A stretch of DNA of 64,000 nucleotides from a virus (lineage: Duplodnaviria > Caudoviricetes). The notes under the pieces were generated by a model. It had not been told where the DNA came from. It did no database searches and worked only from the letters and a program-made list of their open reading frames with translations. This document shows positions 1-64,000 of this stretch, in pieces. How positions within the stretch are numbered: position 1 is the stretch's first letter; every line of letters begins with the position of its first letter. The stretch lies in the IMG/VR virus record IMGVR_UViG_3300035498_000371, positions 128,001-192,000 of that record; one strand, 5' to 3'. The translations under genes and the position numbers were made by a program.

Positions 1-1
1 A

Positions 2-871
2 ATTATAAAATCTAAAGAAGATAATGTCTATCTTCAGTCTTTGGATAAAAAAGGAAAGCTTGAAGTTGTAACAAATGACCAATTAAATAGCCAATATGTA
101 CAGCTCACTCCAGATGCGTTTATGAATATCATGTCTACAACCTCTAAAGGACCTAACGGAGACGATATTAAAGATGTATTTGTTTGTATCCATAAATCAG
201 CAGAAATGCTAAAGAATCCAGATCCGCATATGGTTATAAGACAGAATTGCCTTAGTAATTCTAAAGGCGGTTTCGTAAACACTATGGATGTTTATGTAGG
301 AGATTGTTATCGTGATGATGCTCTTATGGCTGGAACCACAATGAGAGATATTATGGAGTTCGATAAGATTGAGAATACATTCTCTGTAGGTTTATACGTA
401 GATGATACAATGACCACAATTTTTAAATGTATTCCACAAGAAATCGATAAGAAGTTTGCTGATATATTGAAAGGCATCAAGGCATCAAATAAGAGTAAGA
501 TGGTTAAAGGCTTTAGCCTTACATTGACGGAGCTCTTAAATGATAATAATTTCATGCTCAATTATAGAGCGTTGTTTAATATCCTACAGGTTGACTTTCC
601 TATAGTTATAGATGAAAGATCAACTAATCATGAGGGTAATATTGTACTCAATAAGAAGCAGCAGAAAAAGCTTGAAGACGCTATAGGACAATATATCAAG
701 GTTATAGCTGTAATCAAGTATGATAGAGATATCGATATAGCAAAGATCGTATCTTATAATCACATTATGATTTCAGATAAATCTGGTATTATTTATCTTA
801 TAGCTTACCAGAAGATTGGAGATTATAAAGTAGATAACGATATTGCCGATGCTTTAGGGATCACGCAGTAA
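2..871 (+). CDS. Hypothetical protein, 5'-truncated by the window edge
   Basis: The frame is open from position 2 to TAA at 869-871; the track's TTG start at 41 is probably internal. No recognisable motif. Confidence 0.7.
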   Translation: MIKSKEDNVYLQSLDKKGKLEVVTNDQLNSQYVQLTPDAFMNIMSTTSKGPNGDDIKDVFVCIHKSAEMLKNPDPHMVIRQNCLSNSKGGFVNTMDVYVGDCYRDDALMAGTTMRDIMEFDKIENTFSVGLYVDDTMTTIFKCIPQEIDKKFADILKGIKASNKSKMVKGFSLTLTELLNDNNFMLNYRALFNILQVDFPIVIDERSTNHEGNIVLNKKQQKKLEDAIGQYIKVIAVIKYDRDIDIAKIVSYNHIMISDKSGIIYLIAYQKIGDYKVDNDIADALGITQ

Positions 872-980
872 TGTGTAATTTTATAATTTACCAAACAGAT
901 TTATAATTATATATCATTACTATGATATGAGCAAGGAAACTTGTTTATATAAAAAATATTTTATAAGGAGGAACACCGAT

Positions 981-1838
981 ATGGGTACCTTAAAAAACGT
1001 AACAACTTCAGCAGAGACTGAAGAGCAGAACACACAGGCAACAGAACAGCAGCAGGAGAAGATGGTAGGTTCTATCCCTGCAAATTCGGCTTTCGAGTTT
1101 GAGCCGACACCGTTTGAATCTTTCGGTAATATTACGAGGATTACAAACAAAGAGCTTTGCGAGATCATCAAAGCAAAGTTCGGAGCTACATTCCATGATC
1201 TCAGGGGTGTAATGATTCATTTCGTCAATGGTCAGTGGATTACAGAAATGTATTTCGAGGAGAACGCAGATCAGATCAAGCCAGGACAGATTAAGAATTT
1301 GGTAAGCCTTACAACAGGAAACACCAAAAACGATAAGTCTTTCCTTCCGGGTCAGCAGCGTATCTACAGCAAGCTTAATGGCAAGCTGTATACGATCAAT
1401 GATGAAACAAAGTTACTTCTTTCAGACTTCATGTATGGTGGTCGCAAGGCTAACAACGTGAATGATAGAAAGAAATGGGATCAGAATATTCATCCGATTG
1501 ATATCGGTATGAGGGCTGGATATGGACAGCATCCGTTCTATCCGACCAACGCACATCAGGTATTCATCCAGGTCACGGGACTTGATTTGCGTAAGTTGTT
1601 AAGAGATGCAGTATTTGGACCAAGCATGGTGACAAAGACCGTAACAAATGGCGATGGTACAATGGGCAACGTAGTAAGCAAAGCTTTCTATGAGCCGAGA
1701 TACATTAAGCCACTTCCTGGCGTAAACGAAGTATTCGTAATGAATATCGAGCAGTTCGACAAGGATGCCGTTGAGAAATACGTAGCGATCGAGAATCCTA
1801 TGGTCTATGCAGCGCCGAATGGCGTAAGGTTCTTCTAA
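981..1838 (+). CDS. Hypothetical phage protein
   Basis: ATG at 981 preceded by AAGGAGG; upstream promoter-like motifs at 894-906 and 910-917; followed by a terminator hairpin. Confidence 0.8.
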   Translation: MGTLKNVTTSAETEEQNTQATEQQQEKMVGSIPANSAFEFEPTPFESFGNITRITNKELCEIIKAKFGATFHDLRGVMIHFVNGQWITEMYFEENADQIKPGQIKNLVSLTTGNTKNDKSFLPGQQRIYSKLNGKLYTINDETKLLLSDFMYGGRKANNVNDRKKWDQNIHPIDIGMRAGYGQHPFYPTNAHQVFIQVTGLDLRKLLRDAVFGPSMVTKTVTNGDGTMGNVVSKAFYEPRYIKPLPGVNEVFVMNIEQFDKDAVEKYVAIENPMVYAAPNGVRFF

Positions 1839-1852
1839 AGAACAATTCGTAA

Positions 1853-1902
1853 GAACCAAGTTGCTGGGATGAGCAATAATGCTCATCCTGGCGTTGGTTT
1901 TT
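1853..1902 (+). terminator. Rho-independent terminator
   Basis: GGGATGAGCA-ATAA-TGCTCATCCT stem extended by AACCAA/TTGGTT, followed by a T-run. Confidence 0.8.
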
Positions 1903-1932
1903 ATAAAATTTTTTAATGGAGGCAAATATATT

Positions 1933-2112
1933 ATGAGCGTAATAATATCATTAACATTTTCTGGAATTGCTTTAATTATTGACGTATTAGTATTAGTTAA
2001 ATTAGTTAAAGCAACTAAAGCATTAGAAGATATCAAAGACTGTTATATTGACGTTAATATGGATACTTTAATGAGAGATAATGAAGATCCATTTATTGAC
2101 CCTACTAAGTAA
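1933..2112 (+). CDS. Small putative membrane protein
   Basis: GGAGG SD before ATG at 1933; hydrophobic N-terminus VIISLTFSGIALIIDVLVLV. Confidence 0.6.
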   Translation: MSVIISLTFSGIALIIDVLVLVKLVKATKALEDIKDCYIDVNMDTLMRDNEDPFIDPTK

Positions 2113-2180
2113 TATAATTTAACAAATTAGATTACTTATTAGTAAAATATTATATCCCAATTTTAAGGAGGAACGAAGCG

Positions 2181-2564
2181 ATGGCAAGAAACAATGGAAA
2201 TAGTGATGATTTTTCTTATGAGGTTAACGGAGATTTTGACTTCGTATTAGAGGAAGGGCAGAATTCTTCTGTAAGATTAAGAAAGATATCATGGAATGGC
2301 AGACCTGAGAAAGTAGACATAAGAAAATATGCATATGAAGAAGGTAAAGAGAAAATGCTTAAAGGTATTTCTTTATCTGATGATGCCGTAGATGAAATGA
2401 CTGGAGTATTGGTCGAAAACGGCTATGGAGATACAAAGAGAATTCTTCGTGGGTTAAGCGAGCGCACAGAGTTCCAGGATTCGCTCGATACAATGAACGA
2501 AGATGATGATTTAGACGACGATGGGTCGGAAGAATACTATGATCCTTCGGAGTTGCTAGGTTAA
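2181..2564 (+). CDS. PC4/YdbC-like single-stranded DNA-binding protein with acidic C-terminal tail
   Basis: LRKISWNGRPEKVDIRKY...KGISLS resembles the YdbC/PC4 pattern (L.lisWNg...kyDiR.w...KGitL); acidic tail DDDLDDDGSEEYYDP; strong SD. Confidence 0.7.
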   Translation: MARNNGNSDDFSYEVNGDFDFVLEEGQNSSVRLRKISWNGRPEKVDIRKYAYEEGKEKMLKGISLSDDAVDEMTGVLVENGYGDTKRILRGLSERTEFQDSLDTMNEDDDLDDDGSEEYYDPSELLG

Positions 2565-2577
2565 GGAGGAAACTAAA

Positions 2578-2940
2578 ATGCTTGGAAGAGATACAATTCC
2601 CAAAAGCAGTCCGATTAAAATCGAGCCAGTGTATGACACTGGCTCTCCTGTAAAGGAGAATTTAATTATTGCATCAGATGCCGTAACTACAACTGAGGAG
2701 ATTAAAACTTTTACTGAAAGCAATAGTGCATTCAATGATGTAATAGTGACAGCGCCTGCAAAAGAAGAACTTAAGGATACTGGAACCATAAATATAGGTG
2801 ATAAATCTGGTGGTTTAGATATCAGTACCGCTACAGATTGTATGATTTGTGGTAATGCATTCATGCAGGATTGGCAGCATAAAGAATACAATACATGCCC
2901 TAAATGCAGGGAGAAGATTAAAAATCTTATAGGAGTGTGA
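2578..2940 (+). CDS. Hypothetical protein with C-terminal zinc ribbon
   Basis: CMIC...CPKC near the C-terminus; strong SD. Confidence 0.7.
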   Translation: MLGRDTIPKSSPIKIEPVYDTGSPVKENLIIASDAVTTTEEIKTFTESNSAFNDVIVTAPAKEELKDTGTINIGDKSGGLDISTATDCMICGNAFMQDWQHKEYNTCPKCREKIKNLIGV

Positions 2941-2945
2941 TAGGT

Positions 2946-4007
2946 ATGGCGCAAGATTATAGAGTAAACTTAGAGGGTTTATTATACAGCCATTATATAA
3001 AGTATGATAAGCTTACTGAGTTACTCAACTCTATACCTGACAATATAGAATCTGATAAGGTAGATATCTATATTGACGTTTATGATATGCTTAAAGCGAT
3101 GTATACTAGAAATATCTATGCTGAAAAGCAATATCTAATCGTATCGGCTGTAATTAATATTGCAGCACATATGCGAGGTTATTTTTGGACAAGGTTCGGA
3201 ATGCTTACAAGAATATATCTTGTATATGGAGAAGACTTAACGATGAACCATAAGCAGTTTTATCCGACTTTTGGTGATGAGAAATTTAAAGAAACGTTGG
3301 ATTATGATAAGAATAATGCAGTCGTTACCACTCAGCTTGAGATGGTAAGACTTCTTTGTGCTTATATAAACGGAGTATACTTTATAAAGAGATCAACAAA
3401 CTTTGCGATGTTTACTTACGATAATATCATGAAGAATAGAGAGATCCCGTCCATTATAATATCAAAGTCTAAATATGCTTACCAATTACCAGCGTTATTT
3501 AATAACGTTTATCTCTTAAGACCCCAGAAGGGTAATGGAGAAGATGTATCATATTTAATCTATCATAATATAGCGATAACTAAATTTTTTAGTAAGAGTA
3601 TAAATCAGAAGACTATAGAGAATTTAGTTAAGATCAATCCTGAACTATTGAGTGTTCTCATTGCTCTTACAGGATTTCCATCTTATAATATGAAAACAGT
3701 TTGTAATATTACAGTAGCATCTAGAATGCTTGCAGATGCTGTAACAAGCGGTAGGATTATTAATCGTTATAATACTGATATAGATTATGTGTATAATGCA
3801 TTAGAAGGATTAGATAAATATATCGATCCTGTTACATTTAAATACCGATTCAATGCAGTGGATTTAGTATTCCAGCATAGGATTTATAATTCATCTGCAG
3901 AGGCAAGAGACATAACGTGGATAGTAGATCTTGAAAATAAGTTTGAAGTCCAGAGGATTAACAATCAGTATTTCATTGATAATCCTTTAGATTTAAATAA
4001 TCTTTAG
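2946..4007 (+). CDS. Hypothetical protein, possibly a degenerate PIN/FEN-like 5'-nuclease fold
   Basis: Long ORF. The pattern IYIDVYDML...IYLVYGED loosely recalls the beta-strands of T4 RNase H/FEN; weak call. Confidence 0.45.
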   Translation: MAQDYRVNLEGLLYSHYIKYDKLTELLNSIPDNIESDKVDIYIDVYDMLKAMYTRNIYAEKQYLIVSAVINIAAHMRGYFWTRFGMLTRIYLVYGEDLTMNHKQFYPTFGDEKFKETLDYDKNNAVVTTQLEMVRLLCAYINGVYFIKRSTNFAMFTYDNIMKNREIPSIIISKSKYAYQLPALFNNVYLLRPQKGNGEDVSYLIYHNIAITKFFSKSINQKTIENLVKINPELLSVLIALTGFPSYNMKTVCNITVASRMLADAVTSGRIINRYNTDIDYVYNALEGLDKYIDPVTFKYRFNAVDLVFQHRIYNSSAEARDITWIVDLENKFEVQRINNQYFIDNPLDLNNL

Positions 4008-4024
4008 AAGGGAGAAATGCATTT

Positions 4025-4339
4025 ATGGTTAAATTTAAATATAAGATAGACAATGGCTTATTACCATTGGTTCAGAATCTTATAATCGATTTCTATGACA
4101 ATACGTTCACAGGATATCTTCCTGAGGGATTATCTGGTCAGATGCAACATTGTACGTTATTTATTGTATGCGAGTTTGAAGAGATTAATTCGACTCAGGT
4201 TTATAAGAATCCTATAGTAGTAGTGGCAAGGAATGATGGGCAAGCAGTTCAAATCTATCAGGAGGTTACCGGAAATATAGGTTTCGTTCTGCATAGAATT
4301 TCTGAAGACTGCTCAAAGATCAAAGTTGAAGTAGAATAA
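4025..4339 (+). CDS. Hypothetical protein
   Basis: ORF with SD, in operon-like context. Confidence 0.7.
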   Translation: MVKFKYKIDNGLLPLVQNLIIDFYDNTFTGYLPEGLSGQMQHCTLFIVCEFEEINSTQVYKNPIVVVARNDGQAVQIYQEVTGNIGFVLHRISEDCSKIKVEVE

Positions 4340-4353
4340 ATGGAGGAAGAATA

Positions 4354-4938
4354 ATGACAACCAATTATTTAGTTACACAACAAACAAACCTTATTACGTT
4401 TGATGATATCAATATTACATGCTTTCTTAAGAGAACAGAAGAAGAACAGAAGACTGGAGAATCTTATACAGTATTTAAGAAGATTTCTAATCTTGCAGCA
4501 TTAACAAACGAGAACAATTTTTTTAATATTGCTTCCATTGTGTCTTCTGTAGAGATTGCTTGTACATTGCCTGACGGGGCTAATATCAATACAAAAGATT
4601 CTGAAAGCTTGGATAAAGCATTTGGTCTTATGTATAAGAAGGTATCAGATGAGGATAATAAGTTCTATATTGAGATTCTTATCGAAAGCGATATTGCTGC
4701 AGCAAGCAATATATTCAATGAGAGGATTAAATCATATGAAGATGTAGATGAGAAATCTGTTTCTGTATTCCAGATCGGCTCTATCATGAAGACTGATGCT
4801 AATGAAGAGTTTCTCAATAATAAGAAATTTAGTATCTTAATCAAAGAGCAGAAGATTTCTAACCTCTTCATCAAGAAAGGCTTAGACTCATTCAAAGAGT
4901 TCAACAGAAAAGTCTACGGCTGTGTATTGGAGGGTTAA
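4354..4938 (+). CDS. Hypothetical protein
   Basis: ORF with GGAGG SD. Confidence 0.7.
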   Translation: MTTNYLVTQQTNLITFDDINITCFLKRTEEEQKTGESYTVFKKISNLAALTNENNFFNIASIVSSVEIACTLPDGANINTKDSESLDKAFGLMYKKVSDEDNKFYIEILIESDIAAASNIFNERIKSYEDVDEKSVSVFQIGSIMKTDANEEFLNNKKFSILIKEQKISNLFIKKGLDSFKEFNRKVYGCVLEG

Positions 4939-4940
4939 TT

Positions 4941-5378
4941 ATGACTGATGCAGAAATGGAAGAACAGAAGAAAGCAGCTAAGTTTGTATTAGACTGTGAG
5001 TTATGTGGAATAAATATTATATCTGCAGACGAATGCGGCTCTGGTATATTAGATCGTTATCTTACGGTGAAATTTACCATACCAGAAAACTTTTCAGTTG
5101 ATACCAAAATCTTAGAAGAAAGTTTTGGCCATGCAATTGCTGCTCCAATGCAATTAAGTCAGCAAGATCTTATAGATCACGTCAAGAATTACTTTTATGA
5201 GACAATTGCAGATGATAATGGTACTATTGACGAGAACGATAAGAAATTCTTTAAGTTCTTATGTAAAGTTCGTGAGGGAGAAACATGGACTGCAGAATCT
5301 CTTATAAATAAATTAAAAGAACTTGAAGAGAAGGAAAAACAAATACGGGAAGCTGCAGAAGGTTGGAAGGATGTGTAA
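4941..5378 (+). CDS. Hypothetical protein
   Basis: ORF with GGAGG SD, tightly packed after the previous gene. Confidence 0.7.
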   Translation: MTDAEMEEQKKAAKFVLDCELCGINIISADECGSGILDRYLTVKFTIPENFSVDTKILEESFGHAIAAPMQLSQQDLIDHVKNYFYETIADDNGTIDENDKKFFKFLCKVREGETWTAESLINKLKELEEKEKQIREAAEGWKDV

Positions 5379-5381
5379 TAT

Positions 5382-5648
5382 ATGAATGAGATAATTGAAA
5401 AGAAATCATGGGAAGAGTTTCGTGATAACGGCTTCATATGGTTTGTAAACACTCTTTTGCATATATTTGGTTGGTGCCTTGTGGTGGAGATGGGCGACGA
5501 AACAGATAAGACTAAAATTACATCAGTTTACCCAGCAAGAACCAAATTTAGAGGATTCAATGAAAAGTCTAATGAGGCAGGTTATATTAAACTCAGTCAA
5601 TATATGAAAGAGAATGCTGAAAAGCTATTAGAGGAAGCTAAGGATTGA
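5382..5648 (+). CDS. Hypothetical phage protein
   Basis: ORF with SD, followed by a terminator. Confidence 0.7.
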   Translation: MNEIIEKKSWEEFRDNGFIWFVNTLLHIFGWCLVVEMGDETDKTKITSVYPARTKFRGFNEKSNEAGYIKLSQYMKENAEKLLEEAKD

Positions 5649-5654
5649 TAATGT

Positions 5655-5690
5655 ACGCTAGAGGAATTTTCCTCTAGCGTTGCATTTTTT
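5655..5690 (+). terminator. Rho-independent terminator
   Basis: ACGCTAGAGGAA-TT-TTCCTCTAGCGT followed by a T7 run. Confidence 0.8.
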
Positions 5691-5736
5691 GATCATATAT
5701 TATATCTTAAATAAATTGAAGGAGGTTATAATTTTA

Positions 5737-6630
5737 ATGAGCAAAATTGACGAACAGACAAGAATTCATATCGAAAATTCTCTTCGAAGAAAGAACGGTC
5801 TAAGTAAAGTAAAGATTGCTGAGAAGTATGGTGTATCTTATAATACCGTTTCTAGAGTAGAAGAAAGTATTGGTTTGAGAGGTGAAAGGAAGCACAGTAG
5901 AAAGATAGCAAAAGATGAAACAAATACTCAGGAAAATCAGAGTATTGAAAATGAACCTACAGTAATTGATGCTAGTTTATCTAGAATTGATTTAGAGGTT
6001 GGCTTAATAGCCGATAGGCATAATATGCCTGTAAATAAGTATGTATTCAGCAGAGCAATGGATTCAAAAAGTATGTTTGATTATGGGTTTATGGATTCAG
6101 TAGTATCTAAATTCTTATTAGAGAATATGTACGACGATAGTGGTAAAGTAAATAAAAATCTCATACTTTATACAACTGGATTAACTTCAGCAACATCATC
6201 TGTAATTAAAATGTGCTCACAGATGGGTATTAATTTAACGATTAAGCATTTTAACACAGATACAAGAGATTATGAATCTCAGATAGTTTTTAGAGATTAT
6301 GGTAAAGATCCAATAACAGCAACATTTCCATGCGCTAATGATAAGATTTACTTCTATGATGGAATTGATACAGATTACATAAATAAAGCCTATAGAGGAG
6401 ATGATGTTTTATTTGTGGTTAAGGATATTAACAAAGATGATTCTATTGTTTCTATTCATGTATTCAAAAATATGGATAAAGCAAAAGAGATATTCTTAAC
6501 TCTTGCAGGAGAATCTTTAGGAATTAATAATAAGAAATGTCTTACATTGGAATATGGAAATATCGGCAGGAAGGGATCTTATGGAAGAAAATCTATTTGT
6601 TTAAGATGCTGTAATTTTGCCGAGTATTAA
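5737..6630 (+). CDS. N-terminal HTH protein with a central CARF-like (Rossmann) domain
   Basis: HTH motif LSKVKIAEKYGVSYNTVSRV; central RHNMP...LILYTTGLTSATSSVIKMC...LTIKHFN resembles the hhhxTGG strand-loop-helix of CARF-type domains. ATG at 5737 after AAGGAGG; TATATTAT motif upstream. Confidence 0.5.
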   Translation: MSKIDEQTRIHIENSLRRKNGLSKVKIAEKYGVSYNTVSRVEESIGLRGERKHSRKIAKDETNTQENQSIENEPTVIDASLSRIDLEVGLIADRHNMPVNKYVFSRAMDSKSMFDYGFMDSVVSKFLLENMYDDSGKVNKNLILYTTGLTSATSSVIKMCSQMGINLTIKHFNTDTRDYESQIVFRDYGKDPITATFPCANDKIYFYDGIDTDYINKAYRGDDVLFVVKDINKDDSIVSIHVFKNMDKAKEIFLTLAGESLGINNKKCLTLEYGNIGRKGSYGRKSICLRCCNFAEY

Positions 6631-6650
6631 TTTGGATTTTTATAATGATT

Positions 6651-6694
6651 GCAGGGAGCTATTATAAGCTCCCTGTAGTATCTTTTCATTTTAT
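6651..6694 (+). terminator. Rho-independent terminator
   Basis: GCAGGGAGCT-ATTATA-AGCTCCCTGT stem followed by a T-rich tract. Confidence 0.7.
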
Positions 6695-6744
6695 TTTTTA
6701 ATTTATAGACGTTCCTACATTGACGTAATAGGAGGTGTTTAAGA

Positions 6745-6915
6745 ATGGCTACTAAGACATATAAGAAAAAAGAAGACTTTTTAGATAAACTGATGTCGAT
6801 GACTGATACTGAACTAAATGACTTCATTAAGAAGTATGGTAAACCACCGAAGCCATGTATAATGTGCTCCATAGTGGATAAAAACAAGCCTAAAAGGGTA
6901 TCTGAGGGTGTATAA
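6745..6915 (+). CDS. Small 56-aa protein (not in ORF track): MATKTYKKKEDFLDKLMSMTDTELNDFIKKYGKPPKPCIMCSIVDKNKPKRVSEGV
   Basis: AGGAGGTG SD and its own promoter motif TACA-TTGACG-TAA (6716-6728); ATG 6745, TAA 6913-6915. Confidence 0.75.
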   Translation: MATKTYKKKEDFLDKLMSMTDTELNDFIKKYGKPPKPCIMCSIVDKNKPKRVSEGV

Positions 6916-6998
6916 AAATATACCCTATAATACATATGCATAAAGAATATACGGAACTATATATTCTAAAATATTTCATTTTTAGGAGGTAAATTAAA

Positions 6999-7550
6999 AT
7001 GAGCGATGTTGTAAGAGTTATGGAGCTTGTAAAGACTATTGACCAGAATAGATCACAGGCTTCTGCATCAGCAAAGGACGAAGTTACAGTAATGAGAGCG
7101 ATGCTGAACGATGATTCATATAAGGTAGACGTATATGGTCGTTCAGGAATCGAAGGGCAATTCTGCCCTTACGAAGAAGCAAGAACACTGGCTTCTAATA
7201 TTATTAAGGGCGCAGCAAATATTAGCGGTAATGAAGCTACAGAGCTTGCTAATAACTATGAGTTTGGTAAGCAGGATGCTACTATCATGGTTGGGCTTTC
7301 TAAGGAATTCGTTAATACATACTTAGAGACTGGAAGAAAGCTTCCTCTTGGCGGAAGAGCAACCTCTAATATTTCTATCCAGAAGAAGGTTAAAGAAGAA
7401 ACAGTAAGCAGCTTCCCTGTTAAGGTTGGCGTGAACAGCGACGGAACGGATAAATATGAGCATAGTGCTGGCAAGGTTATTCCTGCGCATGGCAGTCTTA
7501 AAGTATCAAGCCCTGCACCATCATGGTTAAAGCCAGAGGCTAAGAAATAA
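6999..7550 (+). CDS. Putative HU/IHF-like DNA-binding protein with N-terminal extension
   Basis: The C-terminal half (EFVNTYLETGRKLPLGG...ISIQKKVKEE...KVIPAHGSLKVSSPAPSWLK) follows the HU pattern (aL..GekVql.gfG.f.vr.r...ieIPA.kv.F.p.k.LK). Confidence 0.45.
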   Translation: MSDVVRVMELVKTIDQNRSQASASAKDEVTVMRAMLNDDSYKVDVYGRSGIEGQFCPYEEARTLASNIIKGAANISGNEATELANNYEFGKQDATIMVGLSKEFVNTYLETGRKLPLGGRATSNISIQKKVKEETVSSFPVKVGVNSDGTDKYEHSAGKVIPAHGSLKVSSPAPSWLKPEAKK

Positions 7551-7574
7551 TATAAAATAAGATTGAATAAGTTA

Positions 7575-7600
7575 GCCCCCATGGAGAAATCCATGGGGGT
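7575..7600 (+). terminator. Terminator hairpin
   Basis: GCCCCCATGGA-GAAA-TCCATGGGGGT. Confidence 0.75.
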
Positions 7601-7618
7601 GTATATTTGCAAGTTTGT

Positions 7619-7631
7619 GACATAATAGTAA
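7619..7631 (+). promoter_or_regulatory. Late-type phage promoter motif (N)ACA-N6-TAA
   Basis: GACA-TAATAG-TAA just upstream of the SD of the 4,181-aa gene; the motif recurs upstream of at least 18 genes. Confidence 0.7.
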
Positions 7632-7657
7632 TTCAAGCAATAAGGAGGTGAACCAAA

Positions 7658-10600
7658 ATGAAAGGTGTCACAAACTATCTTAAGAATGTAACTAAATCTG
7701 TTGCTTTCTCAGCGATGGACGTAGCTAAATCAGATATGGCACCAGATGTCATTGATTTCGCCGAAACTAATAAAGAGCTATTCGTATCAACTTATGCTGC
7801 TCTTAAGAATCCTAAGACTGCTGTAAAGAAATCAGTACAGGCTATTCAAAGTTCTAAAGTTTATCAGGCTGTAGATTATGGAACCAAAAACTTATTCCAA
7901 GATTTAAGGACTGGTAATTTCTATAACAAAGAAAGAATGGCTAGAGACGAGGCTCGTCTTGCAGGTCTTGACGTTGATGACTGGAACGATCTATCAGAAT
8001 TTGGTGTTGATGATGATTGGGAAAGTAAATCCTCAGGAAGCAGTAAATCTGCTTCCGAAGTTACTGCTGGAGATATGGCAATCGTATCTTCTATAGAGGG
8101 TTCTAATGCTGCATTAGCAAATGCTACAGTAAATGCTGTTGTTGGTAGTGCTGATAGTATTAATAAGAATGCTCGTATTAATACAGCTATGCTGTATACT
8201 CAAAATGAAAAACTATTTAATGGTCTTAATAATAGTATTGGTGCTCTTAATAGTACCATGAATGCTATATTTAAGGTTCAATCTCAGGCGCTGCAGAATA
8301 TGGATAAAAACATGTCTACATATTTCACAGAGTCTGTTAAATTAGATACTGAAAGAAATGCTATAATGAAAGAGATGCTGGAAATGCAGAGGAATATGTA
8401 TAAATCAGCATCTGACAAGGAGAGGGAAGCTGCTAATAAACGAAGCGGTTCTAAGAAAAAGTTCCGTTGGGGAGATATTTCTAGCAGCGGTATGCCTGAT
8501 TTGGATAATTATATCTCTTCTGTAAAGAAGAATATTAATGATCAGATTTCAGGTATGGGAATTCCTGGATTCTCTGAAGACTCTAATATGCTAGCATCAA
8601 TGATGGTATCACCAATGAAGTATGTTACCGATTACGTTGTTAGTGGATTAATCCCTGCAACTATCAAGGAAGCTACTAAAGAACTTAACGATTCTATTAC
8701 TGGCATCTTTGGTAATATTATTGGTATGCTCGGTAATGCCAGAGCTAATAACGATGGTGGTATCATGGGCATGATAGCCAAAATATTTGGTGTAAATACT
8801 AGTGTAAACAGAACCATCGATGCTACAAAGTATGAGAAAGGCCCAGTTCCATTTGATGGTCTAACTCGTAAAGCAATTATTGATGTTATCCCTGCGCATC
8901 TTAGAAGAATTGAGGCTGCTCTTACAGGAATGCCAGAGCAGATGTTTGACTATAACTCTGGTAAATGGATTAAAGCCAGAGATGTAAAGAAGCAGTATGA
9001 TGATATTCGTAAGAATGCCATAAGGAGTGGTACATCTGATTTACGTGCTCAGATGAATCCTGCATTTAGAAAAGTTGCAGCAAGTAATAAAGCCGATAGA
9101 GAAGATCTTAATGAAGCATTCAACGAATTAATGGAGTTTATCTATGATAATAATGGTAGATTTAATCCTAATATATCTGCTGCTAAGAATAAAATAGATC
9201 CTGTAAAGTATAGACATCTTGCAAATGATAAGATTTATCCTATAATATGCACAGTATTTAAGAATTTTGCTTCTACTACAAATGAGCGTGGAGAGCAACG
9301 TACAGCGTTCTCTAAAATGCTCGGTATTTCAAATAAAGTTCTTTCTGCTAAAGACGCTGAAGAGAAGCAATATAGAGATATCGAAAATTCTGCTACTAAT
9401 GTAATTAAGCAGCTCATTTCTGAAGGCGGATTCGCTAGTTCAGATAAACATGGAGCTTGGAAGGTTAAGGATAAATCTCATCCAGACAAAGAAACTTTTG
9501 AAGCCTATAATAGTCTTACAAGAGTTAAAGATAGATACGATAATACTGTATTTGATTATTTACAGAATGTAAATAAAGAACTTACATGGATGCGCTTAAA
9601 CTGGGCTCATTCTATTAATATTAATGGGGGAGGAGGATATTCTTCACGTTCTGGTAGAGGTAGAAGAAGTGGTAGAACTGCTTCTCCTATAGTTAATAAT
9701 TCCCCTATGGTTAGCTTTGATAAGATAGATATTCGTAATGCTAATTATAAAGCACCTACAGCTAATAGCAATTATGGAAATGCTGCAGATACAAGAGCAA
9801 CAAATGAAGCTATAAGCAAGATCGAAAAAGGAACTGCTGTTGATTTTAGAGATTTCTCTGTTGATGAACAGCAAGCTTTATTACATTTAGCAGCTCTTAT
9901 TAGAGATAATAATACGAGTGAATATAATCAAGCTACAAGAAATGCTATAGATTCTAATGCCATTTCTAAATTCATCGATCAGCACTTCATTAAAACTGAT
10001 ACTACTACTTTAAGAGATATCGAAAGACGTAGTAGAAAAGCTGATGAAGAAGGTAAGAATACTGATGAGATTGATTACGGTGATGCTAAAGAGAAGAATT
10101 TCGTTACCAAGATCAAAGAAGTAATTGGTCAGTATGGTTCTCTTGGAGGCGCTATCGCTGGTGCTGGAACTGAAGCTTTTAGAAACGTTTTATATACTGC
10201 TGATAAAGCTATATATGAAATGATGTATAAAGCAGAGCTTAAAGTAGACGGCGAAGATGGAGCAAAGAAATATGAAGGTTTCATGGATATGATAGCTGGT
10301 AAAGCTAAAGAAACCTTCGATGGCATAAAGAAATATGCCGAAGATAATATCTTAAAACCATTTAAAGAAAAACTTGGCATTGGTGAAGACTTCAAAGACC
10401 GTTTCAAGAATTCATTCAAGAACATGGCTAAGGCTGGCGGGAAAATGTTTCTTGATGCCAATAAAGAAGTTTATAGACCTCTTTACAATGCCACTATTGG
10501 AGACTGGAAACAAAAGAGCCAAAGCAAAGTAGCAATGGCTACAACCAAGAAGAGGTTGCAAAATAAATACTATAAAACTGGTAATAAAAATTATAAAGAC

Positions 10601-13600
10601 TCAGATGATGAGTATGAACTTGAACAAAGAGCAGCTGTAGTTGGAGCAACAGCAAATGATCTTGCTAGGTTTAGAGATCAAGCTACGACTGAAGATGGTC
10701 AGTATTATCCTCAGATGTATATTGCACTGCTTAACGATTTCTGTAGAAAACACGCTAAGGATGAATATGCAAAAAGAGCAAATACAGACGTATTCGCCAC
10801 TAAAGAAAAACGAGATGCTCGTAATAGAGCAGCTGCTGGCGGTAGAACAAGCATTGATCAAGATGGTAACGTTACTACTAATCGTAAAATAGATAGAGCT
10901 GCAGAGGCTAAATCATTAATTAAATGGGGTAGAGAAAACCGTATTTATGAATATGGAGATGAAGATGGATCAAGTATTATTGCTCGTCTTCAGGCTAATG
11001 GAGTTTCTAATGAAGAAATTGATAAAATGCGTGACGCAGCTTATGTGAAAGTAAATGCTGTAGATGCTAATGGTAAACCTATAGTAAAACGTGAATATAA
11101 TCATGATTTATTTATAGCATCCTTGATCAAGAAATATGAAAGATATGAGCATAGCCTTCATGCTAAAGGAACCATGGGCAAACCATTCATGGGTAAATCT
11201 ATGCTTTCCAAGGGTGAATTGCTATTCAATTCTAAAGGAATGAGTTTAGTAAACAAGACCGATGCTTATAATGTAAATGAACCCACTCATATCTTAAATA
11301 CAGAAGACTCTCATGATTTATTATCAATATTGGGAGCTAAGAATTTAGGACCTAAAACATCTATTCAACAAGCTCTTGGTAAAGAGAAACTTGCTAAGAA
11401 GAAGATTTTCGGTAAAGATAGCGTTGCTAATAATGCCGAAGGTAATATGAAGATAGATGGTAAGGATATATCTCCTAACGATTTAATAGAAACTGGAAAG
11501 AAATACCTGCCTGAAACCCTTGCTGGTAGTAGTATTGGAGGAATTATAGGATTGCTCTTTGGTGCTCCTATATTGGGTGCTGGTATTGGTAGTGCTGCTA
11601 GTATGATTAGCAGTAGTAATACTCTTAAAGATAAATTATTCGGTCAAGTAGGAAAAGACGGAAATAGAGCTGGTGGTATCATATCTAAAGCCACTCAGGA
11701 TACTGTAAAGAAATATTTGCCTGATATGGCTAAATATGGTTTAGCTGGTATTATTCCTGGACTTCTTACTCCACTTGGACCTATCGGTGGTTTGCTTGTT
11801 GGTGGAACCATTGGTATGCTTAAAAATAATGAAAGATTCACTAATAAATACTTTGGAGAAAATGGTAAACTTACCATCGGATCTAAAGAGAAAGAAATAA
11901 TTCAGAAAATGTTCCCATCTGCAGCTAAAGGTGCTGGAATCGGAGCTATTGCTGGATTATTTGTACCTTCACCATTTGGTATTCTTGGCAATGCCGTTGT
12001 TGGTAGTGTAGTTGGAATGATGACTACTACTGATGAGTGGAAAGAAATGATCCTTGGAACTGATATTGGTGGAGTTCGTGAAGGCGGTCTTGTAGGTGTA
12101 CTTAAAGACGCACTTAAACCTATAACTGATGCTTTGACTAATCTTAAAGATAAGGTTGCTCAGGCTGTAGATAATAATATAGTAGATCCTCTAAAAAGAT
12201 TCATGACTCCAGCTATTCATGCTTTACCTAAATTATTAGGCAAAATACCTGCTAAGATTAGTGATAAGCTTGAAGACCTTTATGGAACTTCTGCAGGTCA
12301 AAAAATAAAAACAGCATTGAAACCTGTATCATTCGTTGGCTCTAAAGTTATTGGCGGTGCTGGTAAAGTATTTAATGCTGCTACGACTCCAATGAGGCTT
12401 ATAGGAAAAGCTGGAGATAAAATCAGAGAGAACGCTATTTTAAATAATGAAGCTGAATATATGACAGCTCAAGAACGTATACAGTTCATGAGTGATAAAG
12501 GTAAAGATTATTTAAATAGCGACTTCGATAAAATGCTTGCAGATATTGGCAAGGGTAATGGTGCTATGTCTGTTGATCAGGCTAAAAGCTTAATGAATAA
12601 CCTTAATGTATTAAGGGATAGCGAAGCTGGAATTTCGTCTGCTCAAAATAGAGCATTTAAAGATATTCGTAAAAATCTTGAGAATTATAAAATGGGTAAT
12701 GGTAAATCATTATCTAATACTACTTTAAAGACAGTTAATGATGCGTTAAAGTATAATAATACTGATAAAGCGATTAAAGCTCTAGAAAACTCTGGAATGT
12801 CTAAAGAAGAGTTTAATGCTCTTATGGATGGCGACGCTGGCTTAAGAGGCAAGCTTACAAATTATAGTGATCTCAAAGAGCGTAAGAGAAGACTATTAGA
12901 TACTGATAAGAATGAAGCTAGTAATAAAGTGCAAGAGCTTCTTAAAGAATTTGGCATGGATAACATTGACGTTAGAAATAAACGCGATGTTGAGAAAATG
13001 GCTAAATTATTAAATACTGAAATTGTGAACCGTGAAGCGAATCCTGAATCTATTGAGGGTAAAGAATTATTGCTTAGCGAAGATCGAAATAAGAAGCTTC
13101 AAGAATTACTTGATTCCTTTGAAGAAATGAAAGAAATCATGAAGGGTAATGTTGAGGGTGCTGGTGATAGTACTGCTCAGAACTTCAAGGCTAACGTTAC
13201 TGATAAAGTAAATAACGCTGTTGACGCTTCTAATGAGAAATTCGATAAAGTTTCAGAAAAGGAAACAGCAAAATTTGAAGGTGAGGCATCAGATGAGCTT
13301 AAAGATGAAATGAGTCGTCATTCTGCAAATCCTGTAAAGAATATTGTTAATTCGGCCAAGCATACATCTCAAGCTAAAACTCTAAATGCTGAACAAGCAT
13401 CTGCAGGTTTAGAAAATCTTAAGAGGACTAAACAGTTCATAAAAGCAGGTTTCCCGCTTGAGAATGAAGGAGAAATGATAGGTTATGTAAAGAATCTTAC
13501 TCCTGTTAAATTTACCTCACTTATGAGGATTAGCAAATCTGGAAAGGTGTCTAGATATTTAAAGAGCCCGCAGTGCAATATAAAACTCACTAAGGAAGAT

Positions 13601-16600
13601 GTAGATACAATTACTTCTTTGAATAATAACGAGTTTGCTAAACTTGAATCAAGATGCGCTGGTTATCTCGAAGCTGGTAGATTTGAGTTCAAATCTATTA
13701 AAGAAATTCTTGAATCTGAATATGCTAATGATGGTTATACGAGTTTCGGCAACATGGTTAAAGGCAAGGTAGGTAAAGCCGCAAGCGGTGTTGCTGGGTT
13801 TGCTGGAAAAACTGTAAGCGCTTTAAATCCATTTACTTTAAAGAGTAGGATTAAGAAGAGCTACAGTGATTACATGTCTGATGGCCTGAATGCCGAGCAT
13901 GTTGAAAGTGAAACTGGAGCTGAACCTGTAGCTCAAAATGGTTTAGGAACAATGCTTCTTAAGGGTGTTGGTTCTGTAGCTAAAGGAATTGGAAGCATTG
14001 CAACTAAAGGTATTAAATCTTTATTTGGTGGCGGCAGTGATAGTGAAGGTAGTTCTAAGGGAGCTGCTGGAAAAATGGCTGGAATTCTTTCCATGCTTGG
14101 AGCTAAAGGTCCTGATGCTGGTGGAGGAAATAACTCTATCGGCGATACTAATGAAACTGATAAAGAAGGAGACGGTAGAGATATAACGCAGACTTCTGAA
14201 GGTCCTGCATTTATTAAGCGTGGTACTGATGGAAGTATCGATTATGATACTACTGACTCTAAGACTAAGCAGGTAGTAGAAAAACTTACTGCTAAAGAAA
14301 AGCTAAGCCAGAAATATATGGAAGCCCAATCTAAAGTTGGCGAGAGCTTAAATAAATTATTTGGTGAAGCTGAAGAGGAGAAGAAGACTACTAAGCTTTC
14401 TATGTTATCACTCTTATTTGGTGGTGCTTTGTTAGCTAAGTCTGGTATTCTTGGTAAAATCTTTAATAACGTTATTAAACCTCTATGGGAAGATCATCTT
14501 AAACCATGGATTACTGATACTGCTATCCCATGGATCATCGATACTGGTATTCCTATGATAACCAGTGCCATATCATCTTTAGGTAGTGTAATTGTTGATG
14601 GTATTAAAACCTTCTTCACAACTACTGGAGATGGAGGTTTCTGGGGCATTCTTAGTACAATCTTAAATGTCGGTAATACTGATGGCGATGAGAAAGATTT
14701 GGTAGTGGATACATCTACTAAAGACTCCAGTGAAATGACTGGCATGAAGGATGAGAGTGGTAATACTCTTACATGGGGTGATATCCAGAATCATAATTAC
14801 CAGAAACTCTACAGTAATGATGGAGAGGAAATATACGTAGATGAGAATGGTAATGTAGTTAATGAAGCAGAGAATAATTACGCTGCTAAAGTTGCTGGTA
14901 AGGTTGGTAATGCCGCAGCTCATGCATTTGCTCAAGGCGGAGTTCCACTCGTTAGCACTGCATCTAAAGGCTTATCATTCCTTAGTAAGCATGGCGGTAT
15001 TGCTGGTAAGATTATTGGTACCACTGGTAAGGCCATTACATCCACAGTAGAAGCTGCAGGTAAAGCTGGTTCGGCTGCAACTACTCTTGTAGCAGAGCGT
15101 GCAGCAACTCGTCAAGCTAATAAAGCATTATTATCTGCAGGAGGAACAGTTGCTGAAGAATTACCTACAGTGGGTAGCAAAGTAGTTAGCGCTGTTAAGA
15201 CTGCTGCTACTAATAGTAAAGTAGGTCAATGGATTCAGACTGGTAAAGATCTTAATAAAGCTAAAAGTTTAGGTGGCATGTTTGTAGACAGCGCTTCGAC
15301 AAGTCAAAAGGTTGCAGCTAAAGTTGCTACAGCTACAGAAACTGTTAGTAGTAAGGTAAGCACTATTATTAGTAAATTAGCAGGTGTAATTGATGATTTA
15401 TTCAGTAATAGTACAGTGCTTAAGAAGTTGAAATCTGTTGCAGAAGTGTTGCATATAGATGATGTAACTTCATGGATCAGCAAATTTAAAGATAAGGTTA
15501 CTAGCGTATTCGATGATGCCATTACTAAAGGTGCTGAGAAGGCTGGTTCTGAAACTGTAAAGAAAGCTGCATCAAAATTAAATCTTATTATGACAATTGC
15601 ATTTATAGTTAAAGACTTCCTTACAGGATGTGATCAAGCTGAATCTATACTCGGTGTAACTAACAGTACTATTGTAGAAGAGTTAGTTTCTGGTATCGTA
15701 AATGCATTGTGTAACTTGCTTATTATCCCTGCAATATTCCCTGGAGTTAGCAATATAGCTCAGCTCTTACTTGAATTCTTTGGAGACGATCTTGAAGAGC
15801 GTCAAAAAGAAGCAGATGAAGAGTTAGAAGAATACAGAGAGAAGAATGGTAGCGATATAAGTAAAGAGGATTATCTTAAACAACAATACTCTGTTACTGG
15901 TAAAGTTGGTGCATGGTTTAAGAAAGGCGTAAGCAATATTAAACAGGGTGCTAAGGATCTAGTAAGTGGAGCTAAAGATAAAGTATCTGGAGCATTAAGC
16001 ACTGTTAAAGAAAAAGCAAGCAATGTAAAAGATGCTGTTGTCGATAAAGTTAAGAGCGCTGCCTCTGCAGTTACCAGTGTAGCTAAGAGTGCTGGTGGGT
16101 TTGTAAAGGAGAAAGCTACTAAGACTATAGACTTTGCTAAGGAATTAGGTAGTAAAGTTACATCTGGAGACATCCAGGGGTTAATATCTTATCAAGCTGC
16201 TGGAGAAGATGAAGAAGGCGGAGTAATGAATACTGTCCAGAATATGGCAGGAAATGTAGCTAAGGTTCCATTACTTATTCCTACAGTAATATCCGCCGGA
16301 ATCCATAAAGTAGCAGACTTTGTTACCAATATAGTAGGTAAGGCTAAAGATACTGGTAGCAACTTATTAGATCTTGGTAAACAACTTAGCACTTATATCT
16401 CATCTGGAGATGTAGTAGGACTGATGGGCTTCAATAGTGGAGTTGAAGATACTGAAGATTACACTGGAAGTTTATCTAAATCTACTGTAGGTGGTGCTAA
16501 GCTCTTAGCCTTTATACCAACTATATTATCTATGGTTGGAGGCAAGGTAGGAGAAATAATTGGTAATATTATAGATAAAGCCAAGACAGCTGGTGGTGCT

Positions 16601-19600
16601 ATTGGCGATACAGTAATGACCATGAAAGATTACGTTATCAGTGGTGACGTAGTTGGATTAATGACTCATAAAGTCGATGAAACCGATGATTTTGCTGGAA
16701 AAGTATCAGCAGTAACCGTAGGAATATCTAAAGGTATTATGTTTGTACCAACAATGCTCTCTTCTGGTGTTCATAAAATTGCTGATGCTGTAGAAACTAT
16801 ATTCGGTGGTATCAAGACAGCTGGTGGTGCTATTGCAACAACTGTATCTTCTATGCAAACTTTTGTTACCAATGGCGATATTACAGGTCTTATTAATTAT
16901 GCACCAACAGTAACCGATGATTTTGCAGGTAAAGTATCATCAATAACATCTGTTGTTGCTAAGGGAGTTATGTTTATTCCTACATCTGTATCTGCAGGTG
17001 TTCATAAGATTGCTGATGTTATAACAACAGTAGTTGATGGTATTAAAACTGCTGGAACATCTACTGTAGATACATTACTACAAATGAAAGATTATGTAGT
17101 TGCAGGCGACCCTGATGGATTATCAGCATTCCAACCTGCTACAACTGAAGGTTTAGCTGGAGGTGTAGCTAAAGTAGTATCAGGTGTTGGTAAAGTAATA
17201 CTTACTCCTGCAACGTATATTTCACTAGGCGTTCATAAAGTTGCTAGCGGAATAGAATCTATTATAGAAACTGGACAAACGATTGCCGAAGGTGTTGCTA
17301 ACGTTGGAAGCGATCTTATTGAATTCGTCAAAGAGGGTGATACTGATGGATTATCAGCATACACAATTGGCGAAGGAGATGATTTCTTATCTAAAGCAGG
17401 AGGAGTTGTAACGTCTGTTGCTAAAGTAATTGTTACTCCTGCAACATATATATCTAAAGGCGTACATGCAATATCTGATACATTCCAAGATATTGTAGAT
17501 GAAATCATGAGCGTTAAAGATGATACCGATACTGTAATTCAGCAAGCTAAGGATGGAGAAGTATCTCTATTCTCTAGTGATTATTGGGGATCAAGCGATA
17601 GTAGTAGTTCTGGATTTGTTGGTGCTATAGGTAAGGTATATGGATTTATTACCAAGGTTATAAATGCACCATTCGTTCTTGTATCTAATATCATTAATAA
17701 GGTTGCTGATGCATTCTCTAATATAAAGGATTGGATCGAAGAGAAGTTCTCTGGAGTTAAAGAGTTCTTCGAAGATCCATTATCATTTGTATATAAGAAA
17801 ATTACAGGTAAAGGAACTGTAGAAGCAGATGGTTCATTTGAGAAAGTAGAAACAGATGATACTGAATCTGCTAGCGGTTCTTATGGTAGAGGAATCTATG
17901 GTCGTGGTTACAGTAAACAAATAGATCCTAGTATAAAGAACTATCGCTTTAATAAGAAAGGTGATAGCGAAAAACAAACCATTGGAGATTCTGCATGTGG
18001 TCCAGCTGCAGCTGTAAATGTAATCGAATCATTACATGGTCGCGGAGCTTATGGACGTGGCGGATCTGCTGTATTAAATGCTGCAGGATATGCGCTTCGT
18101 AATGGTTATAAAGAAACTAATGGAGGAACCAAGCCAGGATTCTTTAGCGATTATTTCAATAAGAATGGTTATGGTTCTCAAACAACTTCAAGTCGTTCTC
18201 AGTTATTGAATAATATCAATAACGGGATGCCTACTGTGCTTATGGGTAGAGATGCTAGAGGCGTTTCTTCTTCTACACCATTCGGAAAGACTCCTCATTA
18301 CGTTACCGTTACAGGAACCGATGGTAAGGTAAATGCTATAGTTCAAGACCCTGAGTCTAAAGTAGATAATCAATTATATCCTACAAAATCATTATTAAGC
18401 AAGAGCTCATTAGGTGTATCTGCTTACGGTAAAGGATCAAGATATGGTAGAGGAACCATGTATGGTAGAGCAACTTCTACAAATATTGACAGTATGGTTA
18501 CTGGCAATAATGGATTAGATCTTATTAAATCATGCGAAGGATGGAGATCTACAGCGTATAAACTTGCTGGAGAAACATATTACACCATAGGATATGGTCA
18601 TCATGGAGCAGATGTAAGCGCAGGACAGACAATAACTGAGGCTCAAGGCTTAGCACTTCTGAAAAGTGATCTTGGAACATATGAGAAATCAGTTAGAGAT
18701 AACTGTAAGAGCATAGGATTTACTCCAAATCAAAATCAGTTTGATGCGCTGGTATCTTATACCTATAATAGAGGTACCGGAGGAGCAAAACAGTTATATG
18801 AAAACTGTAAAACCGCCGATCAAATTTCTGATGGCCTTGTTACGTATTGGGGATCTGCTACTAGATATAAAGATTCTCTTATCAATAGAAGGAAGAAAGA
18901 ACAGACGCTGTTCAATTCAACAAGCGAAAACTCAGTTGATTATTCTTCAGTTTCTTCTTCATCTAGTAGTATATTATCTTCAGATAGTAGCAGTTCATCA
19001 TCTTCTTCTGATGGATCAGTTACCAATTCGATAGTTAGCATGTTTGGTAACCTGTTGTCTAACTCTAAGATCGGTAAAGCATTATCGATATTCTCTGGAA
19101 GTTCTAGTAGCAGTAGTAGTTCTTCATCATCTTCTTCTAGCAGTAGCGGAGATTCAACAACTGCATTTACTGGAGGAGAGCCATACACTGGAAATGCTGG
19201 CGGTCAGATTAAGAAACTTCTTACAGCTGCTGCTGGCGAGATTGGTTACCATGAGACTGGTGATAATATCACTAAATATGGAGCTTGGTATCCAATGAAT
19301 GGTCAGCCTTGGTGCGCTATGTTCGTTTCATGGGCAGCAAATCAGGCTGGTATACCAGAATCAATTATTCCTAAATATTCATATTGCCCTACAGGTGCTG
19401 ATCAATTGAAACAGCTTGGAGGTCAAGAAGTATCTGGTGCTAATGCTGGACCTGGAGATATCTTATTCCATTATAATGGATCTAGATATTCGCACACTGG
19501 TATCGTTGAAGACGTATCAGATGGTAAAGTTCATACCATTGAGGGTAACAGTAGCGATCAGGTTATTAGAAGATCTTATGCTACTAGTGCATCTTCTGAG

Positions 19601-20203
19601 CATTATATCAGACCTAAATATACTGATACAACCTCTGGAGGAAACTATGGATCAAATACGACTACGTTTGCAGAGACTGGTCATGATACAAGCGATTCCA
19701 ATACTAGAGGTGGAAATAGCGATAAACCATTATCCAGATTTGGAGTGTATAAAGAGAATCTCGATAGCGGCACTGGATCAACTGGAATCCGCCATATGGT
19801 TAAGACGTCAGACGGTTACGTCAAAACAGAAGAACCAGAAGAGGCTCCAGAGATTCAACGCTTACAGAAATCTGCTAATAGGAAGTATGTTTACTTCGGT
19901 AAGGGTACCACTGATAGCACAAATGATATGCTCGATGCAATTATTAATGTGCTAATGACTATAGCAGATAATACTGATAAACTAAATACGATTGTTGCAA
20001 TATTAAATCAGAAGTTAGGAGTTAATATAACTGCCGATGATATTGCTAATAATACTGGTAATACTAGCACACTGAAACAGCAACTTAGTGGAAGTCTTGG
20101 TAGGGGTACTAGTAATAGTAAGATGAGTAGTATTCAAGATTCTATAGATAATAGTTCTATAAACGCAATTATGAATGCTATGGATTCTATTGCAGCAGAA
20201 TAA
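7658..20203 (+). CDS. Giant virion protein: tape-measure-like with C-terminal C39-like peptidase, GH24 lysozyme and CHAP domains (virion-associated peptidoglycan hydrolase)
   Basis: 4,181 aa. Ala/Gly/Lys-rich helical body with Gly-rich hydrophobic segments and ~77-aa repeats. SACGPAAA...HYVTVTG...IVQDP (C39-like); IKSCEGWRSTAY...YTIGYGH...QNQFDALVSYTYNRG...NRRKKE (GH24); QPWCAMFVSW...HTGIV...TIEGN (CHAP). Lies next to baseplate genes. Confidence 0.85.
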   Translation: MKGVTNYLKNVTKSVAFSAMDVAKSDMAPDVIDFAETNKELFVSTYAALKNPKTAVKKSVQAIQSSKVYQAVDYGTKNLFQDLRTGNFYNKERMARDEARLAGLDVDDWNDLSEFGVDDDWESKSSGSSKSASEVTAGDMAIVSSIEGSNAALANATVNAVVGSADSINKNARINTAMLYTQNEKLFNGLNNSIGALNSTMNAIFKVQSQALQNMDKNMSTYFTESVKLDTERNAIMKEMLEMQRNMYKSASDKEREAANKRSGSKKKFRWGDISSSGMPDLDNYISSVKKNINDQISGMGIPGFSEDSNMLASMMVSPMKYVTDYVVSGLIPATIKEATKELNDSITGIFGNIIGMLGNARANNDGGIMGMIAKIFGVNTSVNRTIDATKYEKGPVPFDGLTRKAIIDVIPAHLRRIEAALTGMPEQMFDYNSGKWIKARDVKKQYDDIRKNAIRSGTSDLRAQMNPAFRKVAASNKADREDLNEAFNELMEFIYDNNGRFNPNISAAKNKIDPVKYRHLANDKIYPIICTVFKNFASTTNERGEQRTAFSKMLGISNKVLSAKDAEEKQYRDIENSATNVIKQLISEGGFASSDKHGAWKVKDKSHPDKETFEAYNSLTRVKDRYDNTVFDYLQNVNKELTWMRLNWAHSININGGGGYSSRSGRGRRSGRTASPIVNNSPMVSFDKIDIRNANYKAPTANSNYGNAADTRATNEAISKIEKGTAVDFRDFSVDEQQALLHLAALIRDNNTSEYNQATRNAIDSNAISKFIDQHFIKTDTTTLRDIERRSRKADEEGKNTDEIDYGDAKEKNFVTKIKEVIGQYGSLGGAIAGAGTEAFRNVLYTADKAIYEMMYKAELKVDGEDGAKKYEGFMDMIAGKAKETFDGIKKYAEDNILKPFKEKLGIGEDFKDRFKNSFKNMAKAGGKMFLDANKEVYRPLYNATIGDWKQKSQSKVAMATTKKRLQNKYYKTGNKNYKDSDDEYELEQRAAVVGATANDLARFRDQATTEDGQYYPQMYIALLNDFCRKHAKDEYAKRANTDVFATKEKRDARNRAAAGGRTSIDQDGNVTTNRKIDRAAEAKSLIKWGRENRIYEYGDEDGSSIIARLQANGVSNEEIDKMRDAAYVKVNAVDANGKPIVKREYNHDLFIASLIKKYERYEHSLHAKGTMGKPFMGKSMLSKGELLFNSKGMSLVNKTDAYNVNEPTHILNTEDSHDLLSILGAKNLGPKTSIQQALGKEKLAKKKIFGKDSVANNAEGNMKIDGKDISPNDLIETGKKYLPETLAGSSIGGIIGLLFGAPILGAGIGSAASMISSSNTLKDKLFGQVGKDGNRAGGIISKATQDTVKKYLPDMAKYGLAGIIPGLLTPLGPIGGLLVGGTIGMLKNNERFTNKYFGENGKLTIGSKEKEIIQKMFPSAAKGAGIGAIAGLFVPSPFGILGNAVVGSVVGMMTTTDEWKEMILGTDIGGVREGGLVGVLKDALKPITDALTNLKDKVAQAVDNNIVDPLKRFMTPAIHALPKLLGKIPAKISDKLEDLYGTSAGQKIKTALKPVSFVGSKVIGGAGKVFNAATTPMRLIGKAGDKIRENAILNNEAEYMTAQERIQFMSDKGKDYLNSDFDKMLADIGKGNGAMSVDQAKSLMNNLNVLRDSEAGISSAQNRAFKDIRKNLENYKMGNGKSLSNTTLKTVNDALKYNNTDKAIKALENSGMSKEEFNALMDGDAGLRGKLTNYSDLKERKRRLLDTDKNEASNKVQELLKEFGMDNIDVRNKRDVEKMAKLLNTEIVNREANPESIEGKELLLSEDRNKKLQELLDSFEEMKEIMKGNVEGAGDSTAQNFKANVTDKVNNAVDASNEKFDKVSEKETAKFEGEASDELKDEMSRHSANPVKNIVNSAKHTSQAKTLNAEQASAGLENLKRTKQFIKAGFPLENEGEMIGYVKNLTPVKFTSLMRISKSGKVSRYLKSPQCNIKLTKEDVDTITSLNNNEFAKLESRCAGYLEAGRFEFKSIKEILESEYANDGYTSFGNMVKGKVGKAASGVAGFAGKTVSALNPFTLKSRIKKSYSDYMSDGLNAEHVESETGAEPVAQNGLGTMLLKGVGSVAKGIGSIATKGIKSLFGGGSDSEGSSKGAAGKMAGILSMLGAKGPDAGGGNNSIGDTNETDKEGDGRDITQTSEGPAFIKRGTDGSIDYDTTDSKTKQVVEKLTAKEKLSQKYMEAQSKVGESLNKLFGEAEEEKKTTKLSMLSLLFGGALLAKSGILGKIFNNVIKPLWEDHLKPWITDTAIPWIIDTGIPMITSAISSLGSVIVDGIKTFFTTTGDGGFWGILSTILNVGNTDGDEKDLVVDTSTKDSSEMTGMKDESGNTLTWGDIQNHNYQKLYSNDGEEIYVDENGNVVNEAENNYAAKVAGKVGNAAAHAFAQGGVPLVSTASKGLSFLSKHGGIAGKIIGTTGKAITSTVEAAGKAGSAATTLVAERAATRQANKALLSAGGTVAEELPTVGSKVVSAVKTAATNSKVGQWIQTGKDLNKAKSLGGMFVDSASTSQKVAAKVATATETVSSKVSTIISKLAGVIDDLFSNSTVLKKLKSVAEVLHIDDVTSWISKFKDKVTSVFDDAITKGAEKAGSETVKKAASKLNLIMTIAFIVKDFLTGCDQAESILGVTNSTIVEELVSGIVNALCNLLIIPAIFPGVSNIAQLLLEFFGDDLEERQKEADEELEEYREKNGSDISKEDYLKQQYSVTGKVGAWFKKGVSNIKQGAKDLVSGAKDKVSGALSTVKEKASNVKDAVVDKVKSAASAVTSVAKSAGGFVKEKATKTIDFAKELGSKVTSGDIQGLISYQAAGEDEEGGVMNTVQNMAGNVAKVPLLIPTVISAGIHKVADFVTNIVGKAKDTGSNLLDLGKQLSTYISSGDVVGLMGFNSGVEDTEDYTGSLSKSTVGGAKLLAFIPTILSMVGGKVGEIIGNIIDKAKTAGGAIGDTVMTMKDYVISGDVVGLMTHKVDETDDFAGKVSAVTVGISKGIMFVPTMLSSGVHKIADAVETIFGGIKTAGGAIATTVSSMQTFVTNGDITGLINYAPTVTDDFAGKVSSITSVVAKGVMFIPTSVSAGVHKIADVITTVVDGIKTAGTSTVDTLLQMKDYVVAGDPDGLSAFQPATTEGLAGGVAKVVSGVGKVILTPATYISLGVHKVASGIESIIETGQTIAEGVANVGSDLIEFVKEGDTDGLSAYTIGEGDDFLSKAGGVVTSVAKVIVTPATYISKGVHAISDTFQDIVDEIMSVKDDTDTVIQQAKDGEVSLFSSDYWGSSDSSSSGFVGAIGKVYGFITKVINAPFVLVSNIINKVADAFSNIKDWIEEKFSGVKEFFEDPLSFVYKKITGKGTVEADGSFEKVETDDTESASGSYGRGIYGRGYSKQIDPSIKNYRFNKKGDSEKQTIGDSACGPAAAVNVIESLHGRGAYGRGGSAVLNAAGYALRNGYKETNGGTKPGFFSDYFNKNGYGSQTTSSRSQLLNNINNGMPTVLMGRDARGVSSSTPFGKTPHYVTVTGTDGKVNAIVQDPESKVDNQLYPTKSLLSKSSLGVSAYGKGSRYGRGTMYGRATSTNIDSMVTGNNGLDLIKSCEGWRSTAYKLAGETYYTIGYGHHGADVSAGQTITEAQGLALLKSDLGTYEKSVRDNCKSIGFTPNQNQFDALVSYTYNRGTGGAKQLYENCKTADQISDGLVTYWGSATRYKDSLINRRKKEQTLFNSTSENSVDYSSVSSSSSSILSSDSSSSSSSSDGSVTNSIVSMFGNLLSNSKIGKALSIFSGSSSSSSSSSSSSSSSSGDSTTAFTGGEPYTGNAGGQIKKLLTAAAGEIGYHETGDNITKYGAWYPMNGQPWCAMFVSWAANQAGIPESIIPKYSYCPTGADQLKQLGGQEVSGANAGPGDILFHYNGSRYSHTGIVEDVSDGKVHTIEGNSSDQVIRRSYATSASSEHYIRPKYTDTTSGGNYGSNTTTFAETGHDTSDSNTRGGNSDKPLSRFGVYKENLDSGTGSTGIRHMVKTSDGYVKTEEPEEAPEIQRLQKSANRKYVYFGKGTTDSTNDMLDAIINVLMTIADNTDKLNTIVAILNQKLGVNITADDIANNTGNTSTLKQQLSGSLGRGTSNSKMSSIQDSIDNSSINAIMNAMDSIAAE
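16163..17580 (+). repeat. About seven degenerate ~77-80-aa protein repeats within the giant protein
   Basis: Units begin SGDIQGL (~16163), SGDVVGL (~16403), SGDVVGL (~16640), NGDITGL (~16871), AGDPDGL (~17102), EGDTDGL (~17333), DGEVSLF (~17552). Most contain K.hhh.P...S.GVHKhA. Spacing is mostly 231-240 nt. Confidence 0.8.
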
Positions 20204-20218
20204 AAATCTTAAAATTAA

Positions 20219-20248
20219 GTTGGAGTGGTCAAAAACGACCACTCCAAC
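20219..20248 (+). terminator. Terminator hairpin overlapping the next late-type promoter
   Basis: GTTGGAGTGGTC-AAAAAC-GACCACTCCAAC; its 3' end supplies AACA-ATATAT-TAA (20246-20258). Confidence 0.75.
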
Positions 20249-20276
20249 AATATATTAAAATTAGGAGGTGATTTTT

Positions 20277-21800
20277 ATGGCAACACCATCTAGTAGTAAT
20301 TATACTACAGAAACTACTAACGCCGATGGAGCATCAGTATCAATATCTGATGGAGATACTTATATTGATGACCAATTTCTTGTTAGTTATAGTGCTAGTG
20401 GAGACATGAGTGATTCAAGTTATACATCTCAATTAGAGAGTGGGCTAAGAGTAAAAGATCTTAGAGGTATACTAGGTATGCCTCCGCAATTTTTGCCAAC
20501 AGCAGATCCAAGAATTGATACAACCGATGGGGTTGGAAATTATGATAGTTTTGGAAGAGTATATTCAGAAAAAATTATAAAGAATATTCCATTATTATTA
20601 ATAACCCCAGGAGTTCCGGCATTCATGTCAGAATTTTCATCATCACAAAAGAATATTGTGGCTCAAGCATTCTTAGGAAATAAAACTGGAGATTTTGATA
20701 GTTTGATGGAAAGTGGTAGTGGTAAATATTATTCGTTAAAATATAATTATACTGATTATTTTGGATATGTGAATACCATGTGTAGAGCTGCGGCGTATTT
20801 TTTAGATATACAGAATGAGACTGTAGACGGCAGTAAATTAGGATCTAAGAATTGGTTATATAGTTCAGAAAGTGGAGATATATTTGGTCATAAAGGTTTG
20901 AAGAGATTTTTAGGACCATATGCTGGATGTATAGCAATGTACGCAGATTGCGGTACTGATACTAGTGATAGTTTCAGTAACTCAACCACTCAATCTTCTT
21001 TATCATCAAGTATTAACTCATTATCAGATCAAGCCAGAGAATTAAATTTCTTAGTTGGAGCTGCTGGTACTGAAGCTGGAATATCTGGATTAGATAAACT
21101 TGGAATGGAAGATCTTGAAAGTAATATTGAGAATATGACAAGTGCTATAGATGCAGTTGGATTGGGATCTGGAAATATTTTCAATAAGATTATAAGCCAA
21201 GCTACTACGATTTTAGCAGGTGGCAGGCTGGTATTTCCAGAGATATGGTCTGATTCTTCATTCGGTAGATCTTATTCATGCAGAATGAAACTTGTTGCTG
21301 TATCTGGAGATAAAATATCAGTATACCTTAATATACTCGTACCAATATATCATTTAATAGGGATGGTATTACCTAGACAATCTAGCGGGCAAGCTTATTA
21401 TTCTCCATTCTTAGTAAGATGCTATTATAAAGGTTTGTTTAACGTTGATATGGGTATTATAACAGACTTAAGTGTTACTAAGGGTGCTGAAGGAGAATGG
21501 ACTCTTGATGGCATTCCTACAGTGGCAGAAGTATCATTCTCTGTAAAAGACATGTATGACGGAATGTTTATGAGCAAAGATTTAGGTTTATCAAATGCTA
21601 TTCTTAGCAATGTAACAGAACTTGATTATATTGCTAATAGTTGCGGTATAAATATAAACGATCAAGAGGTTGCACGTACATTTAAGATATATGCTGGACT
21701 TACTGCTGGCTCTATTAAAGATAGAGTAACAAATGGTATCTTCGGTAATGTCGCTCAGTTCTTCAATCAAAAGATGGCTAATATATTCGGTGTCTTTTAA
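20277..21800 (+). CDS. Virion structural protein, T4 gp48/gp54-like baseplate tail-tube cap/initiator
   Basis: C-terminal FPEIWSDSSFGRSYSC...SPFLV...IITDLSVTKG...DGIPTVAEVSFSVKD fits a tube-initiator-like fold; follows the tape-measure gene. Confidence 0.55.
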   Translation: MATPSSSNYTTETTNADGASVSISDGDTYIDDQFLVSYSASGDMSDSSYTSQLESGLRVKDLRGILGMPPQFLPTADPRIDTTDGVGNYDSFGRVYSEKIIKNIPLLLITPGVPAFMSEFSSSQKNIVAQAFLGNKTGDFDSLMESGSGKYYSLKYNYTDYFGYVNTMCRAAAYFLDIQNETVDGSKLGSKNWLYSSESGDIFGHKGLKRFLGPYAGCIAMYADCGTDTSDSFSNSTTQSSLSSSINSLSDQARELNFLVGAAGTEAGISGLDKLGMEDLESNIENMTSAIDAVGLGSGNIFNKIISQATTILAGGRLVFPEIWSDSSFGRSYSCRMKLVAVSGDKISVYLNILVPIYHLIGMVLPRQSSGQAYYSPFLVRCYYKGLFNVDMGIITDLSVTKGAEGEWTLDGIPTVAEVSFSVKDMYDGMFMSKDLGLSNAILSNVTELDYIANSCGININDQEVARTFKIYAGLTAGSIKDRVTNGIFGNVAQFFNQKMANIFGVF

Positions 21801-21852
21801 TAGACCAATTTACATCATAGTAAATTAAGCAATATATAGGAGTGATGCGACT

Positions 21853-22590
21853 TTGAAAAATAGAAAAGAAAAAATGCTAGAGTACTCTGAAAAGTACTCT
21901 GGCATTCCTAAAGATTACAGAGAGCGATTAAATTATCTTTACGAAACGTTAAAGATTGATGATGCAAAATCGGATGAAATAATTGCAGCAAGACAAGCAT
22001 TTATAGATTCCACATATTATGAGACAATAAGAATAGTGTTGTACGAGATTCCTGAGTACACCCCTAGACCTAGAGCTAGATTAATACACAAATCGGGAAT
22101 ATTGAATGCCGTCAGTGGAGGCGATACGTTCATTCAGGTATATTCAATTACAGGAAGACAAAATAGAGAATACATGAAAATGTTTACCCAAGAGAATTTA
22201 CAATATCTTGAACAGCTATTATGTACTCCTTGCGATATTGAATATAAGACTTATTTCCCTACACCGGCTTATTATAATAAAACAGATATCTTCTTAGCAG
22301 AGATAGGAATCCATAGGCCATTAATAAAACCAGATTTCGATAATATCGAAAAGAGTTATGCTGACTCATTTACTGGAAACGTATGGATAGATGATATCGT
22401 TGTAGTAGATGCAACAATAAGGAAATATTACTCAATTCTTCCTAGAGTAGAAATAGATCTTAAATATGCCAACCAATTATCAAATTATCATCAATATAAA
22501 GCTATGATAAGAAGAAAAGATTTTACCGACGAAATGAAAGTAAATTATTTTGGAGGTAATAACGATGGGAATATTAAAAGAAATTTATAA
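21853..22590 (+). CDS. rusA: RusA-family Holliday junction resolvase
   Basis: PRPR motif; KPDFDNIEKSYADSFTGNVWIDD...KYYSILPRVEI with RusA catalytic D-x-D-N, K and DD residues; TTG start; promoter motif at 21811-21823. Confidence 0.85.
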   Translation: MKNRKEKMLEYSEKYSGIPKDYRERLNYLYETLKIDDAKSDEIIAARQAFIDSTYYETIRIVLYEIPEYTPRPRARLIHKSGILNAVSGGDTFIQVYSITGRQNREYMKMFTQENLQYLEQLLCTPCDIEYKTYFPTPAYYNKTDIFLAEIGIHRPLIKPDFDNIEKSYADSFTGNVWIDDIVVVDATIRKYYSILPRVEIDLKYANQLSNYHQYKAMIRRKDFTDEMKVNYFGGNNDGNIKRNL

Positions 22591-22849
22591 TTATAGACAG
22601 AGTGTAAACTCTAAAGTTCATGTAGATGAATTGGTAAATAGGATGTCTTCCTCTACCAATTTCAAAGTAATAAAAAATGATGATACCTCTCTGGGTATCA
22701 TTCATGAAGATTATACTAAAGATGAAATGATTAATAAATTAAATAAAGTTATTAGTCAAATTGTTGGTATTGATTCTTCATTAGATCCTTCAATGTTTTA
22801 CCATATCTATGAAGTTAATGGCTCCCACACTATAGTTAAATTATTTTAA
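22565..22849 (+). CDS. Hypothetical protein
   Basis: ATG at 22565 after GGAGG, overlapping the end of rusA. Confidence 0.65.
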   Translation: MGILKEIYNYRQSVNSKVHVDELVNRMSSSTNFKVIKNDDTSLGIIHEDYTKDEMINKLNKVISQIVGIDSSLDPSMFYHIYEVNGSHTIVKLF

Positions 22850-22865
22850 AAGACACGAAAGCCAC

Positions 22866-22889
22866 CCGACTGCTATAATGCAGTCGGGC
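22866..22889. terminator. Probable bidirectional terminator between convergent genes
   Basis: CCCGACTGC-TATAAT-GCAGTCGGG. Confidence 0.7.
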
Positions 22890-22939
22890 AACCTTCTTTA
22901 TATATAAAGGCAACTCGGACCCTCAATATAATGTTGTAT

Positions 22940-23935
22940 TTATTTCTGAAGAGCTGCAATATAATCGCTTATGAACTTTTCATCCATATTTACAATCTGA
23001 GTTGTATTTACCATCTCAAGCATTGTATACATAAGCTGCGATGTATTGACTATAGATTCCATATCAACCTTGGCTTCTTTTACATATCTTTTAGATAACT
23101 CAGGATCTTTAAATACAGACTTAGTCAATGCTTCCACAATACAATGGAATACAGATTTCTCTCTAGCAGCTTCAAGTTCTACGATTTCACGCTGAGCCAT
23201 AGAAGAGATTTCTTCAGCCTGAGATTCTGTAGTTGCTTTGTCAATCTGATCTTTAGCAGCATCGAGCACTTCCTGATATTCCATTCTTGATGCCAAGTTT
23301 GAATCAATGAATTCTGATACAGAATCGGCAACTCTATCCTTAATCATCTTAGCAGCATCATCGCAATCCAGATTTTCAAGCTCTTCATAGAATTCAGTTC
23401 CGATAGTATTATTAAGCTTAATAGGCTTTCCTACCAAGAAACCGAGCTCATCTGTCTCGTTCTCCTTATCTTCGCATTCTCCGCATTCAAGCATCTTATT
23501 ATAATACTTATCACAGATTCTGCTAATCTCTGAAAGCACATAATTCTTAGTGGCGAAATCACTAATAAGATTGCTAGCTCCATTCTCTTTAACGAATCTA
23601 ACGATAAGATTTCTTACAACCATATCATCTGATTTAGTTAATGGAGTTACTGAAGATTCTTTATACAGCTTACGAAGACACTCACTAAGCATAGCAGTCT
23701 TCACATTCTGCAAATATTCTGAATGCCTAGCATCATCTGCATATGCTTCACTAATGTAATTAGCGTAAGCTGCTCCAGCCTCATTCTGCTCTTTCTGTAT
23801 GGCTGTCTGTTCTCTCTGAATAGCATCCTGCTGACGGTCATACTCTTCTACACGCCCTTCATGAATTCCAGCATATATATCAGCAGCGCTATAGGAAAGC
23901 CCACCAGCTAAGGGTTTTGTTTCACTTGTATACAT
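22940..23935 (-). CDS. Putative virion structural protein
   Basis: Acidic helical ORF with SD and promoter AACA-TTTTAA-TAA (23962-23974, minus strand), in the structural cluster. Confidence 0.6.
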   Translation of the reverse strand: MYTSETKPLAGGLSYSAADIYAGIHEGRVEEYDRQQDAIQREQTAIQKEQNEAGAAYANYISEAYADDARHSEYLQNVKTAMLSECLRKLYKESSVTPLTKSDDMVVRNLIVRFVKENGASNLISDFATKNYVLSEISRICDKYYNKMLECGECEDKENETDELGFLVGKPIKLNNTIGTEFYEELENLDCDDAAKMIKDRVADSVSEFIDSNLASRMEYQEVLDAAKDQIDKATTESQAEEISSMAQREIVELEAAREKSVFHCIVEALTKSVFKDPELSKRYVKEAKVDMESIVNTSQLMYTMLEMVNTTQIVNMDEKFISDYIAALQK

Positions 23936-23975
23936 AATACAATACCTCCTTGATTGATAATTTATTAAAATGTTT

Positions 23976-26900
23976 TTAGTATACAGTTATTGTGATATCT
24001 GGAGTCATTGTTACATCATCTGTAGTTGCTACATTAATAAATTCAGGAACCAAATCAGCTTCAATACTTTCATCGAAATATAAATGCTGACACATTGGTC
24101 CATATTCATTAACCCCAAGATATTCAAAGTATTTAATTCTATCTCTATAGTTATTTGTAATAAGAGTGATGATATTAGGAACGTGTATCTCATTAATTTC
24201 ATTGATCGTTTCAATATATTCCTTAATATCTGGGATGATACCATCAACCACAGTCTTATCTCCTATAGCTGTAGGCTCGAGAGCAAACTTAAGACTTATA
24301 GCAACGTTATCGACATAACTTACACATCTTGACGTATCGTCGAGCCTAATATAGCCAACGTAAGGATACTTAATCTTACCCCATATACCGCTTTCTTTTG
24401 TTACGCTTACAATTGTTCCAAGAGCAAGAGTTCCTACAACTTCTTCTGATCCTAAATCGGCATAAACGTCCAGTTTCTTAGTAGTAACTTTAACGTTGTA
24501 CGTAAGCTCTGTAGGTAAGATATAATAGAATCTCTTAGATGGACCATAAGTATTAACAAATTTGAAGTCAATACCAAATGTATCTTCTAATACATCTAAG
24601 CACTCTTCTATATATTTACGACGTTCTTCAAGTACTTGAACAAAATCCTGCATTGAGGTTTCTGATGCTAAGAATCCATTCTTTATCATAGGTATTCTAT
24701 CAATAGAATACTTGTAATATAAACCCCCAGTATCATTCTGTTTATAAATAGGTTTGTATTCGCTATAGCCCATGCCATAAGAATCAGTCCTCTTAACCTC
24801 TTTATAGAGAAGATTACCATTTTCGTCAGAATCCTGGATGGGATTAATAACCACAGAGCTCGTCATCATGCTTGAATAATCATAATAGAAGTCTATTCCG
24901 TCATCTACAGATAAAACGTTGCATAAAGTATATCTAGAAAGATCAAGATAGCTGTATTGGTTTATAACCTTAAGAGCTTCTTCGTCATTAAGTAGTACTT
25001 CTTGAACAAATTTGGAGTCGGTATTATTCCTAATATACTTAAGAATTGCAGATTCGGTATTTAACTCATTCTGATTATAATCATATACATATTGCATATA
25101 TGAAGCATGTTTCTTCATTATCGTAATTATATTTATATGCTCTTCAGAATCTTCATAAGAGATATTATTGTTAAGAAATTCTGATACAATATCACTCTTT
25201 GTAGGGACAATAGCTTCAAGCTCAGACCTATTACCAATACCATCATCCCCATAGAGAATCACTTCAGCAGTTTCTTCAGTAATTTTCTCTCCATTCTCAT
25301 CCAAATCGCCAACAGATAAACCAAAGTCTGCTAAAATGTATAATTTAGCGTAAGTATTTTTATTCATATACCCATGAGATGATTCTATAGATTCAAGCTC
25401 TTGTAATGCCTCTGGTTTGGCATTATAAATTCCAGTAATATTGATTCTATTATTAAGATCCATATAATCATCTGTACCCATTTCAAACTGGAATGTGTAT
25501 AAATCGTCCTGTTGCTCATAATCAGTAAGGGTCCCTTCAAGATATCTATATGGATTCGTTTCTGTGTCATCAGCATACATAACCAAAATGGCTCTAATTT
25601 TAATATTGGTAAGAATTTTATCATTATTAGCATCATTGGTTACTGTAACTAAAGCTTTAGCATCATCGTTGGTATTTCTGATCATATCAAGCGTCATAAT
25701 ATACTTATAATCATAAGTCTTTTTATCACCATTATTATCAGTATAAATAAACTTACGAGTCCAGTTCATATTAGTTGTAATGAACTGAGTATCTGATGCT
25801 GTATTAATAGAATCAAATTTAAACGTTTTATCTTCATTCATTACTGTAAGAAGATAAGAGGAAATAAGATCATCGTCAATAGTAATCAAGAATGGGCAAA
25901 TGTATTCAAATACCCTCACAAGATTACCGTCTATATTGGTTGTCATAGGATATGGGTAATCATCCTCGTCCAATCCTTCAACATATTCTGGAGGGGTTAA
26001 CGTGGCATACGCTTTATCGGTATCTGTTCCATGATCATAATAGTAAAATACAGTTCCTGGAGATAGGACTAGGTTGTTATTTCCAGCAAAACCTTTAAAA
26101 TCGTTTTGCTCAACCATTAATGGTAATGTGTTTGTAGGATATACAGTATCATTCTTCTTGGTTATCATATAACCATAATACAATCTTTCAAATGGATTAT
26201 CTCTCTTTTTATAGAAATAAAGATAATTGGTGTCATCATTGATTGAATTAAAGAAATTATTTAAATCTGTAGTATTAATTACAGATCCTCTAGACTGAGC
26301 CTCACGAGGGATAATCTTTTTAAGATCATCTATAGACTTCTTATCTCTACCACCATTTGAAACACCATTAAGCAATGGATAAATAATGGCATACATACCG
26401 TTATAATTGCTATACGCATCACTAATAAGACTTATACGAAACTCCTCATTATAAGTAATATTACCGTTATAACCATCACTCAATACTACGTTGATAGTTA
26501 CAGTAGCGTTAAGCTTTGGCACGTAAGAATCTCTAGAGAATATTATTCTGATGGTATTCTCATCCAGATATTCATAATAACACCATTCGCCATCCTCTAC
26601 AGTATAATCCAATAAACCAGAATAAATTGGAGTGAGGTGTCTTGTTTCTCCATTAGATTCTGTCACATCTATATCAAAATATGATAATTGATCATCAAAC
26701 TCAAACGTAAATGTCTTATTTTCAATATCATTATCTGTTAATACATTACGCTCAATCTCGACTAAAGTAACCTGATGCAGCCTTGCAGAGAATGCCACAT
26801 AATCAATGCCGTCTCTATTAGTCTTAATCAACGTAGTAATGTATGGATTAGTAATATCGGATATTGGATTATCTTGCTTAATGGTGGTAGTACCATCTTC

Positions 26901-27407
26901 AAACAAATCATACATTGCGGTGTATACATAAGCGCCTTTAGTATTCCTTGTTCTATTTATGATTACATCATAGTCAAGATGAAATTCTATATCATCTATT
27001 CTTACTGGAACTCTATGATCAAGAATAAATTTAGCCCTTCCAGTAGTAACGTTAATTTCAGCAAAATTCTGTTCCATTTCTGATATTGGGAGATAAATCA
27101 TCATTGTCATAGTTGCTGGTTTAGCATTAATATCTGAAATTGCTAAATTCATTGCATGGGCTAAGATATTCTTATGAAACTTTGCTCTTGTTGGCAAAGT
27201 CTCATTGGTTGTTTCTGCTACAGATATAAGGGTATTTTGTAATGACTGAGATGCAATTTCTGTTATATATCCAAAGATACCTACCATAGCTGTAGTTTCA
27301 TCTAAGTCTGTTATTGTATCTTGTCTGATTTTATCTATAAACGCTGCGACATCATAAATATCAGTACTAAGAGTTACGCTATCTGTATTTAAATTAGTTG
27401 AAGCCAT
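23976..27407 (-). CDS. Baseplate wedge protein (T4 gp6/baseplate J-like) with an inserted SH3b domain
   Basis: ETLPTRAKFHKNILAHA...AKPA and SNGGRDKKSIDDLKKIIPREAQSRGSVINTTD match gp6-type motifs. SH3b-like VTTKKLDVYADLGSEEVVGTLALGTIVSVTKESGIWGKI...GYI near the C-terminus. Confidence 0.75.
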   Translation of the reverse strand: MASTNLNTDSVTLSTDIYDVAAFIDKIRQDTITDLDETTAMVGIFGYITEIASQSLQNTLISVAETTNETLPTRAKFHKNILAHAMNLAISDINAKPATMTMMIYLPISEMEQNFAEINVTTGRAKFILDHRVPVRIDDIEFHLDYDVIINRTRNTKGAYVYTAMYDLFEDGTTTIKQDNPISDITNPYITTLIKTNRDGIDYVAFSARLHQVTLVEIERNVLTDNDIENKTFTFEFDDQLSYFDIDVTESNGETRHLTPIYSGLLDYTVEDGEWCYYEYLDENTIRIIFSRDSYVPKLNATVTINVVLSDGYNGNITYNEEFRISLISDAYSNYNGMYAIIYPLLNGVSNGGRDKKSIDDLKKIIPREAQSRGSVINTTDLNNFFNSINDDTNYLYFYKKRDNPFERLYYGYMITKKNDTVYPTNTLPLMVEQNDFKGFAGNNNLVLSPGTVFYYYDHGTDTDKAYATLTPPEYVEGLDEDDYPYPMTTNIDGNLVRVFEYICPFLITIDDDLISSYLLTVMNEDKTFKFDSINTASDTQFITTNMNWTRKFIYTDNNGDKKTYDYKYIMTLDMIRNTNDDAKALVTVTNDANNDKILTNIKIRAILVMYADDTETNPYRYLEGTLTDYEQQDDLYTFQFEMGTDDYMDLNNRINITGIYNAKPEALQELESIESSHGYMNKNTYAKLYILADFGLSVGDLDENGEKITEETAEVILYGDDGIGNRSELEAIVPTKSDIVSEFLNNNISYEDSEEHINIITIMKKHASYMQYVYDYNQNELNTESAILKYIRNNTDSKFVQEVLLNDEEALKVINQYSYLDLSRYTLCNVLSVDDGIDFYYDYSSMMTSSVVINPIQDSDENGNLLYKEVKRTDSYGMGYSEYKPIYKQNDTGGLYYKYSIDRIPMIKNGFLASETSMQDFVQVLEERRKYIEECLDVLEDTFGIDFKFVNTYGPSKRFYYILPTELTYNVKVTTKKLDVYADLGSEEVVGTLALGTIVSVTKESGIWGKIKYPYVGYIRLDDTSRCVSYVDNVAISLKFALEPTAIGDKTVVDGIIPDIKEYIETINEINEIHVPNIITLITNNYRDRIKYFEYLGVNEYGPMCQHLYFDESIEADLVPEFINVATTDDVTMTPDITITVY

Positions 27408-27427
27408 TATCTTTTTCTCCTTTCATT

Positions 27428-28450
27428 TTATTTAATCCATCTAAGCCTATAATCATAATAATTTCTAGACCCTTCTGGAGATCTTCTTTTAGATCTTGCA
27501 TCCTGTGCTATCTTAACTATAGGAAGTTTTACCCATTCATTATTAACAGCATTGATCTTGGCATTCCACGTATCGGCGAGAGTATAATTACTGCCAGCAT
27601 AGGATTCTACCAATCTATTAAATTCTTTTATATCCAATGGATTATTATCTTCAACAAACTGAGCATGAAATGATAAAGAAAATTTACCAAAATCAGTTGG
27701 ATCACTAAAGTCACTTCTTGGAACTCCAGTAAAATAAACTCCTGTAAGCTTAGCGAAATATAAAATTGTTTCGCCGTCATCTCCAACCAAGAATTTATAT
27801 ACAGAGAACTGATCTGAAACTATATTAGATTCGATGTATTTCTTAAATGGTGAATGCTCTCCAGTTTTGGTTCTTCTTACGTATTCATCATAAGCCTTAA
27901 CCAAAGAATACACTTCAAGATATGCAGTATCATTAATGCTAAGAGTAAAATCATAGCCATTATCTGACTTATAACTATGACCCCTCAAAGTTAATTCTAC
28001 ACCCATAATATTAGATGTAGTATTTTGAGACTCCGCAGATATATCTGGAAGATCTAGCTTAGATGTTACTGCATTACTAAGCAATACCATAAATGGGCTT
28101 TTAATTGCTGAAGGGCAATAAGTTTGTTGTAGTTGCCATAAAGCATAAGTATGACGATTTCTACCGTCCACAAAATATGGTATTTGAGATAGGTTTGTTG
28201 TAAGCTCTGAATTGCTATTACTGAAGATATTAAGATCTGGTTTGGTAAAGAACAGATATTCTCTAATTACATTCTCTTTATCAAACGGATCTAAATATCC
28301 AAACCTATTAAATTTAGTATACCATTTTATAGCGTCTTTTGAAAAGAACTGATTGGCAGCAAGAACTTTACTTGAGTCTTCTATGGTAAAACTTTTATTG
28401 TCATATGAAAAAGTTCCGTTGCCATTTAATGGGTCCATCTGTTTAGACAT
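27428..28450 (-). CDS. Virion structural protein (tail-tube/baseplate-like)
   Basis: YLFFTKPDLN...LDLPD...FTLSINDT...LTGVYFTGVP...FSLSF, a beta-rich tube-fold-like pattern. Promoter AACA-TTATTG-TAA at 28472-28484 (minus strand). Confidence 0.55.
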   Translation of the reverse strand: MSKQMDPLNGNGTFSYDNKSFTIEDSSKVLAANQFFSKDAIKWYTKFNRFGYLDPFDKENVIREYLFFTKPDLNIFSNSNSELTTNLSQIPYFVDGRNRHTYALWQLQQTYCPSAIKSPFMVLLSNAVTSKLDLPDISAESQNTTSNIMGVELTLRGHSYKSDNGYDFTLSINDTAYLEVYSLVKAYDEYVRRTKTGEHSPFKKYIESNIVSDQFSVYKFLVGDDGETILYFAKLTGVYFTGVPRSDFSDPTDFGKFSLSFHAQFVEDNNPLDIKEFNRLVESYAGSNYTLADTWNAKINAVNNEWVKLPIVKIAQDARSKRRSPEGSRNYYDYRLRWIK

Positions 28451-28652
28451 AATTTACGCCTCCTCTCTAAATTACAATAATGTTTCAGCCATGGGGTTTT
28501 ACACAATCAATATAAAAGATTTTATAATAATATATTATAAAATCGAAAGGAGTTCTACAATTTAAAATAAGAAGGGGTTACGTTATCATGAAAAGAAATC
28601 ATCTACCTGCACATGCAAGTCGTAAGTTTTACAAAATCTTAATTAAGGAAGG

Positions 28653-28898
28653 ATGATTTCAAATAAAATGAGTGGTTACAGCAAGTATACAACATTAGGT
28701 GGACTAAATCCATATTACGTAAATGATCAGTGCGAGGAGACTGATAGAAATTCCAACTTATCATATATCTATGATGCGACTAGAGCGCATCAATTAGCGA
28801 CATATGAATCACGATTAGAATTTTTACAGCTTCATAGCAGTTCTACTGACGAATACGAAATGGCTAAAGCCGTGCTAGGTATACAAGAGCATAAATAG
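28653..28898 (+). CDS. Hypothetical protein
   Basis: ORF downstream of a TATATTAT motif (28531-28538); start uncertain. Confidence 0.5.
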   Translation: MISNKMSGYSKYTTLGGLNPYYVNDQCEETDRNSNLSYIYDATRAHQLATYESRLEFLQLHSSSTDEYEMAKAVLGIQEHK

Positions 28899-28999
28899 AA
28901 ATTTATCTTAAGAAACTAATAAATATAAGAGCGTAATCCCTTTTCTTATATTTTTTTACGTTAAAACATAAGATTAAATACCGAAAGGAGGTTAAATTC

Positions 29000-30445
29000 A
29001 TGATTAACGAGAGTCAAAGAATACATGAGACGATTGTTAGGGATGTCTATGATGTAATTAATAATGTAAAAGACTTTGATGAAGTTGAGTGGGTTCGTAA
29101 AAGAAATAACACTGGATCGATCGCTCGTAGAGCATCAAACTTAGTCTTAGTCTTCCCAGTGATTGCATCAAGTTCTCTGTCAATACAGACAGCTACAATA
29201 ATTTCGAAAGCAATCGAGAGGAAGTGTGTATCACTTCTTCAGATTCTTTTCAGTTCCATGCAGCTCTCTGATGCAGATAATCTATATGATTACCTGAAGC
29301 AGTTCCATACAAATCTTGATCTTAGATCAGGATTAACTCTTGATGACTTCATTAGCACAATAGATACTCTTGCTGATGAGGGAGCTATCACTATTACTGA
29401 TAGAGAGGCTTATGAGGCTGTTAAAGAAGATATGCATAATATCAACTTCTATCTTGATACGGAATATAATCCTAGAGCTATTAGCGATTATCGTGTTAAG
29501 AAAAATATCTATGGAGAATCTACAGTTGCTCTTAACGAAGAGACTTGGAAACCGAATGCTCATACAAGAACGACTGGTGTTGGGGCTACTGTTACGCCGC
29601 CATTATCAACTCAACCACCAACAGAGGTTCGCAATGTTGCAACTGCAGCAAATGTAAATCATGCAAGTATCAAAGAAAAGCTTATGGGTAAAGCTGCTAG
29701 CAGTGGTGCTGGTGGGGGAAGTGGTAGCAGAGGTAGTTCTAAAGTTAATCTTGCGAACAAGGATACGACTGATTACTTTAGATTCCAACTTACGCAGGCA
29801 GACATTGATAAGGCTAATGAGCTTATGCCTACAACGATGATCGTAAACTTCATTTCTTCTAAAGACGGACAGAAGATTCAGATGGCAGGAGTTATTGGAG
29901 TTAAAGCAAAACTCTATCCAGTTGATTCAATGGATATTGTAACAAGAGTATCTTCTAAGTATAAAGATTCTAACGGGTTATTTAATCTCGTTAGAGCATC
30001 TACTCGTGAGATTTCTTTTTTCAAAGATTTAGCATTTGCCATTGATAAGGCTAAAATCGATGCTATTAATATGGCTAGAGAGTCTAACAATGCTAAGATG
30101 TTTAAAGTCCTTGAGAGAAGAGCTGCAAAGAACAGATTTTCAACTCTGTTGAAGAAGAATGATGCTTCTCCAATCACTTCTCTTGTAATTTCTCAAGAGG
30201 AAGTAGAGTACTTAAAGAAGTATAATTCTATTGATATGGAGAAATCTTATGTAACAAGAAGTATTCTGGAGAGATATAATCTGATGGATATTGTTATCGC
30301 AGATGAATCTCTTGAGACTGCAAAATTCTTATTTGATGATGGTGATAGCGTATTCGAAACGTTACCGTTTGATGCTTTAGAGAAACAGGCTAAAGATTCA
30401 TCATATAAGAAAGTAATAAATCTTATGAGCAGGTTAAATCGTTAA
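29000..30445 (+). CDS. Putative virion structural protein
   Basis: Late-type promoter at 28965-28977, strong SD; first gene of the structural/head cluster. Confidence 0.65.
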   Translation: MINESQRIHETIVRDVYDVINNVKDFDEVEWVRKRNNTGSIARRASNLVLVFPVIASSSLSIQTATIISKAIERKCVSLLQILFSSMQLSDADNLYDYLKQFHTNLDLRSGLTLDDFISTIDTLADEGAITITDREAYEAVKEDMHNINFYLDTEYNPRAISDYRVKKNIYGESTVALNEETWKPNAHTRTTGVGATVTPPLSTQPPTEVRNVATAANVNHASIKEKLMGKAASSGAGGGSGSRGSSKVNLANKDTTDYFRFQLTQADIDKANELMPTTMIVNFISSKDGQKIQMAGVIGVKAKLYPVDSMDIVTRVSSKYKDSNGLFNLVRASTREISFFKDLAFAIDKAKIDAINMARESNNAKMFKVLERRAAKNRFSTLLKKNDASPITSLVISQEEVEYLKKYNSIDMEKSYVTRSILERYNLMDIVIADESLETAKFLFDDGDSVFETLPFDALEKQAKDSSYKKVINLMSRLNR

Positions 30446-30463
30446 GGAAGGAGGAATAAAACA

Positions 30464-31579
30464 ATGAGTTCAAATAACCAATATGTTTCTGGTGTATTTA
30501 CTGGAAACGTTGTAGAGCAGGCTAACACTTTAAAGAGTTTTGATCCTTCAACCATATATAGATCTAAGCAGTTCAATGAAGCTATGGAATATTTCGATAA
30601 GACTGATGATCTTACAAGGAATATTCTATTATCTGTAAATGAAGCAGATCAAAATGCTGTAATGACTTCTCTGTCTAATAAACTCTATCAGCATATCGTT
30701 GATAAAGTTGATGATATCGATTTTGGTACAATTCCTTTATCGAAGGGAGATATTACTCAGATTGATAATTATGACAAGCTGGTTGATTGTATCGATATTA
30801 TCACAAAGATATTGGTAAGTTATCATCAGCCTACAGAACCAACCATTGGCGTTGTAAGTATGGCTTTACAGAATATGATCGATAGAACCGACATGTTCAC
30901 TAAGGCTTATAAGCTTAACGTTGAGATGCCTATAATCATTTATAATACTATTGCTTTATCTATCGTAAGCTCTGTATCATTTATGATTTCTTCATGCATC
31001 GAATTCATTAAGCTCCCAGATGATGAAGGGTTCTCTTTAGCAGTCGATAAAGCTGCTTTGAATAAATCTAAAGACAATCTCTTATTTACAGATCTTGCTA
31101 AATTCAACAAGATGTGTGGAAGCGGTGAACTTGATAAGGCTATGGATTTCATCTTTACAAACAATGCTAAAGGCTTAACAGGAAGTGGAGCTGTTTTGGC
31201 GTTCAACGCTAGCTCTGTTGCAGTATCATTAGGATTAGTTCTTTTGATTATTCCTGTAATAAGAGAGTTAATCTTCTTCTTCTATTACAGTCGTACTAGA
31301 GTAGCAGATTACTTTGATGCTCAGGCTTCATTGCTACAGATGAATGCTTATAATGTAGAGAATAATCTCTCTAGAGAACCAAAGACAAGAAAAGAGATTG
31401 CTGCAAAGCAACGTAAAGTGGCAGACTTCTTTAAGAAGATTGCTAATACTATCAAAATCCAGAATAAGTCTGGTGAGAGAGACGCACAGAAAGAGATTAA
31501 AGAGTTGAATACTAAAAAATATAAGCATAATGAAGTGCTTGATTCTATCCCAGATTCATCTAACTCTGTTCTTTTTTAG
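30464..31579 (+). CDS. Putative virion protein with a hydrophobic segment
   Basis: ORF with SD; AVSLGLVLLIIPVIRELIFFFYY is membrane-like. Confidence 0.6.
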   Translation: MSSNNQYVSGVFTGNVVEQANTLKSFDPSTIYRSKQFNEAMEYFDKTDDLTRNILLSVNEADQNAVMTSLSNKLYQHIVDKVDDIDFGTIPLSKGDITQIDNYDKLVDCIDIITKILVSYHQPTEPTIGVVSMALQNMIDRTDMFTKAYKLNVEMPIIIYNTIALSIVSSVSFMISSCIEFIKLPDDEGFSLAVDKAALNKSKDNLLFTDLAKFNKMCGSGELDKAMDFIFTNNAKGLTGSGAVLAFNASSVAVSLGLVLLIIPVIRELIFFFYYSRTRVADYFDAQASLLQMNAYNVENNLSREPKTRKEIAAKQRKVADFFKKIANTIKIQNKSGERDAQKEIKELNTKKYKHNEVLDSIPDSSNSVLF

Positions 31580-31685
31580 TTAAATCCTATAACATATAAA
31601 TAATTTATAGGAATCTTCAGCCTTTTCCTATATAATTTAAACTTCGTAAAAGAAAATATATAAAAGATAAAGGAGGTTTATTGCT

Positions 31686-32882
31686 ATGATTTTTAGTAAT
31701 AACAGTACTGCTCTGGGTGCTGGAAGCATTCCTATGGCAGAAGGTTACGATTGTTCTTTCGGACCTGCACTTGCCCTCGTTGAAGGAGCAAGAAATGATT
31801 ATGCAATGTTCCGCGCAATGCTTAATGTAGAGTCCCGTGAGTTGCAGATTAGAAATGAATCTGCTGGTTATGTTACTGAGGGTGAGATTGCTGCTCTTCA
31901 GGAAGCTACAGGATCTGGCATCTGGACTAAGATCAAAGAGCTTTTCAGCAAACTGGTTGCCAAGATTAAGGCAATCTTCCATAACTTTATGGCTAAGCTT
32001 AATTCTCTGACTAAGTCTGATAAAGAGATGGTTAAGAAATATGAGAAAGAGATTCTTCGCAAGACAAATATCGGCAACCTTGAAGTTAAATGGCGCAAGG
32101 TAAAAACAAGCCCTATTGAATATATCTCAACAGATGAAGTTAAAGGATTTGAGTCTCTGGAGAAAGAGGCAGCAAATTGGAAAGAGGAAGCTGACGAGAG
32201 GTTTAAGTTCTACGCTGGCGTAGAGCCTTCAGAGTTCGAGCAGGAGAATATGGATACGTATTTCGATGATGAGGAAACTCTCCAGGTTAAAGAGATCAAC
32301 GGCGGCATCCGTGGTATCTGCAGCTACTTATCAGCATTCGATAAGAAGATGTCTAACGTTACAAAATTCGTAAACAAGATCACTTCTAAGCTTACAAAGC
32401 TGGTTAACGAGGCCAACAAAGCAGCTGACCAGAAAGCTAAGGATAAAGCAAGCGATGATGAGATCAAGACAGCTAACCATGTTTATGATATGGCTGTTGC
32501 TTATCAGGACGTTACGCTTAAAGATTGCAGCGTAACAATGGATGCTATTAAGATCGAGTACAAGCAGAACAAAGCTGCTTTCATGAAAGCTATTGCAGCT
32601 AATGACAAGAAGCTTGAGGAGTCTGCAGTTCTTCTGAATGCTATTGCTGAGGAAGCAGAGCAGGAAGTTGAGGATGTTATTAGTGGTTCTATCAATGACG
32701 TTGATTTAACCAATACAAATAACGCTTCTACTAATGTTCTTGATCCTGGCGTATCTAGCGATCCTGATGAGCTTGTATATGCAGATGATCCGGATTATAC
32801 TGAAGCAGATACTGCAGGCACTGTAGATACCAACGTAAACAGCAGAGAAGAGTCCGCATTCTTCGGCAAGATGCTGTACTAA
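31686..32882 (+). CDS. Probable internal head protein, paralogue family member 1
   Basis: ALQEATGSGIWTKIKELFSKLVAKIKAIFHNFMAKLNSLTKSDKEMVKKYEKEIL, shared with three neighbours; promoter at 31591-31603. Confidence 0.65.
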   Translation: MIFSNNSTALGAGSIPMAEGYDCSFGPALALVEGARNDYAMFRAMLNVESRELQIRNESAGYVTEGEIAALQEATGSGIWTKIKELFSKLVAKIKAIFHNFMAKLNSLTKSDKEMVKKYEKEILRKTNIGNLEVKWRKVKTSPIEYISTDEVKGFESLEKEAANWKEEADERFKFYAGVEPSEFEQENMDTYFDDEETLQVKEINGGIRGICSYLSAFDKKMSNVTKFVNKITSKLTKLVNEANKAADQKAKDKASDDEIKTANHVYDMAVAYQDVTLKDCSVTMDAIKIEYKQNKAAFMKAIAANDKKLEESAVLLNAIAEEAEQEVEDVISGSINDVDLTNTNNASTNVLDPGVSSDPDELVYADDPDYTEADTAGTVDTNVNSREESAFFGKMLY

Positions 32883-32902
32883 TTATAAGGAGGTAAAGAA
32901 CT

Positions 32903-33940
32903 ATGATTTTCGATGCAAACGGAAATGTAGGAGGCAGCTATGGAGCTGTTAATGAAAGCCCATATGAGCTTGGCCTCAGCGGTGCTCTGATGCATGTATA
33001 TGAAACAGAGTGCAATTACAATGCAATGATGAAGGCAGTTGGTCTGTCTGAATTGAAATATTACCAGGAAACCGGCAAAGATCTGTTCTTGAATGAGGCA
33101 GGCGCATTCGGTGGATTCATTGAGAAGGCTAAAGCACTTTTCAAGAAGATCATCGAGAAGATCAAAGCTATCTTCAAGAAGTTCATGGCTAAAGTAAACT
33201 CTTATACGGCATCTGATAAGGATTTCGTTAAGAAGTATGAGAAAGATATTCTTCGTAAAGATATCTCTGATATGGAGTTTACTGGCTATGAAGGATTAAA
33301 GAACGGCTATGTTGATCCGAAGCTAACCTATACCAAGGCAGATGATATTACAAAGAAAACTGTTTCTTTCGATTCTACAGGAGCAACAACGGCTGCTGAT
33401 TCTGATGCTTTGGCTGATCAGATCGAGGCAAACAGAGGTACAATTATCGGCGGTTCTTCTATGACAGAAGCAGAGTTCCGTGATGAGCTTCATGAGAAGT
33501 TGTATGGAGATAAGAGCACATTCGACGTTGATTCCGGTATGGTGCGTACAGCACTTTCTACTATCAAGGATACTTCCAAGACAGTAAAGGATATCGAGAA
33601 AGAGCAGAAAGCTATCGTTACAGCTATTGATAAATATATCAAAGCTCTTGATAAGTGCGCTAATGACTTCAACAAGGAGTTCAACAAAGACGTTAAGTCT
33701 AAGAGTGATGATGAGATTAAGGGTGCTAATAATGGTACTCAGCTCATCAACAATGCGATCGCTGAGCAGAAAGCATTCTCTAACGATATGACTGTTGCTT
33801 TCGGTATGATGTCTCAGGCAGCTAAAGATGCTAACCGTCAGGCTAAGGCTCTTTGCGTTAAGGTTCTTTCTTACAATAAGAAGGAGTCTGCAAGACTGGA
33901 AAGCGGTAGCGATATCTTCAGTAATGTAACATTCGCTTAA
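32903..33940 (+). CDS. Probable internal head protein, paralogue family member 2
   Basis: FLNEAGAFGGFIEKAKALFKKIIEKIKAIFKKFMAKVNSYTASDKDFVKKYEKDIL. Confidence 0.65.
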   Translation: MIFDANGNVGGSYGAVNESPYELGLSGALMHVYETECNYNAMMKAVGLSELKYYQETGKDLFLNEAGAFGGFIEKAKALFKKIIEKIKAIFKKFMAKVNSYTASDKDFVKKYEKDILRKDISDMEFTGYEGLKNGYVDPKLTYTKADDITKKTVSFDSTGATTAADSDALADQIEANRGTIIGGSSMTEAEFRDELHEKLYGDKSTFDVDSGMVRTALSTIKDTSKTVKDIEKEQKAIVTAIDKYIKALDKCANDFNKEFNKDVKSKSDDEIKGANNGTQLINNAIAEQKAFSNDMTVAFGMMSQAAKDANRQAKALCVKVLSYNKKESARLESGSDIFSNVTFA

Positions 33941-33984
33941 TCACAGCAGAGTGTAGGTTGAAATAAAATCATGTATGAAGAAGT

Positions 33985-34019
33985 GTGGAGTGGAGGTTTC
34001 TCCACTCCGCGTTTCTTTT
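33985..34019 (+). terminator. Rho-independent terminator
   Basis: GTGGAGTGGAG-GTTT-CTCCACTCCGC followed by a T-rich tract. Confidence 0.8.
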
Positions 34020-34033
34020 GATTATTATATTTT

Positions 34034-35341
34034 ATGAAAGGGAATGGTATTTATATGATCTTTAATAGTGGAAAATCGTCAGTAAAAGCTTTAAACGAAG
34101 TATATTTCGGAAAGACTAAAGATATACAGAAGATTGAAGATCAATTAGATAAAGTGAGACAGAAATATATGGGTAAGATAAACCCATTTAAAGTAAACTC
34201 AGATCCAGATGTTTTAGAATTAAATAGATTATTTGAGAAACAGTTTGGATTTGGTACTTTCTGTCTTACTATAATCTCAAGCCCTCAGATTAATGCTTTT
34301 ACAATTCCAATAAGTTACAGATTTGATGTAAGCACTGGAGATAAGGGCGGTAAACTGATGGCTGATACATCAACGTTTAAGTTTAATCCTGCGTATGATT
34401 ATGCTTGCACTTTAACAATCTATACAGGATTATTATTCAATCCTAATTTTACTACAGAAGAAATCATGGCTTGTATATTACATGAGATTGGTCATAATTT
34501 TTATTCTACGTTATATCAAAAGAATGGAGTAATGATTAACATCTATAAAGTATTTGCTTTTATAGAGTATTTAATAAATGGTAATATTGTAGGAATGATT
34601 TCTGGTACAAACTGTTTCGTTGATATACAGAATAAGATTAGGAATGCAATCAATACAAATCCTGTAGCAAGTGATATTGCTGGAGTAATGAAATATATTG
34701 GAGGTATTTTCAATATATTTATCTCTGGAGTTGGATTCATCGCTAAATTACTCTCATTCAATCTGCTTTATTATGTATCTCTTTTAGGCGGTAATAAGAA
34801 AATGCTTAATCCAATGACTTATGTTATACTACCATTGAGATATAGAGATGAGAGAACAGCAGATAACTTCCCTACAATGTATGGATATGGATCAGCGTTA
34901 GCTTCATTAACAAGAAAGTTTGATGAGGCTGGTAATAATACTTCTAAAGTTGTTAATGCTTTAGAAACAGTTCCTGTAATATCTACATTGTATAATATGG
35001 TTCCATTGCCATATATGATTCTTGTTACAGCATTAGATGAGCACCCTACAGGAATTAGTCGTGCCCAAGATCAGTTAACAATGCTTAACGTTGAGTTGGC
35101 TAAATCTGATTTAGATCCTAAAATGAAGAAGTGTATTGAGTCTGATATTAAAGCAATCAATATAGAAATGAATAAATCAATAGATTCTACTAAGGGATTA
35201 TCCGATCCAAACTTAGCTAGGCATCTTTATAACAGAACGCTTTATGAGCTTACGGGAAGCGAAGCTATTAAAGATAAACTTCTTGATGATAAAGTCAAAT
35301 ATGAAGAGTATGATAAAACGTTCTATAGAAATCTGAAATGA
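34034..35341 (+). CDS. M48-like zinc metallopeptidase
   Basis: INAF, EIMACILHEIGH (HExxH), ERTAD..., EHPT...R: M48/HtpX-like motifs in the expected order, with hydrophobic segments. Confidence 0.75.
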   Translation: MKGNGIYMIFNSGKSSVKALNEVYFGKTKDIQKIEDQLDKVRQKYMGKINPFKVNSDPDVLELNRLFEKQFGFGTFCLTIISSPQINAFTIPISYRFDVSTGDKGGKLMADTSTFKFNPAYDYACTLTIYTGLLFNPNFTTEEIMACILHEIGHNFYSTLYQKNGVMINIYKVFAFIEYLINGNIVGMISGTNCFVDIQNKIRNAINTNPVASDIAGVMKYIGGIFNIFISGVGFIAKLLSFNLLYYVSLLGGNKKMLNPMTYVILPLRYRDERTADNFPTMYGYGSALASLTRKFDEAGNNTSKVVNALETVPVISTLYNMVPLPYMILVTALDEHPTGISRAQDQLTMLNVELAKSDLDPKMKKCIESDIKAINIEMNKSIDSTKGLSDPNLARHLYNRTLYELTGSEAIKDKLLDDKVKYEEYDKTFYRNLK

Positions 35342-35392
35342 TTTAAATCTTAAGACATGTAAATAAATTATATATGAAGGAGGCATAATAAT

Positions 35393-36532
35393 ATGGATGT
35401 ATGTGGATATACTCCAACAAATACATTAGCAAACGCTACGTTTGATATGCTTAAAATGGATGCTGTAGAAGATCCATTAATCAATGTCAATAAGCTTGCT
35501 ACAATGGATTTTGAGGAGTCATACTTTCTATCAGCTGTAGAATTTGTTAATGAGTGCATGAATGATTATACCACATCCAAGATGGTATTATACAGAAAAA
35601 TATCTGAGAGCACTACTGAAGGAATGGTTCTTGAATCATTCTCTGATTTCTTTACATCTGTAAAGAATATCATTGATAAATTCTTAAAATTTATTAAATC
35701 ATTATTCGAGAGATTCTTAACTACACTGAACAGTCTGGTTAACAGTGATAAGTACCTCAATAAGCATAAGAAAGATCTTGATAATTTCAAGAGTACAGAC
35801 AACTTCACAATGAAGGGATATAAATATACCTTCCAGGATAATATCCCTAGCCCATCTACAGGATTAGAATTCTCTAAAGAATTACTTAGTGGATTATATG
35901 CTAGCTCAGATAAGGGCTATCTTACAGTAGAGGATGTTAAAACCGCTATTGCTAATCTTAATCTTGATGCTGAGTATGATGCTTTCAGAGCTACAGTAAT
36001 CGGTAGAGATGGAGAAACTATTTCTGTAAGTGATTTCTCTGAAGAATTATTCAGAGTATTCAGAAATGATGAGCTTGATACAGAAGATATTGAAGTTGAT
36101 GCTTCTTATGTTCGTCAGGCTAAGGCTCGTTTCTTTGATTATAGCAAGACTAAATCTGCTGTAGAACGTCAGCGTAAAGCAGTAGAGGATAATTATAAAA
36201 AACTAGAGAAACAGGTTAAGGAGATTAGTACCGTTAACGGTAATCTCAATCCTTCAGCATTTATTGAAAGATTGCCTGACTCTACTGGAGCCAATCAGGT
36301 TGATTCTAAATCAATTACAACAAGTGGTTTCTTGAGTGCAGAATTTATGACTCAGGTTGATATTTACGTAAAGAGTAAAGTTGATCAAATTCAGGAATAC
36401 TCTAATATTCATGCTTTAGCATATTCTGCTAAGCTTGATGCAATAAAAGAATCATACAAACAAGATAAAGCAACTCTGTATACTGCATTATCTAAGATTC
36501 AGCGTACAGATAATGCTAGAAAGGAGGCTTAA
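35393..36532 (+). CDS. Probable internal head protein, paralogue family member 3
   Basis: MVLESFSDFFTSVKNIIDKFLKFIKSLFERFLTTLNSLVNSDKYLNKHKKDL; promoter at 35354-35366. Confidence 0.6.
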   Translation: MDVCGYTPTNTLANATFDMLKMDAVEDPLINVNKLATMDFEESYFLSAVEFVNECMNDYTTSKMVLYRKISESTTEGMVLESFSDFFTSVKNIIDKFLKFIKSLFERFLTTLNSLVNSDKYLNKHKKDLDNFKSTDNFTMKGYKYTFQDNIPSPSTGLEFSKELLSGLYASSDKGYLTVEDVKTAIANLNLDAEYDAFRATVIGRDGETISVSDFSEELFRVFRNDELDTEDIEVDASYVRQAKARFFDYSKTKSAVERQRKAVEDNYKKLEKQVKEISTVNGNLNPSAFIERLPDSTGANQVDSKSITTSGFLSAEFMTQVDIYVKSKVDQIQEYSNIHALAYSAKLDAIKESYKQDKATLYTALSKIQRTDNARKEA

Positions 36533-36537
36533 GAATT

Positions 36538-37995
36538 ATGGTTTTTAATAACAATCCAGATACAATTAATAACAATGGTTTACTTGAGTCTCTTGATATG
36601 GGAAACTCAGTGTACTGTGCAGGTAATACTGCTCATAATTATATTTATGAAGGAGCTTATGAAAGTTATATCCAGAATAAGATTAGTAATGAGCAGAGAT
36701 TAGCAGCAATGATAGATTCTAGAATTTCTACTAAAATCGAGTCCGCCATCGTCCTTGAAGCGAAGGCTGGAGATAAGCTAAAATCGAAATGGAATAAATT
36801 AGTAGAGTTCATCAAGGGTATATGTGCTAAGTTCATGGAAACTATGAGCAACGTACTATTGGATCAGAAAGATTACTTAGAGAAATATAAGGATATTATC
36901 CTTAAGAAGAAACCTAAGGAAGATCTTAAATACTCATACACTGGAGATTATGAGTTAGGTATTCAGCGTCTTATTAAGATCGAGTGTCCTATATTCAATT
37001 ACGCTAATCATAGTGCAGAGCTTAAGCAGGAAGGTGATGGAGCTATCACAACAAAGGTAATGAAAGGTGCTGGAGCGTCTGACTTTACATTTGATGATGG
37101 TGAAACACTTGCTGAGCAGCTAAAGGCATACTTTACTGCTAGTGATAAAGGGCAATCTGAAGGTACATTTTCTAACCTTAATATGACTGATATCTATAAC
37201 TTCTGCTATAATTTCGATCAGATTAAGAAGATCGTAGATAAAGATCAGAAACATCTTGAGCAGTCTACTGCCGCTATTGACGCTGCTATCAAAGAAGAGA
37301 TTCGTAAGAGTGGAGAGAATACTAATACGAATCAGACTGATAATGCTCAACAGCAGACTCAGTCTACTGGAGACAGTGGTGGTGAAAAGAAGGGCGAAGA
37401 AGCAACAGGAGAAAGCTATTCATTGCTGCCAAGAAATAGACGTTCGGTATTAGAGGCTGATGATGCTAATAATACCAATGGCGGTGGCAATGATAATAAA
37501 TCTCAGGGTCTTAAGATTACCGATACTGGCACTACAAAGAACAGTAACGCTGTATCTCAGATGAGCTCTTATGGTAATGATGGTAATAAGAAGAATATTA
37601 CTGACGACGAGGCTAAGAAGAATGCTGATGGTGGCGCTGCTGGTGCAATGCAGGACGCTAACGGTGATCAGAGCGAGGCTATTAATTCTGTTACTAAAAT
37701 GACAGATAAATGGATTAAAGTTTGTAGAGCATTAATCACTTCTAAGCTTACAGCATGTGAGCAGATTTCAAGAGATTATATGGAAATTATAAGAGCGCAT
37801 GTACGTTCTTATGGCGGAAAAGATCTTAAGAATAAAGAAACAGATAAAGCTACACAGACTGCAACCAATTATCGTAAACCATCTAATAATGGTGGTAATG
37901 CTGAGAATAATAATCAGAATACCAACACTAATCAGAATACTAATAATAATCAGGACCAGAACACTAGTGCTGGTGGCAAAAAAAGCAGTCAGTAG
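36538..37995 (+). CDS. Probable internal head protein, paralogue family member 4, with N/Q-rich insertions
   Basis: IVLEAKAGDKLKSKWNKLVEFIKGICAKFMETMSNVLLDQKDYLEKYKDIIL; low-complexity NNNQNT tail. Confidence 0.6.
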   Translation: MVFNNNPDTINNNGLLESLDMGNSVYCAGNTAHNYIYEGAYESYIQNKISNEQRLAAMIDSRISTKIESAIVLEAKAGDKLKSKWNKLVEFIKGICAKFMETMSNVLLDQKDYLEKYKDIILKKKPKEDLKYSYTGDYELGIQRLIKIECPIFNYANHSAELKQEGDGAITTKVMKGAGASDFTFDDGETLAEQLKAYFTASDKGQSEGTFSNLNMTDIYNFCYNFDQIKKIVDKDQKHLEQSTAAIDAAIKEEIRKSGENTNTNQTDNAQQQTQSTGDSGGEKKGEEATGESYSLLPRNRRSVLEADDANNTNGGGNDNKSQGLKITDTGTTKNSNAVSQMSSYGNDGNKKNITDDEAKKNADGGAAGAMQDANGDQSEAINSVTKMTDKWIKVCRALITSKLTACEQISRDYMEIIRAHVRSYGGKDLKNKETDKATQTATNYRKPSNNGGNAENNNQNTNTNQNTNNNQDQNTSAGGKKSSQ

Positions 37996-38088
37996 AAAAG
38001 AAAAAATCAACCGGCAACACCGCGATGGACAGATTAGCAAAACAGTATCGTACAAAATAACAATCAGAAAAATAATAGCAATAAGCAT

Positions 38089-38122
38089 CCCCTCTAGGAA
38101 TTATCCTAGAGGGGTATCTTTT
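38089..38122. terminator. Bidirectional terminator between convergent genes
   Basis: CCCCTCTAGGA-ATTA-TCCTAGAGGGG. Confidence 0.8.
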
Positions 38123-39320
38123 ATCCGATTTTTCTTAGGTTAATTCCACTTGTTAGGATGAATGTTTCGTCTTCTCTTGTGTATACTTCACGCTTTCTAT
38201 ATAATAAGTAATCACCATTATGCTCTTTATATCTATCAATATGATTAACAGAAATTCTTTTATTAATACTAAAAATATTAGTATCTAATCCATTCTTGCC
38301 GATATATACGAATATATTATTATTATTATTATCAGCTTCAATATTCTTAAGCATATTAGTATTATCATTATTAAGTCGTGTTGTATTGGTCTTTTCAGTT
38401 AAATAAGAATTCTGATTTGATAATTCTGCTTTACTCATTCCTGAAGAACTTACAGCCTGGATAGATGATTGAGATTTATTAGCGATAGTATTGTCAAATA
38501 CTTGGGCTTCGGAATAACTAATTGGTATCTCATATACAGCACTGGATGGATTATCTATAAATCCAATATCATAAGCATCATTATCCGTAATTTCTTTAAT
38601 ATTAATAACTACAGAACTATATTTATCTGATGCCGATTGTACCGGTTTGCCACTAGAGCTAATTAAGTAAGTGTAATTGAAATCCTGATAGAATCTATAC
38701 GGCGTGTCATATAGAACTCTATAATCGTTAAGCGATTGAAGAGTTTTATTGATAGAATCTTTAACTGGAAGTAAGAATTGAGTAAATTTCTCACTATTAG
38801 GAATTGGTTCCAATATTAATGGATTAAAATCAGACATTATTGTCTTTACAATCTCTGGCATTGTTACGTTCTTAAGATTAAGCTCTACGGAATTTTTATT
38901 GTTGTTTATATGGTCTAAACAAAGAAGGCCTATAGTAATTGATACATAAGTATTTTCTTTATTCTCTTCCTCTGTAGCATCATTATAATCTATTGTATCA
39001 TTCTGATTAACATCATTAGTCATAAAGTATGTAAACTTCTTCCTGAAACAATTAATCTCCTCTTTAGAATCTGTAAGATCATCATATTTATTTAATGCCA
39101 AAGTGAATAAATTATCATTACAGTTCTTTACCATATGATCTGCTAATGATTTATCTATTTTAAGAGTTAAATACAGTTTAGGCATTACAAGATTATCGTA
39201 ATCATAATCTATGATTAACGATTTAATACATTCATTTTTAATCTTGGTTCCAACACCATCTACGATATTGAGGTATATAAGCTCAATTGTGTATCTATAA
39301 TTAATAATTCTAGTAGCCAT
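38121..39320 (-). CDS. Virion structural protein, possibly baseplate hub-like
   Basis: SLIIDYDYDNLVMPKLYLTLKID N-terminus and beta-rich C-terminus (NGDYLLYRKREVY) loosely resemble gp27-type hubs. Promoter CACA-TTCAAG-TAA at 39347-39359 (minus strand). Confidence 0.5.
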   Translation of the reverse strand: MATRIINYRYTIELIYLNIVDGVGTKIKNECIKSLIIDYDYDNLVMPKLYLTLKIDKSLADHMVKNCNDNLFTLALNKYDDLTDSKEEINCFRKKFTYFMTNDVNQNDTIDYNDATEEENKENTYVSITIGLLCLDHINNNKNSVELNLKNVTMPEIVKTIMSDFNPLILEPIPNSEKFTQFLLPVKDSINKTLQSLNDYRVLYDTPYRFYQDFNYTYLISSSGKPVQSASDKYSSVVINIKEITDNDAYDIGFIDNPSSAVYEIPISYSEAQVFDNTIANKSQSSIQAVSSSGMSKAELSNQNSYLTEKTNTTRLNNDNTNMLKNIEADNNNNNIFVYIGKNGLDTNIFSINKRISVNHIDRYKEHNGDYLLYRKREVYTREDETFILTSGINLRKIG

Positions 39321-39424
39321 AATATAACCATTCCTTTCTATTAAATTTACTTGAATGTGGTCAAAATACTTGTTTAACCTTAAAGATGAAACACAATATT
39401 AATATTCGAAAGGAGGCTGATAAT

Positions 39425-42400
39425 ATGCTTTATTTAGAAGACTTGAAGTATATGAAGCTCTACAAAAAGAAGTTTTATGCTCCAATAAATAAGAAGAATA
39501 AGAAGACCGGCTCAGCAATATTATTGCTGACGCCTAATTATGATGCTTCTAAGTTTCTTATGAATAATCCATTCATGATAAACCGTAACGCATTTATATC
39601 ATACTATATTGAAAAGGATATAACGTATACTATAAATCATGAGTCTAAATATCTTGAGATATCTTATCATGATGCTGATACCATAGCACTTAATGAGCAA
39701 GCTGTTTATACAGAATCTACAGATGTTCAAGTTATATCTGAAATGGAAGAAGATTATACTATCAATGAATTGTATTGCAAGCTTGGAGATTCTATGATAT
39801 TCTTCAATGAGTTATATGACGAAACCATTCTTAATGAGAAAGGTGCTTATGCAGAGAAGTACCGTAAGCTGTTATATTACGATCGTATAAGAAATAATCG
39901 TGATGTATTACAGCTCTATAAGAAGATTAAAGAAGATAATCCATGGATAAAGAAAACTTTTATTGATTATAAGAGATATAAGTCTTTCAATCTATTCATA
40001 GATCTTTATTATTACAATCAGATATACCTAGCTAATAACAATTACACTATAATTAAATCAATAGATATGTATTTGGAATTCATTCGTAGATTCCTTACAG
40101 ATAAGAGGATAGATACCGCTGGGTATACGAAGAAGACTATATTCATTCCAGTGAACTTCTGGGGTAAGAAGCCTGGAACTATGGTTTACGATTATAAGAA
40201 TAATTTAAATCCCATATCAATAATCTATAAGAAGCTTAGACTATCTATAGAAGATCTTCATGCTCTTGATGGATTAGAAATGGTATTCTTTGGAAATAAT
40301 GGTTATTTCAAATTCAAGACAGATGATGTAACAAAACAAACTCATACTAAGTTCTTAAGATTCATTAAAGCTCTTGAGGATAATGAGACTATAGATGATT
40401 CAGATGAACCAGATAATTCTCCAGATGGAATTACTACTGAGATTATAGATAAGCTTGACACTAATCGAGGTATTAAAATTCATAATCTTACTGGAAATGC
40501 AGAATCTGAAGAAGAGCAGGAACAACTTAAAGCAGAATTAGTAAAGAGGATAAGCGATGCTTCTAAGACTGCTGCTAACGAAGATGATGTTCTTGATAAT
40601 CTGGAGAATGATGAGTTTGTAAAGAAAGTTATTTCTGACCTTGGAGATGATGCAGAGGATAATATAAAAATATCTGCTGCAAGAGCAACAAGAATTACTA
40701 AAGCTCAAGATAACTTCATGAAGAAGTCTATCAATAATAAATCAGTTAAAGATATGGTTAATGAGTCTAATAAACCAGAAGAATTACCAGAGACTGAATT
40801 ACCGATAGAGACTATAAACGAAGAGTGGAAGCATATGAAAGCTATAAACTTCGAGAAAGAATATGATCTTGACGCTGATATCATCAAGATTCTTAATAGC
40901 CTTAGCGATACCAATAAAGAATATCCAGTATCCATTCTTGATGTAAAGATGGAAGACACGTCTACATCTGAGGATAGTATTTATACTTACACTGTAAAAT
41001 GCGAGGACTATTCTGGTAAAAGATTTACTCTTAAATTTGATATTCCTAAATTTAGGGATAATAGATTTATGAGGCTACGTGGTAATGAGAAGATATTCTC
41101 TATAGAGATGCCTCTTATACCAATATCAAAGACTGATGAAGATACTGTACAGATTGTATCATTCTATAACAAGATCTTTATAGAAAGATATAATACATCT
41201 ACTGGCAAATCTAACCCTGATGCTGCAAGATTTATTAAAGCAATGAATAAATATTCTGGTTCGGATATTAAAGTCAGCGTCGGAGATAATACAAGAATCT
41301 GTAGCAAGTATGAACTACCAATAGATTATGTAGATTTAGCATCAATGTATTCTAAAATTGAATACTCTGCTAAAGGCGGTTTACTCAAAGATAGATTTAC
41401 AATATATTTCAACCAAGATGAATTGAGGAAAGATATTAAGAATCTCAATGAATCTGAAGGTTTGCCAGTTGGTTTGTATAACGATGGTAGAGTAATCTAT
41501 TATGTAGCTAACGAGGATAATACATTTGCTAGCTTCATTAGTGTATTGCTTGGAGATGATTTCTATGAATCATTCAGGTCTCAAGCTAAACCTAAGAAAT
41601 GTACTTACTCAAGAGCAAGTATATTAAATACCAATATCCCTGTAATTACTATACTAGCTCATGACCTTGGCTTAACCAAAGCTATGGATATTGCTGGTAT
41701 AGATTATGATATATCTGAGAAGAGGACGCCTAGAAGTGATGAAGATGATACAATAAAACTCGCTGATGGATTTATCCATTATAAATCAACTTACACTTCT
41801 ATGATGCTTATGAATGGTCTTAAGGATTGTAATATGGAAGACGTTCAAATAACCGAATTAAACTCTAAGATTACTTGGGTTAATATATTGGAGAATTTTG
41901 GTGGTAGAATCAAGTCTGATGGTTTAACAAACTTTAAAGATCTTATGTACGACCCAATTACAGTAGAAGTATCTAGAGATTATAAACTCCCAGATAATTA
42001 CCATGATGCTTTAGTATATGCATCAAATCTCTTAGTGGATAATAAGTTCACAACTCATACTGATATCAGTACTAATAGATATCGTACAAACGAAGTTGTT
42101 GCTGCGCAGTTCTATAGAGTTCTTTCTGATTCATATAAAGAATATGCTCTACAAAATAAGCATGGTCGTAAAGTACCGATGTCTATGAAGCAGTCTGCTG
42201 TAATTGATCTTATTCTTGCACAGAACACTACATCTGATTTATCTGTATTCCAACCATTATTGGAGATTGAAACAAAAAATACGATATCAACCAAGGGTGT
42301 TACTGGAATGAACTCAGAAAGAGCATATAAGATTGATAAGCGTGGTTATGATGATTCGATGGTTAATGTTATAGCTCAGGCTACAGGTTTTGCATCGACC

Positions 42401-43756
42401 GTTGGTGTAAATAGGCAGACTACAATAAACCCTAATATTGTTGGCGGTAGAGGTTATTTTAAGCAATCTGATGAGGAGAATATGAGTGTTACTAATACTT
42501 TATGTATGACTGAGGCTTTATCTCCATTCGTTGTTACATCTGATGATCCATTCAGAAATGATATGACTTTCGTACAGACTGCTAAGCATTCTACACCAAT
42601 AGATTATAGTACTCCTATGCTGGTAACAACTGGAGCTGATGCTGCAATGCCATATTTATGCTCAAATATGTTTGCTGCTAAAGCAAAATCTAAGGGTACG
42701 GTTAAGGAAGTTACTAAAGATTATATGATTATCCAGTATGATAATGGAGAGAAAGATTATATAAATCTTGATGAACAAACTATGAAAAACTCTGATGGTG
42801 GTTTCTATATTTCTCTTCAATTAAAGACTGACCTCAAGGAAGGTTCTAAAGTAAAAGAAGGAGAAGTAGTAGCATACGATAGCAAATCTTTCTCTAAATC
42901 TGTTGGAGATAATAGACAGTTGGCTTATAATATGGGCTGTATGATTAAGGCTGCTGTTATGACTACAGAAGATGGATTTGAGGATTCTGGTAAATGCTCT
43001 GAATGGTTAACAGAGGCGATGTCATCAGACATTGTGGTTATGAAACCTGTAGATCTTCCCCCATCTACCAATATTTTATTCTTAATAAAGAAGGGTACCG
43101 AAGTGAGGGAAGGAGAACCAATCTTAATATTCCAGAATGCATATGATGAAGAAGACGCTAACGTTCTTCTTAAGAATCTTAATAATGAAGATGGAGATGT
43201 ATCAGAGATAGGAAGAAATGTAATCAAGTCTAAGGTTACTGGAGTTATTTCCGATATTAAAATCTATCGTACTTGTGAGATTGATGACCTTTCTGATAGC
43301 TTAAAGAAGATTGTAAAATCTAAAGAATCTGAAATTAATAGGCTTAAGTCTAAGTCTAAAGGAAGTGTTTCAGAGGTTCAGTTTGATTCTACTGAAAAAT
43401 TGCCTCAGAATGGTAAGCTTAAGAACTTAGATGGTGTTCGTATTGAGATATATATGAAATACCATGATCCATTATCTGTTGGTGATAAGATAGTCGTTCT
43501 TAATGCTAATAAGAACGTTCTTATGGACGTCTATGATGACGAAGATGCTCCTTATACCGATTATAGACCTAATGAAGCTATAGATCAGATTACTTCTGCC
43601 AGCTCAATGGATGGTCGTATGATTACTTCTATTATGAAGACTGGAGCGTTGAATAAACTTATGATAGAGTTAGCTAGACATGCTTGTGAAATGAATGGTC
43701 TTAAATGGAAAGATTTGCATGAAATTAGAGAAGACTATCTTAAAAATAACCAATAA
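39425..43756 (+). CDS. Phage multisubunit RNA polymerase beta-like subunit (probably virion RNAP), unsplit, with long N-terminal extension
   Basis: Beta motifs in order: FMRLRGNEK (cf. F.INGtER), STVGVNRQ, SPFVVTSDDPFRNDMTFVQTAKHS (cf. DDANRALMGSNMQRQA), LVTTG, DGFEDS (GYNFEDS), LSVGDKIVVLNANKNV (GDK.....NK), DGRMI (SRMN). ATG at 39425 after AAAGGAGG; promoter at 39390-39402. Confidence 0.9.
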   Translation: MLYLEDLKYMKLYKKKFYAPINKKNKKTGSAILLLTPNYDASKFLMNNPFMINRNAFISYYIEKDITYTINHESKYLEISYHDADTIALNEQAVYTESTDVQVISEMEEDYTINELYCKLGDSMIFFNELYDETILNEKGAYAEKYRKLLYYDRIRNNRDVLQLYKKIKEDNPWIKKTFIDYKRYKSFNLFIDLYYYNQIYLANNNYTIIKSIDMYLEFIRRFLTDKRIDTAGYTKKTIFIPVNFWGKKPGTMVYDYKNNLNPISIIYKKLRLSIEDLHALDGLEMVFFGNNGYFKFKTDDVTKQTHTKFLRFIKALEDNETIDDSDEPDNSPDGITTEIIDKLDTNRGIKIHNLTGNAESEEEQEQLKAELVKRISDASKTAANEDDVLDNLENDEFVKKVISDLGDDAEDNIKISAARATRITKAQDNFMKKSINNKSVKDMVNESNKPEELPETELPIETINEEWKHMKAINFEKEYDLDADIIKILNSLSDTNKEYPVSILDVKMEDTSTSEDSIYTYTVKCEDYSGKRFTLKFDIPKFRDNRFMRLRGNEKIFSIEMPLIPISKTDEDTVQIVSFYNKIFIERYNTSTGKSNPDAARFIKAMNKYSGSDIKVSVGDNTRICSKYELPIDYVDLASMYSKIEYSAKGGLLKDRFTIYFNQDELRKDIKNLNESEGLPVGLYNDGRVIYYVANEDNTFASFISVLLGDDFYESFRSQAKPKKCTYSRASILNTNIPVITILAHDLGLTKAMDIAGIDYDISEKRTPRSDEDDTIKLADGFIHYKSTYTSMMLMNGLKDCNMEDVQITELNSKITWVNILENFGGRIKSDGLTNFKDLMYDPITVEVSRDYKLPDNYHDALVYASNLLVDNKFTTHTDISTNRYRTNEVVAAQFYRVLSDSYKEYALQNKHGRKVPMSMKQSAVIDLILAQNTTSDLSVFQPLLEIETKNTISTKGVTGMNSERAYKIDKRGYDDSMVNVIAQATGFASTVGVNRQTTINPNIVGGRGYFKQSDEENMSVTNTLCMTEALSPFVVTSDDPFRNDMTFVQTAKHSTPIDYSTPMLVTTGADAAMPYLCSNMFAAKAKSKGTVKEVTKDYMIIQYDNGEKDYINLDEQTMKNSDGGFYISLQLKTDLKEGSKVKEGEVVAYDSKSFSKSVGDNRQLAYNMGCMIKAAVMTTEDGFEDSGKCSEWLTEAMSSDIVVMKPVDLPPSTNILFLIKKGTEVREGEPILIFQNAYDEEDANVLLKNLNNEDGDVSEIGRNVIKSKVTGVISDIKIYRTCEIDDLSDSLKKIVKSKESEINRLKSKSKGSVSEVQFDSTEKLPQNGKLKNLDGVRIEIYMKYHDPLSVGDKIVVLNANKNVLMDVYDDEDAPYTDYRPNEAIDQITSASSMDGRMITSIMKTGALNKLMIELARHACEMNGLKWKDLHEIREDYLKNNQ

Positions 43757-43837
43757 ATATCAAGAACATAGAAGTAACGTGGATCAAGTTATTAGCCAAC
43801 TTGTAGCGTAAAATATTTTTTATAGGAGGAAACTAAA

Positions 43838-44467
43838 ATGGCTGATATTAAAAAAACTTTGCTTAAAAAGAAAGTTGCTGGCACTGTATATGGTCTTTAC
43901 CCAGAGACCTCTGCGGACATCGTTAAATATGGCGATTCCAGCACAGTCGCAGATGAGTTAGCAAAACTCATTGCTAAGATGGGCAATGGAGACGGAAGTG
44001 TATCTCAGGAGATCGCAGACGCCGTTGAGAAAGCTAAGAAAGAGTTGCTGGGTATTGACGAGACTAATACTCAGATTAACGAAGCTTATGATACATTGCG
44101 TGAGATCGCTGAGTGGATCACATCTGACGAGTCAGGTGCAGCTAAGATCGCTGCTGATGTTGCAGCTGTAACTAAGACTGTAAATGGTGACGGCGAGTCT
44201 GATACAGGTTTAGTTGGTGCTGTTTCTGATCTTAAGGCTGAACTCGATACAGAGGGTACTGGCGTTAAGGCTCGCTTAACAGCTGCTGAGGAGGATATCG
44301 ATGCACTTCAGGCAACAGTCGATACTAAGACTACTGGTCTTACAGACAAGGTTGCTGCATTAGAGGCTTCTTCTACACAGGTTAACGTTGTAGCTAGCGA
44401 CTTCGCTGAGTCTGAGATGAATGACAACGATATCTACTTCGTTGAGCTTGCAGCCTCTGCTTCCTAA
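43838..44467 (+). CDS. Putative fibre/collar-type virion protein (coiled coil; YPxTSA N-terminal motif)
   Basis: LKKKVAGTVYGLYPETSADIVKY; EAYDTLREIAEWI motif and heptad-rich stalk; promoter at 43765-43777. Confidence 0.6.
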   Translation: MADIKKTLLKKKVAGTVYGLYPETSADIVKYGDSSTVADELAKLIAKMGNGDGSVSQEIADAVEKAKKELLGIDETNTQINEAYDTLREIAEWITSDESGAAKIAADVAAVTKTVNGDGESDTGLVGAVSDLKAELDTEGTGVKARLTAAEEDIDALQATVDTKTTGLTDKVAALEASSTQVNVVASDFAESEMNDNDIYFVELAASAS

Positions 44468-44525
44468 CTTCCGCTTGGTAAGGTAATCAGAATATAGCAA
44501 ATAAGATTATTCTTAACTAAAAATA

Positions 44526-44556
44526 TCCTCCTAAGATACATTGTCTTAGGAGGATT
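44526..44556 (+). terminator. Hairpin (terminator or attenuator)
   Basis: ATCCTCCTAAGA-TACATTG-TCTTAGGAGGAT. Confidence 0.6.
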
Positions 44557-44573
44557 ATAAAGGCGGTGAATGA

Positions 44574-44840
44574 ATGGAAAAAGAGGTAGAACTCAGAAAG
44601 AAAGTGAATGGGTCTGCGTGTACTCTCTATCCAAAAACATCTGCCGAAAATGTTAAATATTCTAGCGACCAATCAGTAGCGGATATTTTATCTGGGATTC
44701 TTGCTGATATTAAACTTATCAAGGAGAATCTTGGTATAACGGAAGAAGTATATGCAAAAGATTCATCTGGCAATGTCTTAGATGACGGAAGTGGAACAAA
44801 TATCGTACTGTTGAGTAAAGCAACAGGCCTCTCCAATTAA
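44574..44840 (+). CDS. Small virion protein paralogous to the 43838 N-terminus
   Basis: LRKKVNGSACTLYPKTSAENVKY. Confidence 0.65.
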   Translation: MEKEVELRKKVNGSACTLYPKTSAENVKYSSDQSVADILSGILADIKLIKENLGITEEVYAKDSSGNVLDDGSGTNIVLLSKATGLSN

Positions 44841-44884
44841 TGAAGAAAATGATACGTTCTATGGTCGATAATAAAGCAGCATAA

Positions 44885-44910
44885 CCCTCTAGGCTTAATT
44901 GCCTAGAGGG
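44885..44910. terminator. Bidirectional terminator
   Basis: CCCTCTAGGC-TTAATT-GCCTAGAGGG between convergent genes. Confidence 0.75.
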
Positions 44911-44923
44911 ATATCTTCTGTTT

Positions 44924-45442
44924 TTATAAGCATACTCTTTTTACATTGGTTAAATCATCATGATTGATGATATCGGTAATCTTATCTACAGTATTGGCGT
45001 CAAGATAATGTAATGATTTAAGATAGACTATAATAGAGCCATGTGGTTCATTCTCTACAGCCCCAATCCATTTATCCCAGTTAGCAGCCTGAAGATCGAT
45101 AAAATCATTATCGTTACCACGTAGATACATTCTACCAATCCATTCTGCTTTACATTGCTTAGATGGATAAACTGTTACATAATCGATACCAGCATCTTCT
45201 AATGCTTTACGAACCTGAATGTGAGATGATACTAAGATTATATCAGCAGTATCAAGATTATCTTTAATATGCTGGATATAATTTGCAGGAAATTCAGGAT
45301 TACGTTCTTTTGTACCGTCTTCATGAATAATCCATGAGAATGAAGAAGAATCAGAGTCTAATACTCTTTTTCCTCTAACGGTATTTGTATAATAAGATTT
45401 ACCACATGCTGGATAAGTGCTAATTACTAAAGCTTTCTTCAT
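44924..45442 (-). CDS. P-loop nucleotide kinase-like protein
   Basis: N-terminal VISTYPACGKS Walker A variant, LDSDS, and RMYLRGN lid-like motif. Confidence 0.7.
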   Translation of the reverse strand: MKKALVISTYPACGKSYYTNTVRGKRVLDSDSSSFSWIIHEDGTKERNPEFPANYIQHIKDNLDTADIILVSSHIQVRKALEDAGIDYVTVYPSKQCKAEWIGRMYLRGNDNDFIDLQAANWDKWIGAVENEPHGSIIVYLKSLHYLDANTVDKITDIINHDDLTNVKRVCL

Positions 45443-45456
45443 ATATTTTCCTCCAT

Positions 45457-45909
45457 TTAATTTAGTTTACATACAACAATTTCTATATCCATATCATTGA
45501 ATACGCTATGAATTGCTTGGTAAACATCATCCCATCTTAATCTATCTAAACCACAACCAATGGCTGGCATAGCGACTTTAGTGATGTTATTAAGAAGGCA
45601 TGTCTGCCTCATATGAGATAACGCACCAATTAATGAATATATTGTAGGCTTATCCCAATAATGTATTTTAGTTACCAGATTAAGAACTCTTCCATCTAAT
45701 AAGCAATCTCCATATAGGATCTTATCATAATCATTATGATTAGATAAATAATCGGGATATTTTATCATAAGATTATTCTTGGTATTGAATCTCTTATTGA
45801 ATTCTACAGCGATCCCTCTACCCATACCGAAATCTGCGCTAATGCATTGAGCCAGATAATAATCTTCTGGCATTGAGAATAAATCTCTTATTTCTTCAGT
45901 ATATACCAT
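45457..45909 (-). CDS. Macro domain ADP-ribose glycohydrolase (TARG1/OARD1/DarG-like)
   Basis: LAQCISADFGMGRGIAVEFNKRF, LNLVTK..YWDKPT, AMPAIGCGLDRLRW..V: Poa1p/TARG1-type signature. Confidence 0.85.
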   Translation of the reverse strand: MVYTEEIRDLFSMPEDYYLAQCISADFGMGRGIAVEFNKRFNTKNNLMIKYPDYLSNHNDYDKILYGDCLLDGRVLNLVTKIHYWDKPTIYSLIGALSHMRQTCLLNNITKVAMPAIGCGLDRLRWDDVYQAIHSVFNDMDIEIVVCKLN

Positions 45910-46361
45910 TATTTATCCTCCTTAGATGGAGTTTTAAGATCTTCTTGCATCTTCTTAATCTGTTCTTCTGTATCAATGCCATCACGTTGGATTATCTGTA
46001 ATATAATTATCTTATTGCCAGCGTTATCCATCTTAACGTTGAAATCAATACTAACGACTGAACGATCATTCATTACAGCAAAATCAATCTCATAGCCAAC
46101 GCTATCGGCTACCATTAATTGTAATGGTAAATTTTTGAATACAACGATAATATTATCGTCATCATTTGTACCATAATTCATAGAATAATCATCAGTTTCG
46201 TCATTAATGAATGTAAGAACTAACCAACGTCTCCCAAAATTGGCAATACGAATAAGAATTTCAACCTCATCTGTTTCTCCATCTAAGCATATTGATCGCG
46301 ATTCCAATAACCTCTTAGACTGTTGAATAAATACTTCTGTAGATAAATCCACTTTACGCAT
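45909..46361 (-). CDS. Hypothetical protein
   Basis: ORF with AGGAGG SD and promoter CACA-TTTGAG-TAA at 46388-46400 (minus strand). Confidence 0.7.
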   Translation of the reverse strand: MRKVDLSTEVFIQQSKRLLESRSICLDGETDEVEILIRIANFGRRWLVLTFINDETDDYSMNYGTNDDDNIIVVFKNLPLQLMVADSVGYEIDFAVMNDRSVVSIDFNVKMDNAGNKIIILQIIQRDGIDTEEQIKKMQEDLKTPSKEDK

Positions 46362-46527
46362 AATTAAGACCTCCTAAAAATAAAATTTTACTCAAATGTG
46401 AGGCTTATGTTATTTGAGCAAAATTATCAACCTCTTTGGGTAACATCTAATTAATATCTGAAGGTGGGTCCGTGGAGCCATCCACTCCACAGATATGTAA
46501 AATCTACGAAAGGAAGGTAAAATCGTT

Positions 46528-47019
46528 ATGGCAATTAATAAAGCTACACTTGCAAAAGAGATTGATGGCGTCATTGAGTATATCTATCCAAAAACATCTG
46601 GTGATATAGTCGTGTATGATGAAACTCATAGCGTTAATGCTATGATTCAAAGTCTCTTAGAGAACAAAGTGGACAAGGAAGACAATAAAGGTCTTTCTGA
46701 GTACGACTTCACTAAGACGTACAGAGATAAGCTTGAAGGTATCGCTGCTGGAGCGACTAAAGTTGTTCTTGATAGCGAGTTATCTACAACAAGCGCCAAT
46801 GGTGTACAGAACAAAGTAGTTGCTAGCAGATTTTCTACAGTAGAAGAGAATGTTTCAGCCCTCCAGAAAACTGTTAGTGATCTGAGTAACGACACTGCAA
46901 CCAGTGATTCATTATCGAAGCTTACTGATAGGGTAAGTACTCTTGAATCGTTCAAAAATGACTTAGGAAGCGCTCTTACCGTATCAAACGGTCAGCTCTG
47001 CGCTATCTATGCACAATAA
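46528..47019 (+). CDS. Putative tail/head fibre-associated protein (YPKTS motif)
   Basis: IYPKTSGDIV, KVDKEDNKGLSEYDFT...KLEGI and LDSELSTTSANGVQNKVV are motifs common in phage fibre proteins; promoter at 46442-46454. Confidence 0.65.
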   Translation: MAINKATLAKEIDGVIEYIYPKTSGDIVVYDETHSVNAMIQSLLENKVDKEDNKGLSEYDFTKTYRDKLEGIAAGATKVVLDSELSTTSANGVQNKVVASRFSTVEENVSALQKTVSDLSNDTATSDSLSKLTDRVSTLESFKNDLGSALTVSNGQLCAIYAQ

Positions 47020-47039
47020 TTTAAAGGAGGAATAAAGAT

Positions 47040-47915
47040 ATGGCTACAACAGTTACAAAACCTATCATCTTAGACGAAACTGGTAACAAGATCGTCGATG
47101 CTATGGGTAACATTGTTACGTCACTTAATGATCTTAAAAAGATCCAGCTGGCTAATAACGCTGGCGCTCACAATGGTCTTTACCGTGGTAAAGACTTATC
47201 AAACACTTACACCGATACAGAGATTTATGATATGATTTCTACAGGAGATCTTTCTGACCTCTATGTAGGTGACTACTTCAAGAAATCTATCACTTCTACC
47301 ATCGGTGGAACAGAAGATATCGATGTTCAGATCGCAGGATTCAACCCTTACTACAACGTTGGAGATACTGCATTGACTCGTAACCATGCAGCCGTTGTCA
47401 CTAAAGACTGCGTTCAGACTTTGGCTCAGATGAATACCACAAACACAACTGTTGGAGGTTACGTTGCTACAGATATGTACAAGACTACATTACCTGCATA
47501 CGCTAACGCTTTACAGCAGGCTATCGGATCTACACACATCATCTCTCGTCGTGCTTTACTTACGACTGGTATTAATAATACAGATCAGTCTGCAGGAATT
47601 GGTACAGGGCGAAGCAATGCATGGTCTTGGTACGATGAATTAGTAGGTATTATGACTGAAGCAGAAGTATACGGAGCACCTGTATTTAGTTCATCAGGAT
47701 ATGATACAGGAGAAGCTTGCATCCAGTTACCTCTCTTTGCGTTGAATCCTTCGTCTAGGGTGGCAGGCAAAGGTAGAAATGGATCAAGACAGTGGTATTG
47801 GTTAAGAAGTATTGCTAATTCCACCTACTTCTGCCACGTCAACTACTATGGCTATGCCATCTACGGCAACGCGTCCGATGCTGGCGGCGTTCGCCTCCGC
47901 TTCCTGATCGGTTAA
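47040..47915 (+). CDS. DGR target protein: probable receptor-binding fibre tip with C-type-lectin-like C-terminal variable domain
   Basis: C-terminal QLPLFAL...WYWLRS...FCHV...G.A....AS...GVRLRFLIG is typical of CLec-fold DGR targets; the 3' end is the VR matching the TR. Confidence 0.9.
   Translation: MATTVTKPIILDETGNKIVDAMGNIVTSLNDLKKIQLANNAGAHNGLYRGKDLSNTYTDTEIYDMISTGDLSDLYVGDYFKKSITSTIGGTEDIDVQIAGFNPYYNVGDTALTRNHAAVVTKDCVQTLAQMNTTNTTVGGYVATDMYKTTLPAYANALQQAIGSTHIISRRALLTTGINNTDQSAGIGTGRSNAWSWYDELVGIMTEAEVYGAPVFSSSGYDTGEACIQLPLFALNPSSRVAGKGRNGSRQWYWLRSIANSTYFCHVNYYGYAIYGNASDAGGVRLRFLIG
47817..47904 (+). repeat. DGR variable repeat (VR) including the IMH end
   Basis: Ungapped 88-nt match to 49837-49924 with 12 mismatches, every one at a TR adenine. 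Confidence 0.97.
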
Positions 47916-47917
47916 TC

Positions 47918-48074
47918 GATGGGCCGTAGCCCCCTCGTGGGGCGTGGCCATCACTTAATGGATAAGGAAGGTCTAGCGGAAGGATAAAAGCCGTAGGCTT
48001 ATTTTCGCGCGAAGCGCCCGAAAAAATTTTAGGCCTTCCTAGATGAACCATTTTCGGTAAGTTTAGGAAGGCTT
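47918..48074 (+). promoter_or_regulatory. GC-rich hairpins downstream of VR (candidate DGR homing cruciform and terminator)
   Basis: GATGGGCC...GCCCC-CTCGT-GGGGC...GGCCATC (47918-47952); GCGC-GAA-GCGC (48007-48017); AGGCCTTCCTAGA...TTTAGGAAGGCTT followed by a T-run (48031-48074). Confidence 0.65.
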
Positions 48075-48943
48075 ATTTTATCATTTTCGAATTTATAGAC
48101 GCACTATGACCGAGTGATGTGGTTGCTAATTAAAACGTTGATATCGTGGAATTATTGTTGGATTTTTATTTTTGGTTATCATTTTATTTCTTTTTCATGA
48201 CGATATATTTGTATGATTATTTTATCTTTATATGAATTCGTATACTGATAGATGATTCTATATAAATCGTATAAATAATGAATGATTGTATAATAACTAA
48301 TCTTACATGATATAGAATATATTTGATAACTATCTTATATCTTATTTTAAAATAATGAATGATGGTATTTGAATATTAAACGAAGAGTATCTTAGTTCTA
48401 TATACGAAAATATAAGTGGTTAGATTTAAATATAGAATTAATTTTATTTTTTCATTTAATATCACACATTGTGCGGTATGTAAACTATTATTCATCTATC
48501 ATGTAATTAATGCATTTTAAGCATTAAAATAAATCTTATAAAGACTAAATAAGAGATTATTTAGCGATGGATATGGTATCACAATTGATACTAATTAAAT
48601 CCTATATTGTGATAAATATAATTCATTCAAACTAACTCTCTGAACAGATTTAAACTTTCTTTCTAACCTTGGTTACATTTCATAGAAATAAAATTTATTT
48701 GAAAACTGAATAGAGAAAAATGTAACTAAAAGAAATGAAAAATACTAGCAGGGATAAAGTAAAAGAATATTTAATATGCTACTTGTGATTTATTAATCAT
48801 ATTATAAAACGCTGTTGGATAATGTAATAGATCTTAATACTAATGGGCTTATGGATTGTTCTACTGGTCTTATAAATCACATTCAAGAAATAATAACTCT
48901 GGTGTAGATTAGATAAAGATAATGGGTATAATAATAACCGAAA

Positions 48944-48956
48944 TACATTATGGTAA
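48944..48956 (+). promoter_or_regulatory. Late-type promoter motif upstream of avd
   Basis: TACA-TTATGG-TAA about 27 nt upstream of the avd ATG. Confidence 0.6.
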
Positions 48957-48982
48957 ATTTATATGTATGGAGGCGATGAAAT

Positions 48983-49711
48983 ATGTCTGTTATTAAGAGA
49001 AAGAGAACTAAATCTAATTTACAAGCGCTGTATGATGCACAAAAAATGAGGACTAGCGTTAGCAGATTGATGCTAAAAGACTTCGGTGCGAAACCTAAAG
49101 TGAGAACCGTTGAGGATATTGCTAAGAATTATAAAATGAGTTCAAGAGATGCCGAAAAATATTTAGAGTTGACGAAGAAATATGGAATTACCACGACGTT
49201 GGAAGAGTTTCCATATTGGTTCGTCGATGATCTACGGAGATCGGTGTCGACATGTATGAGGGAGATGGCTGAGCATATTACGATTGCTAATAGTATTTAC
49301 CCAAATAGCATCTATGAATGCGATTTAAGAAGACAACATCAAGACATTGCCATCGGGCAATGCGAATTTTTATTACAAGAGTTGCAATATATAATGAGCG
49401 TAATACCATTGAACGTAAATAAATTGATGCCGTATGTGGAAATGGTTGAAAAAGAGATTGCTTTGCTTAAAGCATGGAGAAAATCCGACAATTCCACCAG
49501 GACAAGAATCATCAATAATGAAATCGAAAAGTATTCGCAGGCTCCACAACTGTTATATCCATATTTGCAATACTCTAATAATTATATTGGCCAATTTAAA
49601 CAACCATTGCAATCATATCCTACAATGGTAGAGCAGCCCATAATGGAAAAGCGTATCATGTGCGTCATAGTTCCAAAGAAATCGCCTTATAAATCTTGTA
49701 GTTCTCATTAG
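48983..49711 (+). CDS. avd: Avd-like DGR accessory protein with a C-terminal extension
   Basis: Lies just upstream of TR/RT. MSVIKRKRTKS...ITIANSIYP...RRQHQDIAIGQCEFLLQELQYI...EIALLKAWRKSD is typical of Avd-like four-helix bundles in Bacillota DGRs. Confidence 0.85.
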   Translation: MSVIKRKRTKSNLQALYDAQKMRTSVSRLMLKDFGAKPKVRTVEDIAKNYKMSSRDAEKYLELTKKYGITTTLEEFPYWFVDDLRRSVSTCMREMAEHITIANSIYPNSIYECDLRRQHQDIAIGQCEFLLQELQYIMSVIPLNVNKLMPYVEMVEKEIALLKAWRKSDNSTRTRIINNEIEKYSQAPQLLYPYLQYSNNYIGQFKQPLQSYPTMVEQPIMEKRIMCVIVPKKSPYKSCSSH

Positions 49712-49836
49712 AGAGCGAATGTTGTTATTGTTGTAAGTACTACTGCGCGTATGCAGATTGGTATGAATTCGAACATTACTGTGATGGATTTACTAGCTCC
49801 ACTTCCATCGTTGTTACAGGGATTCAACTTGTTAAA

Positions 49837-49924
49837 AATTCCACCAACTTCTGCAACGTCAACAACAATGGCAATGCCAACTACAACAACGCGTCCAATG
49901 CTAACGGCGTTCGCCTCCGATTCC
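49837..49924 (+). ncRNA. DGR template repeat (TR) within the avd-RT intergenic RNA
   Basis: AAC/AAT-rich copy of VR; in the VR frame it reads NSTNFCNVNNNGNANYNNASNANGVRLRF. Followed by a spacer with hairpins, e.g. 50060-50087. Confidence 0.95.
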
Positions 49925-50126
49925 ATTTTGCGGTACTACGAGTAGAAGTCTCTGAATGGAGCTTCGATACCGTAACTCGGAAGGAAGTTGAGTCCTGTCC
50001 GCAAGGCGAATTTATAATATGATGCTATTTTGATACGTCACAGTGGCTATTACATATTAGCGGGAGTGGTCACTAGATCACTCCGCATATCTTATGCACT
50101 GCTATACGAATGGAGGGTAATTATGA

Positions 50127-51272
50127 TTGATAGAACTGATAACAGACGCTAACCATTTGCATGAATCCTTCTTGAAATGCAAGCAGGGTACTGACTGGAA
50201 GGAGTCTGTACAACGGGCTAGCCTGAATGAATTGAAAAATATTTATCATAAACAGAAAAGCCTGCAAGAACATGCTTATAGTCAGATGCCTTTCTATGAG
50301 TTTAATATAATGGAACGTGGTAAAGAGCGTCATATAAGATCGCTTCATATTACTGACCGTATGGTTCAGAGATGTGTATGCGATTTTATACTATTACCAG
50401 AACTATCAAAATATCTTATTTATGATAACGGAGCATCTCTCCGTGATAAAGGAATTGGATTTACAAGAGATAGATTGCACCAGCATCTATGGAATTATTA
50501 CTGCAATTATGGCCCTGAAGGATATATTCTATTGATCGATTTTCGTAAGTTCTTCGATAATATCGATCATGAGCTTCTATTAGAAGCAATAAAGAAAAAG
50601 ATCAAAGATCCAGAAGTGATTGAACTAATCACTTATCTGGTAAGTACTTTTGCTATAGATGTATCTTACTTGTCTGAAGAGCAGTATGAAGAGTTCAAGA
50701 GTGAAATATTTGACTCGATGTCTTATGAGCCATATCATGAAAGAACTGGAGAGAAGTTGTTGTATAAATCCCTTGGAATGGGTAGTCAGATATCTCAAAT
50801 TTCTGGTATTTATTATCCAACTCCTATAGATAATTACTGTAAAATTGTTCAGGGTTGCAAGTATTATGGAAGATATATGGATGATACTTATATCATTCAT
50901 CATGATAAAGAATATTTAGTTTGGTTATTGGAACAGATTAAGTCTATCTGTTGGGATTTAAGGATTTATATAAATCTTAATAAAACACAAATCCAAAAAT
51001 TGGATCATTTCACCTATCTTAAAGTGAAGTATACTATGACCGATACCGGTAAAGTTATTAAGAGAGTAGCGAGCGACTCTGTTACAAGAGAGCGTCAGAA
51101 ACTTAAGACTTTTAGAAATCTTTTATTAGATGGATATATGACGATTGATGAAATCATTAATCAATATAAGTCTTGGAGAGGTGGAATATTACATCTTGAT
51201 TCATATAGAACCATTCAGAATATGGACGCCATATTTCTGGAATTATTCGGTATAAACATCGAACATGTTTAG
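50127..51272 (+). CDS. DGR reverse transcriptase
   Basis: ERGKERHI, DRMVQR, IDFRKFFDNIDH, LGMGSQISQ (DGR-type G.GxxxSQ), YGRYMDD; TTG start. Confidence 0.95.
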   Translation: MIELITDANHLHESFLKCKQGTDWKESVQRASLNELKNIYHKQKSLQEHAYSQMPFYEFNIMERGKERHIRSLHITDRMVQRCVCDFILLPELSKYLIYDNGASLRDKGIGFTRDRLHQHLWNYYCNYGPEGYILLIDFRKFFDNIDHELLLEAIKKKIKDPEVIELITYLVSTFAIDVSYLSEEQYEEFKSEIFDSMSYEPYHERTGEKLLYKSLGMGSQISQISGIYYPTPIDNYCKIVQGCKYYGRYMDDTYIIHHDKEYLVWLLEQIKSICWDLRIYINLNKTQIQKLDHFTYLKVKYTMTDTGKVIKRVASDSVTRERQKLKTFRNLLLDGYMTIDEIINQYKSWRGGILHLDSYRTIQNMDAIFLELFGINIEHV

Positions 51273-51299
51273 TAAATACTTTAAAGGAGGTAATTAACA

Positions 51300-51611
51300 A
51301 TGGATAAGAAAATTACTTATACTATTGCATTTGCTGATGGAGCATCATTCGGTCCCGCCGAGCTTAACGGCAACAACTATGTTGTTTCTGGCGATGTAAG
51401 CGATGCTGTAAACGCAGCAAGTAAAAAATCTGTAACTGTAGACGGCAGTGATGGATCACATGTAGAGTTCAAGAATGCTACTGTAAACGCAAACGTAGTT
51501 GGCGGCGATACATATCTCTTTATCGAAGAGGAATCTGAGTCTAAGAGATATGAAGACTCCGTAGAGGCTCGTTTAACGTATCTTGAAATGATGATTGGAG
51601 GTACAGAATAA
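51300..51611 (+). CDS. Hypothetical tail-fibre-associated protein (XkdW-position gene)
   Basis: ELNGNNY motif and C-terminal EARLTYLEMM helix, directly before an XkdX-like gene. Confidence 0.55.
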   Translation: MDKKITYTIAFADGASFGPAELNGNNYVVSGDVSDAVNAASKKSVTVDGSDGSHVEFKNATVNANVVGGDTYLFIEEESESKRYEDSVEARLTYLEMMIGGTE

Positions 51612-51748
51612 TGAGTAAATTCGAGAAAGTACAGTATTTCTATGATAGAGAACTGTGGACAATCAGTCAGGTTAAAGATGCTGTTGCTAAGGGATGGATT
51701 ACAGCAGCTCAGTACAAAACAATCACTGGAGAGAAATACGAGGCATAG
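51611..51748 (+). CDS. XkdX-family small protein (45 aa; not in ORF track)
   Basis: MSKFEKVQYFYDRELWTISQVKDAVAKGWITAAQYKTITGEKYEA: XkdX pattern (Y..glW....V..aV.kgwIT..qY..ITGe.Y); TAATG overlap with the previous gene. Confidence 0.85.
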   Translation: MSKFEKVQYFYDRELWTISQVKDAVAKGWITAAQYKTITGEKYEA

Positions 51749-51786
51749 TTCTCATATTGCAGTGAAATAATTAAAATGCGATGAAT

Positions 51787-51822
51787 GCGGGAGTGCTTAA
51801 TTGCACTCCCGTGTTTATTTTG
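51787..51822 (+). terminator. Rho-independent terminator closing the fibre/DGR unit
   Basis: GCGGGAGTGC-TTAATT-GCACTCCCGT followed by a T-rich tract. Confidence 0.8.
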
Positions 51823-51878
51823 TAAAATAAATAGATTAAGACTTTTTAATAAATAATATAGTTAGGAGGTCTTATTTT

Positions 51879-52766
51879 ATGATTACTTGTACTGAAAGCG
51901 GTAAAGGTTTTACTAAAGGTGATATGTATCTTAAAAGTACTATCGAACGTATTCTTACAGAAGGATGTCTTGATGAGAATCCAAGACCTAAATACAAAGA
52001 TGGAGTTCCGGCTCATACATTATCGGTTAACCATGAGATGCAGACTTATGATCTTGCTAATGGAGAATCTGGGTTTACTACACTAAGACCGGTATCTTTA
52101 AAGAGTGCTATTGGGGAGATCTTATGGATCTATCAGGATCAGTCTAATGATCTTGATTTACTTAAAGATAAGTATGGAATTACATGGTGGGATGAATGGG
52201 ATATTGGAAATCGCACCATTGGTTCATGCTATGGTGAAACTATAAGAAGACATGACCTCATGAATAATCTTCTTGAAGGAATCAAGAATGATCCAGATGG
52301 GCGTAGACACATTATCACAATGTGGCAGGTTGATGATTTCAAAGATAAGCATGGATTAAAACCTTGCTGCTATCAGACAGTATGGAATGTACGTCATGGT
52401 AAAGATGGAGTTACATACTTAGATATGTGCATGTTCCAGAGATCATCTGATTTTCTTGTATCTGGAACTATCAATTGTTTACAGTATACAGCATTATTGT
52501 ATATGGTTGCTGGACATTTTGGTTATACTCCAGGAAGGTTTACTTGGTATAACGCCAATGTACAGATTTACGATCGTCACCAGGAACAGGCTAATATCTT
52601 ATTAGAAAGAGAGCCGATTATATTTGATACTGGTAAACATCCTCATTTTGAGGTTGAACCTAAGAATTTCTACGACTATACTGTAGATGATATCAAAATC
52701 ATTGGTTATCCAATGAAAGAAGTTAAAGAAAAGAATCCTCAGCTTAAATTTGATCTTGGTATTTAA
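51879..52766 (+). CDS. thyA: Thymidylate synthase (ThyA)
   Basis: RRHIITMW, catalytic LKPCC, QRSSD, Asn in GTINCLQY (dUMP-specifying position), QIYDRH. Confidence 0.92.
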   Translation: MITCTESGKGFTKGDMYLKSTIERILTEGCLDENPRPKYKDGVPAHTLSVNHEMQTYDLANGESGFTTLRPVSLKSAIGEILWIYQDQSNDLDLLKDKYGITWWDEWDIGNRTIGSCYGETIRRHDLMNNLLEGIKNDPDGRRHIITMWQVDDFKDKHGLKPCCYQTVWNVRHGKDGVTYLDMCMFQRSSDFLVSGTINCLQYTALLYMVAGHFGYTPGRFTWYNANVQIYDRHQEQANILLEREPIIFDTGKHPHFEVEPKNFYDYTVDDIKIIGYPMKEVKEKNPQLKFDLGI

Positions 52767-52773
52767 TCATCAA

Positions 52774-52805
52774 AAGAGGGTTACAATTCAGTAACCCTCT
52801 TCTTT
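52774..52805 (+). terminator. Rho-independent terminator
   Basis: AAGAGGGTTAC-AATTCA-GTAACCCTCTT. Confidence 0.8.
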
Positions 52806-52825
52806 AATTTGAAAGGAGAGTATTT

Positions 52826-53791
52826 ATGGGCTTATTTAATATTCTTAAAGATAAACTTAGAGTTACAAATGAAAATAACGTCATAGAAGACGATACAAAG
52901 CTATATACACAAGTAATTTATAATACGTTCAATAATTTTGTTGTATTAATATCTTATTCTAGCGATTATGCTACTCAGGTAGTAGAATTTCTTGATGCTT
53001 GTAATACAGCAGGATTGAAATTTATTACAATGCAATCTTCTTATGAATCAGACAGAGATGAAGAAGATAATGAAGAAGAACAGAAAGAAGAAGAGTTTGC
53101 TATCCGTCCAGAGAAAATACAACATCAGAGGCAATATATAGTTCTTTCTGGAAATATTCATACTTACTCTGGAATCTATAGTTGCATTGATGCTCTTTCT
53201 AATGATATTCTTCTTGCAGTTCAGGATGATATTTATAATAACTGCAGTTCTACATATTTCAATGAGCATATCAAGAATGGAGTATTGAACTTCAATGAGT
53301 TTAAGTATAGAAAGATTGCTCCTCAATATGATAAAGAAATCTCTTTAGAGACAACGTATTATAAAGAGACTTTATTGTTTAATAATCCTAGAGCAATTAT
53401 GTCTAAATTACCATCTGGATTTATGGAGAAGGACATTCTTCAGATTATCAGAATTCATAAACTAAACGATGATTATGGATTCTCAATGCTTAAACTGCTA
53501 AAAGATCAATACGATTCCAATAAATGCGACGATCATTTCATAAAAGATTTCTCAGATGTATACTCTATGGTAATTGGAGATATAACAGAGGAAAAGATTC
53601 ATAGGCTTTTATTTATGCCTAAATACACACTTCAGGATGATGATATATTTATCGGTGATGTAGATGATGAAAGATTAGATGATATCTTCAGGCAGCATTA
53701 TGATAAATTTACTGGAGTGACTGACGATTCATTAAACTATATGGATATAGATGAGATCTTAAAGGAGGGAGAGGAAAATGGCAACGGATAA
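52826..53791 (+). CDS. Hypothetical protein
   Basis: Long ORF with SD. Confidence 0.7.
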   Translation: MGLFNILKDKLRVTNENNVIEDDTKLYTQVIYNTFNNFVVLISYSSDYATQVVEFLDACNTAGLKFITMQSSYESDRDEEDNEEEQKEEEFAIRPEKIQHQRQYIVLSGNIHTYSGIYSCIDALSNDILLAVQDDIYNNCSSTYFNEHIKNGVLNFNEFKYRKIAPQYDKEISLETTYYKETLLFNNPRAIMSKLPSGFMEKDILQIIRIHKLNDDYGFSMLKLLKDQYDSNKCDDHFIKDFSDVYSMVIGDITEEKIHRLLFMPKYTLQDDDIFIGDVDDERLDDIFRQHYDKFTGVTDDSLNYMDIDEILKEGEENGNG

Positions 53792-54392
53792 TATAGATAT
53801 AGATGATGTATGTAGTAAATTCGACTCGTATTTCGTTGCAGAAAAACAGAATCAGATTGATAAAAGATATAGGGCATCTTCTGATATAATATTCTCTGAT
53901 GGTAAATTTGATCATCATATTAATTCTGAAGGATATATTGTGATAGAGAATGTAAGAGATGCTAATTATCTTATATTTACCGATCAAACCGGAGATGTAA
54001 GATTAATTATATACCAGAATACGCCGTCATTTAAGTTTAAAGATATTATTGACAGATGTAATCAAATTAGAGAAACCACTGGGGAAATTAAATCTGAAGA
54101 TAAGAATGATAATTCTGATATAAAGATATCTGAAAGGCTCATAGATATCAACACGTTTGTATGCCCAACGTGCAATGGTAAAATGACTTTAATTAAGCCT
54201 AAAAGTACCAGTGAAACTATAGTTGCATATTGCAAGAAATGTAATATAGAATATGTATTAGTCCCGTCAAAGTATTACGTTATAAAAGCCCAAAAACAGT
54301 TCTATAATTCCACCAATGAAAGACATACTATGGTGGAAAATATCATATCAAAGAAAGGAAGTAATAAAAATGAGCGAAGTAATAAGAATTAA
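53778..54392 (+). CDS. Hypothetical protein with zinc ribbon
   Basis: CPTC...CKKC. Confidence 0.65.
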
Positions 54393-54831
54393 GTATTTTG
54401 GAGATCAGGAACCAATCGAGAAAATTCCTAATGGAGATTGGATTGATCTTCGTGCGGCAGAAGACGTTGCAATTCCTGAGAAGGAGTTTAAATTAATCCC
54501 TCTTGGAGTGGCAATGCAGTTACCTGTTGGGTATGAGGCGCATATCGCACCTAGAAGTTCTACGTTTAAGAAATGGGGAATCATTCAGACTAACTCTGTA
54601 GGAGTAGTCGATGAATCATACTGTGGGGATAATGATCAGTGGTTTATGCCAGCTTTCTGTTTGCGTGGGGATTATGTAAACGATAACGGAGAACACTTCT
54701 CTTGCATCCATAAAGGCGATAGAATTTGCCAGTTCAGAATTGTTAAGAAACAGCCTGAAGTAGAATTCGAAACTGTTAACGTACTCGGTAATGAGGATCG
54801 TGGAGGTATTGGCTCTACAGGAACCAACTAG
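54370..54831 (+). CDS. dut: Trimeric dUTPase
   Basis: Motifs I-V: [31 protein letters not shown]. Confidence 0.92.
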
Positions 54832-54843
54832 GAGGGTACAGAT

Positions 54844-54951
54844 ATGTCATTTTTGAAATTCTATTTCATATTTATGATCATACAATGCATATTAAACTCA
54901 ATAGCAAATTTAATAGATGAGGAGGAGAAGCACAATGATAATAAAGCCTAA
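54844..54951 (+). CDS. Putative 35-aa membrane peptide (MSFLKFYFIFMIIQCILNSIANLIDEEEKHNDNKA)
   Basis: GGAGG SD; fills the gap between dut and the next gene; hydrophobic N-terminus. Confidence 0.4.
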   Translation: MSFLKFYFIFMIIQCILNSIANLIDEEEKHNDNKA

Positions 54952-55891
54952 GAAGAATGGAGTATTCTATTCATTTAAAAATGATGAGGCTGCTGATAAT
55001 GCTATTAATGTAATTATCTTAGCATCTCTTCATGGAGATGAAGTTGTAGCATCATTGATTGCTCATAATATTATAAACTTCTTCTCATTCTCTAATATGC
55101 CTAGAACTATCAGGAATATTATAGTTTATCCGTTCGTTAATGTTGCTGGTATAAGAAATCATACTAGGGAATCATATGCCCCAACAGCAAATCTTAACGA
55201 TGCTTGGCAGACTGTAGATTATAGAAATGCGATTAAAACTTTAATCGATGGGATGTGTGGAGAAGGAGGAACAACTCCAACTATTGTGATTGATATCCAC
55301 AATTCTCCTAATATATTTCCATGCATTGTAATGGAATCTACAGATCCCAATAATGATAAGATTGAAAATCTTATGAAGAAATACAATGAGCAATGCGCTA
55401 TACCTAACGGAATAGCAATGTGTAAACGGCATACTGATATAGAAACAGTTAAATCATACGTTAACAACTCATACCCAGATAATGCATTTGGTATAACATT
55501 CGAATGCTCTGGTATGAAATTGGTAAACGATAATTATATTTTATTCTGTAGCGACAAGATTACAAGTTTTATAAGATTCGTATCAGAGAATTTCAATAAG
55601 TATATTGATGGACCTGATAAGGATTTTGTTTCTATGGATTTAGCAATTAATCTTGTTGCACCATCAAGCGGCGTTATTGAATATTCTCCTTTCAAAGATC
55701 CTCAGGCTGTTGTTGCTGGTAATGAATATCATAATGGAGAAACTATAGCAACTATAATAGACTTAAGAAATTACGTTCCTGTAGGTGTAGTTACAGCACC
55801 ATCTGATGGAAGACTGATATGCATGAACGATAATGTTTATGTATCTGGAGGAGAATGCTTCGGCATGTTTCAACCAACGATTATAGATTAG
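54935..55891 (+). CDS. M14 family carboxypeptidase / succinylglutamate desuccinylase-like protein
   Basis: SLHGDE, YPFVN, NLND, VIDIHNS, ITFE zinc/catalytic motifs; C-terminal APSSG...TAPSDG barrel-sandwich-like domain. Confidence 0.75.
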   Translation: MIIKPKKNGVFYSFKNDEAADNAINVIILASLHGDEVVASLIAHNIINFFSFSNMPRTIRNIIVYPFVNVAGIRNHTRESYAPTANLNDAWQTVDYRNAIKTLIDGMCGEGGTTPTIVIDIHNSPNIFPCIVMESTDPNNDKIENLMKKYNEQCAIPNGIAMCKRHTDIETVKSYVNNSYPDNAFGITFECSGMKLVNDNYILFCSDKITSFIRFVSENFNKYIDGPDKDFVSMDLAINLVAPSSGVIEYSPFKDPQAVVAGNEYHNGETIATIIDLRNYVPVGVVTAPSDGRLICMNDNVYVSGGECFGMFQPTIID

Positions 55892-55940
55892 GTATTTGAT
55901 CACTTCCGGCAACATTTAGGTAATCAAGGAGGTGATCTAG

Positions 55941-56735
55941 ATGATAAATACCGAATTTATAAATAAGGTAGAAAATGTATATACAGATGGCGGGAAATCT
56001 ACTATTAAGGTTAAGAATGCTCCATATTATGATGGAGAGCAATACGATCTTGATGATCCAAAAGATTTCAAGCATTTTATTGATGACCTTAAAAGAATTG
56101 TTCGTAATTCATTTGAGTATCGTTGGTTAGTTGGTTATTTAAAAGAGACTGATGGGATGGATGAATGTAGTGTTCTAGAAAATGTTACTTCTAGAGATAA
56201 TTCTGGGGTTAAAATAGAATTACATCATTCTCCATTCACATTAGAAGACATATGCTTAGCTGTAGTAAAGAAACGTATAGCCAATAATGAAGATATGAAT
56301 ATTAACGCTTGCGCTTACGAAGTTATGTATAATCATTATCTGAAATGGATTGGTTTGATTCCTTTATCTTCAACAGTACATGAGCTAGTTCATAATGCAT
56401 ACTTTTTCGTTCCAGTAGATAGAGTGTTTGGAGATTATAAGCCATTTAAAGAATCATACTATAATTATATCGATCCAGCAGTATTGGATGCTATAGATAA
56501 TGCTGAACAGGCTACAGAAGATTATGATGATTCTCAAATGCAAATCTTCAATAATCATAGAATTTACGTTGATACAGAGGATTATGATAATCAACGATTC
56601 AGCGATCTTCGTCCAGCGATTACAAATAGAATCGATGAGATAAAAAGTGGCACTCAAGCTCATATTCCAGAGGATAAACAACAGTCTAAAGTGATGTGTT
56701 ATATTGTAGATAATAGAAAACCAAGAACATTTTGA
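55941..56735 (+). CDS. HNH-like domain protein
   Basis: ECSVL...IELHHSPF...LIPLSSTVHELVH resembles an HNH/His-Me finger; promoter at 55911-55923. Confidence 0.5.
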   Translation: MINTEFINKVENVYTDGGKSTIKVKNAPYYDGEQYDLDDPKDFKHFIDDLKRIVRNSFEYRWLVGYLKETDGMDECSVLENVTSRDNSGVKIELHHSPFTLEDICLAVVKKRIANNEDMNINACAYEVMYNHYLKWIGLIPLSSTVHELVHNAYFFVPVDRVFGDYKPFKESYYNYIDPAVLDAIDNAEQATEDYDDSQMQIFNNHRIYVDTEDYDNQRFSDLRPAITNRIDEIKSGTQAHIPEDKQQSKVMCYIVDNRKPRTF

Positions 56736-56763
56736 TAAGAAATTAAGAAGGAGGTACTTAATT

Positions 56764-57357
56764 ATGCTTTTTAAAGATCCTATAACTTTATTAGCAGAAT
56801 GTGCTGCTGCCGATATTGGTAGAAGTACTGAAACTGCTGTAACAGAATCTCAGATCATTTCTACATATGCATCTATAGAGGAAGCCAGCGAGGAAGTTAT
56901 CTATGCTCCTGAGATGGTTCCTGTAGTCAAGGTAGGAAATGATTTCTTAACAGAAATGCAATATCTTGCTCCATATATTCAGAACAACGGAATCTCTTCT
57001 GTTGCTGAAGCTTTGGATAATATTGCAGAAGCAAATAATCTTCCACCTAAGTCTGTTGGTTTATTGGTAGAGTCTCAGGAATGTGTAACCAAGATGATCG
57101 ATGAAGCTTTAGATAAATCTAAGGTTGCAGGAAGTAAAGTGCTTGGTAAGATTAAGAAGGGCGAAGGTCTTATCGATAAGCTTACTAAAGGCGGCTATAA
57201 GGTTAAGAAAAAGAAGTCTGTAAAAGAAGGTAAGGGATGCGATAATTGCCCTAAATCCAGCAAAAATGAAGAGGGTGTCGATACAGGAAGCCAGGCACCT
57301 GGAGAAAACGTTGATGATACATCGGATACAGATAGCGATGCAGCACCAACAACGTAA
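56764..57357 (+). CDS. Putative virion protein
   Basis: Promoter at 56726-56738; contains VTES/LVES motifs like those in the head-protein family. Confidence 0.5.
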   Translation: MLFKDPITLLAECAAADIGRSTETAVTESQIISTYASIEEASEEVIYAPEMVPVVKVGNDFLTEMQYLAPYIQNNGISSVAEALDNIAEANNLPPKSVGLLVESQECVTKMIDEALDKSKVAGSKVLGKIKKGEGLIDKLTKGGYKVKKKKSVKEGKGCDNCPKSSKNEEGVDTGSQAPGENVDDTSDTDSDAAPTT

Positions 57358-57387
57358 AGTTAACATGTGGTTTATAAAATAAATTAA

Positions 57388-57420
57388 CGGGTGTGGTTAA
57401 TTCCACACCTGTTTAATTTT
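57388..57420 (+). terminator. Rho-independent terminator
   Basis: CGGGTGTGG-TTAATT-CCACACCTG followed by a T-rich tract. Confidence 0.7.
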
Positions 57421-57597
57421 GTTAATAATAATATATTATAGATATAGCACAAATAAGATGAGATTATAAATCATCTAAAACTTATTAATAATCATTTTAA
57501 GGAGGAATCAATATGAAGAAGTGATTTAATTTTGAAGCAACTAATAAAAATATTTCGTTATAGGTTCTACAAAATCTATGAAAGGAGAAGAGTTAAA

Positions 57598-58263
57598 ATG
57601 AGTGATACATTAGAAATTTGCACAGATGCGTCCATTAGGACGTTTGAAAACGGTAGGGTTTTTGGATGCGCTGGAGCATTATGTATTAATACTGGAGAAT
57701 CAGAATATGTTATAAGTCAGGATACGACTAATAACAGATCTGAATTGCTTGGAATATATCTGGGAATTAGATTAGCTGAGAAGATTTATCTTAACAACCC
57801 AGATGCATATGATGAAATAAAACTGTATTCCGATAGTCAATTCGGCATATTCGGTTTAACAAGATGGATGGACGCTTGGTTAGAAAGAAGCGATCCGAAT
57901 GGCATCTTGTATGGCACCAATAACAAACCTGTGAAAAATCAGGAATTGTTTAAAGCAATAATCACATATCTTACCACTCATAATATGAGGGTAAAAATGT
58001 TGCATCAGTCAGGGCATGTATCTTTAGGAAATACTAAAAAATTAGCTGAGGCAAACGCGGTATTTTTAAACTCTAATGGTTACTTATTAAGACCGGAGGA
58101 GATATATAAAATATCGTATTATAACGACATCGTTGATAGGACTAGCAGAGACAAATTACAATACGTTAATCCGAATGATTATCCCGTAATGGATTATTCT
58201 GAAAATTATAACGTTATGTGCAGTTATGTAATCCCAGCAAATTATAAAGAATATGTTTGCTAG
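57598..58263 (+). CDS. rnhA: Ribonuclease HI
   Basis: ICTDAS, TTNNRSEL, YSDSQ, PVKNQEL, SGH, NDIVD: RNase HI D-E-D-D catalytic pattern. Confidence 0.88.
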   Translation: MSDTLEICTDASIRTFENGRVFGCAGALCINTGESEYVISQDTTNNRSELLGIYLGIRLAEKIYLNNPDAYDEIKLYSDSQFGIFGLTRWMDAWLERSDPNGILYGTNNKPVKNQELFKAIITYLTTHNMRVKMLHQSGHVSLGNTKKLAEANAVFLNSNGYLLRPEEIYKISYYNDIVDRTSRDKLQYVNPNDYPVMDYSENYNVMCSYVIPANYKEYVC

Positions 58264-58278
58264 GAAGGAGTAGATCAT

Positions 58279-59403
58279 ATGAATTTATACGGCACAATTC
58301 AAAATGGAGGATTCGGTACCAATGCACCAATGCAATATGGTGCCGGATTTAACCCATATTATGGAGGAATGGCACCACCGCCTCGATATCAGACGATGGG
58401 GAACATGGTTCCTTTAGGTGGAGGAGTGAACGTATATAATACAGTTCAACCACAACAGCAGCAATATAATAATGGAATGGTATTTCAACCAATACCACAA
58501 CAATATTATCAGCAACCGCAATATCAATCTCCATTTGGTGGGGATTATAATAATCCATATGCAACGACATTCGCTGCATATAGACAGCAACAACAAATTG
58601 GGTATCCGCAACAATTTAGTGGTAATTTTGGGTATCCTGGAGGCGGAATGTATGGAGGATATAATCCAAACTTCTATGTGTCTCCAATGTATAGACAACA
58701 ACAAATACAGCAGCTTAAATCAATGGATAAATTGAAATATGAAATAGCTGCAGGATTTAAAGGCAAATCTATTGATATGGAGAAATTAGATCAAGCTCTT
58801 GAAGCTAGATATAATCCTTCTAGTCAATATGAAAAAATGTCTGAAGAAGAAAGGAGTAATTTAAACAATTGGAATACTTTAGTACAGATGTCTCAAATGG
58901 CTAATAATCCATATTTAGAGACAGGTGGTAGAAGTATAGCAAGAATGATGATAGAGCAATCAGCAAATTATCATAGAGAGCTAGATAATCATTCTTTATT
59001 TGAATTCTTGCAGAACGACTTATGGAAACTTCAGAGAGAATATTGGATAGCTCAGAATATTAGTAGAGGATATAACAGAAATCTATCAAGCACTTATGAT
59101 AGTAAAGAATATAATGAGTTATTAAAACTACACAACTCAGCTAATCCATATATTGATCAAATACTTAACGATTCTAGGTATGATAATAATCTATATGATG
59201 AAGAGTTAGGTATGAGTCTTGCATTCGATCCTGAAAAGAGAAAGATGCAGATAACAAGAAAACCATTGCCAACGTATATTTCATCAGAAGAAACTCAACG
59301 ACGGCGACACGAGTGGACAAATCTTATACTAAACGGCATTTACAATAAGACCCCACAACAAACCGATAGTGGTGGAGGAGGTGGCGGTAATGTCCAGAGT
59401 TAG
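58279..59403 (+). CDS. Hypothetical protein with a Q/Y/G/N/P-rich low-complexity N-terminal domain
   Basis: The first ~145 aa are dominated by Q, Y, G, N, P and M and nearly lack charged residues. Confidence 0.75.
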   Translation: MNLYGTIQNGGFGTNAPMQYGAGFNPYYGGMAPPPRYQTMGNMVPLGGGVNVYNTVQPQQQQYNNGMVFQPIPQQYYQQPQYQSPFGGDYNNPYATTFAAYRQQQQIGYPQQFSGNFGYPGGGMYGGYNPNFYVSPMYRQQQIQQLKSMDKLKYEIAAGFKGKSIDMEKLDQALEARYNPSSQYEKMSEEERSNLNNWNTLVQMSQMANNPYLETGGRSIARMMIEQSANYHRELDNHSLFEFLQNDLWKLQREYWIAQNISRGYNRNLSSTYDSKEYNELLKLHNSANPYIDQILNDSRYDNNLYDEELGMSLAFDPEKRKMQITRKPLPTYISSEETQRRRHEWTNLILNGIYNKTPQQTDSGGGGGGNVQS

Positions 59404-61258
59404 TTTAATAGAGAAGTTATATGTAAAACGTAAAAGCGCTTTTGAGTTTGACTATGATGCATTAATGGCACCACCAATATTAAGTATATTAAGCATTACC
59501 GATGTAGGAGATCTTAATCGTATTGCTACGAGTCTTAAATATAGTGGTAATATGGATAAAAAATATAAACTGATAGATGAAGTGATGACAAGGAGGGGAT
59601 TTAGAAAAGCCCATTGTGGAACTAATAGAGTAGTTTATAATTTCTTAGAGCTACCAACGTTTGTAGCCAAGGTAGCATTAGATAGAGTAGGAATGACAGA
59701 TAGCCCAGCGGAATTTAAGAATCAAGAATTCTTCAAACCATTTTGCTGTAAGATATTTGAAACAGATCCTACAGGGACGATAGCGTTTGTAGAACGTGTA
59801 AATCCAATATCTTCGAGGGAAGAATTTCTCTCAGTAGCAGATGATATATTTAATCTGCTTATTACCAAAGTAATTGGTAAATATGTTGTGGATGATTTAG
59901 GTTCAGATACGTATATGAATTTTGGTATTAGACAATTATCAGGAGGATGTACATTTGGACCAGTCATAATTGACTTTCCATATGCGTATGAATTAGATGG
60001 AGCCAAACTTATGTGCGCTAGAGATATAGACACTCCGTTTGGTAAAATAAAATGTGGAGGTGAAATAGATTATGATGCAGGTTTCAACCATCTAGTTTGT
60101 AGTAAATGTGGTAAAGTCTATACTGCAATGGATCTTAAGAAGAAAGATTGTAGTGTAATCATGTTTGGAAAAAATAAGGAGGATTACAGAATGAGAACTA
60201 AAGTAGTTAGTGGCGACAAAGTTATACTTGACTCTGGCAGGGAAAGTGAAACTTATATTACTCAGGAAGAGTATTCTACTATTAATAATAATGGTAGATT
60301 GGAGGCTGGTAATATTTATCCTGTAAAGAAAGTTATAAAGAAAAAGTATAAGTCGGCAGAACAGAAGCGCAGAGATTTCCATACAGAGCTTCAGAAAAAG
60401 CATTTTAAGGAAGTAAAGGCAAATGAGATAACAAAGCCTATCCATGTAGCCAATCCAGTGAATTATGAACCTGAGACAGAAGATATGGAATATGGTACAA
60501 TAATTTCGGGTAAGGTTGTACCAGCGAGCAATATTACAAAAGAGATCGAGGAGAAAATACTACCAGAGCTCGATCAGAATTATGAACCATCAACACCGGT
60601 AGTTCCGGTTAATGATGAAGAGAAATCTGTTGTAGCAGAGGAGGACAACAGTCAGCAAGAAGAAATATCGCCAGAGATGGAAGCATTCGCTAAAGGGTAT
60701 GAGGATGAACTCCATAGAAGTATTGATGATGCTGATACAGATACTGCTACCAACGAGGGTACTGAAAATGAAGCGGAACAGTCTGATGATGCTGTAAAAA
60801 ACAGTACTGAAGATGATCAATCTACGGAATCAGAATATACAGATGATGAAGATCCTAGTGATAATTCAGAATACTTAGCAGAGCAGGCAGCTTCTATCGC
60901 TGAAGAATTAATCAATAACGCAGACTCAAGCATTGAGGCCAATGAGGAAATACAGTCTGAGGAACAGGTTAATAATGACGTAGATCTTAGCAATATAACA
61001 ACCGAAATGGTTGGTTCTGCTGTAGAGTCAGATTATCAGGATTATTCTAATTATATTCCTCCAGAAGAAGAGGAAGAAGAAAACACCGATGAAGAGGATT
61101 ATATAGATCCAAAATATGCGGATGAAATAGAGAAGTTTAATAGAACTTCTTCTAAGAAAAAGAATAAGAAAGATAAGAAACCATCAGCGAGAAACATCAG
61201 AAAGCATTCTAGTAGATATGCTGGGTATGGCGAAGATGACGATATGTCAGAGTACTAA
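59390..61258 (+). CDS. Protein kinase-like protein with zinc ribbon and long acidic tail
   Basis: HCGTNRVVY (Gly loop), VAKVA (catalytic Lys), PAEF (alphaC Glu), DDLGSDTYMNFG (catalytic loop), VIIDF (DFG-like); CGG...CSKC; D/E-rich C-terminal half. Confidence 0.65.
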   Translation: MSRVSLIEKLYVKRKSAFEFDYDALMAPPILSILSITDVGDLNRIATSLKYSGNMDKKYKLIDEVMTRRGFRKAHCGTNRVVYNFLELPTFVAKVALDRVGMTDSPAEFKNQEFFKPFCCKIFETDPTGTIAFVERVNPISSREEFLSVADDIFNLLITKVIGKYVVDDLGSDTYMNFGIRQLSGGCTFGPVIIDFPYAYELDGAKLMCARDIDTPFGKIKCGGEIDYDAGFNHLVCSKCGKVYTAMDLKKKDCSVIMFGKNKEDYRMRTKVVSGDKVILDSGRESETYITQEEYSTINNNGRLEAGNIYPVKKVIKKKYKSAEQKRRDFHTELQKKHFKEVKANEITKPIHVANPVNYEPETEDMEYGTIISGKVVPASNITKEIEEKILPELDQNYEPSTPVVPVNDEEKSVVAEEDNSQQEEISPEMEAFAKGYEDELHRSIDDADTDTATNEGTENEAEQSDDAVKNSTEDDQSTESEYTDDEDPSDNSEYLAEQAASIAEELINNADSSIEANEEIQSEEQVNNDVDLSNITTEMVGSAVESDYQDYSNYIPPEEEEEENTDEEDYIDPKYADEIEKFNRTSSKKKNKKDKKPSARNIRKHSSRYAGYGEDDDMSEY

Positions 61259-61264
61259 AATAAT

Positions 61265-61300
61265 GCACGGGGGAATTTAGTTTCCCTCGTGCTTATTTAT
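61265..61300 (+). terminator. Rho-independent terminator
   Basis: GCACGGGGGAA-TTTAG-TTTCCCTCGTGC followed by a T-rich tract. Confidence 0.75.
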
Positions 61301-61328
61301 ATTTTTTATTTTAAGGAGGAACTAAATA

Positions 61329-61907
61329 ATGATGACAAACAGAGAGTTGCCAGTAAAAGGAGAAATATTCAAGCATTTTAAAGGTAATCTTTATCAGATT
61401 ATTGATATTGCTTTACACACCGAGACTGGAGAATACATGGTAGTTTATAAAGCTCTGTACGGAGATGGCGATGTTTATGTAAGACCATTCGAAATGTTTA
61501 TGAGCGAAGTAGATCATGATAAATATCCAGAAGTCACCCAGAAATATAGATTAGAAAGAGTATTTGACAAGAAGAAAGTTTATCCTGTTATTACATTGTG
61601 CGGTTCTACCAAGTTCAAGGATGTATTTGAAGAGCAGCGTAAGAAACTTTCTCTTGAAGGTTATGTAGTTATCTCTTTAGGAACATTCGAGCATTCTGGA
61701 GATAAAGAGGTATGGGAAGGAAAGCCTGAGGGTACTTATACCGAAACAAAGAATATGATTGACGATATGCATTATCAGAAGATAGATATGGCTGATAAGA
61801 TAATGGTTATTAATGTCGGCGGATATATAGGCGAATCTACAGCTAAAGAAATTGAGTATGCTAAACTCACCGGAAAGGATATATTATATCTTGAAGAAAG
61901 GAGTTGA
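61329..61907 (+). CDS. Fusion of DUF1653-like and nucleoside 2-deoxyribosyltransferase-like domains
   Basis: N-terminal FKHFKGNLY...[16 protein letters not shown]...YVRPFEMF (DUF1653); C-terminal ITLCGS...[28 protein letters not shown] (NDT-like Rossmannoid fold with conserved Glu). Confidence 0.7.
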
Positions 61908-61913
61908 TCAATT

Positions 61914-62582
61914 ATGTTCAACGGTCATACAATGACAGTGATAACTGATTTGAATTTAATAGCAGATCAAATCAATAATATTGATTTCGTTACAGTGGCA
62001 GCAATTACTGGAAGTGGGAATTATCCAAATCATCCAAATATTTATAATGCCAGCATTCTTATGCCACCAACAGAGATCCTTATGGCTTGGTCAGATGGTA
62101 ATGATTTGATTATGCAGAATGAATATCCTGCATACTTGAATTGTAAAGAGCCAGATGATATGATTGTTGCTCTTATAGCAGCAATGACGAAAAAGAATAT
62201 TGTCTTATATATTCCTATGGATGAATTCATGGTATATGGAGAAATGCTACTTAACCATATTTATTATACGTATGGAATTACGTGTAATTTTGGTAATGCT
62301 ATATTTAGCGTTAATCCATCTAAGATTCCATTCATTATCAGTAAATTCTATCTGATAGACGTAATGACTCCAGATGATTATTTAGCAATGTACCCGCCAA
62401 ATCAACCATTACCGCAGTTTGTTATTAACAAGCTTGCAATGGATTTACGTCCATTTGCTGGACCAGCAACATTTGTTGATTATGAAATCTATTTTAATAA
62501 TCTTAATATGCAGAAAGGTCAACAGCAAACTGGACCAGTAAATATGGTTAATATGGTAAGAACGGTAGGCGATAAACAATGA
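61914..62582 (+). CDS. Hypothetical protein
   Basis: ORF with SD. Confidence 0.7.
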   Translation: MFNGHTMTVITDLNLIADQINNIDFVTVAAITGSGNYPNHPNIYNASILMPPTEILMAWSDGNDLIMQNEYPAYLNCKEPDDMIVALIAAMTKKNIVLYIPMDEFMVYGEMLLNHIYYTYGITCNFGNAIFSVNPSKIPFIISKFYLIDVMTPDDYLAMYPPNQPLPQFVINKLAMDLRPFAGPATFVDYEIYFNNLNMQKGQQQTGPVNMVNMVRTVGDKQ

Positions 62583-63106
62583 TTGTATTTACAGACAAAA
62601 TAGAATTAGTTCAAGTGCTCTCCCAGGTTCATCCTGGGAGGCAAATTATTATAATGAACTTATCGTCATATAAGAGTGGCTACTATGATATAACACCGCT
62701 GATTACTAATATATCTCCTATTAATAATACTCAGATGCCAGCATATGAATTCGTTGATTCTATAAGCTTTGATATGCAATATGCAGCAGCATTGGAAAAC
62801 AATTTTACCATGTATCAGTGTATGATGCAGATGGTTGTTAGATCCTATGAAGGCTATATAGTTGTAGTGCTTGTTTATAGAGATCCATATAGGGATGCAA
62901 TTATGGAATCTTTAATTAAGTATATACAGCAAAAATATGGTCATAACTGTTGGGTGGTAGAAGACATAGATGATTTAATGTACATTAAAGACGAATCATT
63001 TACTCCAATGGGTATTAAATACATCGATGATGATATAACGAGATATAATGATCTATATTCTAAAGGTCAAGTACCAGCATTGTTAGAGCCAATTAATATG
63101 GAGTAG
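62579..63106 (+). CDS. Hypothetical protein
   Basis: ATGA overlap with the upstream gene. Confidence 0.7.
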   Translation: MIVFTDKIELVQVLSQVHPGRQIIIMNLSSYKSGYYDITPLITNISPINNTQMPAYEFVDSISFDMQYAAALENNFTMYQCMMQMVVRSYEGYIVVVLVYRDPYRDAIMESLIKYIQQKYGHNCWVVEDIDDLMYIKDESFTPMGIKYIDDDITRYNDLYSKGQVPALLEPINME

Positions 63107-63130
63107 GAAATCCTACTCCATATATCTTTT
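63098..63130 (+). terminator. Terminator hairpin overlapping a stop codon
   Basis: ATGGAGTAGG-AAAT-CCTACTCCAT. Confidence 0.7.
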
Positions 63131-63136
63131 GGATTA

Positions 63137-63144
63137 TATATTAT
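63137..63144 (+). promoter_or_regulatory. Early-type phage promoter motif TATATTAT
   Basis: The same octamer occurs at 5696-5703, 28531-28538 and 57432-57439 (variant TATATCAT at 910-917), each in an intergenic region upstream of a non-structural gene. Confidence 0.5.
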
Positions 63145-63182
63145 AATTTTGTAAGAGTAAATAGAAATGGAGGTAATAAAAT

Positions 63183-63794
63183 ATGTTTACATCTCTTATT
63201 ATTAATGATAAGGCTTATTTCTGTACTGATGAGATTAAGCCAGGAACAAACTTAATGGTTTGTGTTGCTAAAGGAAAAGAAGACGATTACATTATGATGC
63301 AGGCTAGTAATGACGAGGATAATAATGTAATCATGGCATTTAGTTCTAAGGAATATGCCAACAGGGTGCTTAATGAAGTTAATGCAGTTTATGAGGAAAT
63401 AATAGAAGTTAATATGACTAATATGAATACTCCTGCGAGGATTATTGTAGATATTGATACTCAGAACGATAAGGGTTCTGCCATCATTCAATGTATCTAT
63501 AATGAGATCCATAATAATGATGAATATGCTGCAGCTTACTACGAGAATGCATCTTTGTTTGCTACAGTAATGGGACCAATATTGGCAACAAGGTACGATG
63601 ATGAAGCAGAAACAGCGAAGACTATAGTAAATACCGTCTATAGCTTCTGCTTAATGTATTCAAATATCGTTGGTTCTATTGCTAAAGATGTAAATCCAGA
63701 ACAGATTGATGGATTAATTAAGCAGTTTGAAGCAATGGAGTCATCTAAGGAAGAAGGAATGGAAGATGATGAAGACGACAGTGAAACAGATTAA
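63183..63794 (+). CDS. Hypothetical protein
   Basis: ORF with GGAGG SD. Confidence 0.7.
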   Translation: MFTSLIINDKAYFCTDEIKPGTNLMVCVAKGKEDDYIMMQASNDEDNNVIMAFSSKEYANRVLNEVNAVYEEIIEVNMTNMNTPARIIVDIDTQNDKGSAIIQCIYNEIHNNDEYAAAYYENASLFATVMGPILATRYDDEAETAKTIVNTVYSFCLMYSNIVGSIAKDVNPEQIDGLIKQFEAMESSKEEGMEDDEDDSETD

Positions 63795-64000
63795 TATTTT
63801 AGACAAAGTCTTAGATAAAGAATATTGGTCATATATGTCTGAAAGGTTTTATTACACTGGGCACATGTATCATGGTTCGCCATTTGAAAGTGATGATAAT
63901 TGTGGGACATGTGACGGTGCTAGATGTGAAACCTGTAAGAAGGTTATAATACCAGCAGGGATTGAATGCTCTGTTGAATCCGATGAATTACTGCAGATAG
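63766..64000 (+). CDS. Hypothetical Cys-rich protein, 3'-truncated by the window edge
   Basis: Open frame from ATG 63766 (or GTG 63781) to the window end; contains CGTCDGARCETC. Confidence 0.55.
   Translation, partial: MMKTTVKQINILDKVLDKEYWSYMSERFYYTGHMYHGSPFESDDNCGTCDGARCETCKKVIIPAGIECSVESDELLQI

What the first reader, a model, noticed from the sequence alone, without database searches (positions are those of the whole stretch)
47040..51748. Complete, apparently intact DGR embedded in the tail-fibre module of an RNAP-encoding jumbo phage
Seen in sequence: VR 47817-47904 and TR 49837-49924 align without gaps over 88 nt. All 12 mismatches are at TR adenines (A>T x5, A>G x5, A>C x2). Three more A-only differences extend the match about 5 nt upstream. 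TR carries 12 AAY codons, giving up to about 15^12 (~10^14) variants from those codons alone. avd and an RT with LGMGSQISQ/YMDD are intact. The avd-TR-RT block sits between the fibre-tip target and the XkdW-position/XkdX genes that normally follow a fibre gene directly. Established: DGRs hypermutate receptor-binding CLec domains (Bordetella BPP-1 paradigm) and are best known from temperate phages. Inference: this AR9/phiKZ-type jumbo phage, probably lytic and transcribed by its own RNAPs, uses retro-mutagenesis to diversify its host range during a lytic cycle.
Basis: partly seen in the sequence, partly recalled or inferred. Interest (0 to 1): 0.85.

Follow-up and report, generated by a model that had tools for sequence, protein, structure and literature searches.

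The report
Two-target DGR in a jumbo phage
A 239-kb phage that carries its own RNA polymerases holds a complete diversity-generating retroelement that rewrites the tips of two lectin-like proteins, and its helper protein Avd bears the same short docking tag as the phage's DNA-replication enzymes, which may give a handle on how the mutated copy gets back into the DNA.

Summary
VR (47817-47904) and TR (49837-49924) align without gaps. All 12 differences lie at TR adenines (P about 8e-8). The RT, Avd, TR and a C-type-lectin-fold target are intact.

New here:
- A second VR lies 78 kb away, outside the window (genome 99114-99200). All 16 of its differences are at TR adenines. The scan had noted it separately as an orphan target.
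- Both VRs are followed by a GC hairpin with a CTYGT loop that is conserved in relatives. The TR has none.
- avd has its own AR9-late-type promoter motif.
- Avd has a disordered tail carrying the phage's MCx[IV][IV] terminal tag. DnaB, RNase H, DNA ligase and PolB carry the same tag. A close relative (G006) carries the tag on a different Avd lineage.
- Five jumbo contigs carry related DGRs, and the cassette has been exchanged between them.

The host genome is an AR9/PBS1-type jumbo phage. "Tail-fibre module" holds only for a small islet. "Lytic" is not established, because relatives encode tyrosine recombinases. Public reads do not cover the VR, so current activity is untested. The scan had already found a DGR in another jumbo phage (e1-1940988).

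Verdict: a real DGR and a new variant of a known kind, of moderate to high interest.

The parts
46489..46500 (+). ACA-N6-TAA promoter-like motif 39 nt before the fibre-shaft-like gene
   Evidence: The motif occurs 63 times on the sense strand against 8 on the antisense in the 80 nt upstream of 237 genes (shuffles 13.1 +/- 3.6), peaking 30-39 nt before starts. It resembles the AR9 late promoter AACA-N6-T[A/G] (PMC5312081).
46528..47019 (+). 163-aa fibre-shaft-like protein (fib163)
   Evidence: It matches a 'tail repeat-like protein' of Vibrio phage vB_VmeM-32 (52% over residues 40-85) and PHROG 38190 of unknown function. G006 has a 408-aa homologue with the same N-terminus directly before its own DGR target.
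47040..47915 (+). DGR target 1, 291 aa, with a C-type-lectin-fold C-terminal domain
   Evidence: AlphaFold model: pLDDT 81.6. VIA-align hits: 9qa6 Z 14.2, 4eps Z 7.4, DGR target TvpA 2y3c Z 6.4, and dozens of CTLDs at Z about 5. Weak DUF6273 hit. Homologues are annotated as tail fibre or structural protein in Lactobacillus phage JCL1032 and Roseburia phage Shimadzu.
47812..47904 (+). VR1 (variable repeat), the last 29 codons of target 1
   Evidence: 12 of 12 core mismatches to TR lie at TR adenines, plus 3 further A-only differences upstream.
47922..47949 (+). GC-rich hairpin after VR1 (GGCC..GCCCC[CTCGT]GGGGC..GGCC)
   Evidence: Fold. Hairpins with CTYGT or TTTAT loops and covarying stems follow the VR 15-57 nt downstream in 17 related loci. 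None follows the TR.
47988..48072 (+). Three terminator-like hairpins with T runs
   Evidence: Fold and the sequence.
48076..48944 (.). AT-rich gene-free spacer (18-29% GC), unexplained
   Evidence: No ORF of 35 aa or more. No protein or DNA match. Only weak repeats. One of two gaps over 600 nt in the genome.
48945..48956 (+). ACA-N6-TAA promoter-like motif 38 nt before avd
   Evidence: The same motif precedes avd in G002 and G003.
48983..49711 (+). avd, 242 aa: four-helix-bundle core with an inserted segment and a disordered C-terminal tail
   Evidence: PHROG Avd 7e-7. Alignment with 133-aa to 298-aa Avd relatives. Model helices at 10-34, 78-103, 110-140 and 145-186; the tail has pLDDT under 50. 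Foldseek 2rld/2gsc, probability 0.99.
49655..49672 (+). IMCVIV tag in the Avd tail
   Evidence: MCx[IVYM][VI] occurs 10 times in the last 30 residues of 237 proteins against 4 times in 58,530 inner residues. It is the top hit of an unbiased C-terminal motif scan, p 2.8e-8. The tag is also on the tail of G006's Avd.
49832..49924 (+). TR (template repeat), 27 adenines, 12 AAY codons
50015..50060 (+). Conserved stem-loop of the DGR RNA between TR and RT
   Evidence: RNAalifold on 10 related cassettes: 19 pairs, of which 13 show compensatory changes; conserved sequence blocks flank the structure.
50127..51272 (+). DGR reverse transcriptase, 381 aa, TTG start 9 nt after GGAGGG
   Evidence: The best solved relative is the 328-aa RT chain 8ub7, 4.8e-8, whose IGSLTSQ aligns with MGSQISQ.
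51300..51611 (+). 103-aa protein of no known family (p103)
   Evidence: No Pfam, PHROG or NCBIfam hit. A 25%-identical counterpart lies between RT and XkdX in L014.
51611..51748 (+). XkdX-family protein, 45 aa
   Evidence: Pfam PF09693, 5.1e-17.

Best explanation
This is a functional BPP-1-type diversity-generating retroelement resident in an AR9/PBS1-type jumbo phage. The avd-TR-RT unit is probably transcribed from its own phage late-type promoter by the phage RNA polymerase. The RT, with Avd, copies the TR RNA into cDNA and misreads adenines. The cDNA then overwrites two variable repeats that each carry a GC-rich 3' end and a conserved hairpin. VR1 lies in a fibre-tip-like C-type-lectin protein beside the cassette. 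VR2 lies 78 kb away in a second lectin-fold protein. The 12 AAY codons can give about 10^14 variants of each ligand-binding surface. Shown here: the repeats, the A-only pattern at both VRs, intact proteins and folds, the conserved cis elements, and the phage type. Inferred: which polymerase transcribes the unit, that the targets bind host receptors, and that mutagenesis is still going on. The Avd tail carries the phage's replisome-type docking tag, which suggests the DGR complex is brought to the same hub as helicase, ligase, RNase H and polymerase.
For: A-only mismatches occur at both repeats: VR1 12 of 12 and VR2 16 of 16 (P 8e-8 and 9e-11). The two VRs differ from each other at 11 sites, all TR adenines. 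All 61 non-A positions are identical in the three copies, although the two target proteins are only 30% identical. RT, Avd and target are intact, with the expected families and folds. A hairpin with a conserved CTYGT loop follows both VRs and the VRs of 17 relatives but not the TR. The RNA structure between TR and RT is conserved and covarying. The promoter-like motif is enriched fivefold upstream of genes in all four jumbo genomes tested (G000 and G001-G003) and lies 38 nt before avd. The Avd tail carries the MCx[IV][IV] tag, and so does the independently derived Avd of G006. Tag carriers include DnaB, RNase H, NAD ligase and PolB. Related DGRs with A-only VRs occur in four other RNAP-encoding jumbo genomes.
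Against: There is no population data. The four public runs that hold this phage have it at 2-9x as short contigs, and none covers VR1, so current activity is not shown. Receptor binding by either target is inferred from fold and from homologues' annotations only. Target 2 lies among non-structural genes (RNAP beta, HNH, RtcB). NCBIfam gives no Avd hit, and the Avd assignment rests on PHROG, a homology chain, fold and position. The promoter assignment is by analogy with AR9.
Confidence: 0.8

Rival explanations
1. Relic cassette: the DGR was acquired by horizontal transfer and worked in the past, but it no longer mutagenises in this phage, and the VR differences are frozen history.
For: The cassette is clearly mobile. 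G000's RT, target and Avd are nearest to those of the distant G001-3 group (52-56, 44-49 and 44-47% identity, the top-ranked similarities) and not to those of the close relative G006 (43, 39 and 28%, against a genome mean of 50%). No read data show ongoing variation. The RT uses a weak TTG start shadowed by an out-of-frame ATG.
Against: All ORFs and cis elements are intact. VR2 lies 78 kb away in an island absent from G006 and still matches the resident TR at every non-A base, so homing has occurred in this genome lineage after the TR reached its present sequence. Avd has gained the lineage's own tag and a phage promoter motif.
Confidence: 0.12
2. Assembly chimera: the DGR block belongs to another, smaller phage and was joined to the jumbo contig by mis-assembly.
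For: The nearest cultured RT relatives are small Firmicutes phages (Roseburia phage Shimadzu 40%). The target-avd-TR-RT-p103-XkdX order also occurs in a 35-kb phage. A VR can break assemblies: in G003 the VR lies at the contig ends.
Against: VR2 lies 78 kb away in the same contig and matches this TR. Avd carries the genome-wide tag, and avd and fib163 carry the genome-wide promoter motif. Four other RNAP-encoding jumbo genomes have the same arrangement. Short contigs from four separate freshwater runs match both the cassette and its flanks at 97-100% identity.
Confidence: 0.02
3. The targets, or at least target 2, are not receptor-binding virion proteins. They would be diversified binders with another role inside or outside the cell, for example binding variable host defence or surface molecules. 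This is compatible with an active DGR.
For: Target 2 sits between an RNAP beta gene, an HNH endonuclease and RtcB, in a 5-kb island lacking structural neighbours. It has no late promoter motif within 80 nt. Two-target phage DGRs whose second target has an unclear role are described (PMC10743442).
Against: Both targets share the C-terminal lectin domain. Homologues of target 1 are annotated as tail fibre or structural protein, and it is flanked by a fibre-repeat protein and XkdX.
Confidence: 0.3

Closest known systems
Bordetella phage BPP-1 DGR (mtd-avd-TR-brt)
   Same: The gene order is target-VR, avd, TR, RT. Differences are adenine-specific. The VR lies at the 3' end of a C-type-lectin-fold gene, with a GC-rich 3' end and a hairpin downstream of the VR. 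The RT has the [ILVM]GxxxSQ and YMDD motifs.
   Different: The host genome is a 239-kb phage with its own multisubunit RNAPs. There are two targets, one of them 78 kb away. A 1.07-kb spacer, with terminators and a separate promoter-like motif, lies between target and avd. Avd is nearly twice as long, with an insert and a tagged disordered tail.
DGRs of small Firmicutes phages (Roseburia phage Shimadzu, Acutalibacter phage Fontainebleau; IMG/VR contigs L005-L018)
   Same: These are the nearest RT (40% to Shimadzu; 43-49% to the contigs), Avd and target relatives. They share the 170-180-aa Avd type with an insert and the hairpin loops. L013, L014 and L018 also have XkdX (L014 also a p103-like gene) after the RT.
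   Different: These are 5-71 kb contigs, one of them a complete 35-kb genome. The target-avd gap is about 60-110 nt. Avd has no C-terminal tail or tag. No RNAP genes were found in the two tested, G004 and G005.
Two-target phage DGRs nd4/nd12 (Baykov et al. 2023, PMC10743442)
   Same: One TR serves two lectin-fold targets of different architecture, and the second target's role is unclear.
   Different: There the targets lie in small gut phages and near the cassette. Here the second VR is 78 kb away in a jumbo genome. No tentaclin (N-terminal lectin plus Ig domains) architecture is seen: the lectin domain is C-terminal in both targets.
AR9/PBS1 and MarsHill-type jumbo phages
   Same: RNAP beta-type genes are split and 30-32% identical. 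An early-promoter-like TTATATATTATAA motif and a late-like ACA-N6-TAA motif are present. The Shine-Dalgarno sequence is Firmicutes-type.
   Different: The MarsHill-type phages (the AR9-like group for which a paper examined an RT) have a retron-like RT explicitly without Avd, TR or VR (bioRxiv 10.1101/2020.12.14.422802). [quoted passage not shown] This phage also encodes ThyA-like and dUTPase-like genes, unlike what is expected for uracil DNA.
Sliding-clamp client peptides (T4 gp45 clients, PIP-like tails)
   Same: A short shared peptide sits on floppy termini of polymerase, ligase, RNase H and helicase-type proteins.
   Different: The reader protein is not identified and binding is untested. 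No DGR component has, to my knowledge, been reported to carry such a peptide.

Membership tests
Diversity-generating retroelement (DGR) | TR/VR near-repeat whose differences fall only at TR adenines | tested here: met
   VR1 12 of 12 and VR2 16 of 16 mismatches at A; P 8e-8 and 9e-11.
Diversity-generating retroelement (DGR) | RT next to TR with the DGR-type motif [ILVM]GxxxSQ and YxDD | tested here: met
   MGSQISQ aligns with IGSLTSQ of the 328-aa RT 8ub7. YMDD is present. RVT_1 3.6e-12. NCBIfam has no DGR-specific hit; the best is a group II intron RT, below its cut-off.
Diversity-generating retroelement (DGR) | Accessory protein Avd (four-helix bundle) between target and TR | tested here: met
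   PHROG Avd 7e-7. Alignment to 133-aa Avd types. The model matches 2rld/2gsc at probability 0.99, TMt 0.65-0.81. There is no NCBIfam hit.
Diversity-generating retroelement (DGR) | VR encodes the ligand-binding face of a C-type-lectin-fold domain at the C-terminus of the target | tested here: met
   Model pLDDT 81.6. TvpA Z 6.4, and a long run of CTLDs and FGE-type folds at Z 4.3-7.4. The Z values are middling, but the list is uniform.
Diversity-generating retroelement (DGR) | Target-site elements at the 3' end of the VR (GC-rich IMH-like end plus hairpin) that are absent from the TR | tested here: met
   Both VRs end in GGCGGCGTTCGCCTCCGCTTCC followed by a hairpin with a CTCGT or CTTGT loop. 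The TR lacks the hairpin. The element is conserved in 17 relatives. Function was not assayed.
Diversity-generating retroelement (DGR) | Ongoing A-specific variation of the VR within a population | tested here: inconclusive
   Four runs hold the phage only as short contigs at 2-9x, and none covers 47670-47936.
AR9/phiKZ-type jumbo phage with multisubunit RNAPs | Genome over 200 kb | tested here: met
   One contig of 238,843 bp. The close relative G006 is 248,905 bp with direct terminal repeats.
AR9/phiKZ-type jumbo phage with multisubunit RNAPs | Split beta/beta'-like RNAP genes | tested here: met
   Window 39386-43756, PHROG RNAP beta 1.5e-133. L001 4869-6152 (-), 2.8e-46. The tblastn best hits are Staphylococcus, Listeria and Bacillus PBS1-type phages at 30-32%.
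AR9/phiKZ-type jumbo phage with multisubunit RNAPs | AR9-like early and late promoter motifs | tested here: met
   TTATATATTATAA copies lie 15-100 nt before genes. ACA-N6-TAA: 63 sense against 8 antisense. Compared with PMC5312081. Transcription itself was not measured.
AR9/phiKZ-type jumbo phage with multisubunit RNAPs | Uracil in place of thymine in the DNA (AR9/PBS1 only) | not testable with these tools
   ThyA-like (2e-55) and dUTPase-like genes are present, which argues against it but does not settle the question.
PBSX-type fibre gene set (XkdV-XkdW-XkdX) | XkdX family protein after the fibre genes | tested here: met
   PF09693, 5.1e-17.
PBSX-type fibre gene set (XkdV-XkdW-XkdX) | XkdW family protein | tested here: not met
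   The 103-aa protein matches no Pfam, PHROG or NCBIfam family.
Clamp- or replisome-hub client peptides | The same short peptide on disordered termini of unrelated replication proteins | tested here: met
Clamp- or replisome-hub client peptides | Binding of the peptide to a clamp or other hub protein | not testable with these tools
   The reader protein was not identified here. This needs a pull-down or a co-structure.

The most novel reading that the evidence does not exclude
In this jumbo-phage lineage the DGR has been wired into the phage's own machinery. avd-TR-RT is transcribed by the phage's non-virion RNAP. Avd's added tail docks the RT-Avd-cDNA complex onto the same replisome hub (a clamp-like protein or another partner) that recruits helicase, ligase, RNase H and polymerase. 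Mutagenic retrohoming into VR1 and VR2 would then be coupled to phage DNA replication during the infection cycle. Two unrelated Avd lineages acquired the same tag, which points to selection for this coupling.
Probability: 0.3. Interest if true: 0.85.

Novelty: new variant of a known kind. Interest (0 to 1): 0.62.

Why it matters
DGRs are well known, but published surveys of jumbo phages report none. [quoted passage not shown] The RT of the nearest cultured group was judged not to be a DGR (bioRxiv 10.1101/2020.12.14.422802). Here at least five RNAP-encoding jumbo genomes carry DGRs, which appear to have been exchanged as cassettes.

The more useful point concerns mechanism. How DGR cDNA is put back into the VR "remains unknown" (bioRxiv 10.64898/2026.07.21.739853). 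Here Avd has twice acquired the terminal tag that this phage lineage puts on its replication enzymes. If that tag recruits the DGR complex to the replisome, it gives a direct and testable link between retrohoming and replication. It also gives a natural system in which one tag can be removed to test the link.

Tried and rejected
- **Read test for VR polymorphism.** The look-up of sequencing runs gave only four freshwater runs, each holding 6-7% of the words and kept as Logan contigs. When laid, they hold 151-334-nt pieces at depth 2-9. None lies on 47403-47936, so nothing can be said about VR variation.
- **Complex prediction.** I tested the Avd tail (residues 185-242) with the 190-aa ORF beside the PolB-like gene. 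The result was no answer, score 0.00, and controls were not run. This is no evidence either way. That the ORF is clamp-like comes only from an earlier AI note and was not verified; Pfam gives nothing for it.
- **Rfam.** A scan of 44000-54000 gave only a sub-threshold csRNA match at 51785-51880.
- **Spacer 47916-48982.** I found no remnant of a target paralogue, no match to the relatives and no strong repeat.
- **Early-promoter motif.** There is no good copy before avd, the target or the RT.
- **Tag in G001-3.** An unbiased scan found no terminal motif standing out there, so their long K/E-rich Avd tails remain unexplained.
- **Foldseek on the target model.** This was unclear apart from 9qa6. 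The lectin fold came out only with VIA-align.
- **NCBIfam.** It gave no DGR-specific family for Avd or the RT.
- **Megablast of the locus against GenBank phages.** It found only an 80-nt TR-like stretch in Acutalibacter phage Fontainebleau.

Full report
**Observation.** The repeat pair is as described. Window 47817-47904 (VR1) and 49837-49924 (TR) align without gaps over 88 nt. There are 12 mismatches, every one at a TR adenine (5 A>T, 5 A>G, 2 A>C). Three more A-only differences lie at 47814-47816. TR has 27 A among 88 bases, so the chance that 12 random mismatches all hit A is 8.5e-8.

**The genes of the cassette.**
- Target 1 is 47040-47915 (291 aa).
- The accessory gene is 48983-49711 (242 aa).
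- The RT is 50127-51272 (381 aa). It starts at a TTG, 9 nt after GGAGGG.
- A 103-aa gene and a 45-aa XkdX gene follow.
- The RT hits RVT_1 (3.6e-12) and the PHROG reverse-transcriptase family (7e-63). Its best solved relative is the 328-aa RT chain 8ub7 (4.8e-8), where IGSLTSQ aligns with MGSQISQ. YMDD is present. From memory, 8ub7 belongs to the Bordetella phage bRT-Avd series. The tool gives only the name "Reverse transcriptase".
- The accessory protein hits the PHROG "Avd protein of DGR" (7e-7, residues 70-174). It aligns with classical 133-aa Avd proteins through a chain of 180-aa forms. Its model is a helical bundle that matches the Avd-like proteins 2rld and 2gsc (probability 0.99, TMt 0.65-0.81).
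- The target model (pLDDT 81.6) gives a uniform list of C-type-lectin folds. These include the DGR target TvpA (Z 6.4) and a Bacteroides fimbrial tip protein (Z 7.4). The best match is the N-terminal domain of an IgA peptidase (Z 14.2).

**A second, remote target.** The window is bases 128001-192000 of a single 238,843-bp virus record. A search of the whole record with the TR found a second VR at genome 99114-99200 (L001 7114-7200), 78 kb upstream and outside the window.
- It differs from TR at 16 positions, all TR adenines (P 9e-11).
- VR1 and VR2 differ from each other at 11 positions, all TR adenines.
- The 61 non-A positions are identical in all three copies.
- VR2 ends a 299-aa protein (L001 6324-7223) that is only 30% identical to target 1 and shares its C-terminal lectin domain (DUF6273 1.8e-5; PHROG 21980 7e-17).

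Two such diverged genes cannot keep 61 of 61 non-A bases identical to the TR by descent. Both must have been overwritten from this TR in this genome lineage. The scan had noted this gene separately as an orphan target (e1-5496636). The link to this TR is made here.

**Cis elements.**
- Both VRs end in the same GC-rich stretch. A hairpin follows 17-28 nt later. After VR1 it is GGCC..GCCCC[CTCGT]GGGGC..GGCC (47922-47949). After VR2 it is GTAATCGCTCCGC[CTTGT]GCGGAAAGCGATTAC (z -5.3).
- In 17 related loci the VR is likewise followed by a GC hairpin, 15-57 nt downstream. The stems differ, but the loops are mostly CTTGT, CTCGT or TTTAT. The TR has no such hairpin. This matches the hairpin/cruciform element known to direct homing in BPP-1 (established knowledge).
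- The 200 nt between TR and RT hold conserved blocks and a stem-loop (about 50015-50060). In an alignment of ten cassettes, 13 of its 19 pairs show compensatory changes.

**What surrounds it.**
- Upstream of target 1 lies a 163-aa protein with a tail-repeat-like segment.
- Homologues of target 1 are annotated as tail fibre or structural protein in Lactobacillus phage JCL1032 and Roseburia phage Shimadzu.
- Downstream are p103, which matches no family, and XkdX (Pfam 5e-17).

This is a fibre islet, not the tail module. Its neighbours are a 1456-aa RNAP beta-type gene (39386-43756), a minus-strand block with a phosphatase-like gene, and then ThyA-like and dUTPase-like genes. The 4181-aa tape-measure-like gene lies at 7658-20203. 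The same order (target, avd, TR, RT, p103-like, XkdX) occurs in L014, a complete 35-kb phage.

Between target 1 and avd lie three terminator-like hairpins and then about 0.9 kb at 18-29% GC. This stretch has no ORF, no protein remnant and no relative. It remains unexplained.

**The phage.**
- RNAP beta-type genes lie in the window and beside target 2.
- The nearest cultured relatives of the large RNAP subunit are Staphylococcus (SA1, MarsHill, S6), Listeria LPJP1 and Bacillus PBS1-type jumbo phages, at 30-32% identity.
- TTATATATTATAA copies, close to AR9's early consensus, lie 15-100 nt before genes.
- ACA-N6-TAA, close to AR9's late AACA-N6-T[A/G], occurs 63 times on the sense strand of the 80 nt before genes. 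It occurs 8 times on the antisense strand and 13 +/- 3.6 times in shuffles, and it peaks 30-39 nt before the start codon.
- A copy of this late-type motif lies 38 nt before avd and another 39 nt before fib163.
- The motif is enriched to the same degree in the three jumbo relatives tested for it (G001-G003), and it precedes avd in two of them.

The AR9-type reading is therefore supported. It is a reasonable inference, not shown, that the phage's late RNAP transcribes avd-TR-RT separately from the target.

**Lifestyle.** No tyrosine or serine recombinase is found in the record. However, G006, G002 and G003, jumbo relatives with related DGRs, each encode a Phage_integrase-family protein. "Probably lytic" is therefore open. 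DGRs in virulent phages are in any case already described (PMC8143477; crAss-like phages).

**Relatives and history of the cassette.** Related RTs were found in IMG/VR, mostly on 5-70-kb contigs, but also on four jumbo contigs:
- G001 (220 kb), G002 (244 kb) and G003 (229 kb), with RTs 52-56% identical.
- G006 (249 kb, direct terminal repeats), with an RT 43% identical.

All four jumbo contigs have the RNAP, and all have A-only VRs. G003's VR lies at the two ends of its contig, as if the assembly broke there.

G006 is the close relative: 150 of 237 proteins are shared at a mean of 50% identity, and the RNAP is 67% identical. G001-3 are distant: about 50 proteins are shared at 29%. Yet G000's RT, target and Avd are its most similar proteins to G001-3 (52-56, 44-49, 44-47%). 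They are below the genome mean against G006 (43, 39, 28%). G006's cassette also sits at another place in its genome. In an RT tree built before G006 was found, the four jumbo RTs then in hand (G000 and G001-3) group together (93/90) inside a radiation of small-phage RTs. The cassette has thus been exchanged or replaced among jumbo phages. Target 2 lies in a 5-kb island, together with RtcB, that G006 lacks.

**The Avd tail.** Avd here has a 55-residue disordered tail (pLDDT under 50) that small-phage Avd proteins lack. The tail contains IMCVIV. First-stage notes had flagged this as a tag shared with other proteins (e1-5496647, e1-5496656, e1-5496617). I tested the claim as follows.
- MCx[IVYM][VI] occurs 10 times in the last 30 residues of the 237 proteins, against 4 times in 58,530 inner residues.
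- An unbiased scan of C-terminal patterns ranks MC..V first (p 2.8e-8), three orders of magnitude ahead of the first unrelated pattern.
- Carriers confirmed by Pfam or a family search are a DnaB-like helicase, RNase H, an NAD-dependent DNA ligase (on an N-terminal extension), an HTH protein and a PolB-like protein.
- G006 uses the same tag (9 C-terminal and 4 N-terminal copies against 4 inner). Its Avd also ends in a tail with LDMCKIVDKK. Yet that Avd is only 28% identical to G000's, and its nearest relative is a different, tail-less small-phage Avd (L018, 49%).

At the inner-residue rate, a given protein has the tag in its last 30 residues about twice in a thousand. Two Avd lineages both having it is therefore very unlikely by chance. 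No tag stands out in G001-3. The reader of the tag is not identified, and the one complex prediction I ran gave no answer.

**Mechanism, and how sure each step is.**
- Shown: the parts list and the A-only rewriting of two targets from one TR.
- Well-founded by analogy with BPP-1: RT and Avd copy the TR RNA with adenine misincorporation, and the cDNA replaces VRs marked by the GC-rich end and hairpin.
- Inferred: transcription by the phage late RNAP, receptor binding by the targets (weaker for target 2), and present-day activity.
- Hypothesis: the tag brings the Avd-RT complex to the replisome, so that homing is coupled to replication. That step of DGR biology is stated to be unknown (bioRxiv 10.64898/2026.07.21.739853).

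**Novelty.**
- A comparative study of 224 jumbo phages reported no FGS (C-type-lectin-fold) domains, the kind diversified by RTs in several phages (PMC7824862).
- The RT of MarsHill-type phages was judged not to be part of a DGR.
- The large DGR survey does not mention jumbo phages (PMC8144416).
- My other text searches found no report of a DGR in a jumbo phage.
- The scan itself had found a DGR in another jumbo phage (e1-1940988).

The DGR as such is a known kind. The two-site targeting, the separate promoter and spacer, and above all the tagged Avd make this a new variant.

Noticed in passing
L001 6324-7223 (genome 98324-99223; VR2 at L001 7114-7200): The second DGR target lies outside the window, in a 5-kb island (target 2, 280-aa and 183-aa proteins, RtcB, and two more genes) that the close relative G006 lacks. 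The island sits beside an RNAP beta gene and an HNH endonuclease.
   Followed up: yes
window 48076-48944: A gene-free spacer of about 0.9 kb at 18-29% GC lies inside the DGR. It is one of only two gaps over 600 nt in the genome. It has no homology to anything fetched, and its function is unknown.
   Followed up: partly
whole genome G000 and G006: A terminal MCx[IV][IV] tag is found on DnaB-like helicase, RNase H, NAD ligase, PolB-like, HTH and HNH-like proteins, and it is shared by G000 and G006. Its reader protein is unidentified.
   Followed up: partly
window 51879-52766 and 54316-54831: ThyA-like (Pfam 2e-55) and dUTPase-like genes occur in a phage whose RNAP and promoters resemble the uracil-DNA phages AR9/PBS1. 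The DNA may contain thymine or a modified base rather than uracil.
   Followed up: no
window 7658-20203: A 4181-aa ORF carries tape-measure-like and endolysin-like segments (PHROG).
   Followed up: no
L077 967-4257 (genome 106967-110257): A 1096-aa protein joins endonuclease, kinase/ATPase-like and acetyltransferase-like segments and ends in an acidic tail.
   Followed up: no
G003 contig ends (L039, L040): The VR of the related 229-kb phage is split across the two ends of its contig, with overlapping but non-identical copies. This would be expected if VR heterogeneity broke a circular assembly.
   Followed up: partly
G006 192857-193342; G002 88722-89207; G003 12878-13366: Tyrosine-recombinase (Phage_integrase family) genes occur in three jumbo relatives that carry DGRs. 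None is found in G000.
   Followed up: partly
window 50112-50152: The RT starts at a TTG. An out-of-frame ATG (50123), closer to the Shine-Dalgarno sequence, opens a 9-codon ORF. This may lower RT translation.
   Followed up: no
genome 57879-60655 (-): The PolB-like gene appears split into several pieces with intervening ORFs, possibly introns, inteins or homing-endonuclease insertions.
   Followed up: no
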